Assembly: GCA_044892525.1 (NCBI GenBank)
Contig: CM097887.1
Span: 11,222,001-11,286,000, forward strand
From: Schmidtea polychroa
Taxonomy: Eukaryota
Length of the DNA: 64,000 nucleotides
Direction of reading: 5' to 3'
In this document: piece by piece, positions 1 through 64,000 of the stretch
Layout of the letters: each line of letters opens with the position of its first letter
How positions within the stretch are numbered: the first letter of the stretch is position 1
The notes under the pieces: generated by a model
What the model saw: only the letters and a program-made list of their open reading frames with translations
What the model was told of the DNA's origin: nothing
The model's database searches: none
Made by a program: the position numbers and the translations under genes

Positions 1-2489
1 GCTTTTGAAGATCTGTTTGCTGTATTTAATGATATTATTTGTTGCTAAAGACCTTTCGATTTGATTCTCCACTGCTATCTATATGAATACTAAAAAATTG
101 TATTTTCATGCAAGAATTCCAGGCTCTTGAGGATCTGTTTGCTGTATTTAATGATATCATTTGTTGCTAAAGACGTTTCGATTTGATTCTCCACTGCTAT
201 CTATATGAATACTAAAAAATCGTATTTTCATGCCAGAATTCCAGGCTTTTGAAGATCTGTTTGCTGTATTTAATGATATTATTTGTTGCTAAAGACCTTT
301 CGATTTGATTCTCCACTGCTATCTATATGAATACTAAAAAATTGTATTTTCATGCAAGAATTCCAGGCTCTTGAGGATCTGTTTGCTGTATTTAATGATA
401 TCATTTGTTGCTAAAGACGTTTCGATTTGATTCTCCACTGCTATCTATATGAATACTAAAAAATTGTATTTTCATGCCAGAATTCCAGGCTCTTGAGAAT
501 CTGTTTGCTGTATTTAATGATATTATTTGTTGCTAAAGACCTTTGATTCTCCACTGCTATCTAAATGAATACTAAAAAATTGTATTTTCATGCAAGAATC
601 CAGGCTCTTGAGGATCTGTTTGCTGTATTTAATGATATCATTTGTTGCTAAAGACCTTTCGATTTGATTCTCCAAAAGAAGGGGGATTTAGGGGTAATAT
701 TTATTATGAACTCTCAACTTCACAAGCTATATTAAATTGATGTAAAATTAGTAAGTGGCAATAGCACTTGACTGTACTGTGCTTTATATTTAATGAAAAA
801 TTAGCAGCAAATGTATTGATGGAACCTTCAATTTCACAGATCTTGAAGTTTTACTTAGTTCAACAAATGAAGCACCCTATACTGCGTCAGGTTATATTTG
901 GTCTGTTGCTGCCACTGCTATCTATATGAATACTAAAAAATTGTATTTTCATGCAAGAATTCCAGGCTCTTGAGGATCTGCTTGCTGTATTTAATGATAT
1001 CATTTGTTGCTAAAGACGTTTCGATTTGATTCTCCACTGCTATCTATATGAATACTAAAAAATTGTATTTTCATTCAAGAATTCCAGGCTCTTGAGGATC
1101 TGTTTGCTGTATTTAATGATATCATTTGTTGCTAAAGACCTTTCGATTTGATTCTCCAAAAAACCTTAGAAGGGGAATAATAATTCTAGCAGTGATTTAG
1201 GGGTAATATTTATTATGAACTCTCAACTTCACAAGCTATATTTATTGGATAATGTAAAATTAGTGAGGGGCAATAGCACTTGACTGTACTGTGCGTTCTA
1301 TTTAAAAGAAAATCAGCGGCAAATGTATTGATGGAACCTTCAATTTCACAGATCTTGAAGTTTTACTTAGTTCAACAGATGAAGCACCCTATACTGCGTC
1401 AGGTTATATTTGGTCTGTTGCTGCCACTGCTATCTATATGAATACTAAAAAATCGTATTTTCATGCCAGAATTCCAGGCTTTTGAAGATCTGTTTGCTGT
1501 ATTTAATGATATTATTTGTTGCTAAAGACCTTTCGATTTGATTCTCCACTGCTATCTATATGAATACTAAAAAATTGTATTTTCATGCAAGAATTCCAGG
1601 CTCTTGAGGATCTGTTTGCTGTATTTAATGATATCATTTGTTGCTAAAGACGTTTCGATTTGATTCTCCACTGCTATCTATATGAATACTAAAAAATTGT
1701 ATTTTCATGCAAGAATTCCAAGCTCTTGAGGATCTGTTTGCTGTATTTAATGATATCATTTGTTGCTAAAGACGTTTCGATTTGATTCTCCACTGCTATC
1801 TATATGAATACTAAAAAATTGTATTTTCATGCAAGAATTCCAAGCTCTTGAGGATCTGTTTGCTGTATTTAATGATATCATTTGTTGCTAAAGACGTTTC
1901 GATTTGATTCTCCACTGCTATCTATATGAATACTAAAAAATCGTATTTTCATGCCAGAATTCCAGGCTTTTGAAGATCTGTTTGCTGTATTTAATGATAT
2001 TATTTGTTGCTAAAGACCTTTCGATTTGATTCTCCACTGCTATCTATATGAATACTAAAAAATTGTATTTTCATGCAAGAATTCCAGGCTCTTGAGGATC
2101 TGTTTGCTGTATTTAATGATATCATTTGTTGCTAAAGACGTTTCGATTTGATTCTCCACTGCTATCTATATGAATACTAAAAAATTGTATTTTCATGCCA
2201 GAATTCCAGGCTCTTGAGGATCTGTTTGCTGTATTTAATGATATTATTTGTTGCTAAAGACCTTTGATTCTCCACTGCTATCTAAATGAATACTAAAAAA
2301 TTGTATTTTCATGCAAGAATCCAGGCTCTTGAGGATCTGTTTGCTGTATTTAATGATATTATTTGTTGCTAAAGACCTTTCGATTTGATTCTCCAAAAGA
2401 AGGGGGATTTAGGGGTAATATTTATTATGAACTCTCAACTTCACAAGCTATATTAAATTGATGTAAAATTAGTAAGTGGCAATAGCACT
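1..2489. repeat. Complex satellite array, left block (runs off the window start)
   Basis: Tandem ~122-bp A monomer (CTGCTATCTATATGAATAC...GAATTCCAGG...GATTCTCCA; 116- and 121-bp variants). Longer B monomers occur at ~674, ~1158 and ~2396; the last is interrupted by the retrotransposon. Confidence 0.97.
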
Positions 2490-2527
2490 CTTTCTCTTTC
2501 AAAAATTTTTCTCGTGCAAGAATAAAA

Positions 2528-4435
2528 ATGAACATTTATGAAATTATCAAAACCGCCGTTAACCAGTGCTTAGCAGAATTGCTGCTATACAACATTCATA
2601 GCACTGGGCAGAAATCGGAGGATCTAAAGAACTACAATATTGAAGATACCAAAACTCCGGAAACAAATAATTCAACTTATATTGCAAAATCATCTAATTT
2701 TATTTCTAACAGGAATAACGACCAACCTCTGTCTGCTAGAACAGAGCCGTGCAAGCGCCCGGACGAACTCCATGCCAGAGACACTGAGAAGATGACCCAT
2801 AATGCCCCATCATCTAACCAGGATCCCAATCAGAGAACTTCATTGAACCAATGGACCCAAGGAACAAAGCCGAAGATTTTTAATGACAATCATGCCAAGG
2901 ATATTGGAAGAATGACTTCTAATATCCAATCTCTAAGACATGAGGATATAAATACAGCCGAACAGATATTTTCAATCAAAGAGGATGGGAGAATGACCTC
3001 CAATACAGTACAGGCAGACCCGGATGACTGGAAAACCTACTGCCCTGCTAGGAAGATCTATCTGCTATATAATAAAGGTAATTATAGTCAGAATTTGTAT
3101 AATAATAAATTAAATTATAACCTGAATTTAAATGATAATCTAAATAATATCTTAAATAAATTAAATTATAATGTATATAATAATGAAACAAACTGTAATT
3201 TGTATAATAATTTAAATAAATTAAATTTTAATAACTTAAACTTGAAATTAAAAGATAATTTAAATAATAATTTATATCCTACTAACTACTGTAATAATAA
3301 TTCTATATATAATGACCAATTTAATCTTAACTCAAATCTATATAGTAATAAAAATTTAAATAATAATTTATATCCTACTAATTACTATAATAATAATTCT
3401 ATATTTAATGACCAATTTAATTTTAATTCAAATCTATATAGTAATAAAAATCTAAATAATAATTTATATCCTACTAATTACTATAATAATAATTCTATAT
3501 TTAATGACCAATTTAATTTTAATTCAAATATATATCAATATATCTCCCAACATGATAAAAAACACGTAGACAATTTTAATACTTTTTTATCTAATAATAT
3601 TCATGATTTAATTATCTATAATTTAAAGAATGAGATAAATAATGAGAACGTAGTTTATAATTTAAAAAATGATTTATTTAATTTAATTAATAATAATATT
3701 GATGCTATTTCAACAAAGAATTTTTCTTTGTTTAAATATCATCAATATACTCACTCTTTCTCTTTCAAAAATTTTTCTCGTGTTCCTTCGGAACACGATA
3801 ATACACGCAGCTCGCCGGCCTACGGCCGACTCGCTCCTCACAAATCTGTAGCTTTCAGCGAAAATATTATTACTACTGATTATACCTCAGCCTCTTATAA
3901 GAACTCTGACCCAGAATACCTCCATAACATTGGTGAAATCGGAACCAATTTTTTTAGGGAAATTAAAAAACAATTTCTCCATCTTAAATCCTCAAACCCA
4001 CAAATGCTAACCGCCACCTATATCTGTTTCTTCAAGGACCTTAATAGCAATTACCGTAAACTGATAGATATCCTTGAACCATCCAATAGCGACAAACCAC
4101 CTTTTGATCTGAGGCTTATACCCTACCACAATAATAAGTATCTCATTAAAAATTATAATTCCATATTAACAAACCTTAATAATTACCTCTTTAAGGATAT
4201 CCATACCCAATTAAAAAATAACAATAAAAAAGTAAACTCTTTTATTGTTAGAAATTTCTTCTATATACTATATATTAACTACCGACAATTGACCTCAATA
4301 TTATTTGAGAAGGCAACTCTTGCAGATGATGTAGATGCAGAAATCTCACCTACAAATGATAAAAATAATCCTAACTCAAAAGAAATCAACAATATTAATA
4401 CCGAAAATTCTACATCTCTTGCAGGCATTGCATAA
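2528..4435 (+). CDS. Retrotransposon N-terminal ORF segment, Asn-rich low-complexity protein (635 aa), function unknown
   Basis: 635 stop-free codons in very AT-rich DNA. In frame with the two downstream ORFs; ends at TAA 4433-4435. Confidence 0.62.
   Translation: MNIYEIIKTAVNQCLAELLLYNIHSTGQKSEDLKNYNIEDTKTPETNNSTYIAKSSNFISNRNNDQPLSARTEPCKRPDELHARDTEKMTHNAPSSNQDPNQRTSLNQWTQGTKPKIFNDNHAKDIGRMTSNIQSLRHEDINTAEQIFSIKEDGRMTSNTVQADPDDWKTYCPARKIYLLYNKGNYSQNLYNNKLNYNLNLNDNLNNILNKLNYNVYNNETNCNLYNNLNKLNFNNLNLKLKDNLNNNLYPTNYCNNNSIYNDQFNLNSNLYSNKNLNNNLYPTNYYNNNSIFNDQFNFNSNLYSNKNLNNNLYPTNYYNNNSIFNDQFNFNSNIYQYISQHDKKHVDNFNTFLSNNIHDLIIYNLKNEINNENVVYNLKNDLFNLINNNIDAISTKNFSLFKYHQYTHSFSFKNFSRVPSEHDNTRSSPAYGRLAPHKSVAFSENIITTDYTSASYKNSDPEYLHNIGEIGTNFFREIKKQFLHLKSSNPQMLTATYICFFKDLNSNYRKLIDILEPSNSDKPPFDLRLIPYHNNKYLIKNYNSILTNLNNYLFKDIHTQLKNNNKKVNSFIVRNFFYILYINYRQLTSILFEKATLADDVDAEISPTNDKNNPNSKEINNINTENSTSLAGIA
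3257..3537 (+). repeat. 96-bp (32-aa) in-frame tandem repeat, ~3 copies
   Basis: NLNNNLYPTNYYNNNSIFNDQFNFNSNLYSNK repeated with starts near 3257, 3353 and 3449. Confidence 0.93.
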
Positions 4436-4480
4436 CCTGATATTTTACCCACTCTCCCAGCTAAAACTACTATCATTAAT

Positions 4481-6220
4481 ATGACAAATAATAGATATGC
4501 CTCCCTGATAGACAATATGGACATGGAATATACCACAAATAATTCTACTAAAAAAAATATCTCATTAATTAATAAAGTAACATGTAGTAGACCACATTTT
4601 TCCAAGCCTATTCCGAATCTTTCTTGTCCTAAGGTTATCGGACCCAATGAAAAACTCCTTAAAAAGGTTAGATATATTAAATCTAATACTATGAATAATG
4701 CCTCCTCTTCCCACACCCCAGAAGATACTTCATCATGCCCTAGCTTATCTGAACTATCTTATGACCCTGACAGTGACTCCTCCTGTTCGGAGATCAGTAT
4801 CGACACTTCCTCCTCGAAACACTCCAAAATTAGTATAGATACCTCACATTATAGTTGCTACTTTGACGACACAATAGAATCCCCTATATCAGACCGAGAG
4901 GATGTTAGACCTCCAGAATACCCAAGCGATCTATTCAACTCCGACTGTGATGACGTCGTACTCTCTAGCAGTACCTCTGACCAAAGCTCTATCAATGAAC
5001 CTCCTTCCTCAAACGCCCCTCTCTTAGCCCTTCCTACTAACAACCCCTCACCTCCTCTGCCCGAGAAATCCAACTCTTATAACCTTACCCTACCTACCGA
5101 CTCAATCGAGGAACCCAAAATATATCCCTCAGTTAGACCATCACCGCTAGATGACTCTGCAACCATAACCCCTGTTAGGCAAGAAAAGAAAACCTACAAC
5201 TTTCATTCCTCCGAAAACATTGACCTTGATAGATCATACCCTATTCCTAAAAGGCTTATCCCTGTCGAAAACACTGAACGCAATTCACCAAACCTTATAA
5301 ACCTGAAGGACACTATACCCTCTGCTAAAGAGACACCAAAATACGCAACCACATCCACTCCCATCCACCACAGAAAAGACATAAAATTCCAAAAAAGCCT
5401 AGAGGTTAGAGGTAAAAAGTACACTCTAAAACCCCCCACCTTAGACCTCATAAAGACGAGAAAAACTATAATAAATAAAGATACAATGTCCAAAGACATA
5501 AATGATGAAATATTATACTACTTTGATCTACGGGGCAAATTACAGTGCCGTGGATGCCACCATACTTCTTTTTGTGGACAAATTTCTGCCACTGATATTG
5601 ATAGGATTAGGTCACACGCCCAAGAAATTCACAACATCGCTATAACCTACGACTCTTTGATCGACTGCCACCAATGTAGACCCAAAGGGGAAGGAAGCCG
5701 ATCTATCTTGAACACCATCACCCTTAGAAACCTTTATAACCACATCGACCAATTTGAGCACCACTGTAGTGTAAACAAGGACTTCCTTAAGACTATTACC
5801 CTGAAAATTACTTCCGCAAACCGTTTTTTATGCCACAATCTAAACAAAAACTGCAACAAGTGCTTCCAATCCTTCGACATTGACACACCCTTAGATACAA
5901 TAAATACACATATGATAAAACATCATAAAAATTTAAAATTCGACATCAATCTAAAAATTAATTGCTTCTGTGGAGAGTGGATAAAATATCAGGACTCCAA
6001 AAACCATATTGAGGATCATCACCCCAATAAGGAGACCTCGAATAGCCCCGTGAATAATGACTACAGTAATAACGTAAATATTAATACTAAAAATAACCTT
6101 TTTAATGATATTCTGGATACGCAAGAGGCAATCCTATCACCTCTAAATAATGAAATCATAAATAGGGACATACCTGACAACATCCTATTTACTAATAATA
6201 TTGATAGGGAGGCTGCATGA
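4481..6220 (+). CDS. Retrotransposon ORF segment: Ser/Pro-rich linker plus four C2H2-type zinc fingers
   Basis: CRGC...HAQEIH, CHQC...HIDQFEH, CNKC...HMIKH and CFC...HIEDH at 5546-6022. The frame is open from 4436; it ends at TGA 6218-6220. Confidence 0.8.
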   Translation: MTNNRYASLIDNMDMEYTTNNSTKKNISLINKVTCSRPHFSKPIPNLSCPKVIGPNEKLLKKVRYIKSNTMNNASSSHTPEDTSSCPSLSELSYDPDSDSSCSEISIDTSSSKHSKISIDTSHYSCYFDDTIESPISDREDVRPPEYPSDLFNSDCDDVVLSSSTSDQSSINEPPSSNAPLLALPTNNPSPPLPEKSNSYNLTLPTDSIEEPKIYPSVRPSPLDDSATITPVRQEKKTYNFHSSENIDLDRSYPIPKRLIPVENTERNSPNLINLKDTIPSAKETPKYATTSTPIHHRKDIKFQKSLEVRGKKYTLKPPTLDLIKTRKTIINKDTMSKDINDEILYYFDLRGKLQCRGCHHTSFCGQISATDIDRIRSHAQEIHNIAITYDSLIDCHQCRPKGEGSRSILNTITLRNLYNHIDQFEHHCSVNKDFLKTITLKITSANRFLCHNLNKNCNKCFQSFDIDTPLDTINTHMIKHHKNLKFDINLKINCFCGEWIKYQDSKNHIEDHHPNKETSNSPVNNDYSNNVNINTKNNLFNDILDTQEAILSPLNNEIINRDIPDNILFTNNIDREAA

Positions 6221-6382
6221 TGGTCACAACACTCTATCAAGGCCTTCATCTTTTCCTTTGCCATCAGACCTACCACCATCTTCGTCGACCCCTATATAGG
6301 TAACGCTCTTATACAACACAACTACAAGACCTTCTTTGAAACCTTTCCTTTCAAAGACTTCTCTGATTGGAACGAGATCATC

Positions 6383-9300
6383 ATGCCAATGTGTCATGCT
6401 AAAGACAATTGGTTCTTCTTCTTCCTAGACAAACGCCGAAAGCTGGCAGTACTTATTGACCCTACAACCGATGAAAGTCCTTCTATCCACCTTTCACTTG
6501 CCAATAGTATCCTCGAAACCATCTTAGACCTACAGAAAATTGTCTCCCCTATCACTATCCATCTTCAATACCCCGAATATCCTAGATGCAGCACTCCTAA
6601 TGAATCAGCCTTCTTTATATGCCACATGATTGAATGCCTCATGAAAAATGATAGGATCACCTCACCTAACATCCAGAATATGATTAATAGGATTAAAATT
6701 GTAATTAAAAAAATACTAAATAACAGAATGGCTAGTGATGATGTGCGAAAATATCGCCCATTTATCAGTAGCCTTATAATTAATCTAAATAATGATACAA
6801 CAGACTGTGAATCAGTCCTTTGCGAAATTAATAAAATTAATGAAAACATTAACCCTAAAAAATACATCAATAAAATTCCTGCAGACATCACCCATAAAGC
6901 GAGGAAAAACGCCAATGAACTACTATTTGTCAAAAGAAATAGGTATAAGTTTAATCCAAAGGAGGAAATAAGCAAAATATTAAATAATGAAACCTGTCTT
7001 CAAAAACCCACTATGAAAAATCTTCTAAAACTCTTTGCAGGAGGCATAACCACCTGCCAAACTTTCTCCATAAACCTTCAATGCTCATATCCTGAAACTT
7101 ACTCCTCCACTCCATTTGATCTTGATGATATTAAATACATCCTATCCCAACTTGCAAACACTGCCCCTGGCCTTGACCTTATTACTCTTGCCAACTGGAA
7201 GAAAATATCGCCGGATCATGAACTAATACTATCGATATGCAACAATATCCAACGGAACTCCATATGCCCACCCTCTTGGAAAACCTTCCGTACTAAACTT
7301 ATCCTCAAAGCTGGGAAAAATGAAATTAGCCATGAAGCCAGCTCATGGAGACCCATATCCATTATGAACACCATCTATCGTATCTTCTCCTCTCTCCTCA
7401 ACAATAGACTCCTGGGGTGGATTAAGGAAGGTAATCTTATCTCTAACAATCAAAAAGCGATCGGTGCTCCTGATGGCTGCGCTGAACACAACTTTATCCT
7501 TCAACTTATCAAAGATGCCTCTAATCGCGATAAATCTGACCTACATATTATTTGGTTAGACATCACTGATGCCTTTGGTTCCTTACCACATGACCTTATC
7601 TGGTACACACTATCTAAAATGGGCCTTCACCCAAACTCCATCCAACTTATTAAAAGCATGTACGACCAAGTTAACACCATCTTCGACTGTGAAGGGGAAA
7701 CCTCGCCTTCTGTTCCGATTCTTAAAGGGGTAAAACAAGGATGCCCCTTATCTATGACTCTCTTCTGTCTCTCAATAGACTTCATTATTAAAAACATCCT
7801 AATCTCTCACCCCTTTATCCTAGGAGAAATGAATATAGGTATCCTCGCATACGCTGACGACATAGTACTTATATCTGACTCTTACCCCTCAATCAACTCT
7901 GCCCTACTTGAAACTATCCGCCTTGCTTCACTAGCCAACCTCAAATTTAAACCCTCTAAATCTGGCTACTTCCATCTTAACCATAACTCAAGCTACCACC
8001 CCATAAAACTTTATAACGAGATCATTCCTAAGGTAGATGACTCAAACTTCTACAGATACCTAGGGGTTGACTTCTCCCTCAAAAAACGACACAATATTGA
8101 TGAAACACTCGAATGTGCTCTCACGGATACTGAAAAAATTCTCAAATCACACCTTCATCCATCCCAGAAAATTAATGCCTTTAAAATCTTTATCCACTCA
8201 CGTCTTATCTTCCCCTTCCGCAACTGTGAAATACTCCACAACATTCTTGAATCCCATAAAAACAACATCATAAAAGATAGGAACCCACAAAAAGGCTTTG
8301 ACAATAAGATCAGAAAACTAATAAAAATAGCTCTCGGAGATCGGTTACTCCAAATAAATAATAACTTTCTCTATGCCTCGATAAAAATGGGTGGAATGGG
8401 TCTCACCTCAGCCATTGATGAATATATAATTCAAGGCATTGTACACCTCTCTCGTGCACTAAACTCTACAGATACATCCTTCCGCAACCTTATCCTCTCA
8501 GAACTTGCACTAGCAAGAGGCCAGGGCAATCTTGAAGCAGCTCTCTACTGGATTAATGGCAATACTTCAAAATCATTCCAGCACCGCTCAATATTTCTAA
8601 AATTTAAAAAATCTGCTGACCTACTCCGTCGGAAATATGGAATTCATGCTAAAATCCTCCTACTAGACAACTCATATCAGCTCGAAATCCGATACAAAGA
8701 CAGGATAAATTACTTCCAAAGTGACAATGTAAACACTATCTCCTCTGAAATTCATTCCATCATTAGCCTCATACACACTGAAAAATGGGCCCTCCTAACG
8801 TACCAAGGCCATATTGCAAAATCAATTTGTAATAGCACCACAGCTGGCTACCTCATAAAAACCGATATTCTGACCGATGCCCAATTCTTCTTCCTTATCA
8901 GAGCACGTAACAACCTTCTAGAACTAAACTTTACGCCCCATAGACTTAAATCCAAAAAATCTATACAATGTAGACAATGTAACTCACACCCTGAAACCCA
9001 AGCGCATATCTTTAACCACTGTCCAGCAAAGATAAACGCGCGTAGAAACAAACACTCCCGGGTCTTAGATGCCGTTAGTGAATTCCTCCTTAACCTCAAC
9101 TTCTACTTAGACATCGAAATAACTCCTCTTGGCATACCCACTCTGCTCAAACCCGACCTCATTATAAGATCCATGAGGAACAACAATAACCACATCCTAG
9201 ATATCAAAGTCCCCTATGAACAGAGAGAAAACTTTAAAAGGGTGACCAATGATAACTATGCAAAATATGCCAACCTGGCTATCCAAATTGAAAAGGCACA

Positions 9301-9487
9301 TAAAGTCAAAACCACCATCTCCGCACTTGTAATTGGCACCCTTGGCTCCTGGGACTCTAACAATGACCAGATACTTAGAAAAATAGGACTCTCTAAATCT
9401 GAAATTAAAGGACTGTCACAGAAAGCCTGCACAGCTGCAGTGGTGAGTAGCTACCACATACTTAGAGAACATACCCTTAAGGATTAA
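6383..9487 (+). CDS. Reverse transcriptase with CCHC knuckle and restriction-like endonuclease; N-terminal Ulp1-like domain (frame open from 6221)
   Basis: RT motifs APGLD, WRPISI, WLDITDAFGSLPH, GVKQGCPLS, YADD (~7850) and YRYLGV. CRQC-x8-H-x4-C at ~8969. RLE motifs HSRV, PDL (9152), DIK (9200), YAKY and GTLGSW. Confidence 0.97.
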   Translation: MPMCHAKDNWFFFFLDKRRKLAVLIDPTTDESPSIHLSLANSILETILDLQKIVSPITIHLQYPEYPRCSTPNESAFFICHMIECLMKNDRITSPNIQNMINRIKIVIKKILNNRMASDDVRKYRPFISSLIINLNNDTTDCESVLCEINKINENINPKKYINKIPADITHKARKNANELLFVKRNRYKFNPKEEISKILNNETCLQKPTMKNLLKLFAGGITTCQTFSINLQCSYPETYSSTPFDLDDIKYILSQLANTAPGLDLITLANWKKISPDHELILSICNNIQRNSICPPSWKTFRTKLILKAGKNEISHEASSWRPISIMNTIYRIFSSLLNNRLLGWIKEGNLISNNQKAIGAPDGCAEHNFILQLIKDASNRDKSDLHIIWLDITDAFGSLPHDLIWYTLSKMGLHPNSIQLIKSMYDQVNTIFDCEGETSPSVPILKGVKQGCPLSMTLFCLSIDFIIKNILISHPFILGEMNIGILAYADDIVLISDSYPSINSALLETIRLASLANLKFKPSKSGYFHLNHNSSYHPIKLYNEIIPKVDDSNFYRYLGVDFSLKKRHNIDETLECALTDTEKILKSHLHPSQKINAFKIFIHSRLIFPFRNCEILHNILESHKNNIIKDRNPQKGFDNKIRKLIKIALGDRLLQINNNFLYASIKMGGMGLTSAIDEYIIQGIVHLSRALNSTDTSFRNLILSELALARGQGNLEAALYWINGNTSKSFQHRSIFLKFKKSADLLRRKYGIHAKILLLDNSYQLEIRYKDRINYFQSDNVNTISSEIHSIISLIHTEKWALLTYQGHIAKSICNSTTAGYLIKTDILTDAQFFFLIRARNNLLELNFTPHRLKSKKSIQCRQCNSHPETQAHIFNHCPAKINARRNKHSRVLDAVSEFLLNLNFYLDIEITPLGIPTLLKPDLIIRSMRNNNNHILDIKVPYEQRENFKRVTNDNYAKYANLAIQIEKAHKVKTTISALVIGTLGSWDSNNDQILRKIGLSKSEIKGLSQKACTAAVVSSYHILREHTLKD

Positions 9488-9736
9488 TACTTTACTATTA
9501 TATATACCTACCTAAACAAAGCATTACCATATTATATATTATACATTATCGTTATACTATAAATAGCTCATAAATAAACTGTCTTGTAAAACTACTAAAC
9601 AATACTATATAACTATATCCACAACTAAAGCAGCCTAACCTCCTTTGGATTAACCTTACAAAACCTATAACTAAATAATTACAAATAACTAACCTACTAT
9701 AGCCAACTAATAAATAAATAACTAACTACCTATTAC

Positions 9737-10087
9737 NNNNNNNNNNNNNNNNNNNNNNNNNNNNNNNNNNNNNNNNNNNNNNNNNNNNNNNNNNNNNNNN
9801 NNNNNNNNNNNNNNNNNNNNNNNNNNNNNNNNNNNNNNNNNNNNNNNNNNNNNNNNNNNNNNNNNNNNNNNNNNNNNNNNNNNNNNNNNNNNNNNNNNNN
9901 NNNNNNNNNNNNNNNNNNNNNNNNNNNNNNNNNNNNNNNNNNNNNNNNNNNNNNNNNNNNNNNNNNNNNNNNNNNNNNNNNNNNNNNNNNNNNNNNNNNN
10001 NNNNNNNNNNNNNNNNNNNNNNNNNNNNNNNNNNNNNNNNNNNNNNNNNNNNNNNNNNNNNNNNNNNNNNNNNNNNNNNNNNNNNNN
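9737..10087. other. Assembly gap (N run)
   Basis: 351 N. Confidence 1.
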
Positions 10088-10536
10088 ATTACTATATATA
10101 TCATTATTTATCACTACGGTACTAATTGTAATTGTCAATCACCGAATGGGTTAATGTAGGAACCCTTGTAGGGGTTCTGCCTATTTGGTGGTCTTTTTAG
10201 TTGTCCATATCAATATTATAATCATTATTACTATACTATGATCTACTATTATTGCTACTATTATTACTATTATTCCAATATTACTATTATTACCCCAACC
10301 TCCACCACCTCCTTTTAATGTATACTATAATAAGTAGCTATTATCGCTATAAACCTCGCAAGGGAGCCTTCCTGCTCCAACATTTTACATTTTAGTAACC
10401 CAATCACAACTGAATCACTCCTATGATCAAATTCCGGAACACACTAATATCCCCACTGATCCTATGCTCACTGCAAATGGCCGACATCCACAAATATCTA
10501 CCACATCATTGAACAACCTGCGACCAAACCTCGGAA

Positions 10537-10750
10537 CCTATGACCTCAACAGATACCCGATCTCTCCCACCACAAAGAAGATTTGCCATATAATATAAAA
10601 AGATCCTGAGAATCTCTTCGCACTCCGGTCCAACTACTACATCCTACAATGATCTCAACTACTACCTGATCTCTCCAACCACAATAGAAGATTTGCGATA
10701 AATGAAAGTCCTGAGAATCTCACCACAGTCCGGTCCAATTACTCCACTCT
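10537..10750 (+). repeat. ~109-bp diverged tandem duplication in the retroelement 3' region
   Basis: Two copies of TGA(C/T)CTCAAC...GATCTCTCC...AGAAGATTTGC...CCTGAGAATCTC...CCGGTCCAA. Confidence 0.8.
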
Positions 10751-11063
10751 ATTACAAACCCGCTATCATCACCTGAGACCTGCTACAGAATATCTATATC
10801 TATATCTATATATGTACACCAAAGCATAACCTTATTTACAATCAGTTTATCTCTACTACAACCTAAATTTCAAGGACATATAGATCAAGGACTTTAGATT
10901 TCAAAACATATCCACCTGAAACCACATTTGTGAATGATGCGGGCATCCATATGCCGACATCCCAAGAATATTGAAATAAAAGCTACAGAACCCAAAGGAT
11001 GAGAATCAATCCCTCTTTAGGCCAAGTGGCCAGCTATCTACATTTGAATAAAATAAAATTTGA

Positions 11064-11089
11064 TTTTTTTTTTTTTTTTTTTTTTTTTT
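11064..11089 (+). repeat. (T)26 tract at the retroelement/satellite junction
   Basis: Read directly; preceded by AATAAAATAAAATTTGA. Confidence 0.95.
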
Positions 11090-14000
11090 GCTTTATATTT
11101 AATGAAAAATTAGCAGCAAATGTATTGATGGAACCTTCAATTTCACAGATCTTGAAGTTTTACTTAGTTCAACAAATGAAGCACCCTATACTGCGTCAGG
11201 TTATATTTGGTCTGTTGCTGCCACTGCTATCTATATGAATACTAAAAAATCGTATTTTCATGCCAGAATTCCAGGCTTTTGAAGATCTGTTTGCTGTATT
11301 TAATGATATTATTTGTTGCTAAAGACCTTTCGATTTGATTCTCCACTGCTATCTATATGAATACTAAAAAATTGTATTTTCATGCAAGAATTCCAGGCTC
11401 TTGAGGATCTGTTTGCTGTATTTAATGATATCATTTGTTGCTAAAGACGTTTCGATTTGATTCTCCACTGCTATCTATATGAATACTAAAAAATTGTATT
11501 TTCATTCAAGAATTCCAGGCTCTTGAGGATCTATTTGCTGTATTTAATGATATCATTTGTTGCTAAAGACCTTTCGATTTGATTCTCCAAAAAACCTTAG
11601 AAGGGGAATAATAATTCTAGCAGTGATTTAGGGGTAATATTTATTATGAACTCTCAACTTCACAAGCTATATTTATTGGATAATGTAAAATTAGTGAGGG
11701 GCAATAGCACTTGACTGTACTGTGCGTTCTATTTAAAAGAAAATCAGCGGCAAATGTATTGATGGAACCTTCAATTTCAGAGATCTTGAAGTTTTACTTA
11801 GTTCAACAGGTGAAGCACCCTATACTGCGTCAGGTTATATTTGGTCTGTTGCTGCCACTGCTATCTATATGAATATTAAAAAATTGTATTTTCATGCCAG
11901 AATTCCAGGCTTTTGAGGATCTGTTTGCTGTATTTAATGATATTATTTGTTGCTAAAGACCTTTCGATTTGATTCTCCACTGTTATCTATATGAATACTA
12001 AAAAATTGTATTTTCATGCCAGAATTCCAGGCTCTTGAGGATCTGTTTGCTGTATTTAATGATATTATTTGTTGCTAAAGACCTTTGATTCTCCACTGCT
12101 ATCTAAATGAATACTAAAAAATTGTATTTTCATTCAAGAATTCCAGGCTCTTGAGGATCTGTTTGCTGTATTTAATGATATCATTTGTTGCTAAAGACCT
12201 TTCGATTTGATTCTCCAAAAAACCTTAGAAGGGGAATAATAATTCTAGCAGTGATTTAGGGGTAATATTTATTATGAACTCTCAACTTCACAAGCTATAT
12301 TTATTGGATAATGTAAAATTAGTGAGGGGCAATAGCACTTGACTGTACTGTGCGTTCTATTTAAAAGAAAATCAGCGGCAAATGTATTGATGGAACCTTC
12401 AATTTCACAGATCTTGAAGTTTTACTTAGTTCAACAGATGAAGCACCCTATACTGCGTCAGGTTATATTTGGTCTGTTGCTGCCACTGCTATCTATATGA
12501 ATACTAAAAAATCGTATTTTCATGCCAGAATTCCAGGCTTTTGAAGATCTGTTTGCTGTATTTAATGATATTATTTGTTGCTAAAGACGTTTCGATTTGA
12601 TTCTCCACTGCTATCTATATGAATACTAAAAAATTGTATTTTCATGCCAGAATTCCAGGCTCTTGAGAATCTGTTTGCTGTATTTAATGATATTATTTGT
12701 TGCTAAAGACCTTTGATTCTCCACTGCTATCTATATGAATACTAAAAAATTGTATTTTCATGCCAGAATTCCAGGCTCTTGAGAATCTGTTTGCTGTATT
12801 TAATGATATCATTTGTTGCTAAAGACGTTTCGATTTGATTCTCCACTGCTATCTATATGAATACTAAAAAATTGTATTTTCATGCAAGAATCCAGGCTCT
12901 TGAGGATCTGTTTGCTGTATTTAATGATATCATTTGTTGCTAAAGACCTTTGATTCTCCACTGCTATCTATATGAATACTAAAAAATTGTATTTTCATGC
13001 AAGAATTCCAGGCTCTTGAGGATCTGTTTACTGTATATAATGATATCATTTGTTGCTAAAGACCTTTCGATTTGATTCTTCACTGCTATCTATATGAATA
13101 CTAAAAAATCGTATTTTCATGCCAGAATTCCAGGCTTTTGAAGATCTGTTTGCTGTATTTAATGATATTATTTGTTGCTAAAGACCTTTGATTCTCCACT
13201 GCTATCTAAATGAATACTAAAAAATTGTATTTTCATGCAAGAAACCAGGCTCTTGAGGATCTATTTGCTGTATTTAATGATATCATTTGTTGCTAAAGAC
13301 CTTTCGATTTGATTCTCCAAAAGAAGGGGGATTTAGGGGTAATATTTATTATGAACTCTCAACTTCACAAGCTATATTAAATTGATGTAAAATTAGTAAG
13401 TGGCAATAGCACTTGACTGTACTGTGCTTTATATTTAATGAAAAATTAGCAGCAAATGTATTGATGGAACCTTCAATTTCACAGATCTTGAAGTTTTACT
13501 TATTTCAACAAATGAAGCACCCTATACTGCGTCAGGTTATATTTGGTCTGTTGCTGCCACTGCTATCTATATGAATACTAAAAAATTGTATTTTCATGCA
13601 AGAATTCCAGGCTCTTGAGGATCTGCTTGCTGTATTTAATGATATCATTTGTTGCTAAAGACCTTTGATTCTCCACTGCTATCTATATGAATACTAAAAA
13701 ATTGTATTTTCATGCAAGAATTCCAGGCTCTTGAGGATCTGCTTGCATTATATAATGATATCATTTGTTGCTAAAGACCTTTCGATTTGATTCTTCACTG
13801 CTATCTATATGAATACTAAAAAATTGTATTTTCATGCAAGAATTCCAGGCTCTTGAGGATCTGTTTGCTGTATTTAATGATATCATTTGTTGCTAAAGAC
13901 CTTTCGATTTGATTCTCCACTGCTATCTATATGAATACTAAAAAATTGTATTTTCATTCAAGAATTCCAGGCTCTTGAGGATCTGTTTGCTGTATTTAAT

Positions 14001-17000
14001 GATATCATTTGTTGCTAAAGACCTTTCGATTTGATTCTCCAAAAAACCTTAGAAGGGGAATAATAATTCTAGCAGTGATTTAGGGGTAATATTTATTATG
14101 AACTCTCAACTTCACAAGCTATATTTATTGGATAATGTAAAATTAGTGAGGGGCAATAGCACTTGACTGTACTGTGCGTTCTATTTAAAAGAAAATCAGC
14201 GGCAAATGTATTGATGGAACCTTCAATTTCACAGATCTTGAAGTTTTACTTAGTTCAACAGATGAAGCACCCTATACTGCGTCAGGTTATATTTGGTCTG
14301 TTGCTGCCACTGCTATCTATATGAATACTAAAAAATCGTATTTTCATGCCAGAATTCCAGGCTTTTGAAGATCTGTTTGCTGTATTTAATGATATTATTT
14401 GTTGCTAAAGACCTTTCGATTTGATTCTCCACTGCTATCTATATGAATACTAAAAAATTGTATTTTCATGCAAGAATTCCAGGCTCTTGAGAATCTGTTT
14501 GCTGTATTTAATGATATCATTTGTTGCTAAAGACCTTTCGATTTGATTCTCCACTGCTATCTATATGAATACTAAAAAATTGTATTTTCATGCAAGAATT
14601 CCAAGCTCTTGAGGATCTGTTTGCTGTATATAATGATATCATTTGTTGCTAAAGACCTTTCGATTTGATTCTTCACTGCTATCTATATGAATACTAAAAA
14701 ATCGTATTTTCATGCCAGAATCCCAGGCTTTTGAAGATCTGTTTGCTGTATTTAATGATATTATTTGTTGCTAAAGACCTTTGATTCTCCACTGCTATCT
14801 AAATGAATACTAAAAAATTGTATTTTCATGCAAGAATCCAGGCTCTTGAGGATCTATTTGCTGTATTTAATGATATCATTTGTTGCTAAAGACCTTTCGA
14901 TTTGAATCTCCAAAAGAAGGGGGATTTAGGGGTAATATTTATTATGAACTCTCAACTTCACAAGCTATATTAAATTGATGTAAAATTAGTAAGTGGCAAT
15001 AGCACTTGACTGTACTGTGCTTTATATTTAATGAAAAATTAGCAGCAAATGTATTGATGGAACCTTCAATTTCACAGATCTTGAAGTTTTACTTAGTTCA
15101 ACAAATGAAGCACCCTATACTGCGTCAGGTTATATTTGGTCTGTTGCTGCCACTGCTATCTATATGAATACTAAAAAATTGTATTTTCATGCAAGAATTC
15201 CAGGCTCTTGAGGATCTGCTTGCTGTATTTAATGATATCATTTGTTGCTAAAGACCTTTGATTCTCCACTGCTATCTATATGAATACTAAAAAATTGTAT
15301 TTTCATGCAAGAATTCCAGGCTCTTGAGGATCTGCTTGCTGTATATAATGATATCATTTGTTGCTAAAGACCTTTCGATTTGATTCTCCACTGCTATCTA
15401 TATGAATACTAAAAAATTGTATTTTCATGCAAGAATTCCAGGCTCTTGAGAATCTGTTTGCTGTATTTAATGATATCATTTGTTGCTAAAGACCTTTCGA
15501 TTTGATTCTCCACTGCTATCTATATGAATACTAAAAAATTGTATTTTCATGCAAGAATTCCAAGCTCTTGAGGATCTGTTTGCTGTATATAATGATATCA
15601 TTTGTTGCTAAAGACCTTTCGATTTGATTCTTCACTGCTATCTATATGAATACTAAAAAATCGTATTTTCATGCCAGAATTCCAGGCTTTTGAAGATCTG
15701 TTTGCTGTATTTAATGATATTATTTGTTGCTAAAGACCTTTGATTCTCCACTGCTATCTAAATGAATACTAAAAAATTGTATTTTCATGCAAGAATCCAG
15801 GCTCTTGAGGATCTATTTGCTGTATTTAATGATATCATTTGTTGCTAAAGACCTTTCGATTTGATTCTCCAAAAGAAGGGGGATTTAGGGGTAATATTTA
15901 TTATGAACTCTCAACTTCACAAGCTATATTAAATTGATGTAAAATTAGTAAGTGGCAATAGCACTTGACTGTACTGTGCTTTATATTTAATGAAAAATTA
16001 GCAGCAAATGTATTGATGGAACCTTCAATTTCACAGATCTTGAAGTTTTACTTAGTTCAATTTAAAAGAAAATCAGCGGCAAATGTATTGATGGAACCTT
16101 CAATTTCACAGATCTTGAAGTTTTACTTAGTTCAACAGATGAAGCACCCTATACTGCGTCAGGTTATATTTGGTCTGTTGCTGCCACTGCTATCTATATG
16201 AATACTAAAAAATCGTATTTTCATGCCAGAATTCCAGGCTTTTGAAGATCTGTTTGCTGTATTTAATGATATTATTTGTTGCTAAAGACCTTTCGATTTG
16301 ATTCTCCACTGCTATCTATATGAATACTAAAAAATTGTATTTTCATGCAAGAATTCCAGGCTCTTGAGGATCTGTTTGCTGTATTTAATGATATCATTTG
16401 TTGCTAAAGACGTTTCGATTTGATTCTCCACTGCTATCTATATGAATACTAAAAAATTGTATTTTCATTCAAGAATTCCAGGCTCTTGAGGATCTATTTG
16501 CTGTATTTAATGATATCATTTGTTGCTAAAGACCTTTCGATTTGATTCTCCAAAAAACCTTAGAAGGGGAATAATAATTCTAGCAGTGATTTAGGGGTAA
16601 TATTTATTATGAACTCTCAACTTCACAAGCTATATTTATTGGATAATGTAAAATTAGTGAGGGGCAATAGCACTTGACTGTACTGTGCGTTCTATTTAAA
16701 AGAAAATCAGCGGCAAATGTATTGATGGAACCTTCAATTTCAGAGATCTTGAAGTTTTACTTAGTTCAACAGGTGAAGCACCCTATACTGCGTCAGGTTA
16801 TATTTGGTCTGTTGCTGCCACTGCTATCTATATGAATATTAAAAAATTGTATTTTCATGCCAGAATTCCAGGCTTTTGAGGATCTGTTTGCTGTATTTAA
16901 TGATATTATTTGTTGCTAAAGACCTTTCGATTTGATTCTCCACTGTTATCTATATGAATACTAAAAAATTGTATTTTCATGCCAGAATTCCAGGCTCTTG

Positions 17001-20000
17001 AGGATCTGTTTGCTGTATTTAATGATATTATTTGTTGCTAAAGACCTTTGATTCTCCACTGCTATCTAAATGAATACTAAAAAATTGTATTTTCATTCAA
17101 GAATTCCAGGCTCTTGAGGATCTGTTTGCTGTATTTAATGATATCATTTGTTGCTAAAGACCTTTCGATTTGATTCTCCAAAAAACCTTAGAAGGGGAAT
17201 AATAATTCTAGCAGTGATTTAGGGGTAATATTTATTATGAACTCTCAACTTCACAAGCTATATTTATTGGATAATGTAAAATTAGTGAGGGGCAATAGCA
17301 CTTGACTGTACTGTGCGTTCTATTTAAAAGAAAATCAGCGGCAAATGTATTGATGGAACCTTCAATTTCACAGATCTTGAAGTTTTACTTAGTTCAACAG
17401 ATGAAGCACCCTATACTGCGTCAGGTTATATTTGGTCTGTTGCTGCCACTGCTATCTATATGAATACTAAAAAATCGTATTTTCATGCCAGAATTCCAGG
17501 CTTTTGAAGATCTGTTTGCTGTATTTAATGATATTATTTGTTGCTAAAGACGTTTCGATTTGATTCTCCACTGCTATCTATATGAATACTAAAAAATTGT
17601 ATTTTCATGCCAGAATTCCAGGCTCTTGAGAATCTGTTTGCTGTATTTAATGATATTATTTGTTGCTAAAGACCTTTGATTCTCCACTGCTATCTATATG
17701 AATACTAAAAAATTGTATTTTCATGCCAGAATTCCAGGCTCTTGAGAATCTGTTTGCTGTATTTAATGATATTATTTGTTGCTAAAGACGTTTCGATTTG
17801 ATTCTCCACTGCTATCTATATGAATACTAAAAAATTGTATTTTCATGCAAGAATCCAGGCTCTTGAGGATCTGTTTGCTGTATTTAATGATATCATTTGT
17901 TGCTAAAGACGTTTCGATTTGATTCTCCACTGCTATCTATATGAATACTAAAAAATTGTATTTTCATGCAAGAATCCAGGCTCTTGAGGATCTGTTTGCT
18001 GTATTTAATGATATCATTTGTTGCTAAAGACCTTTGATTCTCCACTGCTATCTATATGAATACTAAAAAATTGTATTTTCATGCAAGAATTCCAGGCTCT
18101 TGAGGATCTGCTTACTGTATATAATGATATCATTTGTTGCTAAAGACCTTTCGATTTGATTCTTCACTGCTATCTATATGAATACTAAAAAATCGTATTT
18201 TCATGCCAGAATTCCAGGCTTTTGAAGATCTGTTTGCTGTATTTAATGATATTATTTGTTGCTAAAGACCTTTGATTCTCCACTGCTATCTAAATGAATA
18301 CTAAAAAATTGTATTTTCATGCAAGAAACCAGGCTCTTGAGGATCTATTTGCTGTATTTAATGATATCATTTGTTGCTAAAGACCTTTCGATTTGATTCT
18401 CCAAAAGAAGGGGGATTTAGGGGTAATATTTATTATGAACTCTCAACTTCACAAGCTATATTAAATTGATGTAAAATTAGTAAGTGGCAATAGCACTTGA
18501 CTGTACTGTGCTTTATATTTAATGAAAAATTAGCAGCAAATGTATTGATGGAACCTTCAATTTCACAGATCTTGAAGTTTTACTTAGTTCAACAAATGAA
18601 GCACCCTATACTGCGTCAGGTTATATTTGGTCTGTTGCTGCCACTGCTATCTATATGAATACTAAAAAATTGTATTTTCATGCAAGAATTCCAGGCTCTT
18701 GAGGATCTGCTTGCTGTATTTAATGATATCATTTGTTGCTAAAGACCTTTGATTCTCCACTGCTATCTATATGAATACTAAAAAATTGTATTTTCATGCA
18801 AGAATTCCAGGCTCTTGAGGATCTGCTTGCTGTATATAATGATATCATTTGTTGCTAAAGACCTTTCGATTTGATTCTTCACTGCTATCTATATGAATAC
18901 TAAAAAATTGTATTTTCATGCAAGAATTCCAGGCTCTTGAGGATCTGTTTGCTGTATTTAATGATATCATTTGTTGCTAAAGACCTTTCGATTTGATTCT
19001 CCACTGCTATCTATATGAATACTAAAAAATTGTATTTTCATTCAAGAATTCCAGGCTCTTGAGGATCTGTTTGCTGTATTTAATGATATCATTTGTTGCT
19101 AAAGACCTTTCGATTTGATTCTCCAAAAAACCTTAGAAGGGGAATAATAATTCTAGCAGTGATTTAGGGGTAATATTTATTATGAACTCTCAACTTCACA
19201 AGCTATATTTATTGGATAATGTAAAATTAGTGAGGGGCAATAGCACTTGACTGTACTGTGCGTTCTATTTAAAAGAAAATCAGCGGCAAATGTATTGATG
19301 GAACCTTCAATTTCACAGATCTTGAAGTTTTACTTAGTTCAACAGATGAAGCACCCTATACTGCGTCAGGTTATATTTGGTCTGTTGCTGCCACTGCTAT
19401 CTATATGAATACTAAAAAATCGTATTTTCATGCCAGAATTCCAGGCTTTTGAAGATCTGTTTGCTGTATTTAATGATATTATTTGTTGCTAAAGACCTTT
19501 CGATTTGATTCTCCACTGCTATCTATATGAATACTAAAAAATTGTATTTTCATGCAAGAATTCCAGGCTCTTGAGAATCTGTTTGCTGTATTTAATGATA
19601 TCATTTGTTGCTAAAGACCTTTCGATTTGATTCTCCACTGCTATCTATATGAATACTAAAAAATTGTATTTTCATGCAAGAATTCCAAGCTCTTGAGGAT
19701 CTGTTTGCTGTATATAATGATATCATTTGTTGCTAAAGACCTTTCGATTTGATTCTTCACTGCTATCTATATGAATACTAAAAAATCGTATTTTCATGCC
19801 AGAATCCCAGGCTTTTGAAGATCTGTTTGCTGTATTTAATGATATTATTTGTTGCTAAAGACCTTTGATTCTCCACTGCTATCTAAATGAATACTAAAAA
19901 ATTGTATTTTCATGCAAGAATCCAGGCTCTTGAGGATCTATTTGCTGTATTTAATGATATCATTTGTTGCTAAAGACCTTTCGATTTGAATCTCCAAAAG

Positions 20001-23000
20001 AAGGGGGATTTAGGGGTAATATTTATTATGAACTCTCAACTTCACAAGCTATATTAAATTGATGTAAAATTAGTAAGTGGCAATAGCACTTGACTGTACT
20101 GTGCTTTATATTTAATGAAAAATTAGCAGCAAATGTATTGATGGAACCTTCAATTTCACAGATCTTGAAGTTTTACTTAGTTCAACAAATGAAGCACCCT
20201 ATACTGCGTCAGGTTATATTTGGTCTGTTGCTGCCACTGCTATCTATATGAATACTAAAAAATTGTATTTTCATGCAAGAATTCCAGGCTCTTGAGGATC
20301 TGCTTGCTGTATTTAATGATATCATTTGTTGCTAAAGACCTTTGATTCTCCACTGCTATCTATATGAATACTAAAAAATTGTATTTTCATGCAAGAATTC
20401 CAGGCTCTTGAGGATCTGCTTGCTGTATATAATGATATCATTTGTTGCTAAAGACCTTTCGATTTGATTCTCCACTGCTATCTATATGAATACTAAAAAA
20501 TTGTATTTTCATGCAAGAATTCCAGGCTCTTGAGAATCTGTTTGCTGTATTTAATGATATCATTTGTTGCTAAAGACCTTTCGATTTGATTCTCCACTGC
20601 TATCTATATGAATACTAAAAAATTGTATTTTCATGCAAGAATTCCAAGCTCTTGAGGATCTGTTTGCTGTATATAATGATATCATTTGTTGCTAAAGACC
20701 TTTCGATTTGATTCTTCACTGCTATCTATATGAATACTAAAAAATCGTATTTTCATGCCAGAATTCCAGGCTTTTGAAGATCTGTTTGCTGTATTTAATG
20801 ATATTATTTGTTGCTAAAGACCTTTGATTCTCCACTGCTATCTAAATGAATACTAAAAAATTGTATTTTCATGCAAGAATCCAGGCTCTTGAGGATCTAT
20901 TTGCTGTATTTAATGATATCATTTGTTGCTAAAGACCTTTCGATTTGATTCTCCAAAAGAAGGGGGATTTAGGGGTAATATTTATTATGAACTCTCAACT
21001 TCACAAGCTATATTAAATTGATGTAAAATTAGTAAGTGGCAATAGCACTTGACTGTACTGTGCTTTATATTTAATGAAAAATTAGCAGCAAATGTATTGA
21101 TGGAACCTTCAATTTCACAGATCTTGAAGTTTTACTTAGTTCAATTTAAAAGAAAATCAGCGGCAAATGTATTGATGGAACCTTCAATTTCACAGATCTT
21201 GAAGTTTTACTTAGTTCAACAGATGAAGCACCCTATACTGCGTCAGGTTATATTTGGTCTGTTGCTGCCACTGCTATCTATATGAATACTAAAAAATCGT
21301 ATTTTCATGCCAGAATTCCAGGCTTTTGAAGATCTGTTTGCTGTATTTAATGATATTATTTGTTGCTAAAGACCTTTCGATTTGATTCTCCACTGCTATC
21401 TATATGAATACTAAAAAATTGTATTTTCATGCAAGAATTCCAGGCTCTTGAGGATCTGTTTGCTGTATTTAATGATATCATTTGTTGCTAAAGACCTTTG
21501 ATTCTCCACTGCTATCTAAATGAATACTAAAAAATTGTATTTTCATGCAAGAATCCAGGCTCTTGAGGATCTATTTGCTGTATTTAATGATATCATTTGT
21601 TGCTAAAGACCTTTCGATTTGAATCTCCAAAAGAAGGGGGATTTAGGGGTAATATTTATTATGAACTCTCAACTTCACAAGCTATATTAAATTGATGTAA
21701 AATTAGTAAGTGGCAATAGCACTTGACTGTACTGTGCTTTATATTTAATGAAAAATTAGCAGCAAATGTATTGATGGAACCTTCAATTTCACAGATCTTG
21801 AAGTTTTACTTAGTTCAACAAATGAAGCACCCTATACTGCGTCAGGTTATATTTGGTCTGTTGCTGCCACTGCTATCTATATGAATACTAAAAAATTGTA
21901 TTTTCATGCAAGAATTCCAGGCTCTTGAGGATCTGCTTGCTGTATTTAATGATATCATTTGTTGCTAAAGACCTTTGATTCTCCACTGCTATCTATATGA
22001 ATACTAAAAAATTGTATTTTCATGCAAGAATTCCAGGCTCTTGAGGATCTGCTTGCTGTATATAATGATATCATTTGTTGCTAAAGACCTTTCGATTTGA
22101 TTCTCCACTGCTATCTATATGAATACTAAAAAATTGTATTTTCATGCAAGAATTCCAGGCTCTTGAGAATCTGTTTGCTGTATTTAATGATATCATTTGT
22201 TGCTAAAGACCTTTCGATTTGATTCTCCACTGCTATCTATATGAATACTAAAAAATTGTATTTTCATGCAAGAATTCCAAGCTCTTGAGGATCTGTTTGC
22301 TGTATATAATGATATCATTTGTTGCTAAAGACCTTTCGATTTGATTCTTCACTGCTATCTATATGAATACTAAAAAATCGTATTTTCATGCCAGAATTCC
22401 AGGCTTTTGAAGATCTGTTTGCTGTATTTAATGATATTATTTGTTGCTAAAGACCTTTGATTCTCCACTGCTATCTAAATGAATACTAAAAAATTGTATT
22501 TTCATGCAAGAATCCAGGCTCTTGAGGATCTATTTGCTGTATTTAATGATATCATTTGTTGCTAAAGACCTTTCGATTTGATTCTCCAAAAGAAGGGGGA
22601 TTTAGGGGTAATATTTATTATGAACTCTCAACTTCACAAGCTATATTAAATTGATGTAAAATTAGTAAGTGGCAATAGCACTTGACTGTACTGTGCTTTA
22701 TATTTAATGAAAAATTAGCAGCAAATGTATTGATGGAACCTTCAATTTCACAGATCTTGAAGTTTTACTTAGTTCAATTTAAAAGAAAATCAGCGGCAAA
22801 TGTATTGATGGAACCTTCAATTTCACAGATCTTGAAGTTTTACTTAGTTCAACAGATGAAGCACCCTATACTGCGTCAGGTTATATTTGGTCTGTTGCTG
22901 CCACTGCTATCTATATGAATACTAAAAAATCGTATTTTCATGCCAGAATTCCAGGCTTTTGAAGATCTGTTTGCTGTATTTAATGATATTATTTGTTGCT

Positions 23001-24571
23001 AAAGACCTTTCGATTTGATTCTCCACTGCTATCTATATGAATACTAAAAAATTGTATTTTCATGCAAGAATTCCAGGCTCTTGAGGATCTGTTTGCTGTA
23101 TTTAATGATATCATTTGTTGCTAAAGACCTTTGATTCTCCACTGCTATCTAAATGAATACTAAAAAATTGTATTTTCATTCAAGAATTCCAGGCTCTTGA
23201 GGATCTGCTTGTTGTATTTAATGATATCATTTGTAGCTAAATACCTTTCGATTTGACTCTCCACTGCTATCTATATGAATACTAAAAAATTGTATTTTCA
23301 TGCAAGAATTCCAGGCTCTTGAGAATCTGTTTGCTGTATTTAATGATATCATTTGTTGCTAAAGACCTTTCGATTTGATTCTCCACTGCTATCTATATGA
23401 ATACTAAAAAATTGTATTTTCATGCAAGAATTCCAAGCTCTTGAGGATCTGTTTGCTGTATATAATGATATCATTTGTTGCTAAAGACCTTTCGATTTGA
23501 TTCTTCACTGCTATCTATATGAATACTAAAAAATCGTATTTTCATGCCAGAATTCCAGGCTTTTGAAGATCTGTTTGCTGTATTTAATGATATTATTTGT
23601 TGCTAAAGACCTTTGATTCTCCACTGCTATCTAAATGAATACTAAAAAATTGTATTTTCATGCAAGAATCCAGGCTCTTGAGGATCTATTTGCTGTATTT
23701 AATGATATCATTTGTTGCTAAAGACCTTTCGATTTGATTCTCCAAAAGAAGGGGGATTTAGGGGTAATATTTATTATGAACTCTCAACTTCACAAGCTAT
23801 ATTAAATTGATGTAAAATTAGTAAGTGGCAATAGCACTTGACTGTACTGTGCTTTATATTTAATGAAAAATTAGCAGCAAATGTATTGATGGAACCTTCA
23901 ATTTCACAGATCTTGAAGTTTTACTTAGTTCAATTTAAAAGAAAATCAGCGGCAAATGTATTGATGGAACCTTCAATTTCACAGATCTTGAAGTTTTACT
24001 TAGTTCAACAGATGAAGCACCCTATACTGCGTCAGGTTATATTTGGTCTGTTGCTGCCACTGCTATCTATATGAATACTAAAAAATCGTATTTTCATGCC
24101 AGAATTCCAGGCTTTTGAAGATCTGTTTGCTGTATTTAATGATATTATTTGTTGCTAAAGACCTTTCGATTTGATTCTCCACTGCTATCTATATGAATAC
24201 TAAAAAATTGTATTTTCATGCAAGAATTCCAGGCTCTTGAGGATCTGTTTGCTGTATTTAATGATATCATTTGTTGCTAAAGACCTTTGATTCTCCACTG
24301 CTATCTAAATGAATACTAAAAAATTGTATTTTCATTCAAGAATTCCAGGCTCTTGAGGATCTGCTTGTTGTATTTAATGATATCATTTGTAGCTAAATAC
24401 CTTTCGATTTGACTCTCCACTGCTATCTATATGAATACTAAAAAATTGTATTTTCATGCAAGAATTCCAGGCTCTTGAGAATCTGTTTGCTGTATTTAAT
24501 GATATCATTTGTTGCTAAAGACCTTTCGATTTGATTCTCCAAAAAACCTTAGAAGGGGAATAATAATTCTA
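11089..24571. repeat. Complex satellite array, right block, with ~5-kb higher-order duplication
   Basis: Same A and B monomers. ~11100-16050 is repeated at ~16060-21135 (offset 4961-5084 bp), sharing rare variants CAGAGATCTT, CAACAGGTGA and CTGTTATC. The array ends abruptly at ...TAATAATTCTA. Confidence 0.97.
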
Positions 24572-24649
24572 AAATTACTTGATAAGACTATTAAAGGTGT
24601 AAGTTACTTTTTTTGAATTCATGCTGATAGAAGAATATAATTTAAATTT

Positions 24650-25186
24650 AATATTTTTGAATGGAAGAGTATGTACAAAACTCCGGAATTACCGTAAATT
24701 GAAGAGTCTGTTGATTTTATCATCGAACGAAACAGTGCAAGTTCTACAATAATAAATCAAGATTTGCTTTTCGATGAATTTAATCAAATGCTAATTTTTA
24801 CGAACGAAAAGAAATCCACATTAGCCCACGAAAAAGCAAGTGCTGCAAAAATTTGGGCTGAAAGTTTCTCTCATTTTCGCGAAAATTCAATGCGTCTAAC
24901 TAATATGAATTTGCATTATGCATGTCCGGAACAATAATGGAAGTTGAACGTTTATTTTCGTTGATTAATCAATCATGAACCGGTCAGAAGGGAAGTTTCG
25001 ATTTGAGCACTGTAAATGCGATCATCATTCTACAAAGTAACTCAAAAATTAGTTGTAGTGAGTTGCTTGAAAAGATTCACTCACAAGAAAAGTATCGAAA
25101 TTAAGAATTTATTGTTATTTTTTTCATAATTAAATTAATTTGTTTTCGTGTCCCGGATTTTTTCGCAAAGTTTATGACAGGCCAAT
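24650..25186 (+). mobile_element. hAT transposon 3' remnant
   Basis: Decayed dimerisation-domain peptide VERLFSLINQ-*T...TVNAIIILQSN...KIHSQEKY, followed by a GTCCCGGATTT subterminal motif. Confidence 0.65.
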
Positions 25187-25739
25187 ACATTAACCATGTT
25201 TGGTATTTATTTTCCAAATTTTAGATGCCGTAGTTGTAGTCATGTACGTTTTTTCTACCAGAAGACTGCAGAAAAAACTTACCAACACACCTGAAAAAAT
25301 ATCGTCCGATATTTTATCATGACGTGTTAGCTTACACGCGATAAAATAATGCCCGGCATTTTATCGTAAGACACTTTATCATAAGAGAACATAATGACGA
25401 AGTAGGCTTACTGTAGGTAAGAACAGCGAAATTTTAAAGCGCTTAAAATTCATTTTGTCAGGTCATTTTAGTAATTAATTTTTAAAAAGATTTGTAAGAT
25501 AGCATGCTCGAACCAAATGGTCACGAGTTGCCTCTGATAAAAATATATATAATAAATATTTCCGCTTTCTGCGATTTTTGCGCTTTAACACAAAAAATAT
25601 ACTGTAGTCAGAAATCTGTAACCCTTATACATATCGAATTATTCCTTATCCCCTTAATTCTATTATTATTCTATTAATATTATTAAAAATAACTTCAATG
25701 CTTACTAGAATTAAAAAAAACAATATAAACAAATAACAA

Positions 25740-26040
25740 TAGAATTTGAAAGACTGAAATTGAATGAACTTTCTCTTAAAATTTATCAGACTAACACATG
25801 AAAATAAAAAAGCAGTTGGAAATTGTCCGACTTCTTGTTTGTACTTCAATTTTAGTTCGTTATTATGTTTTGAAAATTTACTTTTTATACAATATACTAA
25901 TGATATGAACAACTTGTATTATAGGATTAATTCAACGAGTTATTTAGTTTTTGATAATAAAAAGTATGTATGTTACATGGTACCATAAGAATTTAGAAAG
26001 GCTTCGGAGCGGCATGACAAAAATGGTTGGGAAACACTAG
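25740..26040 (+). mobile_element. hAT right-end remnant
   Basis: Ends AAAAATGGTTGGGAAACACTAG, resembling a Buster-type TIR. No partner TIR found. Confidence 0.4.
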
Positions 26041-26181
26041 TTTATATCAACATTATTATTAGAAATTCAACAACCTATACAACAATATTTAAATAAAATT
26101 TAGAGCACTTTTGGAGATATAATGTTTGGATATGGAAATTCAAATTTTATTGAAGAACTTGTGATTGTATATAATCTATAT

Positions 26182-28692
<2,511 letters not shown>

Positions 28693-29518
28693 ATCTATAT
28701 CATAGTTGTCAAATTATTAAAATTTATGTATCACAAAGCGGACGCAAAAATATCTGGTTGTCAGAATCAATATTGGATAAGTTGGATACAGCAATACATG
28801 ATTAAGTCTAAAAAAATCAATATAAATGTTTAATTAGTAATAAATGATGAAATAAAACTACAAAGATTTCAAATCGCGCAGAAAACCAAGCCTTACTGTT
28901 GCGGTAACTCAAATAAATTTCACCAAATAAATCAAATAATTATAACCAACTTGAAAAGCTTTATTTAATTTTTTTCAAAATACCAAACAAAAAGCAATAT
29001 TAAAACAAACGTTAACTAAAGTTTGTTTTTTAGTCTATTTAATTAATTTTTTTAAATCAACCCAAAATTCCACTTGGTGCGGAAACACTTATGGAAGAAC
29101 ACCACACCATCTTTTTTGTTGAACGAATAAAGTCACTTAATGAAATTTCTAAGTCATTCAGAATTAGGAAGTAAGGATTTAATCTATATGATGTGAACAT
29201 TGCTTTAATCGATTTCGGGAAAAGATAATATTTGAAAAACATCAAGTACTTTGTAAGAAAAACCCAACAGGACCTTCATTGTATTTAATTTGTAGTAAAG
29301 ATGAATTAGAATTCAGAGACTGGTCAAAATGCTTAACACCATTATTCGTCTTTTATGAAAATTTTGAAATCCATTACCAGCTGATGAAATATACTTTCAA
29401 AAACATTTACCAATATCAGCTGGACTATTATTGATTAATAAATTTAACAATACAAGGAATTAGCATTTTTTGGTTCATGAATGTATGAACGAGTTTTTGA
29501 CTAGTAAATGCTGTATAT

Positions 29519-31027
29519 CAGGGGTGTCAACTAATTTTCCTATAAGATCTACTTCGCGCAGTAAAAATCCTCTGCGATCTACTTTTTCTAAAAATAAGGG
29601 TAAGAGAAGGCAATATTTAGGGGTCCAAATTTCACGATTTTTAAAATTTCTAACATATACTTATTTGAATTAAATTAAATCAAAATCGTATATCGATAAT
29701 ATTTATTAATAGTAATAATTAAAAACATTCACAAGCTTTACATATCTTTTAAAAATATATAATTTTATTTTTATTGATTATGATAATGTCGTCTGTTAGG
29801 AAGGAAACTGAAAAATACAAAAATATAATTATATTATTTTTACAACTAAAGTAACTTACATAAGAATAGGCAAAAAATCATTTTGAACTTCCTGATGGTA
29901 CAATATTTGAATTACTTATTCTACATTGCATCGTGTCTATAATTTGTACATAATTTGGTGAATAATTACTCAGACCATTTCTCAAGCAGGATTCTAAATG
30001 TTCGCCTGTTAAATTAGTTCGGTAAAATCATCATTTGTAAAAATGATGATTCGCACAAAGATGTCGAACCAAAACAGGCTTATAAATTTTCAGCACATGT
30101 TTTTAGATTCGGATATTTATCTTCAGCTAAATATTTCCAGAATTTATCTTTGGAAGCTCTTGCTTTAATAAAAATATCATTTTGAAAAGTAATAATTTCT
30201 GCTTCAAGTGTAATGTTATCCATATCAAACATAGTTGAAAGGTTTTCTGCAATTGTTTCTGCTTTAATATTGCTATCAAATGGAAAACTCATAAATAAAA
30301 CTACATTATCAAGTTTTTTAAAATCTTCGAAACGGTTACCAAATTCTTCAATAACGTTCCCGATTTCTTTGATATATTTATTTTCATCATAATTAGTAGA
30401 AGCAGAACTTTTTAATTGCGCCAACATGTTTGGGAAATTAGATAAATTTTTATTTTCTAGCTTTGATACAAGCTGATTTAATTTTTCTCAGTCAGAGTCA
30501 GCAGTTTCTAAAAATGCATTTTTTAAAATAGCACCATCAGTAAATGGTTTCTTATTTTTACCAAGAACATAGAATACTTGTAAAGAAGCAATTTTAGCCG
30601 ACTTTGACCTTGATGTTTCTTTGGTGAAAATTAATTGTTGCGATGAAAGTTCAGTAATTTTAGCTTTTCATAAATCACTTTTCGGCGGATAATCAATCTC
30701 ATACTTACTATGCACAGTTTTGAAATGTCGTTCCAAATTTCCTTTCTTCGGTAATGGAACACCTATTATTACAAATTAAACAACAGCATTTCTTCTTTAT
30801 CATAATAAAGAAATAATCATGCTCCCATTCTTCATGATACTGATAAGTTTTAATCTTTTTAGAATTATTCATGGTGTCACAATTTAAAAAATTTTTAATT
30901 TATGTCAATTTGATTACTACCACCCGTACAAATAGTTTTTGATTCTTGATATTGAAAATGGCAACTTGAAAGGAAATAAATACCTGAATCGACCGGTAGA
31001 TCGCGATAGACGTTATTGACACCTCTG
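29519..31027 (-). mobile_element. Internally deleted hAT element (GTF2IRD2/EPM2AIP1-like transposase remnants)
   Basis: TIRs CAGGGGTGTCAA and TTGACACCTCTG; perfect TSD CTGTATAT; AGATCGCGAT-type subterminal motifs. Minus-strand peptides HEEWEHDYFF...VCLIC...GNLERHFKTVH and FW..L...KYPNLK. Confidence 0.9.
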
Positions 31028-31670
31028 CTGTATATATTGTTTACAATTTTGAATAGAAGGTAAGAAAATGACTTCAACAAGAATCATCTTTTAAATCAAG
31101 TGCAAATTGCTACATTTAGCAAAAAATATTGAATAAATAAGTTCGATATCATGATCATTTCACTGTAAAATATCTGGGCGAAATTTATTGAAAATTTAAT
31201 TTAGCTAGACGAAAAATTATGAATAAACGAGTTCGATATCATGATAATTTCGCTAGGCGTAAGTTGTTAATAATGAAATTTAACTAGACAAATTAAACAA
31301 CATTCGCCCCTAGTATTTCACAATTTAATAGAATATGATTTACACCATATTTTAAAGTATGGTGAAAATAAGTTTGAAAATTGGAGTATAAGTTGTATTC
31401 CCACCTTCACTGAAAAGTTTTTATCACTATTGTTCATTGTAAAAAAAGACATTGCAATAAAATTTATCGATTAATGTAAATTTTTCAAACTTTGAAAGAA
31501 TTTCCGTTTACAAATCGGAATTCAAAATAGATTCGAATTTTAATTTAAAAGCTATATTCCGATAGAACTTTTAAACAAGTATCAAGATTTTGAAAACAGT
31601 AAGGCAATTACCATCAATCTTGGACTAAACAAGAATACTCTTAAGTGAATAAAATATTAGGCCATTTATT

Positions 31671-31919
31671 TTCAATCTTTACTAGATCACATTAAATGTT
31701 TTCCTGTCAGACTTTTTTCAACAATTCAGAATTAAATCTCTTGCACATACTCGTTAAAAACCTTTAAATTTCTTTGGAATTCCGGGTATGGCATATACTT
31801 CATTATTGCTTACTTTAGAAAAGTTTATTGAGTTATTATTAGATAATGATATGTACAACTTTTACGAAGGAGCAATCCGTGGAGGATTAACGTTTATCAA
31901 GAAACATAATGTTCAAAAT
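31671..31919 (+). pseudogene. Polinton/Maverick-type protein-primed DNA polymerase B fragment
   Basis: Frame from 31692 reads LNVFLSDFFQQFRIKSLAHTR*KPLNFFGIPGMAYTSLLLTLEKFIELLLDNDMYNFYEGAIRGGLTFIKKHN. This is colinear with the pPolB motif LLADVFENFR...GLDP..Y.T.PG...AML......LELL.D.DM..F.E.GIRGG. Confidence 0.82.
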
Positions 31920-33360
31920 CACAAGATACAAAATTTTTACATGACACATCGTTTTTAATTATTTTTCCCAGAACAAAGGCAATTAGTCATGGTATTAGTC
32001 ATAAGTAGGTCAAGGTCGTTGAGACAAAGACAATGAGTCATAGGATATTTTTTAAATGATCGCAATCGTCTAATTTTTATTTTGGACTTTTACAACACCG
32101 ATATTTTATAAAAATATTTCAAATCATTTTTAGACAGCCAAAATTTTCAAAAAAATTTTAAACAATCCCCCACCCTGAATGAAAATTATTTAACTTTTCC
32201 AGAAATCGAATAAAAGGCATTATTGTCTTTGTTATTCATACACTTATTATTATTCAAACCATCGTTTATTAAAATCAATAACGAAATCTGCTTAATACAT
32301 TTATAAAATTTTTATCGACATAATTTTAGTAGAGTATCATATGACGAGTATCCTTCATTAAGGAACAATATCTATAAATAAAAAGATATAGTTTTTAATG
32401 TCTTTATTAGTCATGTCTTTGTTAATCATGCACTTGTATTGTACATGTATTTATTAATCATACACTATTTAATCAAACTGTTTTTTATTAAAATCAATAA
32501 CGAAATCTGCTTTATACATTTATTTAATAATTATTATTCACGTTAAAATGCACGAGCAAGTTTTGCACCATATTGGAGAAAATACATTATTTTGATCTAT
32601 CAATACCAGATGTCATTCTCTTGGAAATTGATTTCTTGAAAACGCCACAAAATCTAGATTGACAGACATCGAAAAATGTTGTTATTTGAACATAACTATT
32701 GATTTTCGCAAAAACATTTTTCAAAGCATCAATATCCTCATTTGACAAGATAGTCATTAGATGTGGATAACTAGTTTTACTTAGATTCACTGGATTTGTT
32801 AATTTGATTTCTGTTGGAATATTTAAAAATTAGATTTTGTAATTATTATATAATTGAACTGTTTGCATTTGAGGTTCGTTATTTACTGGATTTCCTTTTT
32901 CTTTTCTTGTTTTTCAGTCTTCATTTTCTAGGGCATCTGTGATTTAAGACTAAATTAAGGAATCTCACGAATTTATAACAAAGCTTGACCAATCCGATTC
33001 GTGCGTCTGTGTTGAATTTTCCCTGTTTAGGTTGCACCTGTGTTGCATTGGTTTGGTTTGCTCTTAAAGTTTAATGTTATTTTACTATTTACATAAAAAT
33101 TTAAAAATAAAACTGATTACAGCAGACATTGTTACTATTTATTAACAAAGAACAAAATATTTATATAATCTAAACTTCGAAGCCCTAGCACAACTACTTT
33201 TCCGCTAGAAAAAATATTAACACACAGGATAATATTTTAGAAGTCTCAAAGCAGGAAATAATTCGGGTTCGAACAGTCATTCTGTTTTTTCAGATAATTT
33301 ATATCGACTACATTTTCCAAAATCTATAGTAACTAATTGATTTTATATAATTCATATACA

Positions 33361-34176
33361 ATCAAAACACGATGGAACTCGATGTCGAAAATGCTTGATA
33401 ATTATTAAGTTTGATGGATACCACCGAGGAAACATTGGAAGAATTAGGATCGGGACATTTATTAGGTGAAATAAACATCAATCTTCTTAAGTCATTAGTT
33501 GATGCACTTAAACTAGTTGAAATTATCAAATGTGAAAAATCAACATTAAAACTGCTTTTATAGCAATTGAATTTATGCAAGAAAATTATTGAACAAGAAA
33601 ATGATATAAGAAAATATTAGAAAATATTAATTTTTATATTAATCAGCGATTAAACGACACATTAAAGGATTTGATTTAATCCTTAAATAATTTCGAAAAA
33701 AATCCATCAAAATCTTCAATTGCACTGGCAACAGATCTTATGAAAAGAAATTTTCTCATAAAGAAGTTAACATTGAAGTACCACTTTAAGAAGGAACATT
33801 AAATGACCAAAAAATGAGACTTGAAGAACTAAGAAGTCGTTTATATGCTGAAAATTCAATTGAACACCCAAATTTTTAAAAAACAGAAAATTTTTGTCGT
33901 TTTTATAATGCACTTAATACAATTAGGCCTACATCTATTGACTCTGAACGAACATTTTCGGTCGCAAATAATTTTTGTACTAAGCTTCGTTCAAAATTAT
34001 CTGATCAAGCATTGAGCAACCTTGTTTTTCTAAAATACTACTTTCTAAACATTGAAAAATAAAGTTTCAATTTTTACTTTATAAATTTTATTTTTACTAA
34101 ACTTGATCGAGTTTCTAATTTTATCAGGCTCGATTGAAGCTCGAGAAAATCTCGAGCTCGAGCTTATACGGGCTTA
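33361..34176 (+). mobile_element. hAT (Ac-type) 3' remnant
   Basis: KTRWNSMSKML at 33361 and PTSIDSERTFS...RSKLSD..L..LVFLK at ~33920-34050. CTCGAG subterminal repeats and terminal ACGGGCTTA. Confidence 0.8.
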
Positions 34177-34450
34177 TACTGTGATATTATATTACAACTC
34201 ATTCGGAACTAATGCTTTCTTTTATCCCATTATTCTACATTTCACTGATTTGAAAAATATGGAGGAAAAGCAAATGGAGACAAAGCAATTAAATCCAAAT
34301 TTCGATTCAAAAAGTCCCCAAATTTAATCCAAATAAACAAATCTTATTTAATCCAAAATTCCAGAATTTCTATTAAAAACTGTTAAATCCAAAATCAATA
34401 ATTTCTATCACCAATTTTAATAAAATTACAAATCATCAAAAACCTACTTC

Positions 34451-34608
34451 TCGCGTCTGTGTGCGCACACCAACAAGAATCGGTCTAACCAGACCGCGCA
34501 CACAGACACGATAGAAAAAAGCCAAATAAATGCCAGTCAGAGGCAATCCCCCTCTGACTGGTCGAAACAGGATATTTTCCACTTTTGTCACCGGTAGTGG
34601 GAAAACTT
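34451..34608. other. GC-rich island of three adjacent stem-loops, unassigned
   Basis: 16-bp arms 34451-34466/34496-34511 (15/16 complementary) enclosing CGGTCT-AACC-AGACCG. Perfect 11-bp stem 34533-34543/34551-34561. Bulged stem TTTTCCACT...AGTGGGAAAA. Confidence 0.75.
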
Positions 34609-35372
34609 TATTTGTTATTATGAAAATCAAAGTTGTTCAAATCTAAATTCAATAATATTTATTGGTTTCATGGAGCGAATAAAGAACATGGGTTGACGCA
34701 ATTCATTTTATGTAGATTGAAAAATATGAAAATATTCAAGGGATTCGATTAAAATTAGTTAAATCGATTACAAAAAGGCAATGTAATAACGATTTATGAT
34801 TTATGCCAGGAAGCTAATTAAGAAAAGGATTTCAATAATTTATTCACAAAAATTAATAGACATCTTTTTATGATGCTAAAAATACTCATATAACTCCTAC
34901 AGAAAGAAGTGGATTAAAGGCGCAAAACTATTCACAATGTGTTCATCAAACCATCAGTATTAGTCGATCATCAACTTGGTCTTAATTCTAAACATGCAAT
35001 TTATTCACTGAAAACTAAGGAAAATGTTTCATTTGCATCTTTTTATAAGGAACAAATATTTGGAGATCGAAGATTTTGATTTGAATTAGATTCAATTAAC
35101 TCACAAAAACAACAAATGAGCCGGTACATGTCTAAATATATGGAGTATTTGAATATGAAGTATAAATTACTGCAAATAGAACCGTATTGGCTTGAACAAC
35201 TGTATAAATGTAGTAAAGAAAGTAATTAAATTGTCATGGAGTAATTTTTTTTTAAAGTGATGATGTTATAATATTAGTTCTGTTCAGATAAATCGCATTG
35301 GTACTCAATATTTAGAAATTGACTAGACAAAATCCATTAGACAAAATCCTTTATTTAAAGGTCAATCATGTC

Positions 35373-35435
35373 ATATTTGTCAACACTGATTCATCAACTC
35401 TTGGTGGAGAACATTGGATTGCAGTCTATGTGAAA
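35373..35435 (+). pseudogene. Adenain-like (Polinton/adenovirus) cysteine protease fragment
   Basis: IFVNTDSSTLGGEHWIAVYVK matches the IVNTDP...PGxHW(V/I)A.Y catalytic-His motif. Very short and truncated. Confidence 0.62.
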
Positions 35436-35486
35436 CCCAACATATTTTTGAAACTTCACTTTCAAAAATAAAACTAATCATTATAT

Positions 35487-35543
35487 AATAATAATCAAAA
35501 AATAATAATAATCAAAAAATAATAATAATCACAAAAATAATAA
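35487..35543. repeat. 17-bp AT-rich tandem repeat, ~3 copies
   Basis: AATAATAATAATCAAAA units. Confidence 0.8.
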
Positions 35544-35699
35544 CATTTTTTCCCTCAGCAATACAACCATCGATTATGGCTCTAAAGATAACCGTTAAGG
35601 TTCTCATTTGAATTTCAATTTTCTTAATATTGCAAACTGGTAAAAATATTGAAGTGGAAAATTTGATTTCAAAGTTTGAATATGTAAAATATAAAGTGT

Positions 35700-36500
35700 A
35701 AATCAACAGTTAATTTATTCCAATACAAATTAATTAATTAATACGAGGATATTTCGACATGATTACATCATGTTAGCCAACATAATAATTATTATGAATA
35801 TGTCAACATGTAATGTCAAGGTCAATCACATGTTTGACATCGTATATTACATCCTCCCTTATCGATACGTAGGGTTGGCATTTCTAGGTAAACGAACTGA
35901 ATAACGGCTCGAATACTTGTTTCTAGAGAGTGACAGTCTCTGTATCATCCGGAATTCTAATTGTAGTTCTTCTAAATCACTCTTACTCTATTATCTAGTA
36001 AAGAACATCTAAGGCCATCACATACATGTTATTGGTCAATTTCATTTAGTTAAACGCTAATTTTTTAAAATTAATGTTAGGTTCGTTGGCTAGATAAACG
36101 ACTAACACTATTTGCACTATCTTACTTCATTAGATACTGTATGTTTAAGTAAATTAAACAACTCGATATCAATAGTAAAATGTACTATAAATAAAAGAAA
36201 TATTATTTACACAGTTTATTTTACATCAAAACTCTCGTAAATACAACTGTCCCAAAATTTGCCGCTAAAAAACTCTGAAGTGGAGATATCGGTTTTATTC
36301 AACTATCCTTAGATATTCCTAAGATGGCGAGAGCTGGATTCTAATTTATCTACAGCTTCGCTCAAAAGGGAAATTAAAAGATGAGGGATTCCCAAATTTT
36401 TCGCGATCAATTGCTGCCAAGTATCGACAACAACGTTTCATATCAATCTACCCTCCCAAATATTAAATTTGCAAAACATACAGTCTTTTTAATAGAGCTG
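35700..36500 (-). mobile_element. Possible Ty3/gypsy 3' end remnant (integrase tail, PPT, LTR start)
   Basis: Minus strand reads RYSVRLPRNANPTYR*, then polypurine AAGGGAGGA (35852-35860) directly followed by TGTAATA. Boundaries approximate. Confidence 0.42.
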
Positions 36501-37188
36501 TTGTCCCAATTCAAAGATCTAATTTTACTACGAGTGTCAAGTAACTGTTTCAAACGGTTTAATCAATTTAACTTGATAACCGTTTTCTGTTGAATGAAAA
36601 TCGGTAGTTTTATGCAACTAAAAGGTAAATTAACTTGTATAAAAAGTTATTTTCTCTTTTAACTTTTTGCAATCTTTTTTTCCAACATATTTATTTCTTA
36701 AGAAAATCCTTTCCATACTCCTCACCGCTCTAGCAGGTAAAAAATATTTGTTCCTTTCCACTATCAGAATTTCTTCGGCATCAATTGTCATAGTTTCTTC
36801 GTCATCTTTTGTAAGAGTTTCTTCGAATAAATAAACCTTTTGAATAAATTCAACTCTGTCCGATTAATTCTCAAAATTATCTAGTTCACTGCCTCTATTT
36901 GATCCTCAAGCGTTTCTAGTTAACTGTATCTCTGTGATTTGCTTTCAAAATATTTCCATATTTATAGATGAGGACAAATTTTAAATTTAAAGTGGTATTA
37001 AACGTCGATAACTCTTTGTAATGTTTATTATCACCTGTTCAGTCTGACCTTATATATAAAATAAATAAAATTAATTTAGCACTTTTCTAACTTTAGTAAT
37101 AATAATTTACTTGGTAAATTTATTTTTTATTAAATAAATACTATAATTAAGCTAATCATATTTTTGTAATTTAAATATTACTATTTGT

Positions 37189-40100
37189 TAGGGACTAACC
37201 CAAACTCGATTCGGACTTTGAATCGGGCCGAAGTTTTCAATTTTTTTCACAATTCGGACTTCGGCTAAAAGACATATACGAATCGAGTTTCTAATAAGAC
37301 TATTCAAAATAATGGCGTATGCCTTCTTTTTTTATCTAGATGGTAAAATAGATGTTTTATGAGCATATTGAACATTATATTTACCGTTTTTATATAATTC
37401 TTATAAACGATTCTACTAGAGAATATTGTGACCTTTTTTGTTGAGAAGTTAAAGATACTTCTGTTTTTTAATGGGCTTATGTGTGATGAAGAGTAATAGT
37501 AGTACAACCTATGAAAAAAAGATAAAATTAATGAGGAATTATTCGCCTCTATGACACTGTCCTATGCTGATTTGGAAACATATAATGAAAACGTAAAATT
37601 AAATTTTAAATCTTAATAGCCTTTCAGTCAATTGAAAACAAAATTTAGCGATCATTCAAAAATATCGGGTATTATTTCTATTGTTTTTGTATACCATGTA
37701 TGCGCCGTAGTTATAAGGTAGTTTTCATTTCAAATACTATTTTATAATATATAATTTTTAAGTACCTAAATATAACTAGGTAACTAAATATAACTAGAAT
37801 TGATGTAATACATTAAATCAAATTTCAAAGGTAATATAAAAAGCAAAATTTGGAATTTTTTCGAAATAAACACTGTTGATCAGTCTTATGCAAACTGCTT
37901 GATCTGCACGATAAAGCTGAAACATGGCAGCAAGAATCCAAGGTCGTATGGAACTACAACGCTTATCAACCATCTGCGTTCAAAGCATCCAGAAACACAC
38001 ATCGAATATATGCAAAAATGCGAAGATGAATTAAAAATAAAGCCCAATGATACTAATATTAGGCTTGCTGAGGATGCAAAAAGGCCTAAGCAGCAAAATC
38101 TCGATTGAAAGAACGCGTCCCTTTGAGACAAAAATCCTCGTCAAATGCTTATAACAAATCGAATTGCTGAGATGATAGCCTTGGATGCGCAGCCATTTTC
38201 GGTTGTAAATGATATTGGATTTCGACGGGTTGTGTACGAATTAGAGCCTCAGTATAACATTCATCACCAAACACATTTTTCAAGAATAGTGATGCCAGAT
38301 ATTATTGTAGCAGTAAAAACGAAGATTCAAAATATGGTAAAGGATGCGAGTTTTATATATTTTAGTTCTGACATGTACACAACAACTAATAATTTGAATT
38401 CATTTCTATCTTTAACTGCGCATTGGATCAACGATAAATGGAAGCGAAAATTCGTTCTATTAGCAATGCGAAGTGTTAACTGACGGTATACTAGCGGAGT
38501 GATCGGTTATACAAAATTAAGTTTGCTCGAAGAATTTAAAATTGATATGAGAATGCGTGGTTTGCTTGTAAGGGATAATGGATCCAGTATGATCAAGGGT
38601 GCTAGTGTTGCGAGAATGGCAAATCTTGGGTGCTATATCCATACGATTCAGTTAGTAATAAACGTTGGTCTAAAATCGCACCAGGAGATTACAGATGCAA
38701 TCTCGTTGTCTCGTAAAATCGTAACACATTTCCGACATTCGTCTATAGCTAATGATTTGAACGGATTCAAAAATCATTCCAGCCAGATGCAGCAGGAAAC
38801 CCATATCCGATACATTGCTTTATAAATGACGTTCCAACGATATAGAATTCTACATTTTATATGCTAGAACGTTTATTGGAACAGAAAAAGGCATTGGCTG
38901 TATATTGTCAAGATAATGACATTAACCTTCTAACTAGTCTTCAGTGGAGTTTAATAGAGAAAATCGTATCATTATTACGTCCTTCTGAAGAAGAAACAAG
39001 GAACGCTAGTATGATGTCTGCAACAAGCATTCGTGTTCTTAAGATGATTTTGTAAAATACTTCAACGGAAGCCGAAGATTGTGTAATTAAATTAATGTGT
39101 ACCACGATGCTTGAAGATATTAGCAGGAGATATTGAAAAAAATTAATTTTGTGTATTACCCATGGTATTGGACCCTACTTATAAACTACGCCTCGTTGAC
39201 GACGAGATTTACAAGACTGCAAAAGAATGGCTTGTTGAGGAGATGGGTACTGTGGTTTTAGGTGGAAAATCGATCAGTGAAGAGTTAAATGCCTCGACAA
39301 AGCCACATTCAGCCGTTTTATCCACTTTGGATAGATTTTGCGATGTTTTACTCGGAGAAACACAATCAAATTGCGGATATTCCAAAACAGTTCCATTAAG
39401 ACTGAAACTCAACGCATATTTAATGGAAGAATGCTATCCACGACAAACACCACCAGCTGATCCAATAATATTTTGGAAATTGCGAAATATTTCATACCAT
39501 CAACTTATCGAGGTGGCAAAAGAATTCTGTGCGGCACCTCCTTCTAGCGTGGACAGTGAAAGAACTTCTAGTTCTGCAGGGTTGATATGTGACGAACGCA
39601 GGTCAAATTTAAGCTCAAGTAAAATCGAAATGTTGTTATTTCTAAAAGAAATATCGAATTAATACGGTTTGATTATTGATTTGATTGTATTAAATTGTGG
39701 TAATGCAAAAAAAACAATTGTGAAATATTTTTAGATATTCTTATTGGTTTTGAGAATTTATCGTTTGTTAACGTAAAAAATGTAATAATTAGAAATTCTT
39801 TGTATTATTGAAAATAAATAAAACAAACAAAAGTTTTACTAAAATAAACTACTTTCTAAATAATCTAAAATATGTAAGGAAAATATGGATATGTAATATT
39901 TACGAAACATACTTTTTTTGAAATGAGAGTGAAATACATGAAACCAACACAGGATAAAATTACTTTGAAAAATTCTCTCACATTTAATCTCCCGTAAAAT
40001 TTACACATGTTACATAAATCACGAAAAAGACGCTATGACTCGAAAAAAGGTACGAGAAGATATACAAAATAAAACATCCAGAGCAGTTTGAATATTCGAT

Positions 40101-40272
40101 TTGGCTTTGCATTTCGGCAAATAGTAGTTTTAAATATTTGTACTTTGGACTTCGGCATAAATGGCACTTCGGCTACTCCCTACTATTTATACTTATATTC
40201 TATTTTTAGTAATTGTAAAATTACTATTTTTATTTATGTTATTTTATGCCAATTTCTGTTGGTCCAACCCTA
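37189..40272 (+). mobile_element. Ac/ZBED-type hAT element with pseudogenised transposase (~37840-39662)
   Basis: BED finger (W..F...ANCLIC...GTTTLINHLRSKH), IALDAQPFSVV..GF, SLTAHWI, DNG..., CYIHTIQL, MLERLLE, VLDP.YK and PPSSVDSER. TAGGG...CCCTA ends with TTCGG subterminal repeats. TSD not conserved. Confidence 0.87.
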
Positions 40273-41099
40273 ACATAAAAACAAAACATTACCCAGAACG
40301 TTGAAAGTCAATTTTATCTTTAGATATCAGAAAATGGGGATTAGAATAAGGACAGAACCTGCTCAAAATTTGCTTAAAGGATTAATTTTAAAACGAGAAA
40401 ATCAATGCATAAGACCAAAACAGGACGTATTTCTGCACAAAGTTGTTAATATCATTTCTGCAAATGTTGGGGACTAGTATTAACAATATGATTAAAGCCC
40501 TCCGACATCATCACCTACAGAAAGACAACCCTGTTTATTATTATTAGAATCCATAATTCGACGGGTGGTGCGAGACTTGCCCAGATTGGTTGCCAAGTGA
40601 TGATGTGAATGCATGATATAAGGAACCAAAATTTAAATTCCCACATGCGACCTACTCCGGTCACTACCAGATGCCGAATAACAACCAATTGTTTGACATT
40701 TCCACAAAATTCGACTTGATTTGCACTATCAACGCGATAAATGAAATGCTATGAAAGATGAAGAGGTTCAAGGCAGAGACTCGACTATTTAATACAAAAT
40801 TAGCATAAATCGCAATCGCCAATTACTAAAAATAGTTTATAAATATATATAGCAATATTTAATGTTGGAAAGTTCCAGATGCTTTTGTTCTCCAGATTAA
40901 TAGAGAAAATGTTACTTGATTTTAATAATTTGACTTAATAACTTGACTTTAATTACTTTGGATAATTTACAAATTTATTAATAATTAATTTTTTTTAATG
41001 ATTTTTTAATTTTTGATTTTTTTGCTATAGTGATAATTTACTTTTGAAAATTAAAATTTCTTTTGGGTTTTTTTCTATGTTTCCGCTGTTTTTGTTGGT

Positions 41100-43660
41100 T
41101 GTTTGTTTGTTTGTTTCTGTATTTTCTGCTCTTTTGTTTTTGAGTGATGGGAGGTTTGATTCTCTGCCAAAAACTTTGAAAGAGGGGCTTTCATTGTCGA
41201 TTGAGTTGGGGGTTTTCCTTAAACCCAGTAGGAGGTAATTCGGTGAGCCAATTTCTGTCGTTTGCTTTGGTTCTAATGCTTTGTTTAAGTGTCCTTTGTA
41301 ATCTTTCGATTTTTCCGTTTGCTTGTGGGTTGAAAGCAGTGGTTCGGTTGCGTTTTATTTCATATTTTTTACATAGGGAATTAAATAGTTCCGACTCGAA
41401 CTGTCTCCCTTGATCTGTTATCAATGTTTTAGGTTGTCCATATCGGGTTATCCAGTTTAGTTCGATGTTACAGGTGTTTTGTGCGGATATTTCTTTTATT
41501 GGGATTATTTATAACCAGTTTGTTTTTCTGTCTATTATCGTTAGTAGGTACTTGTAATCGTTATTTGGTGGTAACGGTCCTACTATGTCTATGTGTATTG
41601 TTGGCTGCTTGGGAAATTTACTTTTCAACCGTTAGGTTTTTTGCAGTTTTGTTAATCTGGCCACTTTTGCATGTCTTGACGAAATCTTTTATTTTTTTCG
41701 CATGTTTGGCCATATGTATTTGTTGTGGATGATTTCGTATGTGGCCTTGTTTCTTGGATGATTGATGTTGTGTATCTTTGAGATTCACTTATTCCTGAAT
41801 TCTTTCGGTAGGGGTATTCATGGTGTATTTTCGTTACTGACGTCGTATCAGCAATCGTTGATTTGTTCGAGTTTTAGGCTATGTTTTTTGGTAGCTCTTT
41901 CAGTGTTTCTGCTTGTTGGTTTTTGATTGTTTCGACTTCGAACATTTCGCTGAATTCGAGTGCGTTAATGTCTGTTTCGGTTCTTAACAATGTGTCTGCT
42001 GCTATCTTTACTGCTCCCGCGATATAATTGATTGTACAGTTGAATTGTGATATGTAGTTTGCTTATTGATGGATTTTTCATTTCTATTGCGTTTGTAAGA
42101 GGTTTGTGGTCAGTGTATATTTTGAAGTTTCTTGCTTCTAGTAGGTGTTGAAAGTGTTTTATGGCTTCGTGAATTGCGAGCAGTTCTAGGTCGAATGTGG
42201 ATTATCTTGTCTGGTGGGTTTTTAATTTCTTGGAGAAGAAACCGATAGGTTGTTTACCAAATTCATTGTCTTGGTAAAGAGTTGCTCCCATTGCAAATCC
42301 AGAACAATCTGTTGCTAGTTTGTAATCTCGTTTTGGATCCGGGTATCCAAGTAATGTGGCTTGAGATAAGCTTGATTTTGCTTTCTCGAAGTTTTTGATT
42401 GCTCTCTCAGTCCATTTTATTTTTATGTTTCCTCTTGTTTTGATAAGGTCATATAGGGGAGCCAAAAGTAGGGTGCAACTTGGTATGTAGAAGTGGTAGA
42501 AGTTTACCATTTCCAAAAATCGTCTGAGTTCTCTATTTGAATTTGGCAGTTGGAATTGGTGGATGGAGCTGATTTTTTTCTCGATAGGTTTGTGCCTTTT
42601 TCGTCAAATGTGTGTCCGAGAAAATTAATTTCTATTTTTAGAAATTCGCATTTTTGGGCGTTTATTTTGAGATTTTCTGTGTTTAGTGTTTTCAATACTT
42701 CGTATATGTCTTTAAGATGAGATTGTTTATTTGGGCTGGCTATTAATAAGTCGTCCAAATATGCGATTGTGTTTTTGTTGTTTTTCAGGTTTCGATCCAT
42801 GAAACGTTGAAATGTTGCTGCTGCATTTCGTAAACCAAATGGCATTCGGTTGTATTTGAACATGGTGTTATTGGTGTTACGATTGCTGTTTTTTTAATAT
42901 CCTCCTTTCTAATTGGAATTTGGGAGTAAGCTTTTTGAAAGTCAATTTTTGAGAAAATCCTTGCTCCTTTGAGTCTGTTTATTATGTCTCTTATGATCGG
43001 CAGTGGGTAGTTATCTGGTTCTGTCATTTTGTTGAGCATTCTGTAGTCTCTGCAAGTTCTCCAGTCCCCGTTTGCTTTTTGTTAGAGCATTAGTGCTGAT
43101 GCCCAGTCTGAATTTGAATGTGCTACTATATTATTTTCCAGTAGTTCCTGTAAAATTTCTTTTGCGATGTTTGTCTTTTGTGGGTCTAATTGTCTGACCT
43201 TTGTGTGTACTGGGTTTCCATTAATTATGGTGGCGTGTTCGGTTGGGTGATTAGATTTTCCATCGAAAGTTACTGGTTCGCAGAGTTTATCGTATTTCGC
43301 CAGAAGTGCAGTTATTTCTTGACCGTGTTCGATTGCTTTGATTGTTTTAATATTTGGTTTGCTTGTTTGTATAACGCCGATGTTTACTTTGAAATGTTTT
43401 TCGTTTTAATCTTACTGGTTTCATTGTCTGTTGTGAGGTTTTCAATTAAAATTTTGTTTCTGCAATCTACTATTAAGTTGTAGCGTGCTAGGAAATCAGC
43501 TCTGATTATTGATTGTTGTACCTCTGCGATTGTGAATGACTAGTTGTATTTTTATGAATTTATTGTTAAGGTTAGTATGTGTTGGCCAAACGTTTTTATG
43601 CTGGATCCGTTTGCGGCTGTTAATGATTTTTCGGATCATGTCCATTATCGGCTACCTACA
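41100..43660 (-). mobile_element. Ty3/gypsy pol remnant (protease tail, RT, RNase H, integrase)
   Basis: DFQKAYSQIP, MPFGLRNAAATFQRFMD, YLDDLLIAS, LATDCSGFAMGATL, ITDQGRQFES and FNPQANGKIER. Multiple frameshifts; no LTR identified. Confidence 0.93.
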
Positions 43661-43668
43661 AGATACAT

Positions 43669-44169
43669 GGGTATTATCTGCCACCTAAATAATAATAAAT
43701 AAGAATTCTATTAGTTTTATTCAATTATAAAAACATAAATAAACTAAATTCTGATTTATTGAGTTTTCATCACACAAACAAGATACATGAAAATATTTGC
43801 TTGTGCATTACTTTTCCACACAAGCCCATTTAGGAAAAGAGGAAGCTGATTTCCACGAATCTTATCTTCATTTTCAGCTGCGCCCATAGAGATTCTATAT
43901 TTTGGGTATGCAGACCCGAATCAGAATCAACAAAATTCTAAAAATGATTAACTGTTTCGTGCACAAACACCAAATTTTGATTTATTCTCTTGTATGCTGC
44001 CCATTTATCACTATAAATAACTTTTCCCGGGCGGCATACTCTAGAAATTATTGGCAAGAAAGTGTTCGCAGATCTGTCAGGCACCACTTCTACATAATAG
44101 ATTCGCAAAAAATAGATCTATAAATAAATAATTTTAAATTCAATGTTATTGATATTATCTGCCACCTAA
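43669..44169 (-). mobile_element. Merlin (IS1595/ISXO2-like) DNA transposon fragment
   Basis: 43858-44096 minus reads YVEVVPDRSANTFLPII...IYSDKWAAY...HETVNHF*NFVDSDSGLHTQNIESLWAQLK. TATTATCTGCCACCTAAA occurs at both edges. Confidence 0.85.
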
Positions 44170-44724
44170 AGCAACATCGGCATCAAACACATACATAGAG
44201 GATCGAGATATTTAAATAATTATGATATCAATAAATCTTAATATATCGTTGAGTGGTTGTTTGAATCGATATAGAAATGGTAGGCTACATGTGGCAACGT
44301 TGGTACTGCTTATTATTACTGCTTATTATTTATTTGCTTATTTCATATTGCGAGATATTTTACAAAAACTATATCTAATTTATTGTTTAAATAGTCCGAT
44401 TAATTTTCAAATCTTTTCATCAGAAGATAATTATTTTGGACTAAAGAAGATAGTGACATCGTTATTTATACTCGTTAACTGTCTTAAATTTTAATAATTA
44501 TTCCAATTATAATATAAAGACAAAATTTAAACCTATCATTAAAACAAAATATTTTATTGTTAGGTTCTTATCAGGTAGATTGATTCTTCCTAACACAGAT
44601 TATATCTGACTCCAAAGATATAAATATAAAATACGTAAGTGTAGATATAAATAATTTAATGTAGATTAAATCAAGACGTGAATATGAAAAGATTTATTGA
44701 ATATGCACAAATAAAATATACAAC

Positions 44725-45060
44725 TGTAACAATTGGGTTTCCGAAAAAATGCCGCTCAACTCTAAGTAAAGAAATCGGTTATTCGAACCGTCCTCAGATA
44801 AAGCACAAACGCTGGAACTAATGCCTCACAGCGATGTATAAAAGAATGGGGCAAGATGAGGGATCTCCCGGATTTTGCGCGATCGTGTAGATCAAGTTCG
44901 ATCTACCGTTACCTAGATATTTATCCTCTTGTATTTTAGATCCAACGAGTAAGACAGGCAGAAATGCTGCTTCTCGTGGTCGGGTTGTGCAGTTTTAGTT
45001 TAATAAATAAATAAAATTCAAGTAACCTTATGGTTAAGAATTTTATGTTCTTCCCAAGCA
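44725..45060 (+). mobile_element. LTR-like segment
   Basis: Starts TGTAACA and contains TATAAAAG and an AATAAA cluster. No TSD, PBS or partner LTR confirmed. Confidence 0.33.
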
Positions 45061-45822
45061 AGTTTATATAGCTTTTAGTGTTCTTTAATTATTTTTGTCG
45101 AAGCAGAAATTGCTTGAGCAAAAATTGACCGACTGATCGACTTTTGTCTTCCTTTAAATAACGAATTTCTAGGGCAACAGCTGGTTTATCTCTTTAGTAA
45201 TAAACAATTAATTTTGCACAGCTGGTAATCGTTTCTTTCCTCAGTGGAGTTAATGAATAATTGCGTTTCCTTTTCACTGCTGTTAATCAATATTGATTTT
45301 CAGCTCAAGTTGTATTTTCTTTATTGCTATTGTTGGGTTTTTAATGTAAGTCGGTACTACGGTCTGACTCCTTTGTGTTCTTTTCCAAATAAATAAATAA
45401 ATAAATAAATAACCCAACACAAAATCTTTATTGACACTGATGCAGTTACACTTTTACACTTGTATTAGTTTACTCACACTTGATACAATCAGGTTTTGTC
45501 TGCACTTTTCAATTTGCCAACAAATCTCACGCAGGGGTAGATCTTCCAACGGGAGATGTCCCTTTCTGGTACGTTCGATTTTTAAATGGTTTGATTTCTA
45601 CTAACTTTAATATTTCCTTTTTCGCTCTCGTCAAACTTCTATTTTCTTTTCTTCGACCCACTGGCATTTTGTTTTCTTGCCAGTTGCTTTTATACTCGTT
45701 TGGTAATTGACTTTATTTTTGCCAATTATTTTTGGTCTTATTTCCCCCCGGGTTTCCTCTTGGAGGTCTAATTCAATTGAAGGGAATTGGCTCATTTTCT
45801 TTGACGGCGCTTATTCTTTTTA

Positions 45823-45989
45823 TCCGGCTAAATTAATTGCCTTCCCAAAATTGGGTTTCTCCGGCTAAATTAATTGCCTTCCCAAAATTGGATTTATCAA
45901 TTCGCTCGGGTTTTCCATTGTATCGGGTTTCCCATTAGCTCGGGTTCTCCATTAGCTCGGGTTTTCCATTAGCTCGGGTTTTCCATTAG
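45823..45989. repeat. 37-bp direct repeat (x2) followed by 17-bp tandem repeat (x5)
   Basis: TCCGGCTAAATTAATTGCCTTCCCAAAATTGG at 45823 and 45860. CTCGGGTTTTCCATTAG units at 45905-45989. Confidence 0.92.
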
Positions 45990-46341
45990 TTGATTAATTT
46001 TTAATTAATTTTTGTTTTTTGTAATTTATTCCTTTTAGGGACCCCCCATTGATTTTATTTTATTATAGCTGAACTCGTCTCATTATTTAGCATCCGCCCA
46101 TACCAGTTTCCCCCAGAAAATATTCATTTTTTAAAATTTTTGATTTTTAATTAATATTTTGTACTTTAAATTTTTATTTTGAATTTGGTGTTTTTGTCAA
46201 TTTTCACCTCATTTTTGTGCCTCTCTTGTTGAACCCCAACACTATTAATCCGAATTGATTTTAGCAGAAAATTATTTTTTCTGATTTTTACAAAACTTAA
46301 TCATTTTTAGATAAAATTATATTCTATTATACCTAATTCTA

Positions 46342-46542
46342 NNNNNNNNNNNNNNNNNNNNNNNNNNNNNNNNNNNNNNNNNNNNNNNNNNNNNNNNNNN
46401 NNNNNNNNNNNNNNNNNNNNNNNNNNNNNNNNNNNNNNNNNNNNNNNNNNNNNNNNNNNNNNNNNNNNNNNNNNNNNNNNNNNNNNNNNNNNNNNNNNNN
46501 NNNNNNNNNNNNNNNNNNNNNNNNNNNNNNNNNNNNNNNNNN
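46342..46542. other. Assembly gap (N run)
   Basis: 201 N. Confidence 1.
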
Positions 46543-47549
46543 ATTAAATTTATTAATTCAAAAGAAAATTTCCCCATATGTAAAATATAATTAATTGTAC
46601 ATCACACATAAACACAAAATTAATAGACAAAAATAAAATATAATTAGGTGTCCACCGATAAAAACATAGAATGATATAATGTTTGTTTATATAGATATAT
46701 TGTATTATAATATACTAAAAGATATATAGAAAACAAATGACTTGTTTAAATAATCAGATAGAAAAATACGCACGTTTGAAATAAAGAGAAACAAGAATAT
46801 AAGAAGAGATGAAGCTCGCCAATAAAATTTGTACTAACAATTCAGAAGAAACTTTTCATCCCGCACGAGTATCACAGCCAAATCATTATCACCTTCAGAT
46901 GGAATTCATATATCATATCACAATTTTATAATTAATAAATTTTCGGAGTTAATTATTATAGTTACTATATTTATCAAGTTCTAATTATAATTTGTTCACC
47001 AAATGTTTTTAAAATGGAAATAAAATGATATGAAACAGTGAATAAAGCTGTTTTTATATCTATAAAAACAGTTTAATAAGATTTTTGGAATATTTATAAA
47101 TTTTTCTTACATTTTATATCTATTTTAATGACAATAAATTTTTTTTTAAGTGAACATTTTCCCTTTTCGATAGATATTCGCATTTTAGTAGATATTTTCC
47201 TATTTAGTTGAATTTATATTGTTCTTTACCCATCCCTTCTTCAGTAAATAATTCCCTATTCATTAAATATTTTCTATCAAAATGAGTTTTCTATTGAAAA
47301 TTCATATTTCATTATTTCCTTTAACAAGAAATTTTTTCAAAGCAATTACTTTTATCTGAGAACTTTCTTCACTGATTAAAATTTTCTAATCTTTTAATTC
47401 TGTTTAAACATTTATTGTAAAATATTAAGTAAATAATTTCATAAATTTAAATATATTTAAATTTTGAAATAGTAATTTAAAATATATCACTAAAAATTAA
47501 TGAAATTAAAATAATTTTAAATTATTGATTTTAATGAAAACGTTAATGA

Positions 47550-48500
47550 TAAATTTTAATTAAATTATTATTAGTGGTGATATGAAGATTATTTAAGTAA
47601 ATTAAGAATTTGTAAGGTAAATTTATTAATTTTAATATTTAATGATGATTTTTATTATTTCTTTTCTTTAGCGATTTTATAGTAATTCTAGGATAAATTT
47701 TTAGTTGAAATTTATTGATCATTCGTCTATGTGTTGGGATGATTATTATTTAGTGTAAATATGGTGTTAGTAATAGTTTTAAAAATTTTAATTGATAAAT
47801 TAATTTTTCTAAATTCATCTTTTCTCCTAAGAATATTTTCTTCGATGAATACTTAGCAAGTTTTTATTTTTTAATAATAAAATTTTTAATTTAAATATTG
47901 ATTTTATCAAGGTTGTGGTATTTATTGAAGTATTTCTGAGATTTATACGAAAATTATTCAAAACTTACGGAAATTTCTGAATATTTTAAATAATTTATTT
48001 TTAAAGGTATGACAGGTTGTAATTTATTAGGAAATCAGCGATGAATTAATGAAATGTTATCGAAATGATGTTTAGTAGAAAATTTTATGATAATTTGGAT
48101 TAAAGGTTTTTTTGGAGAAAACATTGATCTTTTTGTAGATTCTCATGGATTTATCTGCTATGATGTGGTATGTTGCACAATAATCATTTAAATATATTTG
48201 ATTTTTACTGAGAAAGTTCTCTTGATGAAACTTAATATCTTTTAGAGGGCTTTATCTATTTTAATGTGATTTACTCACATGAATAATGGTTAATTTTTTC
48301 ATCATTTGCGGTCTTACATAAATTTTAAGGGTTCTAATGGTTTGATTAATAAAATGATTAGAATAGAGAATTAAGATCATTTTAATAGATATTTTCAATC
48401 TTTAAAGGAAAATTTAATCTCAAGTGAGAGATCTAGTTAGTTGAATGTTAATTAAAATTACCAATAATCACGAGGATTTTTAAGGTTGTGATTGTTACTC
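47550..48500 (-). mobile_element. Possible heavily decayed APE-type LINE remnant
   Basis: Minus strand VIIGNFN*HSTN* (~48433-48472) resembles the APE motif IxGDFNxH. IDKAL*KILSFIKRTF resembles CR1/L2 C-terminal sequence. Confidence 0.33.
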
Positions 48501-48679
48501 TGTATGCATTTTGGATCTTAGTAAATATTATTAGATTTGTAGAGTATATTGAATCATTGTCAATGAAAACACGAAACAACCAATCAAAATTGAATATACA
48601 TGTAAGTTAAGTTATAAAAAATTTTAAAGAAAAATTCAAGGAGAGTTTCATATTATTTTAATTCCCAAATATAGGAGAA

Positions 48680-49622
48680 TGCGATTCCGGAATTGTTAGC
48701 TTCATTTAGGAGCAATAGTTGCAAATATTTCTCGGTAAAACCTTTTATTTTTTTTGTCTTTATTGATCTGTTTTTATCGAACAGCGAACACTTTGAGCAA
48801 AAAGAAGGTTCAGGAAGACCAAGAACGAACACTGCAGAAACGAATATCATAATTGTGCGTGAAATGATTGAAGAAAATTGCCACTTAAGCTATCCAGCCA
48901 TTTCAAGAGTCACAGACATTAAAGAAACGAGTGTTCACCGCATATTAAAACAAGACCTTGGAAAGAAATCACTTTGCAACAGATGCGGTCCTCACATTTT
49001 GACTGATAATTTGAATCACTTGCTGTCAAGCAATCTTGAATGTTTATTCGGCAAAAAGGACTAAGGAAAAGATCATTGTTATGGATGAAAAAGGGACTTA
49101 CATTCGAGACGTACCTCCAAAAGAATGCAACCGTGTTTGGGTGGAGGGCATAGGTGATCGTCCAACCATTGCTAGACGGACAATATCTGATCACAAAGCT
49201 TTGATTATTGTTGCCAGCAACTAGGCATAATCACTCATGTATTTCGTATTTCTTCAAGACGGTGGATCTATCAATGCTGAGAATTACCTACAATTTCAGC
49301 AGAATATTTCAAACTTTCAAACAATTCTAACTGCTTATGAAATGGTCATACAACATGACGATGCCAGACCTCGCATAGCGCAGTTGATTCGACTCCAACA
49401 AAGCAAACGATCTACTCACCCGACACAAACCTCATGGATCGCTTTATCTTCAGGAATTACGAGTGCTATCAACGTGGAAAAAACCTCAGTTATTCAGGAG
49501 AGCTGAACAACAATTTTCGCCAATATTTGGAGTCAACATCAGAGGCCAAGCGCACGAGCGAGTTTCAAAATTTTACACGTCACCTCCAGAGTGTCAATGA
49601 AGCTGATGGAGATTATGTCTAG
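48680..49622 (+). mobile_element. Tc1/mariner (mariner-like) transposase pseudogene
   Basis: GSGRPRT...VHRILKQDLG...PHILT (HTH), IIVMDEK, IQHDDARP and MDRFIFR. Frameshifted; TIRs not resolved. Confidence 0.85.
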
Positions 49623-51248
49623 GCTCTGATATATTTACACTGTTAGTTAACTTGCACATGCGATTTTCACAAATAAATGTTTTGAATTGTATTTTTTTAG
49701 ATTCTGATAAGATTTCATCGATGTAGAAAAACAAAATATAATATTCTCATTGTGATAAATGATCAAATATTTGTGTTAGCTAGAATTAAATTTTGATAAA
49801 TAAAATAAATGAAATTGCATCAAAAATCAAATATTTCTGTTTAATTTTTTTATACAAAATTTTCACTGAAATGTTTTTTTGTTTGACGGGGGGGGGCAAG
49901 CAATATCCTATTTTAGACAGAAGCCGTATTAATTCATTCAAATTGACATTAGGGATCAAAATAAATAATAAAAAAAACAATTGAAAAATAATATTGTCAT
50001 GTAGTTATGTAATTGTTACAAAATTGCATTAAATGCAAAAATGTTATAAATGCAATGGAAACAAGACAAATTTCATTTGGCGATTTCTGACCCGAGTAAA
50101 ATGAGAGCAAAAGTTCCATTTTGTTGCTAGAATTATTGAAATAATTTTTATTTTCTCATTTCAGATTTTGATATTTTACATTTTGTTCTTCATTAGCGCA
50201 CTGCCGGAGGAGGGGGCCGCAAGTTTCTGTTAATATTAAATATTTCAAGGATATGTTATTATAACCTTTCTATGATAGGCTCTGAATCAGGCATGGAATC
50301 TATGTTATGGAGATGCTATGATGACTGTTGCGACAAAAAGTGCAATGTTTCGCAATGTAAAGATATTTATTGGTGTAAATGTTTATAATATTTTTGTTAT
50401 TGATTTCAAAAATATAAACAATACAAAATATTAAGCTTTATTTAATAAATTTGAAATACTAAATTGCGCCTAAATCACGTTATTTAAACAAAAATATTAA
50501 TAAATCCCCCCCCGTCAGTGATGAGATGTCACCGGTTCGTATTTTAATGTTTTTTATTTTTATAAATTTATAGAAAAAATTACAATTATTTTGCGAATGT
50601 ATTTATATTTTCTACTAGTTTAATTTATATCTAAATATTTTGTAACGACTTTAGGAAATAAAAATAATGTTTAATAAAACGCAAAAGTAATAATCATAAA
50701 AAAATTGAAAATTTATAAAAAAAAAATATAGAAATCAACAAGAAAATCTTGATTCAACCATGAAATTCACTCATGCGGAACATAAATTATTGAATTGGTT
50801 GCCATGTAAAAGATAACATTTTGAAAAAAATTATAATTTATAATTTTCATAAGACAATTTCAGAAATTTCGGTTGTTGATTCGGAAGATAAAATTTCTCT
50901 TAGAGAGTTCTATAGAATGGGACTCGATTTGTTCTTTGCTCATGGTCTTGTTGAATATAACTTCAACGGGAATTCCAAAACATTTTAATGAAGTTTTGGG
51001 ATATTTTATGACCTCTGGAAAACTTTCAAATTAACTTCATTGACAGAGTTTTATGGCTCACATTGTAATATGAAATCTGTTCATTTAACAAATTTTCCTA
51101 CATAGGGATTTTCATTATTTACCTTCACATATTTTATATTTAATTACATTTGTGGTGATCTTCCGTGCGTGGTCATGCGCCAAATTCAGTTTTCCATTAA
51201 TTAAAAAAAAATTAAATAAACTTTATGTAAAGGTTTGTTTAAATATTA

Positions 51249-51473
51249 CACTCATGCCTCGCTTAACGGTTTCGATACGTTCCGTGAAAGTTGCCCACAA
51301 AGCGAAAAGCCGCATAACGAGTCAATGATTTAGATATCAACCCATATAAATTTAATCGGATCGGTTCCGATTTTTGATAAAATTCAACGTATTTTTCATA
51401 ATAAATTGTAATGAATCAACTCAGAAAAAACATTTTTCATAATATAACACATTTAAGATTTCAAATATCTTAT
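51249..51473. mobile_element. Tigger/pogo-type terminal sequence, cut by the gap
   Basis: TA followed by CACTCATGCCTCGCTTAACGGTTTCGATACGTTCCG, resembling Tigger-family TIRs. Confidence 0.55.
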
Positions 51474-51876
51474 NNNNNNNNNNNNNNNNNNNNNNNNNNN
51501 NNNNNNNNNNNNNNNNNNNNNNNNNNNNNNNNNNNNNNNNNNNNNNNNNNNNNNNNNNNNNNNNNNNNNNNNNNNNNNNNNNNNNNNNNNNNNNNNNNNN
51601 NNNNNNNNNNNNNNNNNNNNNNNNNNNNNNNNNNNNNNNNNNNNNNNNNNNNNNNNNNNNNNNNNNNNNNNNNNNNNNNNNNNNNNNNNNNNNNNNNNNN
51701 NNNNNNNNNNNNNNNNNNNNNNNNNNNNNNNNNNNNNNNNNNNNNNNNNNNNNNNNNNNNNNNNNNNNNNNNNNNNNNNNNNNNNNNNNNNNNNNNNNNN
51801 NNNNNNNNNNNNNNNNNNNNNNNNNNNNNNNNNNNNNNNNNNNNNNNNNNNNNNNNNNNNNNNNNNNNNNNNNNNN
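51474..51876. other. Assembly gap (N run)
   Basis: 403 N. Confidence 1.
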
Positions 51877-53400
51877 GTATATTAATTATCTCATAACTAA
51901 ACAATTTATTGTAACATATTTGCAATAAATGTTTTTAATAATTGCAAATAGTAATGGGAATTAATCAAAATTTCAACAAATACATAAAATAAAAAAGAAA
52001 CAAAAAGAATTTCTGGTGCCTGAAAATAGACTGAAAAAGTTATTTACATAATTTGTGTTTTATAAAGTTTGCTTTCTCATGATATTGGAAAATATATTTT
52101 TACTTTGGAAATAAAATAAACGGGTAAAATACAAATTCCTTTACTTTCATTAGAAAAGATGGAAGAATTCAAGGTCACAGAGACTTGAGTTTTAGTAATT
52201 TTAAATGATATGGGGAATTTATATTCAAATAATATTTTTAGGGGACAGAGCAAAAAAAATTGCATAAAAACAAAAATATGGGTGTGATGTAATTATAATG
52301 AGATATTTGATTTCCCTAACCTTTACCCTATGTTGTATAATGCCTGCATGTGTGATTTATTATTTTTGATTGTCTGGGTCCTCAAATTATGTCACTGATT
52401 ATCATTTATCAATAAGCTATTGCTGATTGTGTTGGTGTCGACACACCGGGTACTACAAATAGTACCACAATTTCTTAAATAAAGTTTTTGGAATTTATCA
52501 ATTATTCTTATTCTTTACATGGGGAAAGCCGTATCTTGATAGCCTGTCATAGATAGGAAAAGTAAACACAACATGAAAAGGAAAAGACAGGGCATATCTC
52601 AATATCTGTCAGAGATAAGGCTGGCGTAGCCGGGAATACAGAAGAAAATGAAAATGGAAAACAAAATCTGTCTCTAGTGCCACAAATGAAACAGGCTATA
52701 TTAAGCAGAACAGTTGACCGAGAAATTAGACAAAGTTTAGAGACGAAACCGAGACAACGAGAGAAGAAAACGAGAGTTAAGAGGAGAGTTAAATTTAGAG
52801 AGTTAAAAAGGAAGTTAAACCACCAGAGATTCCTTCAGTTAAAAATAAAGCATTAGCTCCTCCAAATGTTGAAGCCATTATACCAGAAACAACTGGGACT
52901 ACACCAGATATACCAACACCAGAAAATACAGCTGTGGAAACTGATAGTATTTCTGTGATGTTACAGATGCAATTTTTATACTTGTATCAGTACTAGTCCA
53001 TCTGGATTTAATTTTTTATAATGAACAAGTCCTTCACCTAGTTTTTTTCTTTTCTAATAAAAATTCATTTATTCTATTCAGAGAATCTTTATTGTCTCTG
53101 TTAATGTTGGGTACAATGGTATTTTTTATAAAACATGGAAGAATTTTCTCTTCATAAACTTCAAGATCATTTTAATAGGAATTGAAACAAGTCTCAATGC
53201 CATGCGTTGAGAAATTTATTTTTTGTTTAACATTTCCAGTTTAGTATTTTCAAAAACAAATTTATTTTGAATTCATGTTAATTTGCTGAATAATAAAGTT
53301 TTGTGAGACTTTCTGGGTCAATTTGGTTCTTTGTTATTTGAATACATTAAATTTTGATTATTTTTCAATACAAAAAACAATGAATAAAATTAGTATAAGC

Positions 53401-53529
53401 CAGGGGTGGGGAACCTGCGGCCTCCCGGAGCTTCATGTGTCCTCAGCAGCCTTATCGAAATAAATCTTAATTTATATAAAAACCATGAATTTTGATGATT
53501 TACAAATAAAAATACTTGTAACTACTGAA

Positions 53530-53600
<71 letters not shown>

Positions 53601-53963
53601 GTACTGTACAAGCATCCCCTGAGTACAAAGAACGAAATATAAAAGTCAATCATTCACACCCATAAATACAAAACGTATGTAGACGAATAAATAAGATTAT
53701 TGAGCACTCATTTGTGAAATGATGACTTATTTGCATCAATTTTTCGATTCAGAAATAATAAATATATTCCAGAATATTTCGTACAGCTGCATTATTCAAA
53801 TCAGGAGACTGATTTTAAACATTGTTTTAATTACTATCTGTATACAAACAAAAGATTTAAAATGAAATTAATTAATGTTAAAATACTTTTTTTGACTGCG
53901 GCACCATATGGAGGCGACAAATTTCAATGTGGCCTATGGAAATAAAAAGGTTCCCCACCCCTG
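53401..53963. mobile_element. hAT MITE (563 bp)
   Basis: Perfect 16-bp TIR CAGGGGTGGGGAACCT and perfect TSD GTATAAGC. Confidence 0.97.
53533..53598. repeat. (TA)33 microsatellite inside the MITE
   Basis: Read directly. Confidence 0.97.
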
Positions 53964-54586
53964 GTATAAGCCAAGTTCTAGAAAATTCAGCCAAATTTTC
54001 TTCCAAATTTAAATTTAAAATCACATTCGAATGTCTTGAAAGTTACGAAGATGATCTGGAATGGGAGTCAATTTATGTCAGCAGTGCCTCTAATGCAGAT
54101 TTAGATCAAGTCCTTGACTCAGTATTAGTTGGACCAATTCCTGTGGTCGTGATGAATTTGTTCTTGATACTAGTGCTCCAGATCCAGTAAAAATCCCGGT
54201 TGATGATATTGTCGGTGTTACTGTGGTCTTACTGGAAACCTTTTATAAAGATCAATAATTAGTTCGAATCGGTTATTTTGTCAGCAATGAATATGAAAAA
54301 GAAAAAATGAATTCTGTTTACTCTATGCTAAATCTTAGCAAAATAACTTTTACCGAATGTATTCTCATCAGTTTTATATATGCAAAATCTGCTTTTGATA
54401 GATCCCCCATTGGATAAAGAAAAAAATCATAAATTACCCCATCTCCAGTAAATTCAAAATTTCAATTTCAATTGTCTGAATAATAATTATTTACCAACAT
54501 GAGATTTTATTTAATGATATGAGCCACATAATTACTTTTTCTTTTGATTTTATTATTGTTCCCAAGAAATTAAAGGTCCCTTAGAA

Positions 54587-54861
54587 CAGGGCTTTTCAAA
54601 CTGGGGTCCGCGGACCCCAAGGGTCCTTGAGCGATTTTATGAGGGTCCGTATCGATTTTGAAATATATGAAATTTATTTTATTAAACGTATTTGGTTAAT
54701 GTTCTATAATAATTTCTTTTTAATAAATTTAATTTTATAAAAATATTAATAATTATATATCAGGTTTTACAAACAAAATAGTATTTTTTTAGTAAAATGG
54801 TCCGTAAACTAAGCGTAATAAAAATTAGGGGTCCCTTGTTTAAAAAGTTTGAAAAGCCCTG
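54587..54861. mobile_element. hAT MITE (275 bp)
   Basis: Perfect 16-bp TIR CAGGGCTTTTCAAACT and perfect TSD CCTTAGAA. Confidence 0.97.
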
Positions 54862-55426
54862 CCTTAGAAAACAACAATAATAAAAATCCATTTTGGTAAA
54901 TCAATTTCAAACACTCCTAATTCATTAGTAATTACTAAATAATCATCATTTATTATAACAATTTGATTTTGGGGTGATTTCTATTTCATAAAAATTAAAA
55001 AAATTATTAATTCTACCTAGACTTTTTGTTCTTTCATTCTCTAAATCTTTCTGGATTTTTGTTACTTGCTCGTTGACATTAGTAATTCTATCATTTACAT
55101 TCCTTTTTAGATCATCTCGTAGATCATCAACCCATTTTACTAAAATTTCATTTAAATTCCCAATGTTTAAAATTTTATTTCTTTTCATGTCTTAATCACC
55201 CCTGATACTATCACCCGATTCATTAACAAATAAAATACTTGCTTTTTCTAAAATCTCTTCTTCGTTTAATGAAATTGTACCTCCACTAAAAATGTGTTGG
55301 AATTATTATTTTAAAAGAGATAAAATTATACATTCAAAAGATTTTCGAAATATAATATCTCTCAAATCGAAAATTGTTGTTTTATCATTTCCATACTTTT
55401 TTAAAAAGTCATCCATTTTTTAAAAA

Positions 55427-55781
55427 CTAAACCTGCCGCAAGTGTAAACTAAATGAAATTGTTTCTACATTGAAATCCAACAAATTATTATTTTGATCAA
55501 CAATTTTGAAAGATATGGAATCAAAATTTTTATGATTGTTAGTAAATAAGAAGGATTGTTTATTATTTGACAAACAAGGAATTATTCTGTTTTCCATCTT
55601 GATATGTTCTTTGTATTAAATCAAAAGTTAAATTAATAGATGTTATATTACTTATATTAATAGATGATGATGAAATACTGCTTCTTGAATAACATGATTC
55701 TCCAAATCCCAATAAATCATTTTTTTGGGGTTTTACTAATTCAAGTAGGTAACCTCTGACTCCACGTGTCCTTTTAATCAA
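55427..55781 (-). pseudogene. Polinton/Maverick-type minor capsid (penton) protein fragment
   Basis: NDLLGF...INISNITSINLTFDLIQRTYQDGKQNNSLF, then after a frameshift FDSISFKIVDQNNNLLDFNVETISFSLHLRQV*. Matches the LLGF...SI.I.CDLI..SY.NG and I.DQ.G...DF.GE.I...L.L patterns. Confidence 0.68.
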
Positions 55782-56789
55782 AACAATTAACTACCCAACG
55801 TATATTTGAATCACAAAAATATATTTCTCGACAATAAATAATTAATAATCAGAGTTTTACAAGTTTGACCGATTCTCCGCTCGGGGTTGATGCTTTGACA
55901 AAAGATAATATTCACCTTTTTATTCCCTAGCTTCTCTTGACCAACGTTTCCCTTTTCAATTCGATTTGATTCCTTTCCACTTTTTACGTATCTCTTGATT
56001 CTATATTTTCTTTTCCTCAAACTTCCTAATTCGTGTTTCTCCTGCTCCTAAACTAGTTTTCTTCTAACTTTAGCGGAGGCAAATAGCCGGTTTGCTCTGA
56101 TTTCCCCATTCCTTATATACTCTTCGAAATCGGGATGACAAATGGTTATTGCCGAGCCAATCTATCTCTTGACATTCGACTCCACATATCTGCTTCGACT
56201 GTCACCCAGAATGGTTCAACGAATAAAGATAATTAATGGCCCGCCCGGGCCTTTCTGCACGCACTATCTTTTTCTTGGTCTTGAAAATGGTCCAAACCTT
56301 CCTTATGTTTACTTTTCTCTTTGTTTACCCAGCTCGAGATTTCTTTCTACTGACTAATTAATTAATTAGTTAGTTAATTTCATTTTCTTGTTTTTATTCT
56401 TTTACGCAACTTTTCTCACTCTTCCAAGCACTTTCTGAAAATTCCGTTATCGCCATGTTATTCCCCGTTATCTGTTCCCCCATGGCCAATTTTCCAGGTT
56501 TAATTTTGAACTTATGGATCTTTTATCGATTTTTCTCAAATGACCTTTTTTGTGCTTTTCCCATATACTGATGCACCTTCTAAAGCCTTTCCAGCCATTT
56601 TATTTCTTCGTATTGTCAGTTCTCTCCTTGACCAGTCTTACCCTTCTCTCATTCCGTTTATCACAAATATAATTCAATTTTAATTTTAATTATTTAAAAC
56701 ACCAACAATTTCAGAAATCATTTCGCAGTTTTTCTTGTCCAAACTGGCGTTGATTTAATTGTTATATTTGATGTTGTTATATTCATGTT

Positions 56790-57790
56790 ACTATTACCTT
56801 TCTGTGAACTGCTCTTCACTAATTTCTTTGAAATTTATAATATTTAAATGCAATAAGTTACACACATTGGTTTTCACATCATAAACAAGATTTGATTCCT
56901 CCGTTTGAAAATTATTTTGCTTCATATTACAAAATAGGTGAGTCTGTAACTTCCCCGTGTCATTTTCGAAAGCTCTTTCAAATTCTCTCAATTCAGTTAA
57001 ATATTCCTCAATCACCACGGGCTTTTAAATAATTTTACAAGCGACTCTGTACGGTTCACCTTCACAATCTCAATTACTTTTCAACCAATCTAGCCACATT
57101 TCTTTTGGACTACGCTGCTCGTTATTTTTGAACCAAGATTTACTATTTCTGTGTCCTTTTCTTTGGCAATAATTACACTAAACTGGGCTAGGGCTCCTTC
57201 GAACATTATTTTTGAACCAGCATTGATTTACATGATGGCCCATTTTCTGGCAATGGCTACATTAAAGTGGTCTTTCTCTTTTCTCACTCGGACTGGCTGT
57301 TGACTTTCCTGGTTCCAATTTCATTCTAAACTGGGAAGATGGTTCAGTGATAGTCACAAAAGATTCTGCTTTTGACTGAGTCGTTTTGAGGTTCAAATCG
57401 ATTTTCATGGCCTTTCTAATCAAGTCATCGAAATTAGTAAAGTTGATAAAACATAAAGCCTTTTTGATATCTTTCTTGACTATTGTCAAAAATTGATCTT
57501 TCAATAATTCCTTCACTTGCTTTGCCACTTTTTCTTGGTCTGGTTTCACTTCAAACGCATTCTCTACAAGAGTAGTTAAATGATATACAAACTAATTTAT
57601 CAATTTATCTGGCTTTTGCACTTGACTGTAAAACCTCTGACGCAGCATTCTCTTTATATCCACTCCGATGAACTTGACTGATAGCGCATCTTTCAATCTT
57701 GCCCAATCATTTTCGATGGGTCGTTTATCAATCTATTGCCAAGCCCCTCTCGCTGCTCCTTTTAGATATAATGTGAGGGGAAAAGATCAA
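56790..57790 (-). mobile_element. Ty3/gypsy gag remnant with CCHC knuckles
   Basis: LYLKGAARGAW...LRQRFYSQVQKPD...FVYHL..L...AF. CSHCQKMGHHVNQC and a degenerate second knuckle CNYCQRKGH. Possible protease DTG downstream. Confidence 0.8.
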
Positions 57791-57799
57791 GGGGCTACA

Positions 57800-60480
57800 C
57801 ACAATGTGGAGTCGGGTGTGGCCTCAAGAATTGTGAATATGTGAGACTACTAAAAGTAAATGGTGATGTAAAAGCATGTTTAGTTGATTCGGGCAGCACT
57901 ACCACTATAGTAAAAGGAAATCCCCGAAAATCTATGACTGCGTTAGCGATTCTTGATGGTTCAATCATATATGCTGAGCGAAGTAAAGTTGATATATGGG
58001 TTGGAGATAAGTTATTTAATATTGATTGTTTAATATACCCGAAACTAGTATCCAATTATGATGTAATTTTAGGAATGAATGCCATCAATAGGTTTGGTGG
58101 AGTTTGATTGAATAAAGAAGCCATATTCGGTTGTGAAGAAGCACCTTGTCACGTAGCGTGCTCTAGTAGTAGTATGTCAGAAATATTGAAGGAAAATTTC
58201 TCTGTGAGATTTGAAAACGAGAAATGGATTGTCAATTGGGATTGTAAGTCAGAGCCGCCGAAATTTCTACCTAATAGAAATTCAAACTTTTATGATAATT
58301 GTAGTAAGGATCAGGAGACGATGCGTATCTTGAATTCTTGGATATCTGACAGCTATCTAGTTGATTACGACGAGAAAATAATGGGCAAACCGATCGGATC
58401 AGTACCTATTTATGGTATAATTCAGTTAAATAAAGCGAAAGTGACTTTAGAAGTATCAATAAATATATTGATGTATAAAGTGGTAATGCAGATATCTGTT
58501 ATGAAAAATTACGATCATGAAGATGTTTAAGTAAAGAATTTGCAATGTTAGATTTATCTGATGCATATATGCAAATACACGTGGATAAAAGCATGTGGCG
58601 ATATCAATCTTGTATGGTTAATGAGAAGAGATATGCGCTTACGAGAATGGGATTTGGATTGAATATCGCGCCAACGATAATGACAGAGATTCTGAATAAA
58701 GCATTGAACAACAATTTATCAATCAAGAATAGCACAAGTTCATACATAGACGATATATTCATAGATGAATCTAAAGTTAAAGCAAGTAAAGTAAGTGCAG
58801 AAATGCGTAAATTTGGTTTGATATGTAAAGAAGAAAAGGTCAAGGATACTCTCAGTGTAAGAGTATTAGGTATTGATGTATTTCGAAAGAATAATGAACT
58901 ACAATGGAAAAGATCGAACGATATTCGGATAAATGAATTAAATTAAGGGCTTTCAAGGGCTGTATTCGTTATGTGGCCAGTTATTTGGAATTTATCCTGT
59001 GTCTGGGTGGTTGCGGCCAGCTTGCTAAAATATCAAGAGGCTATCCAGTGGAAATTGGGATGATTCAATAGAAAATCATATCGTTGACAAAGTAAAATGG
59101 TTATTAGAAATAGTGAATGAAAGAGATCCATCGTCAGGTATTTGGAGTGTTCCCAGCAATCAGACAGGCATAATTTGGTGCGATGCAAGTTCGATCGCCA
59201 TTGGAATTGTATTAGAAATGGAAGGTTCAGTGGTTGAAGATGCGTGTTGGTTGCGAAAACCTGATGATTCAAGACACATTAATTTGGTGGAATTAGAAGC
59301 CATTGTGAAGGGTATTAATTTATGTATTAAATGGAATCTAAAGTACATCAAAATTAAATCCGATAGTAAATCAGTTGTGTATTGGGTTAACAGCATATTA
59401 TCAAGCGACAGAAAATTCATACAAAAGCAAATTCAGAGTTGTTAATACGACGAAGGCTGGAGCTTTAAAAGATCTAGCGATTAAGTATGAACTTAAAATG
59501 GACATTGGAGTTTGTATCTACAGAAAATAACAAGGCTGATGTATTAACGAGAGTACCAGCCAACTGGATGATTATTAAAAAAGAAGTCGCAGCTCTAGGC
59601 AATCAAAAAAGCTCGAAAGATGTGTTATTAGAGATTAACAAGAACTGCCATGTAGGGAAAAATCGTATGCGATTCTTAGCATCGGAAGCGGGGCTACTAA
59701 ATGTGGATAATGAGATCTCAGAAATAATTACAAGTTATAATCAATGCCTATCAATTGACCCAGCGCAGTAACGTGGGAAAAAGGTGAACTAAGCTGTGAT
59801 GAAAATTGGTGCCGTTTAGCAATTGATGTAGCTAAATTTGCTAAAGATAAATATTTGACAATTATTGATTGTGGAGCATCGAGATATGCAATCTGGAAGA
59901 AAATTAAGAATGAAAATGTAGAAGAGATATGTAATGCTTTAAATGAAGTGCTATATGAAAGACAAGCTCCAAGTGAAATATTATTAGATAATTACTTATC
60001 TTTTAGATCTAGAAAATTTCAAGAATTAGTAGATAAATGGAATGTTGAGTTGGTATTTAGAACAGTGAACCGTCCAGGGGGAAACAGGATCATTGAACGC
60101 AGCCATCGGACAATCAATTTGCTAGTAGCTAGGAACAATCTCAGAAGCTGTGTACTGGTTCAACAATACGCCAAACAACAATAATATTTGTCCATCTAGA
60201 GCCATATTTAGATATAATCCAAAGCTGAATCTGCCATGCTACAATAAAAAAGAGATAATAATCGAAGCAAAATATTCTGCTGGTGACCCAGTATGGATAA
60301 AACCGAATTTGAATCAAAAATGCACAGAAAGATGGAAAGATGGACATATCATTAAACCATTATCAAATACAAAATTTTTATTCAGATGTAATGGATATGA
60401 TATGCCGCGGGACGTGGGCGATATTAGAAAAAGAGTTGTTAAAGATTCAGATGAATCTGGTGGGTATGTAGGAATAATTT
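57800..60480 (+). mobile_element. Ty3/gypsy pol remnant (protease, RT, RNase H, integrase) with PPT and LTR start
   Basis: CLVDSGS, LDLSDAYMQI, TRMGFGLNIAP, SYIDDI, WCDASS...HINLVELEA, HHCC-like region, IIDC.SRY and LDN..SF. GGTGGGTA precedes TGTAGG at 60467. Confidence 0.93.
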
Positions 60481-60689
60481 AATATTAAACAATTAATGTT
60501 GTTTTAATATTATTAAAATGTGGTAAAAATAGAATTTGAAAAACGTTTTGTCTTACAATAATATTTGAATTTGTCATTCAATTTGGCGTTCAATTTGGCG
60601 TTCAATCATTCCCATTTCCACCGTTCAGAATTGATTTTCGATTTTTAGTTAATTTATTTTTAATTTTGCATTTTTTGTTGATTTTAACA

Positions 60690-61400
60690 TTATTTGTTAT
60701 CTAAAGTTTCTTCCCTGAGTACAAGTTCTCTTACATTTTGATGGTTTACTGCAAATTCTTCGTCGCCTAAATGAGAAGCAATGTTTACTATTTCTGTAAC
60801 TGGGAGTGAAATTGTAGAATCAACTTGTATTGCTTGAACCATTTGAGGATAAAGAGGTTTCCAAGACGAATTAAGCGTTGATGGTTTAATTTCCGCGCAA
60901 GCCGATGACCCGGTTCTAATACAATCTAAAATAGAAAATTCCATCCACACTTGTTTAAGGGTTTTATTTTCACTGTTTTCTAATCTGTTGAAAATGGTTT
61001 GGAAAAGTTGTCATGTGTAGTACATTTTTAAAGTTTGAATGACTCCTTGGTCCAAAGGTTGTATTAATGACGTGTAGTTAGGAGGAAGGAAGACAATTTT
61101 CACATTTGGATGATCCAGTTCTATGTTGTGGCAACCGGCGTTATCAAGAACCAATAAAATTTTGAAATAAAAATTTTTTTATCGTATAGGTTTCCAATGC
61201 CGGGATAAAACAATTATAAAACCAATCCTTAAATATTCCTTAAATGTTCGTAGATTTTAAGTGTTTTATAAGATTTCCACTGATAGGAATCTTTTTGGCT
61301 ATACAGTCTTCCAACCAGATCATTAACGCCCGTTCCATTTTAACCATAATAGAATTTCGTGAGCGAGTAACACGTTTCGAACCTAAAGGACTAATCGTTT
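60690..61400 (-). mobile_element. Tigger/pogo transposase remnant, internally deleted
   Basis: MERALMIWLEDC..KKIPISG (CENP-B HTH), FKDWFYNCFIP and LLVLDNAGCH...FLPPNYTSLIQPLDQGVI. Confidence 0.88.
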
Positions 61401-61859
61401 GTAATCATTTGTGATTTTTGTTGATGCCTAAGATTTAACCTTTTTCTCAGTAAAAAGACCATTTTCAGGAAATATATGGGAAATGTTGAGTAATGTAATC
61501 GAATGTTTTCTGCACATCCCTCCAATGAAGTTCCTGCTTTAATGTATCCCAAATAATCTAAGAATTTACTATAGAACCTTTTGACGTGATTTATGATTTC
61601 TGCATTATTTTTGGTACCTCGTACTTTTAATTGACTTTTACTTTTACGGATTATTAATGGAAAAAAATTATTTTCTAGCTGCCCACGATAGGGAGATTTA
61701 AAGTAGTCGAGGCTTCTCTATGAGATCTGAATATTTTGTGATCCATTTCGCATAGAATGTAAAGATACCTTTAAGTATTATACATTTAAATCAGCCTTGG
61801 TCAGACTAGTCTGAATCTTTCTTTATTAAATATCTTAGAAACACGATCAAGACTGCGTT

Positions 61860-62330
61860 ATATGAGCATTATTCTCGTTTAGAATTTACACAATTTTAGA
61901 GATGCTTTTCTGAAATTCTTCAGATTTTCTTCATGTTCTTTAAAAGTTTTACAAACAATTAATATATAATCAAGATAACAGAATGTGTTATTGAGCCTGA
62001 ACTGTTTGATGAATTCATTCTTTATTTTCTGAAATATTGGACCGAGGTTGGTAATACAAAAGGGCGGCTTCTTAATTTTATAAAACTGTCCACAAACCTC
62101 AAAACCTTTTGCATAAAGATAAAAGACAAAGTTACCAGTGTGAAGAATTGGATAAGTCTCAAGTGGAATCAATATATGGAGAGTATTCCAAATGTCATGG
62201 ACTAATTGGGGTCTCCATGGACTTCAATTTCTCTAAATATATTTTCCTTAGATAAGTTTCTTATCTCAAATTTGATCATTTCTGTGTTCTATGAAAATCG
62301 TTTTGGCGTCGTTGCCATTGCTGTAGAGTG
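61860..62330 (-). mobile_element. Ty3/gypsy RT fragment
   Basis: PFCITNLGPIFQ...CYLDYILI...EHEENL. Confidence 0.72.
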
Positions 62331-62902
62331 GTCTATATTAACTTGAAGAAAAAAATAAAAGTTTAAGGAAATTACATGGCAACAAATAACCTACCAATAA
62401 TTATTCGAAGAATTTCACGCCCAAAGAGATATTTAAATTAAAAGAGCGAATATTATATTTTTTTATGTTATGAAATAAAAATTACAAAAATTCAAATTAG
62501 CTTTTTTTAATACTCAACATTTACTTTTCGATTCTCGTTTTATAGTTTAGCTTATCTTTGCCATTTGGGTACATGTCACTGATAATGCCATCACTTATTC
62601 GTATTGTCCTCTGCAATTTAGGTTTTCTATTTAGATATAATCTTTGGTCTGCAAATTTGTCAATGTTATCTTAACAACATATGATGAAAAATGGGCACAC
62701 ACTTTTGAGTTAATTACTTATTGGTGTATTTTCTATGCAACGACAAAAATGTCACGTGATTATTCTGTTAAAATTGTCTGCTTATAACATATTCAATTTG
62801 GAAATGTTGTAAACTTTATTTTGTTATTTTTTTAAATTTAAAATTTTATATTTATAAAATTCCTAATCTTTACAACAAATGAGTATCAAATGTATATATA
62901 TA

Positions 62903-63686
62903 CCGTATTTCCCCGAAAATAAGACACTGTCTTACTTCAAATTTTCAGAAAAAAAGCTACCTAGGGCTTATTTTCGGGTCATATTTTCAAAACAAATTTA
63001 TTACGTTTAAAAACTAGACATTTATTCAAATATAATCATGTCATCCACCTCATTTACATCACCATCATTACTGTCAGTCGGGGTTACAATATTGCCCATC
63101 CGTGATTCAATTTCATCCAAGATCATCGGTCCAAATCTCGAATGCCTGGCAATATAGCTATCTTCAAACGAGCAATTTTTATCCAAGTATCCTGCTCTTA
63201 GTGCGTTACCAATGGACGTATCCGTGATTGCATTCCATGCTTTCGCGACCCAAGATACAACCTCTTGTATTTTTGGCTTTACCAAATATAAATTTTATAA
63301 CAATATGCTAAAATGCAATTGCCCGAGCAATTCAATATGTTCGAACCTAGACTACACGTGAAGGAAGTGTATGTAAGACATCTGAACAGAACATGTATTA
63401 AAATACCTAAATACCCATGTAAAACCGACACATGTGATTTTAAAATTATGGTCATGATCATTGGATTGGGGATTGAATAACTAACAGATTTGCCAGTATT
63501 TGACACTTTAAAGCATATATTCATGGCTAATTTGAATTAAAATTACTATTTTTTTCGTTATGTAAATAAGTAAACAGATCTTTCAAGGTAGGTCTTATTT
63601 TCAGGGTAGGTCTTATATTTTTTGTGGGCGAATAATTCATGCTAGGTCTTATTTTCGAGGTAGGTCTTATTATAGGGGAAATACGG
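62903..63686 (-). mobile_element. Non-autonomous pogo/Tc2-type element (784 bp)
   Basis: 23-bp TIRs CCGTATTTCCCC..AATAAGAC (21/23 match) with TA flanks. Transposase tail VKPKIQEVVSWVAKAWNAI. Confidence 0.92.
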
Positions 63687-63694
63687 TATATATA

Positions 63695-64000
63695 CAGGAA
63701 TACCTCGAACGGTACGGTTAATCCGTTCTGGAATTTAGCCGTACTATTTGAAACCGGACTATTCGAGGCATTCTGGCGATAATAAATTTACGACTTGTAT
63801 TGATCTTTATTTTTCACAATTTTCCGAACTGACGCCTCGTTCATTCCCTTTCTTTTCCCAGTTTAGCAAACGAAGCCCCTTCCTCATGAAGTCTAATAAC
63901 GCTTCTGTTCTAAAGTGAGCGATTTTCGTTTTTTGGTTGTGGAGTCACTTTTACACTTTGTTCTGCCACTCATTTTACTTTTTAAATTAAAATCTAAATA
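63695..64000 (-). mobile_element. Tigger-type element end with HTH-psq fragment (runs off the window)
   Basis: TA|CAGGAATACCTCG terminus. Minus strand KKRKSLTLEQK..IRLHEEG.S...GMNEASVRKIVKNK with frameshifts. Confidence 0.8.

What the first reader, a model, noticed from the sequence alone, without database searches (positions are those of the whole stretch)
2478..11100. RLE retrotransposon inserted into a complex satellite: candidate new target specificity
Established knowledge: RLE-clade elements are usually sequence-specific for multicopy targets (R2 in 28S rDNA, NeSL in SL1, Utopia in U2 snRNA, Dong in microsatellites). Here the site is GCAATAGCACT|TGACTGTACTG|TGCTTT in the B unit, and none of those targets is visible. 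There is no TSD; 11 bp are deleted (up to 15 given the CACT microhomology). The lost bases nearly coincide with the loop of the inverted repeat AGCAC-N11-GTGCT. About 17 intact copies of the site remain in the window. Inference: a satellite-targeting RLE lineage.
Basis: partly seen in the sequence, partly recalled or inferred. Interest (0 to 1): 0.85.

Follow-up and report, generated by a model that had tools for sequence, protein, structure and literature searches.

The report
Retrotransposon inserted in a satellite repeat
A young, apparently intact jumping gene of a known site-specific kind (NeSL/R2-like, with a restriction-like endonuclease) sits in one unit of a complex satellite, but with a single copy to look at, a "new satellite target" is plausible and unproven.

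Summary
An ~8.6-kb insertion (2490-11088/9, + strand) interrupts one "B" unit of a satellite. Exactly 11 bp of the unit are lost, there is no target-site duplication, and 17 uninterrupted copies of the 28-bp site remain.

The insert is a non-LTR retrotransposon with zinc fingers, a Ulp1-protease-like domain, a reverse transcriptase (RT), a CCHC finger and a restriction-like endonuclease (RLE). In an RT tree it falls in a clade of Ulp1-bearing elements (99/100 bootstraps), apart from proteins named R2. That fits NeSL-type architecture.

Its two internal in-frame stops are not decay. All seven relatives examined have one in-frame TGA between the upstream ORF and the RT ORF.

The assembly gap lies in the 3' UTR and breaks no frame. 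Continuity across it cannot be proven, though strand composition agrees on both sides.

The odd poly-T 3' end has a precedent in a planarian NeSL-related family. Two relatives abut the same tRNA-like segment, so the clade does contain site-specific members.

Site specificity for the satellite rests on one copy, because no other copy was retrievable. The inverted repeat at the site is at chance level. A 55-nt antisense 28S-like segment near the 5' end hints at rDNA-targeting ancestry.

Verdict: a new member of a known kind, of moderate interest.

The parts
2395..2489 (+). Left part of the interrupted satellite B unit (B positions 1-95), ending ...GCAATAGCACT
   Evidence: 100% match to the reference B unit; read directly.
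2490..11089 (+). The inserted non-LTR retrotransposon, about 8.6 kb counting the estimated 351-N gap. The last T is ambiguous between tail and target.
   Evidence: Sense-strand C>G and A>T bias throughout.
2490..2516 (+). 27 extra nt at the 5' junction. Together with the target's CACT (2486-2489) they are 100% identical to 3752-3782 inside the coding region.
   Evidence: Read as a template-switch / microhomology 5' join (inference). An assembly k-mer effect is not excluded.
2528..9487 (+). Coding region: three ORFs in one reading frame, separated by two single in-frame stops (one TAA, one TGA). No frameshift.
   Evidence: The same layout is found in relatives.
2555..2609 (-). 55-nt segment resembling eukaryotic 28S (LSU) rRNA, model positions 2200-2254, antisense to the element
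   Evidence: Rfam 30.6 bits, E 1.5e-5 in a 551-nt search. Below the family's gathering score of 50.
3092..3536 (+). Asn-rich tandem repeats (96-bp period) inside the first ORF
5546..6022 (+). Four C2H2-like (Cys2-His2) zinc-finger motifs in the second ORF, the presumed DNA-binding region
   Evidence: Motif scan. Weak similarity to the upstream ORF of relative L002 (E 5e-4). No Pfam hit.
6230..6715 (+). Ulp1 (peptidase C48)-like domain. It is homologous to the Pfam-positive domain of relatives, but most catalytic-site positions are not conserved.
   Evidence: Alignment A1. Relatives hit PF02902; the window copy does not.
7322..8068 (+). Reverse transcriptase domain with YADD present
   Evidence: Pfam RVT_1, E 2e-28; YADD found. 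Best solved-structure matches are R2 proteins, E 1e-50.
8963..9463 (+). CCHC zinc knuckle plus restriction-like endonuclease (KPD ... D.K)
   Evidence: Aligned to R2 structures 9nl3, 9dou and 9nl2, E 2e-11. Motifs located.
9488..11063 (+). 3' UTR, about 1.6 kb. It holds the assembly gap 9737-10087 and a 109-bp tandem duplication at 10540-10743.
11064..11089 (+). Run of 26 T at the 3' end of the sense strand, preceded by ...AATAAAATTTGA
   Evidence: A planarian NeSL-related family ends the same way (S6 Fig of PMC4640811).
11090..11220 (+). Right part of the interrupted B unit, from B108 (or B107 at 11089)
15955..15982 (+). Example of an intact 28-bp target site, one of 17

Best explanation
A young, full-length or nearly full-length non-LTR retrotransposon of the RLE-bearing, Ulp1-protease-bearing group has inserted into one B unit of a complex satellite. 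The group has NeSL-type architecture, and its nearest described relatives are probably the platyhelminth R5/LIN lineage. The insertion mechanism is target-primed reverse transcription (TPRT).

Inferred steps of the insertion:
1. The endonuclease nicks the bottom strand opposite ...CTG|TGCTTT.
2. cDNA synthesis starts at a U-rich RNA 3' end, or after untemplated A additions, which gives the T-run.
3. The top strand is cut 11 nt upstream, after ...GCACT, so the 11 bp between the two cuts are lost.
4. The 5' end is joined after a short template switch (27 nt copied from inside the first ORF) that lands on a 4-nt CACT microhomology.

Expression (inferred): the protein is encoded as zinc-finger ORF(s), then one in-frame UGA, then protease-like domain, RT, CCHC and RLE. 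This would be expressed by stop-codon read-through, in the manner of a gag-pol fusion. The zinc fingers, the fastest-diverging part, would read the target.

Target specificity: members of this clade are site-specific, so the B-unit site is probably the family's preferred target. This last step is inference from one copy.
For: Identity of the element:
- RVT_1, E 2e-28.
- R2 proteins are the best solved relatives.
- CCHC and PD-D/ExK motifs align with R2 structures.
- No APE domain was found.
- The best homologues carry Peptidase_C48 plus RVT_1.
- The window groups with 11 such proteins in 99 of 100 NJ bootstraps, apart from R2-named proteins.

Insertion anatomy:
- Exact 11-bp loss and no TSD.
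- A deletion is expected when the top-strand cut lies upstream of the bottom-strand cut (PMC4640811).
- 27 nt plus CACT are identical to an internal stretch.

Youth and intactness:
- The T-run is pure and both flanking half-units are 100% identical to the reference B unit.
- YADD, CCHC and the nuclease motifs are present.
- The in-frame stops are shared by relatives. 7 of 7 have one TGA between the upstream ORF and the RT ORF, and 6 of the 8 TGAs, window included, are followed by C. L003 has the same TAA-then-TGA three-ORF layout.

The poly-T end is genuine for this kind of element: an S. mediterranea NeSL-related family ends ...aataaaatttag(t)n.

Site specificity in the clade:
- L002 and L006, whose proteins are 39% identical, abut the same ~36-nt tRNA-like segment plus T-run.
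- This resembles planarian LIN15_SM, which targets tRNA-Arg.
- The R5/LIN lineage is reported to have diversified targets.
- 17 empty sites remain in the array, as in R2-type partial occupancy of a multicopy target.
Against: - Only one copy is available, so a single landing in a satellite carries no statistical weight for sequence specificity. Satellites also retain non-specific insertions.
- Some Utopia and YURE families are only weakly specific.
- The gap prevents proof that the two junctions belong to one insertion.
- The 3' UTR (~1.6 kb) is about four times longer than in relative L002, so a second sequence nested in it cannot be excluded.
- The window's protease-like domain fails Pfam and lacks most catalytic residues.
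- Named NeSL, R5 and LIN reference sequences could not be obtained, so clade assignment rests on architecture and on unnamed relatives.
- The host is unidentified.
- The 28S-like antisense segment could mean the family's real or ancestral target is rDNA.
Confidence: 0.55

Rival explanations
1. The family is non-specific or only weakly specific. This copy landed in the satellite, or survived there, because repeat-rich heterochromatin tolerates insertions. The exact site has no meaning.
For: One copy only. No other copy was retrievable. Weakly specific relatives exist: crocodilian Utopia and YURE. The hairpin at the site is at chance level. No known target RNA gene lies in the B unit.
Against: Most RLE elements are target-specific (abstract of PMC4640811). 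Two clade members share a tRNA-like 3' flank. The 3' junction is clean, the deletion is small and defined, and 17 identical sites lie nearby.
Confidence: 0.3
2. The family's main or ancestral target is another multicopy gene (28S rDNA or a tRNA gene), and the satellite copy is an ectopic insertion.
For: A 55-nt antisense 28S-like segment lies near the 5' end. R5 and LIN9/24/26_SM are 28S-specific and LIN15/25_SM are tRNA-specific. Relatives L002 and L006 sit in tRNA-like sequence.
Against: The 28S-like piece is antisense, internal, about 73% identical to the model consensus, and absent from relatives L001-L003. The B unit shows no significant similarity to it. No rRNA or tRNA lies in the window.
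Confidence: 0.1
3. The 5' and 3' junctions come from two different insertions, or from an element plus an unrelated sequence, brought together by scaffolding across the gap or by a 31-bp repeat.
For: A 351-N gap of estimated length lies between the junctions. The 3' UTR is unusually long. The 31-bp exact repeat at the 5' junction has the size of a common assembly k-mer.
Against: The two junctions map to the same B unit, 11 bp apart. No satellite DNA lies between the gap and the 3' junction. Strand composition is the same on both sides of the gap. If two copies at the same site were merged, that would strengthen site specificity rather than weaken it.
Confidence: 0.12

Closest known systems
NeSL-1 and nematode NeSL families; Utopia-1_TSP
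   Same: N-terminal zinc fingers, a Ulp1-like protease upstream of the RT, and a C-terminal zinc finger plus RLE (PMC4640811). Insertion into multicopy sequence.
   Different: Those target spliced-leader or U2 genes and are described as encoding one protein. Here the coding region is split by conserved in-frame stops, the protease-like domain has lost most catalytic residues, and the target is a non-genic satellite. No sequence comparison with named NeSL was possible.
R5/LIN lineage of platyhelminths (R5, LIN9/15/24/25/26_SM)
   Same: It belongs to the NeSL clade and has diversified targets. A Schmidtea family ends in ...aataaaattt + poly-T like this element. The window's relatives L002 and L006 sit in tRNA-like sequence as LIN15_SM does. 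The genome here is AT-rich (~32% GC).
   Different: The reported targets are 28S, tRNA-Arg and tRNA-Glu, not a satellite. The host of the window is unknown, and membership could not be tested with reference sequences.
YURE (Ciona), NeSL-related
   Same: It is found in a satellite and has RLE-type NeSL-related architecture.
   Different: The YURE satellite is derived from the U2 gene, the ancestral Utopia target, and its specificity is weak. The B unit shows no U2 or other RNA-gene signal.
R2
   Same: R2 proteins are the best solved-structure relatives. RT, CCHC and RLE are shared. The model is the same: TPRT with two staggered cuts, variable 5' junctions and template jumps.
   Different: No Myb domain was found, the element is not in 28S, it is separate from R2-named proteins in the tree, and it has an extra protease-like domain and upstream ORFs.
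Genie 1 of Giardia (from my own knowledge; not verified here)
   Same: As I recall, an RLE-type element reported as site-specific within a tandem repeat, so a satellite-type target has a precedent.
   Different: It is a distant lineage. The paper I opened did not confirm the detail.

Membership tests
RLE-bearing non-LTR retrotransposons (R2/NeSL/R4/HERO/CRE grade) | Reverse transcriptase of non-LTR type | tested here: met
   Pfam RVT_1, E 2e-28. R2 and L1 ORF2 structures matched. YADD present.
RLE-bearing non-LTR retrotransposons (R2/NeSL/R4/HERO/CRE grade) | C-terminal CCHC finger followed by a PD-(D/E)xK restriction-like endonuclease; no APE domain | tested here: met
   Aligned with R2 structures, E 2e-11. 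C-x2-C-x8-H-x4-C, KPD and D.K are present. No APE hit in Pfam.
RLE-bearing non-LTR retrotransposons (R2/NeSL/R4/HERO/CRE grade) | N-terminal zinc fingers | tested here: inconclusive
   Four Cys2-His2 motifs by pattern and a weak match to a relative, but no Pfam support. They lie upstream of an in-frame stop.
NeSL clade (NeSL, Utopia, YURE, R5/LIN) | RT groups with named members in a phylogeny | not testable with these tools
   No named NeSL, Utopia or R5 sequence could be fetched. The tree of unnamed relatives puts the window in a Ulp1-bearing clade (99/100), apart from R2-named proteins.
NeSL clade (NeSL, Utopia, YURE, R5/LIN) | Ulp1-like protease upstream of the RT (NeSL proper and Utopia-1_TSP only) | tested here: inconclusive
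   The domain is homologous to the Pfam-positive domain of relatives, but the window copy fails Pfam and lacks most catalytic-site residues.
NeSL clade (NeSL, Utopia, YURE, R5/LIN) | One protein from one ORF (as described for Utopia) | tested here: not met
   Three same-frame ORFs separated by single stops. The layout is shared with relatives.
R2 clade | Insertion at the R2 site of 28S rDNA; Myb domain | tested here: not met
   No rRNA in the flanks. No Myb hit. Separate clade.
Sequence-specific retrotransposon with the B unit as target | Several independent copies joined to the same target position | tested here: inconclusive
   There is one copy in the window. Searches for more found nothing.
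Sequence-specific retrotransposon with the B unit as target | Multicopy target with unoccupied copies | tested here: met
   17 intact sites against 0 expected.
R5/LIN lineage of platyhelminths | Flatworm host | not testable with these tools
   The host is not identified. The hAT ORF search gave unnamed hits only. AT-richness and the 3'-end likeness are only suggestive.

The most novel reading that the evidence does not exclude
A lineage of Ulp1-bearing NeSL-type retrotransposons, whose relatives home to tRNA genes, has moved to a non-genic complex satellite as its specific target. The whole clade expresses its zinc-finger / protease-RT-endonuclease protein through a conserved in-frame UGA, a gag-pol-like read-through strategy that one literature search did not find described for non-LTR elements. 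The antisense 28S-like segment would be a relic of an rDNA-targeting ancestor.
Probability: 0.35. Interest if true: 0.6.

Novelty: new member of a known kind. Interest (0 to 1): 0.4.

Why it matters
If other copies sit at the same B-unit position, this adds a non-genic complex satellite to the list of targets used by RLE retrotransposons. It would also give a pair of related elements, tRNA-targeting and satellite-targeting, in which to see which protein parts change with the target. The zinc-finger ORF is the obvious candidate. The conserved in-frame UGA in eight elements is a clean, testable case of possible programmed read-through in a non-LTR retrotransposon. If the copy is a one-off, it is an ordinary insertion in heterochromatin.

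Tried and rejected
- Other copies of the element. Searches tried: exact-protein look-up, homologue search (best hit 38% identity), metagenome scans by protein and by the 25-nt target site, a viral-contig scan, and tblastn within the window. All were empty.
- Target as a hidden RNA gene. Rfam at gathering threshold, Rfam by E-value, and ARAGORN found nothing.
- Hairpin at the site: not better than shuffles.
- Structured 3' end: z -0.21.
- HDV-like or other ribozyme at the 5' end: none. The scan instead turned up the 28S-like piece.
- Similarity between the B unit and the element's 5' region: none beyond chance, since 258 of 300 shuffles scored as well.
- Higher-order repeat phase as a test that both flanks belong to one B unit: the array is too variable to decide.
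- Host identification from the hAT ORF, from sample accessions in the literature, and from planarian rRNA probe lists: nothing found.
- Homology of the first two ORFs with those of L003 and L002: only the zinc-finger stretch is weakly similar.
- The tRNA nature of the shared 3' flank of L002 and L006: Rfam gives only 15 bits, so it rests on the T-arm-like sequence, the T-run, and the likeness to strings printed in the paper's S6 Fig.
- Precedent of Genie 1 in a tandem repeat: not confirmed in the paper read.
Full report
**1. What is in the sequence**

The first 24.5 kb of the window is a complex satellite. It consists of arrays of a 122-bp A unit punctuated by B units of about 240-313 bp. The B units contain one or two copies of a 75-bp sub-repeat.

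The satellite is interrupted between 2489 and 11089/90. Against a reference B unit (15871-16183):
- B positions 1-95 match 2395-2489 at 100%.
- B positions 107-190 match 11089-11172 at 100%.
- The 11 bp at B96-106 are therefore absent, and nothing is duplicated.

The count of lost bases has two small ambiguities. The last T of the T-run may be target (11 or 12 bp lost). The CACT at 2486-2489 is shared with the inserted sequence (up to 15 bp lost).

The 28-bp site occurs 17 more times in the window, 10 exact and 7 with one mismatch, against none expected.

The inverted repeat AGCAC-N11-GTGCT is there, but it folds no better than shuffled sequence. I give it no weight.

**2. The gap**

The N stretch at 9737-10087 lies after the end of the coding region, in the 3' UTR. 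The question of reading frame across it therefore does not arise.

Three things argue for one insertion:
- The two junctions fall in the same B unit, 11 bp apart.
- No satellite DNA lies between the gap and the 3' junction.
- The DNA right of the gap has the same strand bias as the element's sense strand (GC skew -0.25 to -0.38). The satellite and the rest of the window are near 0.

Two things argue for caution. The 3' UTR is about 1.6 kb, against roughly 0.4 kb in relative L002. The exact repeat at the 5' junction is 31 bp, which is a common assembler word size.

**3. What the insert is**

The coding region runs from 2528 to 9487 on the + strand, as three ORFs in one frame.
- The first ORF is Asn-rich with internal tandem repeats and has no family match.
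- The second ORF carries four Cys2-His2 motifs.
- The third ORF has a reverse transcriptase (RVT_1, E 2e-28), a CCHC knuckle and a PD-(D/E)xK nuclease. The knuckle and nuclease align with solved R2 proteins (E 2e-11). R2 proteins are also the best solved relatives overall (E 1e-50).
- No APE domain is present.

The best homologues, all unnamed metagenome or read-archive proteins at 31-36% identity, combine Peptidase_C48 (Ulp1) with RVT_1. Aligned with four of them, the window's sequence is homologous across the protease domain but has lost most of its catalytic-site residues. This explains why Pfam does not see the domain in the window copy.

In a neighbour-joining tree of the RT region, the window sits in a clade of 12 such elements in 99 of 100 bootstraps. 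A wider group of 19 has 84 of 100. Both are apart from proteins named R2. The tree is rough: simple distances, and no named NeSL, R5 or HERO references.

According to Kojima and Jurka 2015 (PMC4640811), a Ulp1-like protease upstream of the RT marks the nematode NeSL families and Utopia-1_TSP. The NeSL clade also holds the platyhelminth R5/LIN lineage, whose target specificity "has been diversified".

**4. The in-frame stops are a shared feature, not decay**

The three ORFs are separated by exactly two single in-frame stops, one TAA and one TGA. There is no frameshift.

I fetched the contigs of seven relatives (L001-L007).
- In all seven, the ORF upstream of the RT ORF is in the same frame and is separated from it by one TGA.
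- L003 shows the same three-ORF, TAA-then-TGA layout.
- Six of the eight TGAs, window included, are followed by C.
- In the core clade, homology to the protease domain begins directly after the stop.

Eight of eight in one frame, always with TGA, is far from chance. I therefore count no breaks in this copy: 0 frameshifts, and 2 internal stops that are conserved ORF boundaries. I read the arrangement as a candidate for programmed read-through, giving a zinc-finger / protease-RT-endonuclease fusion (inference). One literature search did not turn up a description of this.

**5. The two junctions**

*3' junction.* The sense strand ends in 26 T, preceded by ...AATAAAATTTGA. A poly-T end is unusual. 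However, the S6 Fig of PMC4640811 prints a family on Schmidtea contigs that ends ...aataaaatttag followed by a T-run. The end is therefore likely genuine for this kind of element.

*5' junction.* The first 27 nt of the insert, together with the target's CACT, are identical to 3752-3782 inside the first ORF. This fits a short template switch followed by a microhomology join, as known for R2-type reverse transcriptases (established knowledge; inference here).

The 11-bp loss fits a top-strand cut upstream of the bottom-strand cut.

**6. Is it satellite-specific?**

This is the core of the finding, and it could not be tested. There is one copy in the window, and no other copy in any collection I could reach.

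Indirect evidence is favourable:
- Relatives L002 and L006 have proteins only 39% identical and unalignable 3' UTRs. Both are nevertheless followed by the same ~36-nt segment with a T-arm-like sequence and a T-run.
- That pattern resembles the tRNA-Arg flanks printed for planarian LIN15_SM.
- The clade therefore contains site-specific members, and a change of target is a known habit of the related lineage.

Against this, weakly specific relatives exist, and satellites retain non-specific insertions. I put the chance of true B-unit specificity at about one half.

**7. An unexpected detail**

On the minus strand, 2555-2609 matches the eukaryotic LSU rRNA model at positions 2200-2254 (30.6 bits; E 1.5e-5 for a 551-nt search). 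The helix is preserved by changes on both sides.
- The score is below the family's gathering score.
- The hit was lost in a larger scan.
- It is absent from L001-L003.
- The segment has no significant similarity to the B unit.

Because R5 and several LIN families are 28S-specific, it may be a relic of an rDNA-targeting ancestor. It also feeds the rival view that the satellite copy is ectopic.

**8. Comparison and verdict**

The element works like R2 or NeSL. It meets the defining features of RLE-type non-LTR retrotransposons. It fits NeSL-type architecture, with two departures: ORFs split by conserved stops, and a protease-like domain that has lost most of its catalytic residues. Clade membership could not be tested against named references. 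It is not an R2.

A satellite target would be new in detail. It would not be new in kind, because microsatellites, U2-derived satellites, tRNA genes, rDNA and spliced-leader genes are all known targets in this group.

Verdict: a new member of a known kind, of moderate interest.

Noticed in passing
window 2555-2609 (minus strand): A 55-nt segment matches the eukaryotic 28S (LSU) rRNA model at positions 2200-2254, antisense, just inside the element's 5' end (30.6 bits, E 1.5e-5 in a 551-nt search). It may be a relic of an rDNA-targeting ancestor.
   Followed up: partly
window 2528-9487; L001-L007: The window and all seven relatives have one in-frame TGA between the upstream ORF and the protease-RT-endonuclease ORF, and 6 of the 8 TGAs are followed by C. 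This is a candidate for conserved programmed read-through in a non-LTR retrotransposon clade.
   Followed up: partly
window ~6230-6715: The Ulp1-protease-like domain of the window's copy has lost most catalytic-site residues that its relatives keep. The RT and endonuclease motifs are intact.
   Followed up: partly
window 2486-2516 and 3752-3782: An exact 31-bp repeat links the 5' junction to the inside of the first ORF. It is either a template-switch signature or an assembly word-size effect.
   Followed up: partly
L002 4630-4670; L006 5440-5480: Two distant relatives (39% protein identity) are followed by the same tRNA-like 3' segment plus T-run, which indicates tRNA-gene targeting in this clade.
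   Followed up: partly
window 11221-21268: The satellite has a higher-order period of about 5.08 kb (B units recur at +4963/+5084 bp) and three B-unit variants. The interrupted unit has one 75-bp sub-repeat where the corresponding units of the period have two.
   Followed up: partly
window 3092-3536: The first ORF contains near-identical 96-bp tandem repeats that encode an Asn-rich low-complexity stretch.
   Followed up: no
window 39162-39662 (+): An ORF with a hAT-family dimerisation domain (E 4e-13), a DNA-transposon remnant. Only two unnamed homologues were found.
   Followed up: partly
window 58108-58946 (+): Two short ORFs, the second with a partial reverse transcriptase domain (E 1e-11). 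It is a fragment of another retroelement, unrelated to the one studied by tblastn.
   Followed up: no
window 46342-46542 and 51474-51876: Two further assembly gaps, in very AT-rich surroundings (GC 0.18-0.21).
   Followed up: no
L006 1683-5129: In relative L006 the RT ORF is followed by a further 155-codon ORF in the same frame. That copy therefore carries one extra in-frame stop compared with its relatives and is probably a decayed copy.
   Followed up: no

Follow-up and report, generated by a model that had tools for sequence, protein, structure and literature searches.

In this work we characterized a tandem array of about 50 kb that occupies one locus on chromosome 3 (C3) of Schmidtea polychroa (C3:11,187,549-11,246,571) and is very probably a non-coding, single-locus repeat derived from a rearranged pseudogene of a family of STE-group-like Ser/Thr kinases. 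Its alignments with the kinase genes show a monomer in which exon 2 and intron 1, in antisense, are linked to intron 2 and a truncated exon 3 in sense. Because an un-amplified founder copy still lies at the edge of the array, the steps of the birth of the repeat can be read. A first-pass annotation of this DNA had viewed the monomers as a decayed, collinear protein-kinase coding segment on the minus strand; the descent from a protein-kinase gene and the homology of the alphaE part stand, while the anatomy and the collinearity proposed for it do not.

Organization of the array

Positions are given either on C3 or in the window, which is the whole stretch of 64,000 nt that was analysed. In the window the array occupies positions 1-2489 and 11091-24571, both on the plus strand. 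The first stretch continues for about 34.5 kb upstream, to C3:11,187,549, and the second ends within a B-left segment, which is derived from intron 1, with unrelated sequence beyond. The organization into A and B units, already recognized in the first-pass annotation, was confirmed. The A units number 288 and the B units about 61, and every one has the plus orientation; the A unit is 122 bp long (with a 116-bp variant), and A plus B together measure 361, 390 or 436 bp. The A units are homogeneous, with a median identity of 96.7%. Two successive A units of 122 bp lie at window 912-1033, where the unit is a chimera across an old inversion junction, and at window 1034-1155, where CCA microhomology is present at both boundaries. 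The same CCA is common to the A-to-A, B-to-A and A-to-B junctions (window 912-914, 1034-1036 and 1156-1158), in agreement with the earlier proposal of a renewed amplification of this piece through TGG microhomology, TGG being the minus-strand reading of CCA.

The two stretches are separated by a non-LTR retrotransposon with an RVT_1 reverse transcriptase (window 2490-11090, plus strand), which is inserted in a B unit and interrupts the array; 12 nt of the target (tgactgtactgt) are absent at the insertion site. The array is non-coding, as it contains no open reading frame of at least 120 amino acids and every unit carries stop codons. No Rfam RNA family matched window 1-2600.

A 35-mer from B-left gave 59 matches in the genome, all forward and all within C3:11.188-11.246 Mb, and a 35-mer from the A unit gave 248 matches, all forward, of which the 100 listed all fall in the array; the total of 248 agrees with the 288 A units counted there. 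No other copy of the array junctions or units was found in the 781-Mb genome, either among the matches listed for the 35-mers or with the founder as a query. The array thus has the head-to-tail, homogenized copies in a single orientation that are expected of a satellite, but not the very high copy number and the several loci of a classical satellite, as it occupies about 50 kb at one locus, 11.2 Mb along a 144.6-Mb chromosome. The summed k-mer depth of the A units relative to the founder was about 600-fold in two runs, a figure that is not a copy number, 288 units being present in the assembly.

A family of STE-like kinases as the probable source

At least 40 STE-group-like Ser/Thr kinase paralogues in the genome have introns and include an alphaE exon, and window 780-1270 used as a genome query found about 35 places at 72-75% identity. 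One of them, L001 (C3:8,493,777-8,494,877), is an intron-containing kinase gene in which the three relevant exons read GSKIGSGGFGEVYKCKG...FMEYLSQ (exon 1), GSLEDQITRDRGLATNDVIKYSKQILEGLEFLHEIAIIHRDLK (exon 2) and (P)ANLLIDLENNIKLADFGLSRPL...APEV...SADIWSVGAIVINMITG (exon 3). L001 and 34 other loci show three exons with canonical splice sites and match PF00069 with E-values of 1e-9 to 1e-19; across the family, exon 1 reads GSGGFGEVYKCKG..FMEYLSQ, exon 2 reads GSLEDQI..LATNDVIKYSKQILEGLEFLH..IIHRDLK and exon 3 reads PANLLI..DFG..APEV..SADIWSVGATVINMITG. A protein search of the genome gave 87 matches, with clusters on C1 (263-264.9 Mb), C4 (86.7-92.9 Mb), C3 (2.4-4.9 and 8.43-8.49 Mb) and C2 (27, 119 and 128-137 Mb). 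Thirty-seven of these loci were retrieved, and tblastn at the exon level found the same three exons in most of them. The nearest solved structures in the PDB are those of STE20, MAP4K and MAP3K kinases. The family is a large, lineage-expanded one.

The similarity of the monomer to this family is far from what random sequence gives. With blastn, the monomer matches more than 30 paralogues at 75% identity over about 205 nt, intron sequence included (E ~1e-34). The minus strand of the A unit aligns with the kinase gene with a local score of 51, compared with 13.2 +/- 1.5 for dinucleotide-shuffled sequences (z = 25), in the reverse orientation only, and in tblastn single A units reach about 64-68% amino-acid identity with E-values down to 3e-9. 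B-left is similar to the gene in reverse only, and to intron 1 (z = 15.6); B-right is similar in forward only (z = 8.4), with a forward score of 25, a reverse score of 14 and a shuffle maximum of 20. A family HMM built from 23 intact paralogues gave, for the minus-strand A pieces, a match to positions 80-116 with 36.9 bits (E 1e-11), whereas none of 300 dinucleotide shuffles exceeded 6.3 bits, and for the plus-strand B-right pieces a match to positions 171-208 with 24.9 bits (E 5e-8). It matched none of the other satellite pieces, the minus strands of B-left and B-right giving at best E >= 1.7 against subdomains IV/V, DFG and APE. The alphaE match is the only minus-strand peptide string beyond chance, and it does carry most of the weight, as had been anticipated.

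The annotation had proposed a search with PF00069 against shuffled controls. The kinase signal of the A unit exceeds that of the shuffles with the family HMM. With PF00069, the best match among the satellite pieces, the minus strand of the A unit, is not significant (E 0.019, 14.8 bits, below the cut-off of 31.7), and the B-right pieces give no match. This low score is what would favour a chance resemblance to kinases in AT-rich repetitive DNA. Such a coincidence is already refuted, its probability being negligible, by z values of 25-38 relative to dinucleotide shuffles, by the blastn matches, which extend into introns, and by the gap between the family HMM score and its shuffle maximum. Since the A unit is below the Pfam threshold and the genome's own paralogues reveal the origin, a Pfam check alone would wrongly have refuted descent from a kinase. 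For annotators this is a first reason for caution, generic domain profiles having missed an origin that paralogues of the same genome showed.

Anatomy of the monomer

Aligned with the genes, the monomer resolves into segments of both orientations, and the homology, which includes introns and the positions of splice sites, reaches 73-84% identity, E ~1e-34 and z values of up to 38. Window 783-823 (plus strand) corresponds to the 3' end of intron 2, with a decayed 3' splice site, and to the first codons of exon 3 (78% identity to L001 5248-5289); it reads (P)AANVLM, the counterpart of PANLLI in subdomain VIb. The 3' part of exon 3 (subdomains VIII-IX) is found on the plus strand at window 810-934 (77% identity to L005 5001-5111, 73% to L001 5460-5572) and reads GTFNFTDLEVLLSSTNEAPYTASGYIWSVAATAIYMNT. 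The start of exon 3 abuts this 3' part through an internal deletion that removed DFG, and the plus-strand exon-3 sequence of the monomer reads GTFNF..EV...PYTASGYIWSVAATAIYMNT. The A unit starts with the last 22 nt of window 810-934; it is a chimera of the exon-3 end (912-934, plus strand) followed by about 95 nt of exon 2 (940-1034, minus strand).

Between the two, at window 935-939, lies the inversion junction. When window 883-1000 is aligned with L037 5663-5798, 18 nt of the founder prove to be deleted at this point, and with them every A unit has lost both the end of exon 3 (GGTTAG) and the HRD codons in antisense. The exon 2 relic of window 940-1034 extends from the end of subdomain V through alphaE/VIa, is 84% identical to L001 5105-5205 and reads ENQIETSLATNDIIKYSKQILKSLEFLHENTI. 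A second exon 2 relic, with a complete 5' end, lies on the minus strand at window 1062-1165 (79% identity, 34.6 bits with the family HMM) and reads GFLENQIERSLATNDIIKYSKQILKSLEFLNENTI. It is flanked by the last 93 nt of intron 1 (window 1166-1258, minus strand; window 1258-1062 aligns with L001 5001-5205 at 79%), which keep a decayed 3' splice site, CTAA compared with CTAG in the gene. The monomer-to-monomer junction is a linker of about 38 nt (window 1259-1296) that has no significant match among the 37 paralogue loci. Exon 1 is wholly absent from the array copies, as are HRD and DFG; no open reading frame with HRD and DFG is present, and FHRDI is kept only in the founder.

These strand-specific alignments decide on the model put forward in the first-pass annotation, a collinear, frameshifted kinase segment on the minus strand that would span subdomains IV to APE, derive from one exon and retain a decayed IHID and DFG. 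The peptides quoted for it do exist, six-frame translation of the reverse complement of window 780-1270 giving LILHYPINIA, FIINITPKSLLELL, LATNDIIKYSKQILKSLEFLHENTI, IHIDSSGSN, AV*GAS and EGSINTFAA, and the alphaE part is truly homologous to kinases on the minus strand. However, B-left, in which subdomains IV and V (HPNIV and EY..SL..LL) had been recognized, aligns with intron 1 of the genes, and what the genes have as GSLEDQI, the true end of subdomain V, appears in the repeat as GFLENQI. For B-right, the alignment with exon 3 is confined to the plus strand, and SSGSN, AV*GAS and GSINTFAA, taken for kinase motifs, are antisense readings of VAATA, EAPYTAS and AANVLMEP, DFG being deleted. Similarly, IHID, taken for a decayed catalytic loop, is the antisense of the exon-3 codons ATC TAT ATG AAT (I-Y-M-N) and not a decayed IHRD, because the 18-nt junction deletion took the HRD codons, the real ones being those of the founder. 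Outside alphaE, no minus-strand piece beats the shuffles. We consider the collinear model already refuted by these alignments and its probability minute; the monomer comes instead from intron-containing genomic DNA, and the two halves of the monomer lie in opposite orientations. A second caution for annotators is that convincing readings of IHID, DFG and APE motifs were antisense or intron artefacts.

The founder copy at the upstream edge

A non-repeated copy lies at the upstream edge of the array, at C3:11,187,179-11,187,934 (5179-5934 of L037, which is C3:11,182,001-11,192,000). Its alignments identify it as a kinase pseudogene on the minus strand whose intron 2-to-exon 3 stretch has been inverted in situ, and it still reads ...LEFLQRNAIFHRDI. 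The founder has three parts. The first (L037 5179-5545) is the reverse complement of the region just 3' of exon 3 (L001 5954-5581). The second (L037 5549-5726) is forward intron 2 and exon 3 (L001 5228-5584), with an internal deletion that joins PGNIFM to GTFNFTAPEV, and it ends in frame with EAPYSVSADIWSLVATVIYMITG* followed by GGTTAG. The third (L037 5723-5934) is the reverse complement of exon 2 and intron 1 (L001 5218-5001) and reads in frame ENQIERSLATNYVIKYNKQILEDLEFLQRNAIFHRDI.

When the founder was used to search the genome, this reverse/forward/reverse order was seen against every paralogue. The breakpoints are reciprocal within about 2-9 nt and, because of this reciprocity within a few bases, a single in-place inversion is the simplest reading. 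An origin from two copies (tail-to-tail genes and two deletions) was considered and set aside as less parsimonious for the same reason. The structure is not an assembly artefact, since contigs from three runs in two studies (X1, X3 and X6), at single-copy depth, bridge both inversion junctions; the 19 substitutions in the bridging contig of X6 suggest that it comes from a different strain or haplotype.

Relative to the interior monomers, the founder has additional gene-homologous sequence. It retains the HRD codons, the donor GGTTAG, intron 2 in full and the flank in intron 3, and its homology to the genes runs on into intron 3 for 366 nt past the repeated unit. In exon 3 it has diverged less from the genes (75-79% identity, compared with 64-68% for the monomers), and in a tree of 32 paralogue loci and three satellite rows it takes a basal position, with a short branch, in the clade that unites it with the monomers (support 100/99). 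These three properties, extra homologous sequence, a less diverged exon 3 and a basal short-branch position, indicate that the founder is ancestral.

The founder also bears on the possibility that a transposon (of the Helitron or Pack type) captured a gene fragment, or that the gene was retro-copied, the array being the internal tandem repeat of such an element. The window is indeed rich in transposons, with the non-LTR element in the array, a hAT domain and reverse-transcriptase fragments, and Helitrons, which reportedly capture gene fragments that then form tandem arrays, would provide a precedent. Nevertheless, the unit-specific 35-mers are present at this locus only (for A, among the matches listed), and elsewhere the founder query finds only kinase paralogues, at 89% identity or less, the 89% corresponding to a conserved stretch of 135 nt just 3' of exon 3. 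A processed pseudogene is contradicted by the presence of relics of introns 1, 2 and 3. The lack of dispersed copies, the 366 nt of homology beyond the unit and immediate flanks without transposon protein domains argue that the array is not borne by a transposon, and we regard capture or retro-copying as highly improbable. In situ rearrangement of a kinase pseudogene remains the preferred origin.

The donor gene and the proposed order of events

Neither a single-copy parental kinase gene nor a kinase-carrying transposon, the two sources suggested by the annotation, was found. Genome-wide searches in which monomer, B unit and founder served as queries gave no close or single-copy parent, the closest extant paralogue being about 76% identical in exon 2/intron 1 and, for the founder, 79% identical in exon 3. 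In the tree the satellite clade forms a deep lineage of its own; the nearest locus by path is L026 (C3:4.63 Mb), with the forks left open. No donor is named, because of these open forks and the loose placement of the satellite lineage in the family. These searches suggest that a closer parental gene no longer survives in the genome. Beyond window 24571, where the array ends downstream, exon 1 is missing and intron 1 does not continue, and therefore either the pseudogene was already truncated or the remainder was lost.

The following order of events can be proposed, in which the first three are read directly from the founder and the later ones come from the comparison of copies; the place of the inversion before the first duplication is deduced from one founder copy. 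A member of the kinase family would have been present on the minus strand at C3:11.19 Mb. An in-place inversion would then have affected the stretch from intron 2 through exon 3 and a few bases beyond, one break falling directly behind the HRD codons in exon 2 and the other directly behind the donor site of exon 3. An internal deletion in exon 3 would have joined the PANLLI-like codons to GT.NF.APE, with loss of DFG. Subsequently, a piece of about 390 bp across the inversion junction, made of inverted intron 2/exon 3 followed by antisense exon 2 and 93 nt of intron 1, would have been duplicated in tandem. HRD would have been lost by the 18-nt deletion at the inversion junction, and the 122-bp stretch across this junction may then have been re-amplified by slippage or unequal exchange at CCA microhomology. 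Duplication of higher-order blocks would have led to the present 288 A units and about 61 B units, and finally the non-LTR element would have inserted.

Does the array have a function?

Most likely, the array has no sequence-specific function. One could imagine that it is maintained as a planarian equivalent of Su(Ste)/Stellate, a locus that yields small RNAs or serves as a decoy, in which read-through transcripts with antisense exon 2 and sense exon 3 would feed a piRNA-like regulation of the paralogues and damp a fast-expanding kinase family. The hundreds of antisense exon-2 copies and the homogeneity of the A units would fit this idea, as would one run of uncertain type, possibly RNA, which has 43-58% of the monomer words. 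However, an identity of about 75-84% to every paralogue leaves few or no perfect runs of at least 20 nt, none of the six other putative RNA runs contains monomer words, and the one run that does, X5, shows only A-unit contigs, at low depth, for which DNA carry-over is possible. In addition, homogeneity is expected from recent amplification alone. A regulatory role is thus very unlikely, and we favour an inert repeat.

Comparison with known systems

The seed of a tandem repeat is rarely identifiable, and an un-amplified founder beside the array is rarer still. The locus is a compact natural example of the birth of a satellite from genic DNA at single-base resolution, in which an inversion, an internal deletion, a first duplication, a junction deletion, an amplification at 3-bp microhomology, higher-order blocks and a retrotransposon hit can all be read. 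The repeat biology of S. polychroa is little described. The large tandem repeats reported in the sister species S. mediterranea comprise a 158-mer and a 159-mer together with pericentromeric, chromosome-specific repeats of 424-766 bp, for which a kinase origin is not reported, the word 'kinase' occurring 0 times in that paper (PMC13309565); a nested tandem organization has been reported in Schmidtea genomes (PMC11410931). By their description, the S. mediterranea repeats are set apart from the present array, as they are megabase-sized and have other unit lengths.

The array resembles the STE-like kinases of its own genome by 75-84% DNA identity over exon 2, 93 nt of intron 1, intron 2 and the ends of exon 3, and by splice-site relics at matching positions. 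It differs from them in its rearranged copies, which have stop codons in each unit and do not constitute genes.

The Stellate and Su(Ste) repeats of Drosophila are derived from the gene of the beta subunit of the kinase CK2; they have kept a high identity to their targets and produce piRNAs. Like them, the array results from tandem amplification of gene-derived sequence and includes antisense gene fragments. In contrast with them, it is only about 75% identical to the paralogues, has no coding capacity and is known here from DNA sequence.

General searches of the literature on exon-derived satellites gave nothing specific. There is a close likeness to satellites seeded from unique or genic sequence, with which the array shares head-to-tail units, an identifiable older seed sequence, a sub-unit re-amplified within a longer monomer, higher-order blocks and a high identity between copies. 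It differs from these satellites in its seed, which would be a fragment of an intron-containing kinase pseudogene with an intragenic inversion, and in its confinement to about 50 kb at one locus, with the founder preserved at the edge. In conclusion, the array is not a new kind of element; it is a new and unusually well documented example of a known process.

Organisation of the array

The kinase-pseudogene-derived array is organised in higher-order blocks of ~5 kb, which are marked by the recurrence of three length variants. In the 436-bp monomer variant, 75 bp of the exon-3-derived right part of the B unit are internally duplicated (TRF period 75, 1.9 copies, 97% matches), as found at window positions 15994–16135, 21078–21219, 22711–22852 and 23867–24008. 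The 361-bp monomer variant carries a 29-nt deletion in the intron-1-derived left part of the B unit, and the 116-bp variant of the A unit is without CGATTT.

The assembly contains 288 A units, versus a summed k-mer depth of A-unit contigs in sequencing runs X1 and X3 that is ~600 times the single-copy depth of the founder, the un-amplified rearranged pseudogene copy at the upstream edge of the array (comparison for the region L037 5484–6400); this depth cannot be read as a count of copies. The assembly may understate the size of the array, or several haplotypes may carry it.

Mobile elements in and around the array

A non-LTR retrotransposon in plus orientation (window 2490–11090) is inserted within a B unit. 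Its ORFs occupy positions 2528–9487 on the plus strand, the third of them carrying RVT_1, and at the insertion site 12 nt of the target (tgactgtactgt) are absent. At the 3' junction, the strand that carries the ORFs has a run of 26 T (11064–11089) in the place where a poly(A) is expected for a non-LTR element. Downstream of the array lie transposon relics, namely an ORF with a hAT C-terminal dimerisation domain (39162–39662; E 4e-13) and two adjacent ORFs, the second with an RVT_1 fragment (58108–58946).

The kinase paralogues

In the reference gene (L001 5273–5575) and the other long-type paralogues (L006–L013), kinase exon 3 takes a long form with two APE-like motifs (..LEFLAPEVLEHLD..GTVIFMAPEVLQQ..); the short-type paralogues (L002, L005, L020–L025) have only one. 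The presence of two motifs suggests that the activation-segment/P+1 region was duplicated internally. In the ~135 nt directly 3' of exon 3 (L001 5581–5716; L037 5406–5545) the founder matches the paralogues at 81–89%, compared with ~74% for exon 2, and this segment might contain a small unrecognised exon, encoding for example KPLKAKFILNYW, or a regulatory element.

Kinase paralogues form sub-terminal clusters with a spacing of ~15–45 kb on two contigs of the same genome (C1:264.60–264.89 Mb and C4:88.4–92.9 Mb). The members of some pairs (L003/L013 and L001/L038) are identical across the compared region, a sign of very recent segmental duplication, between chromosomes as well.
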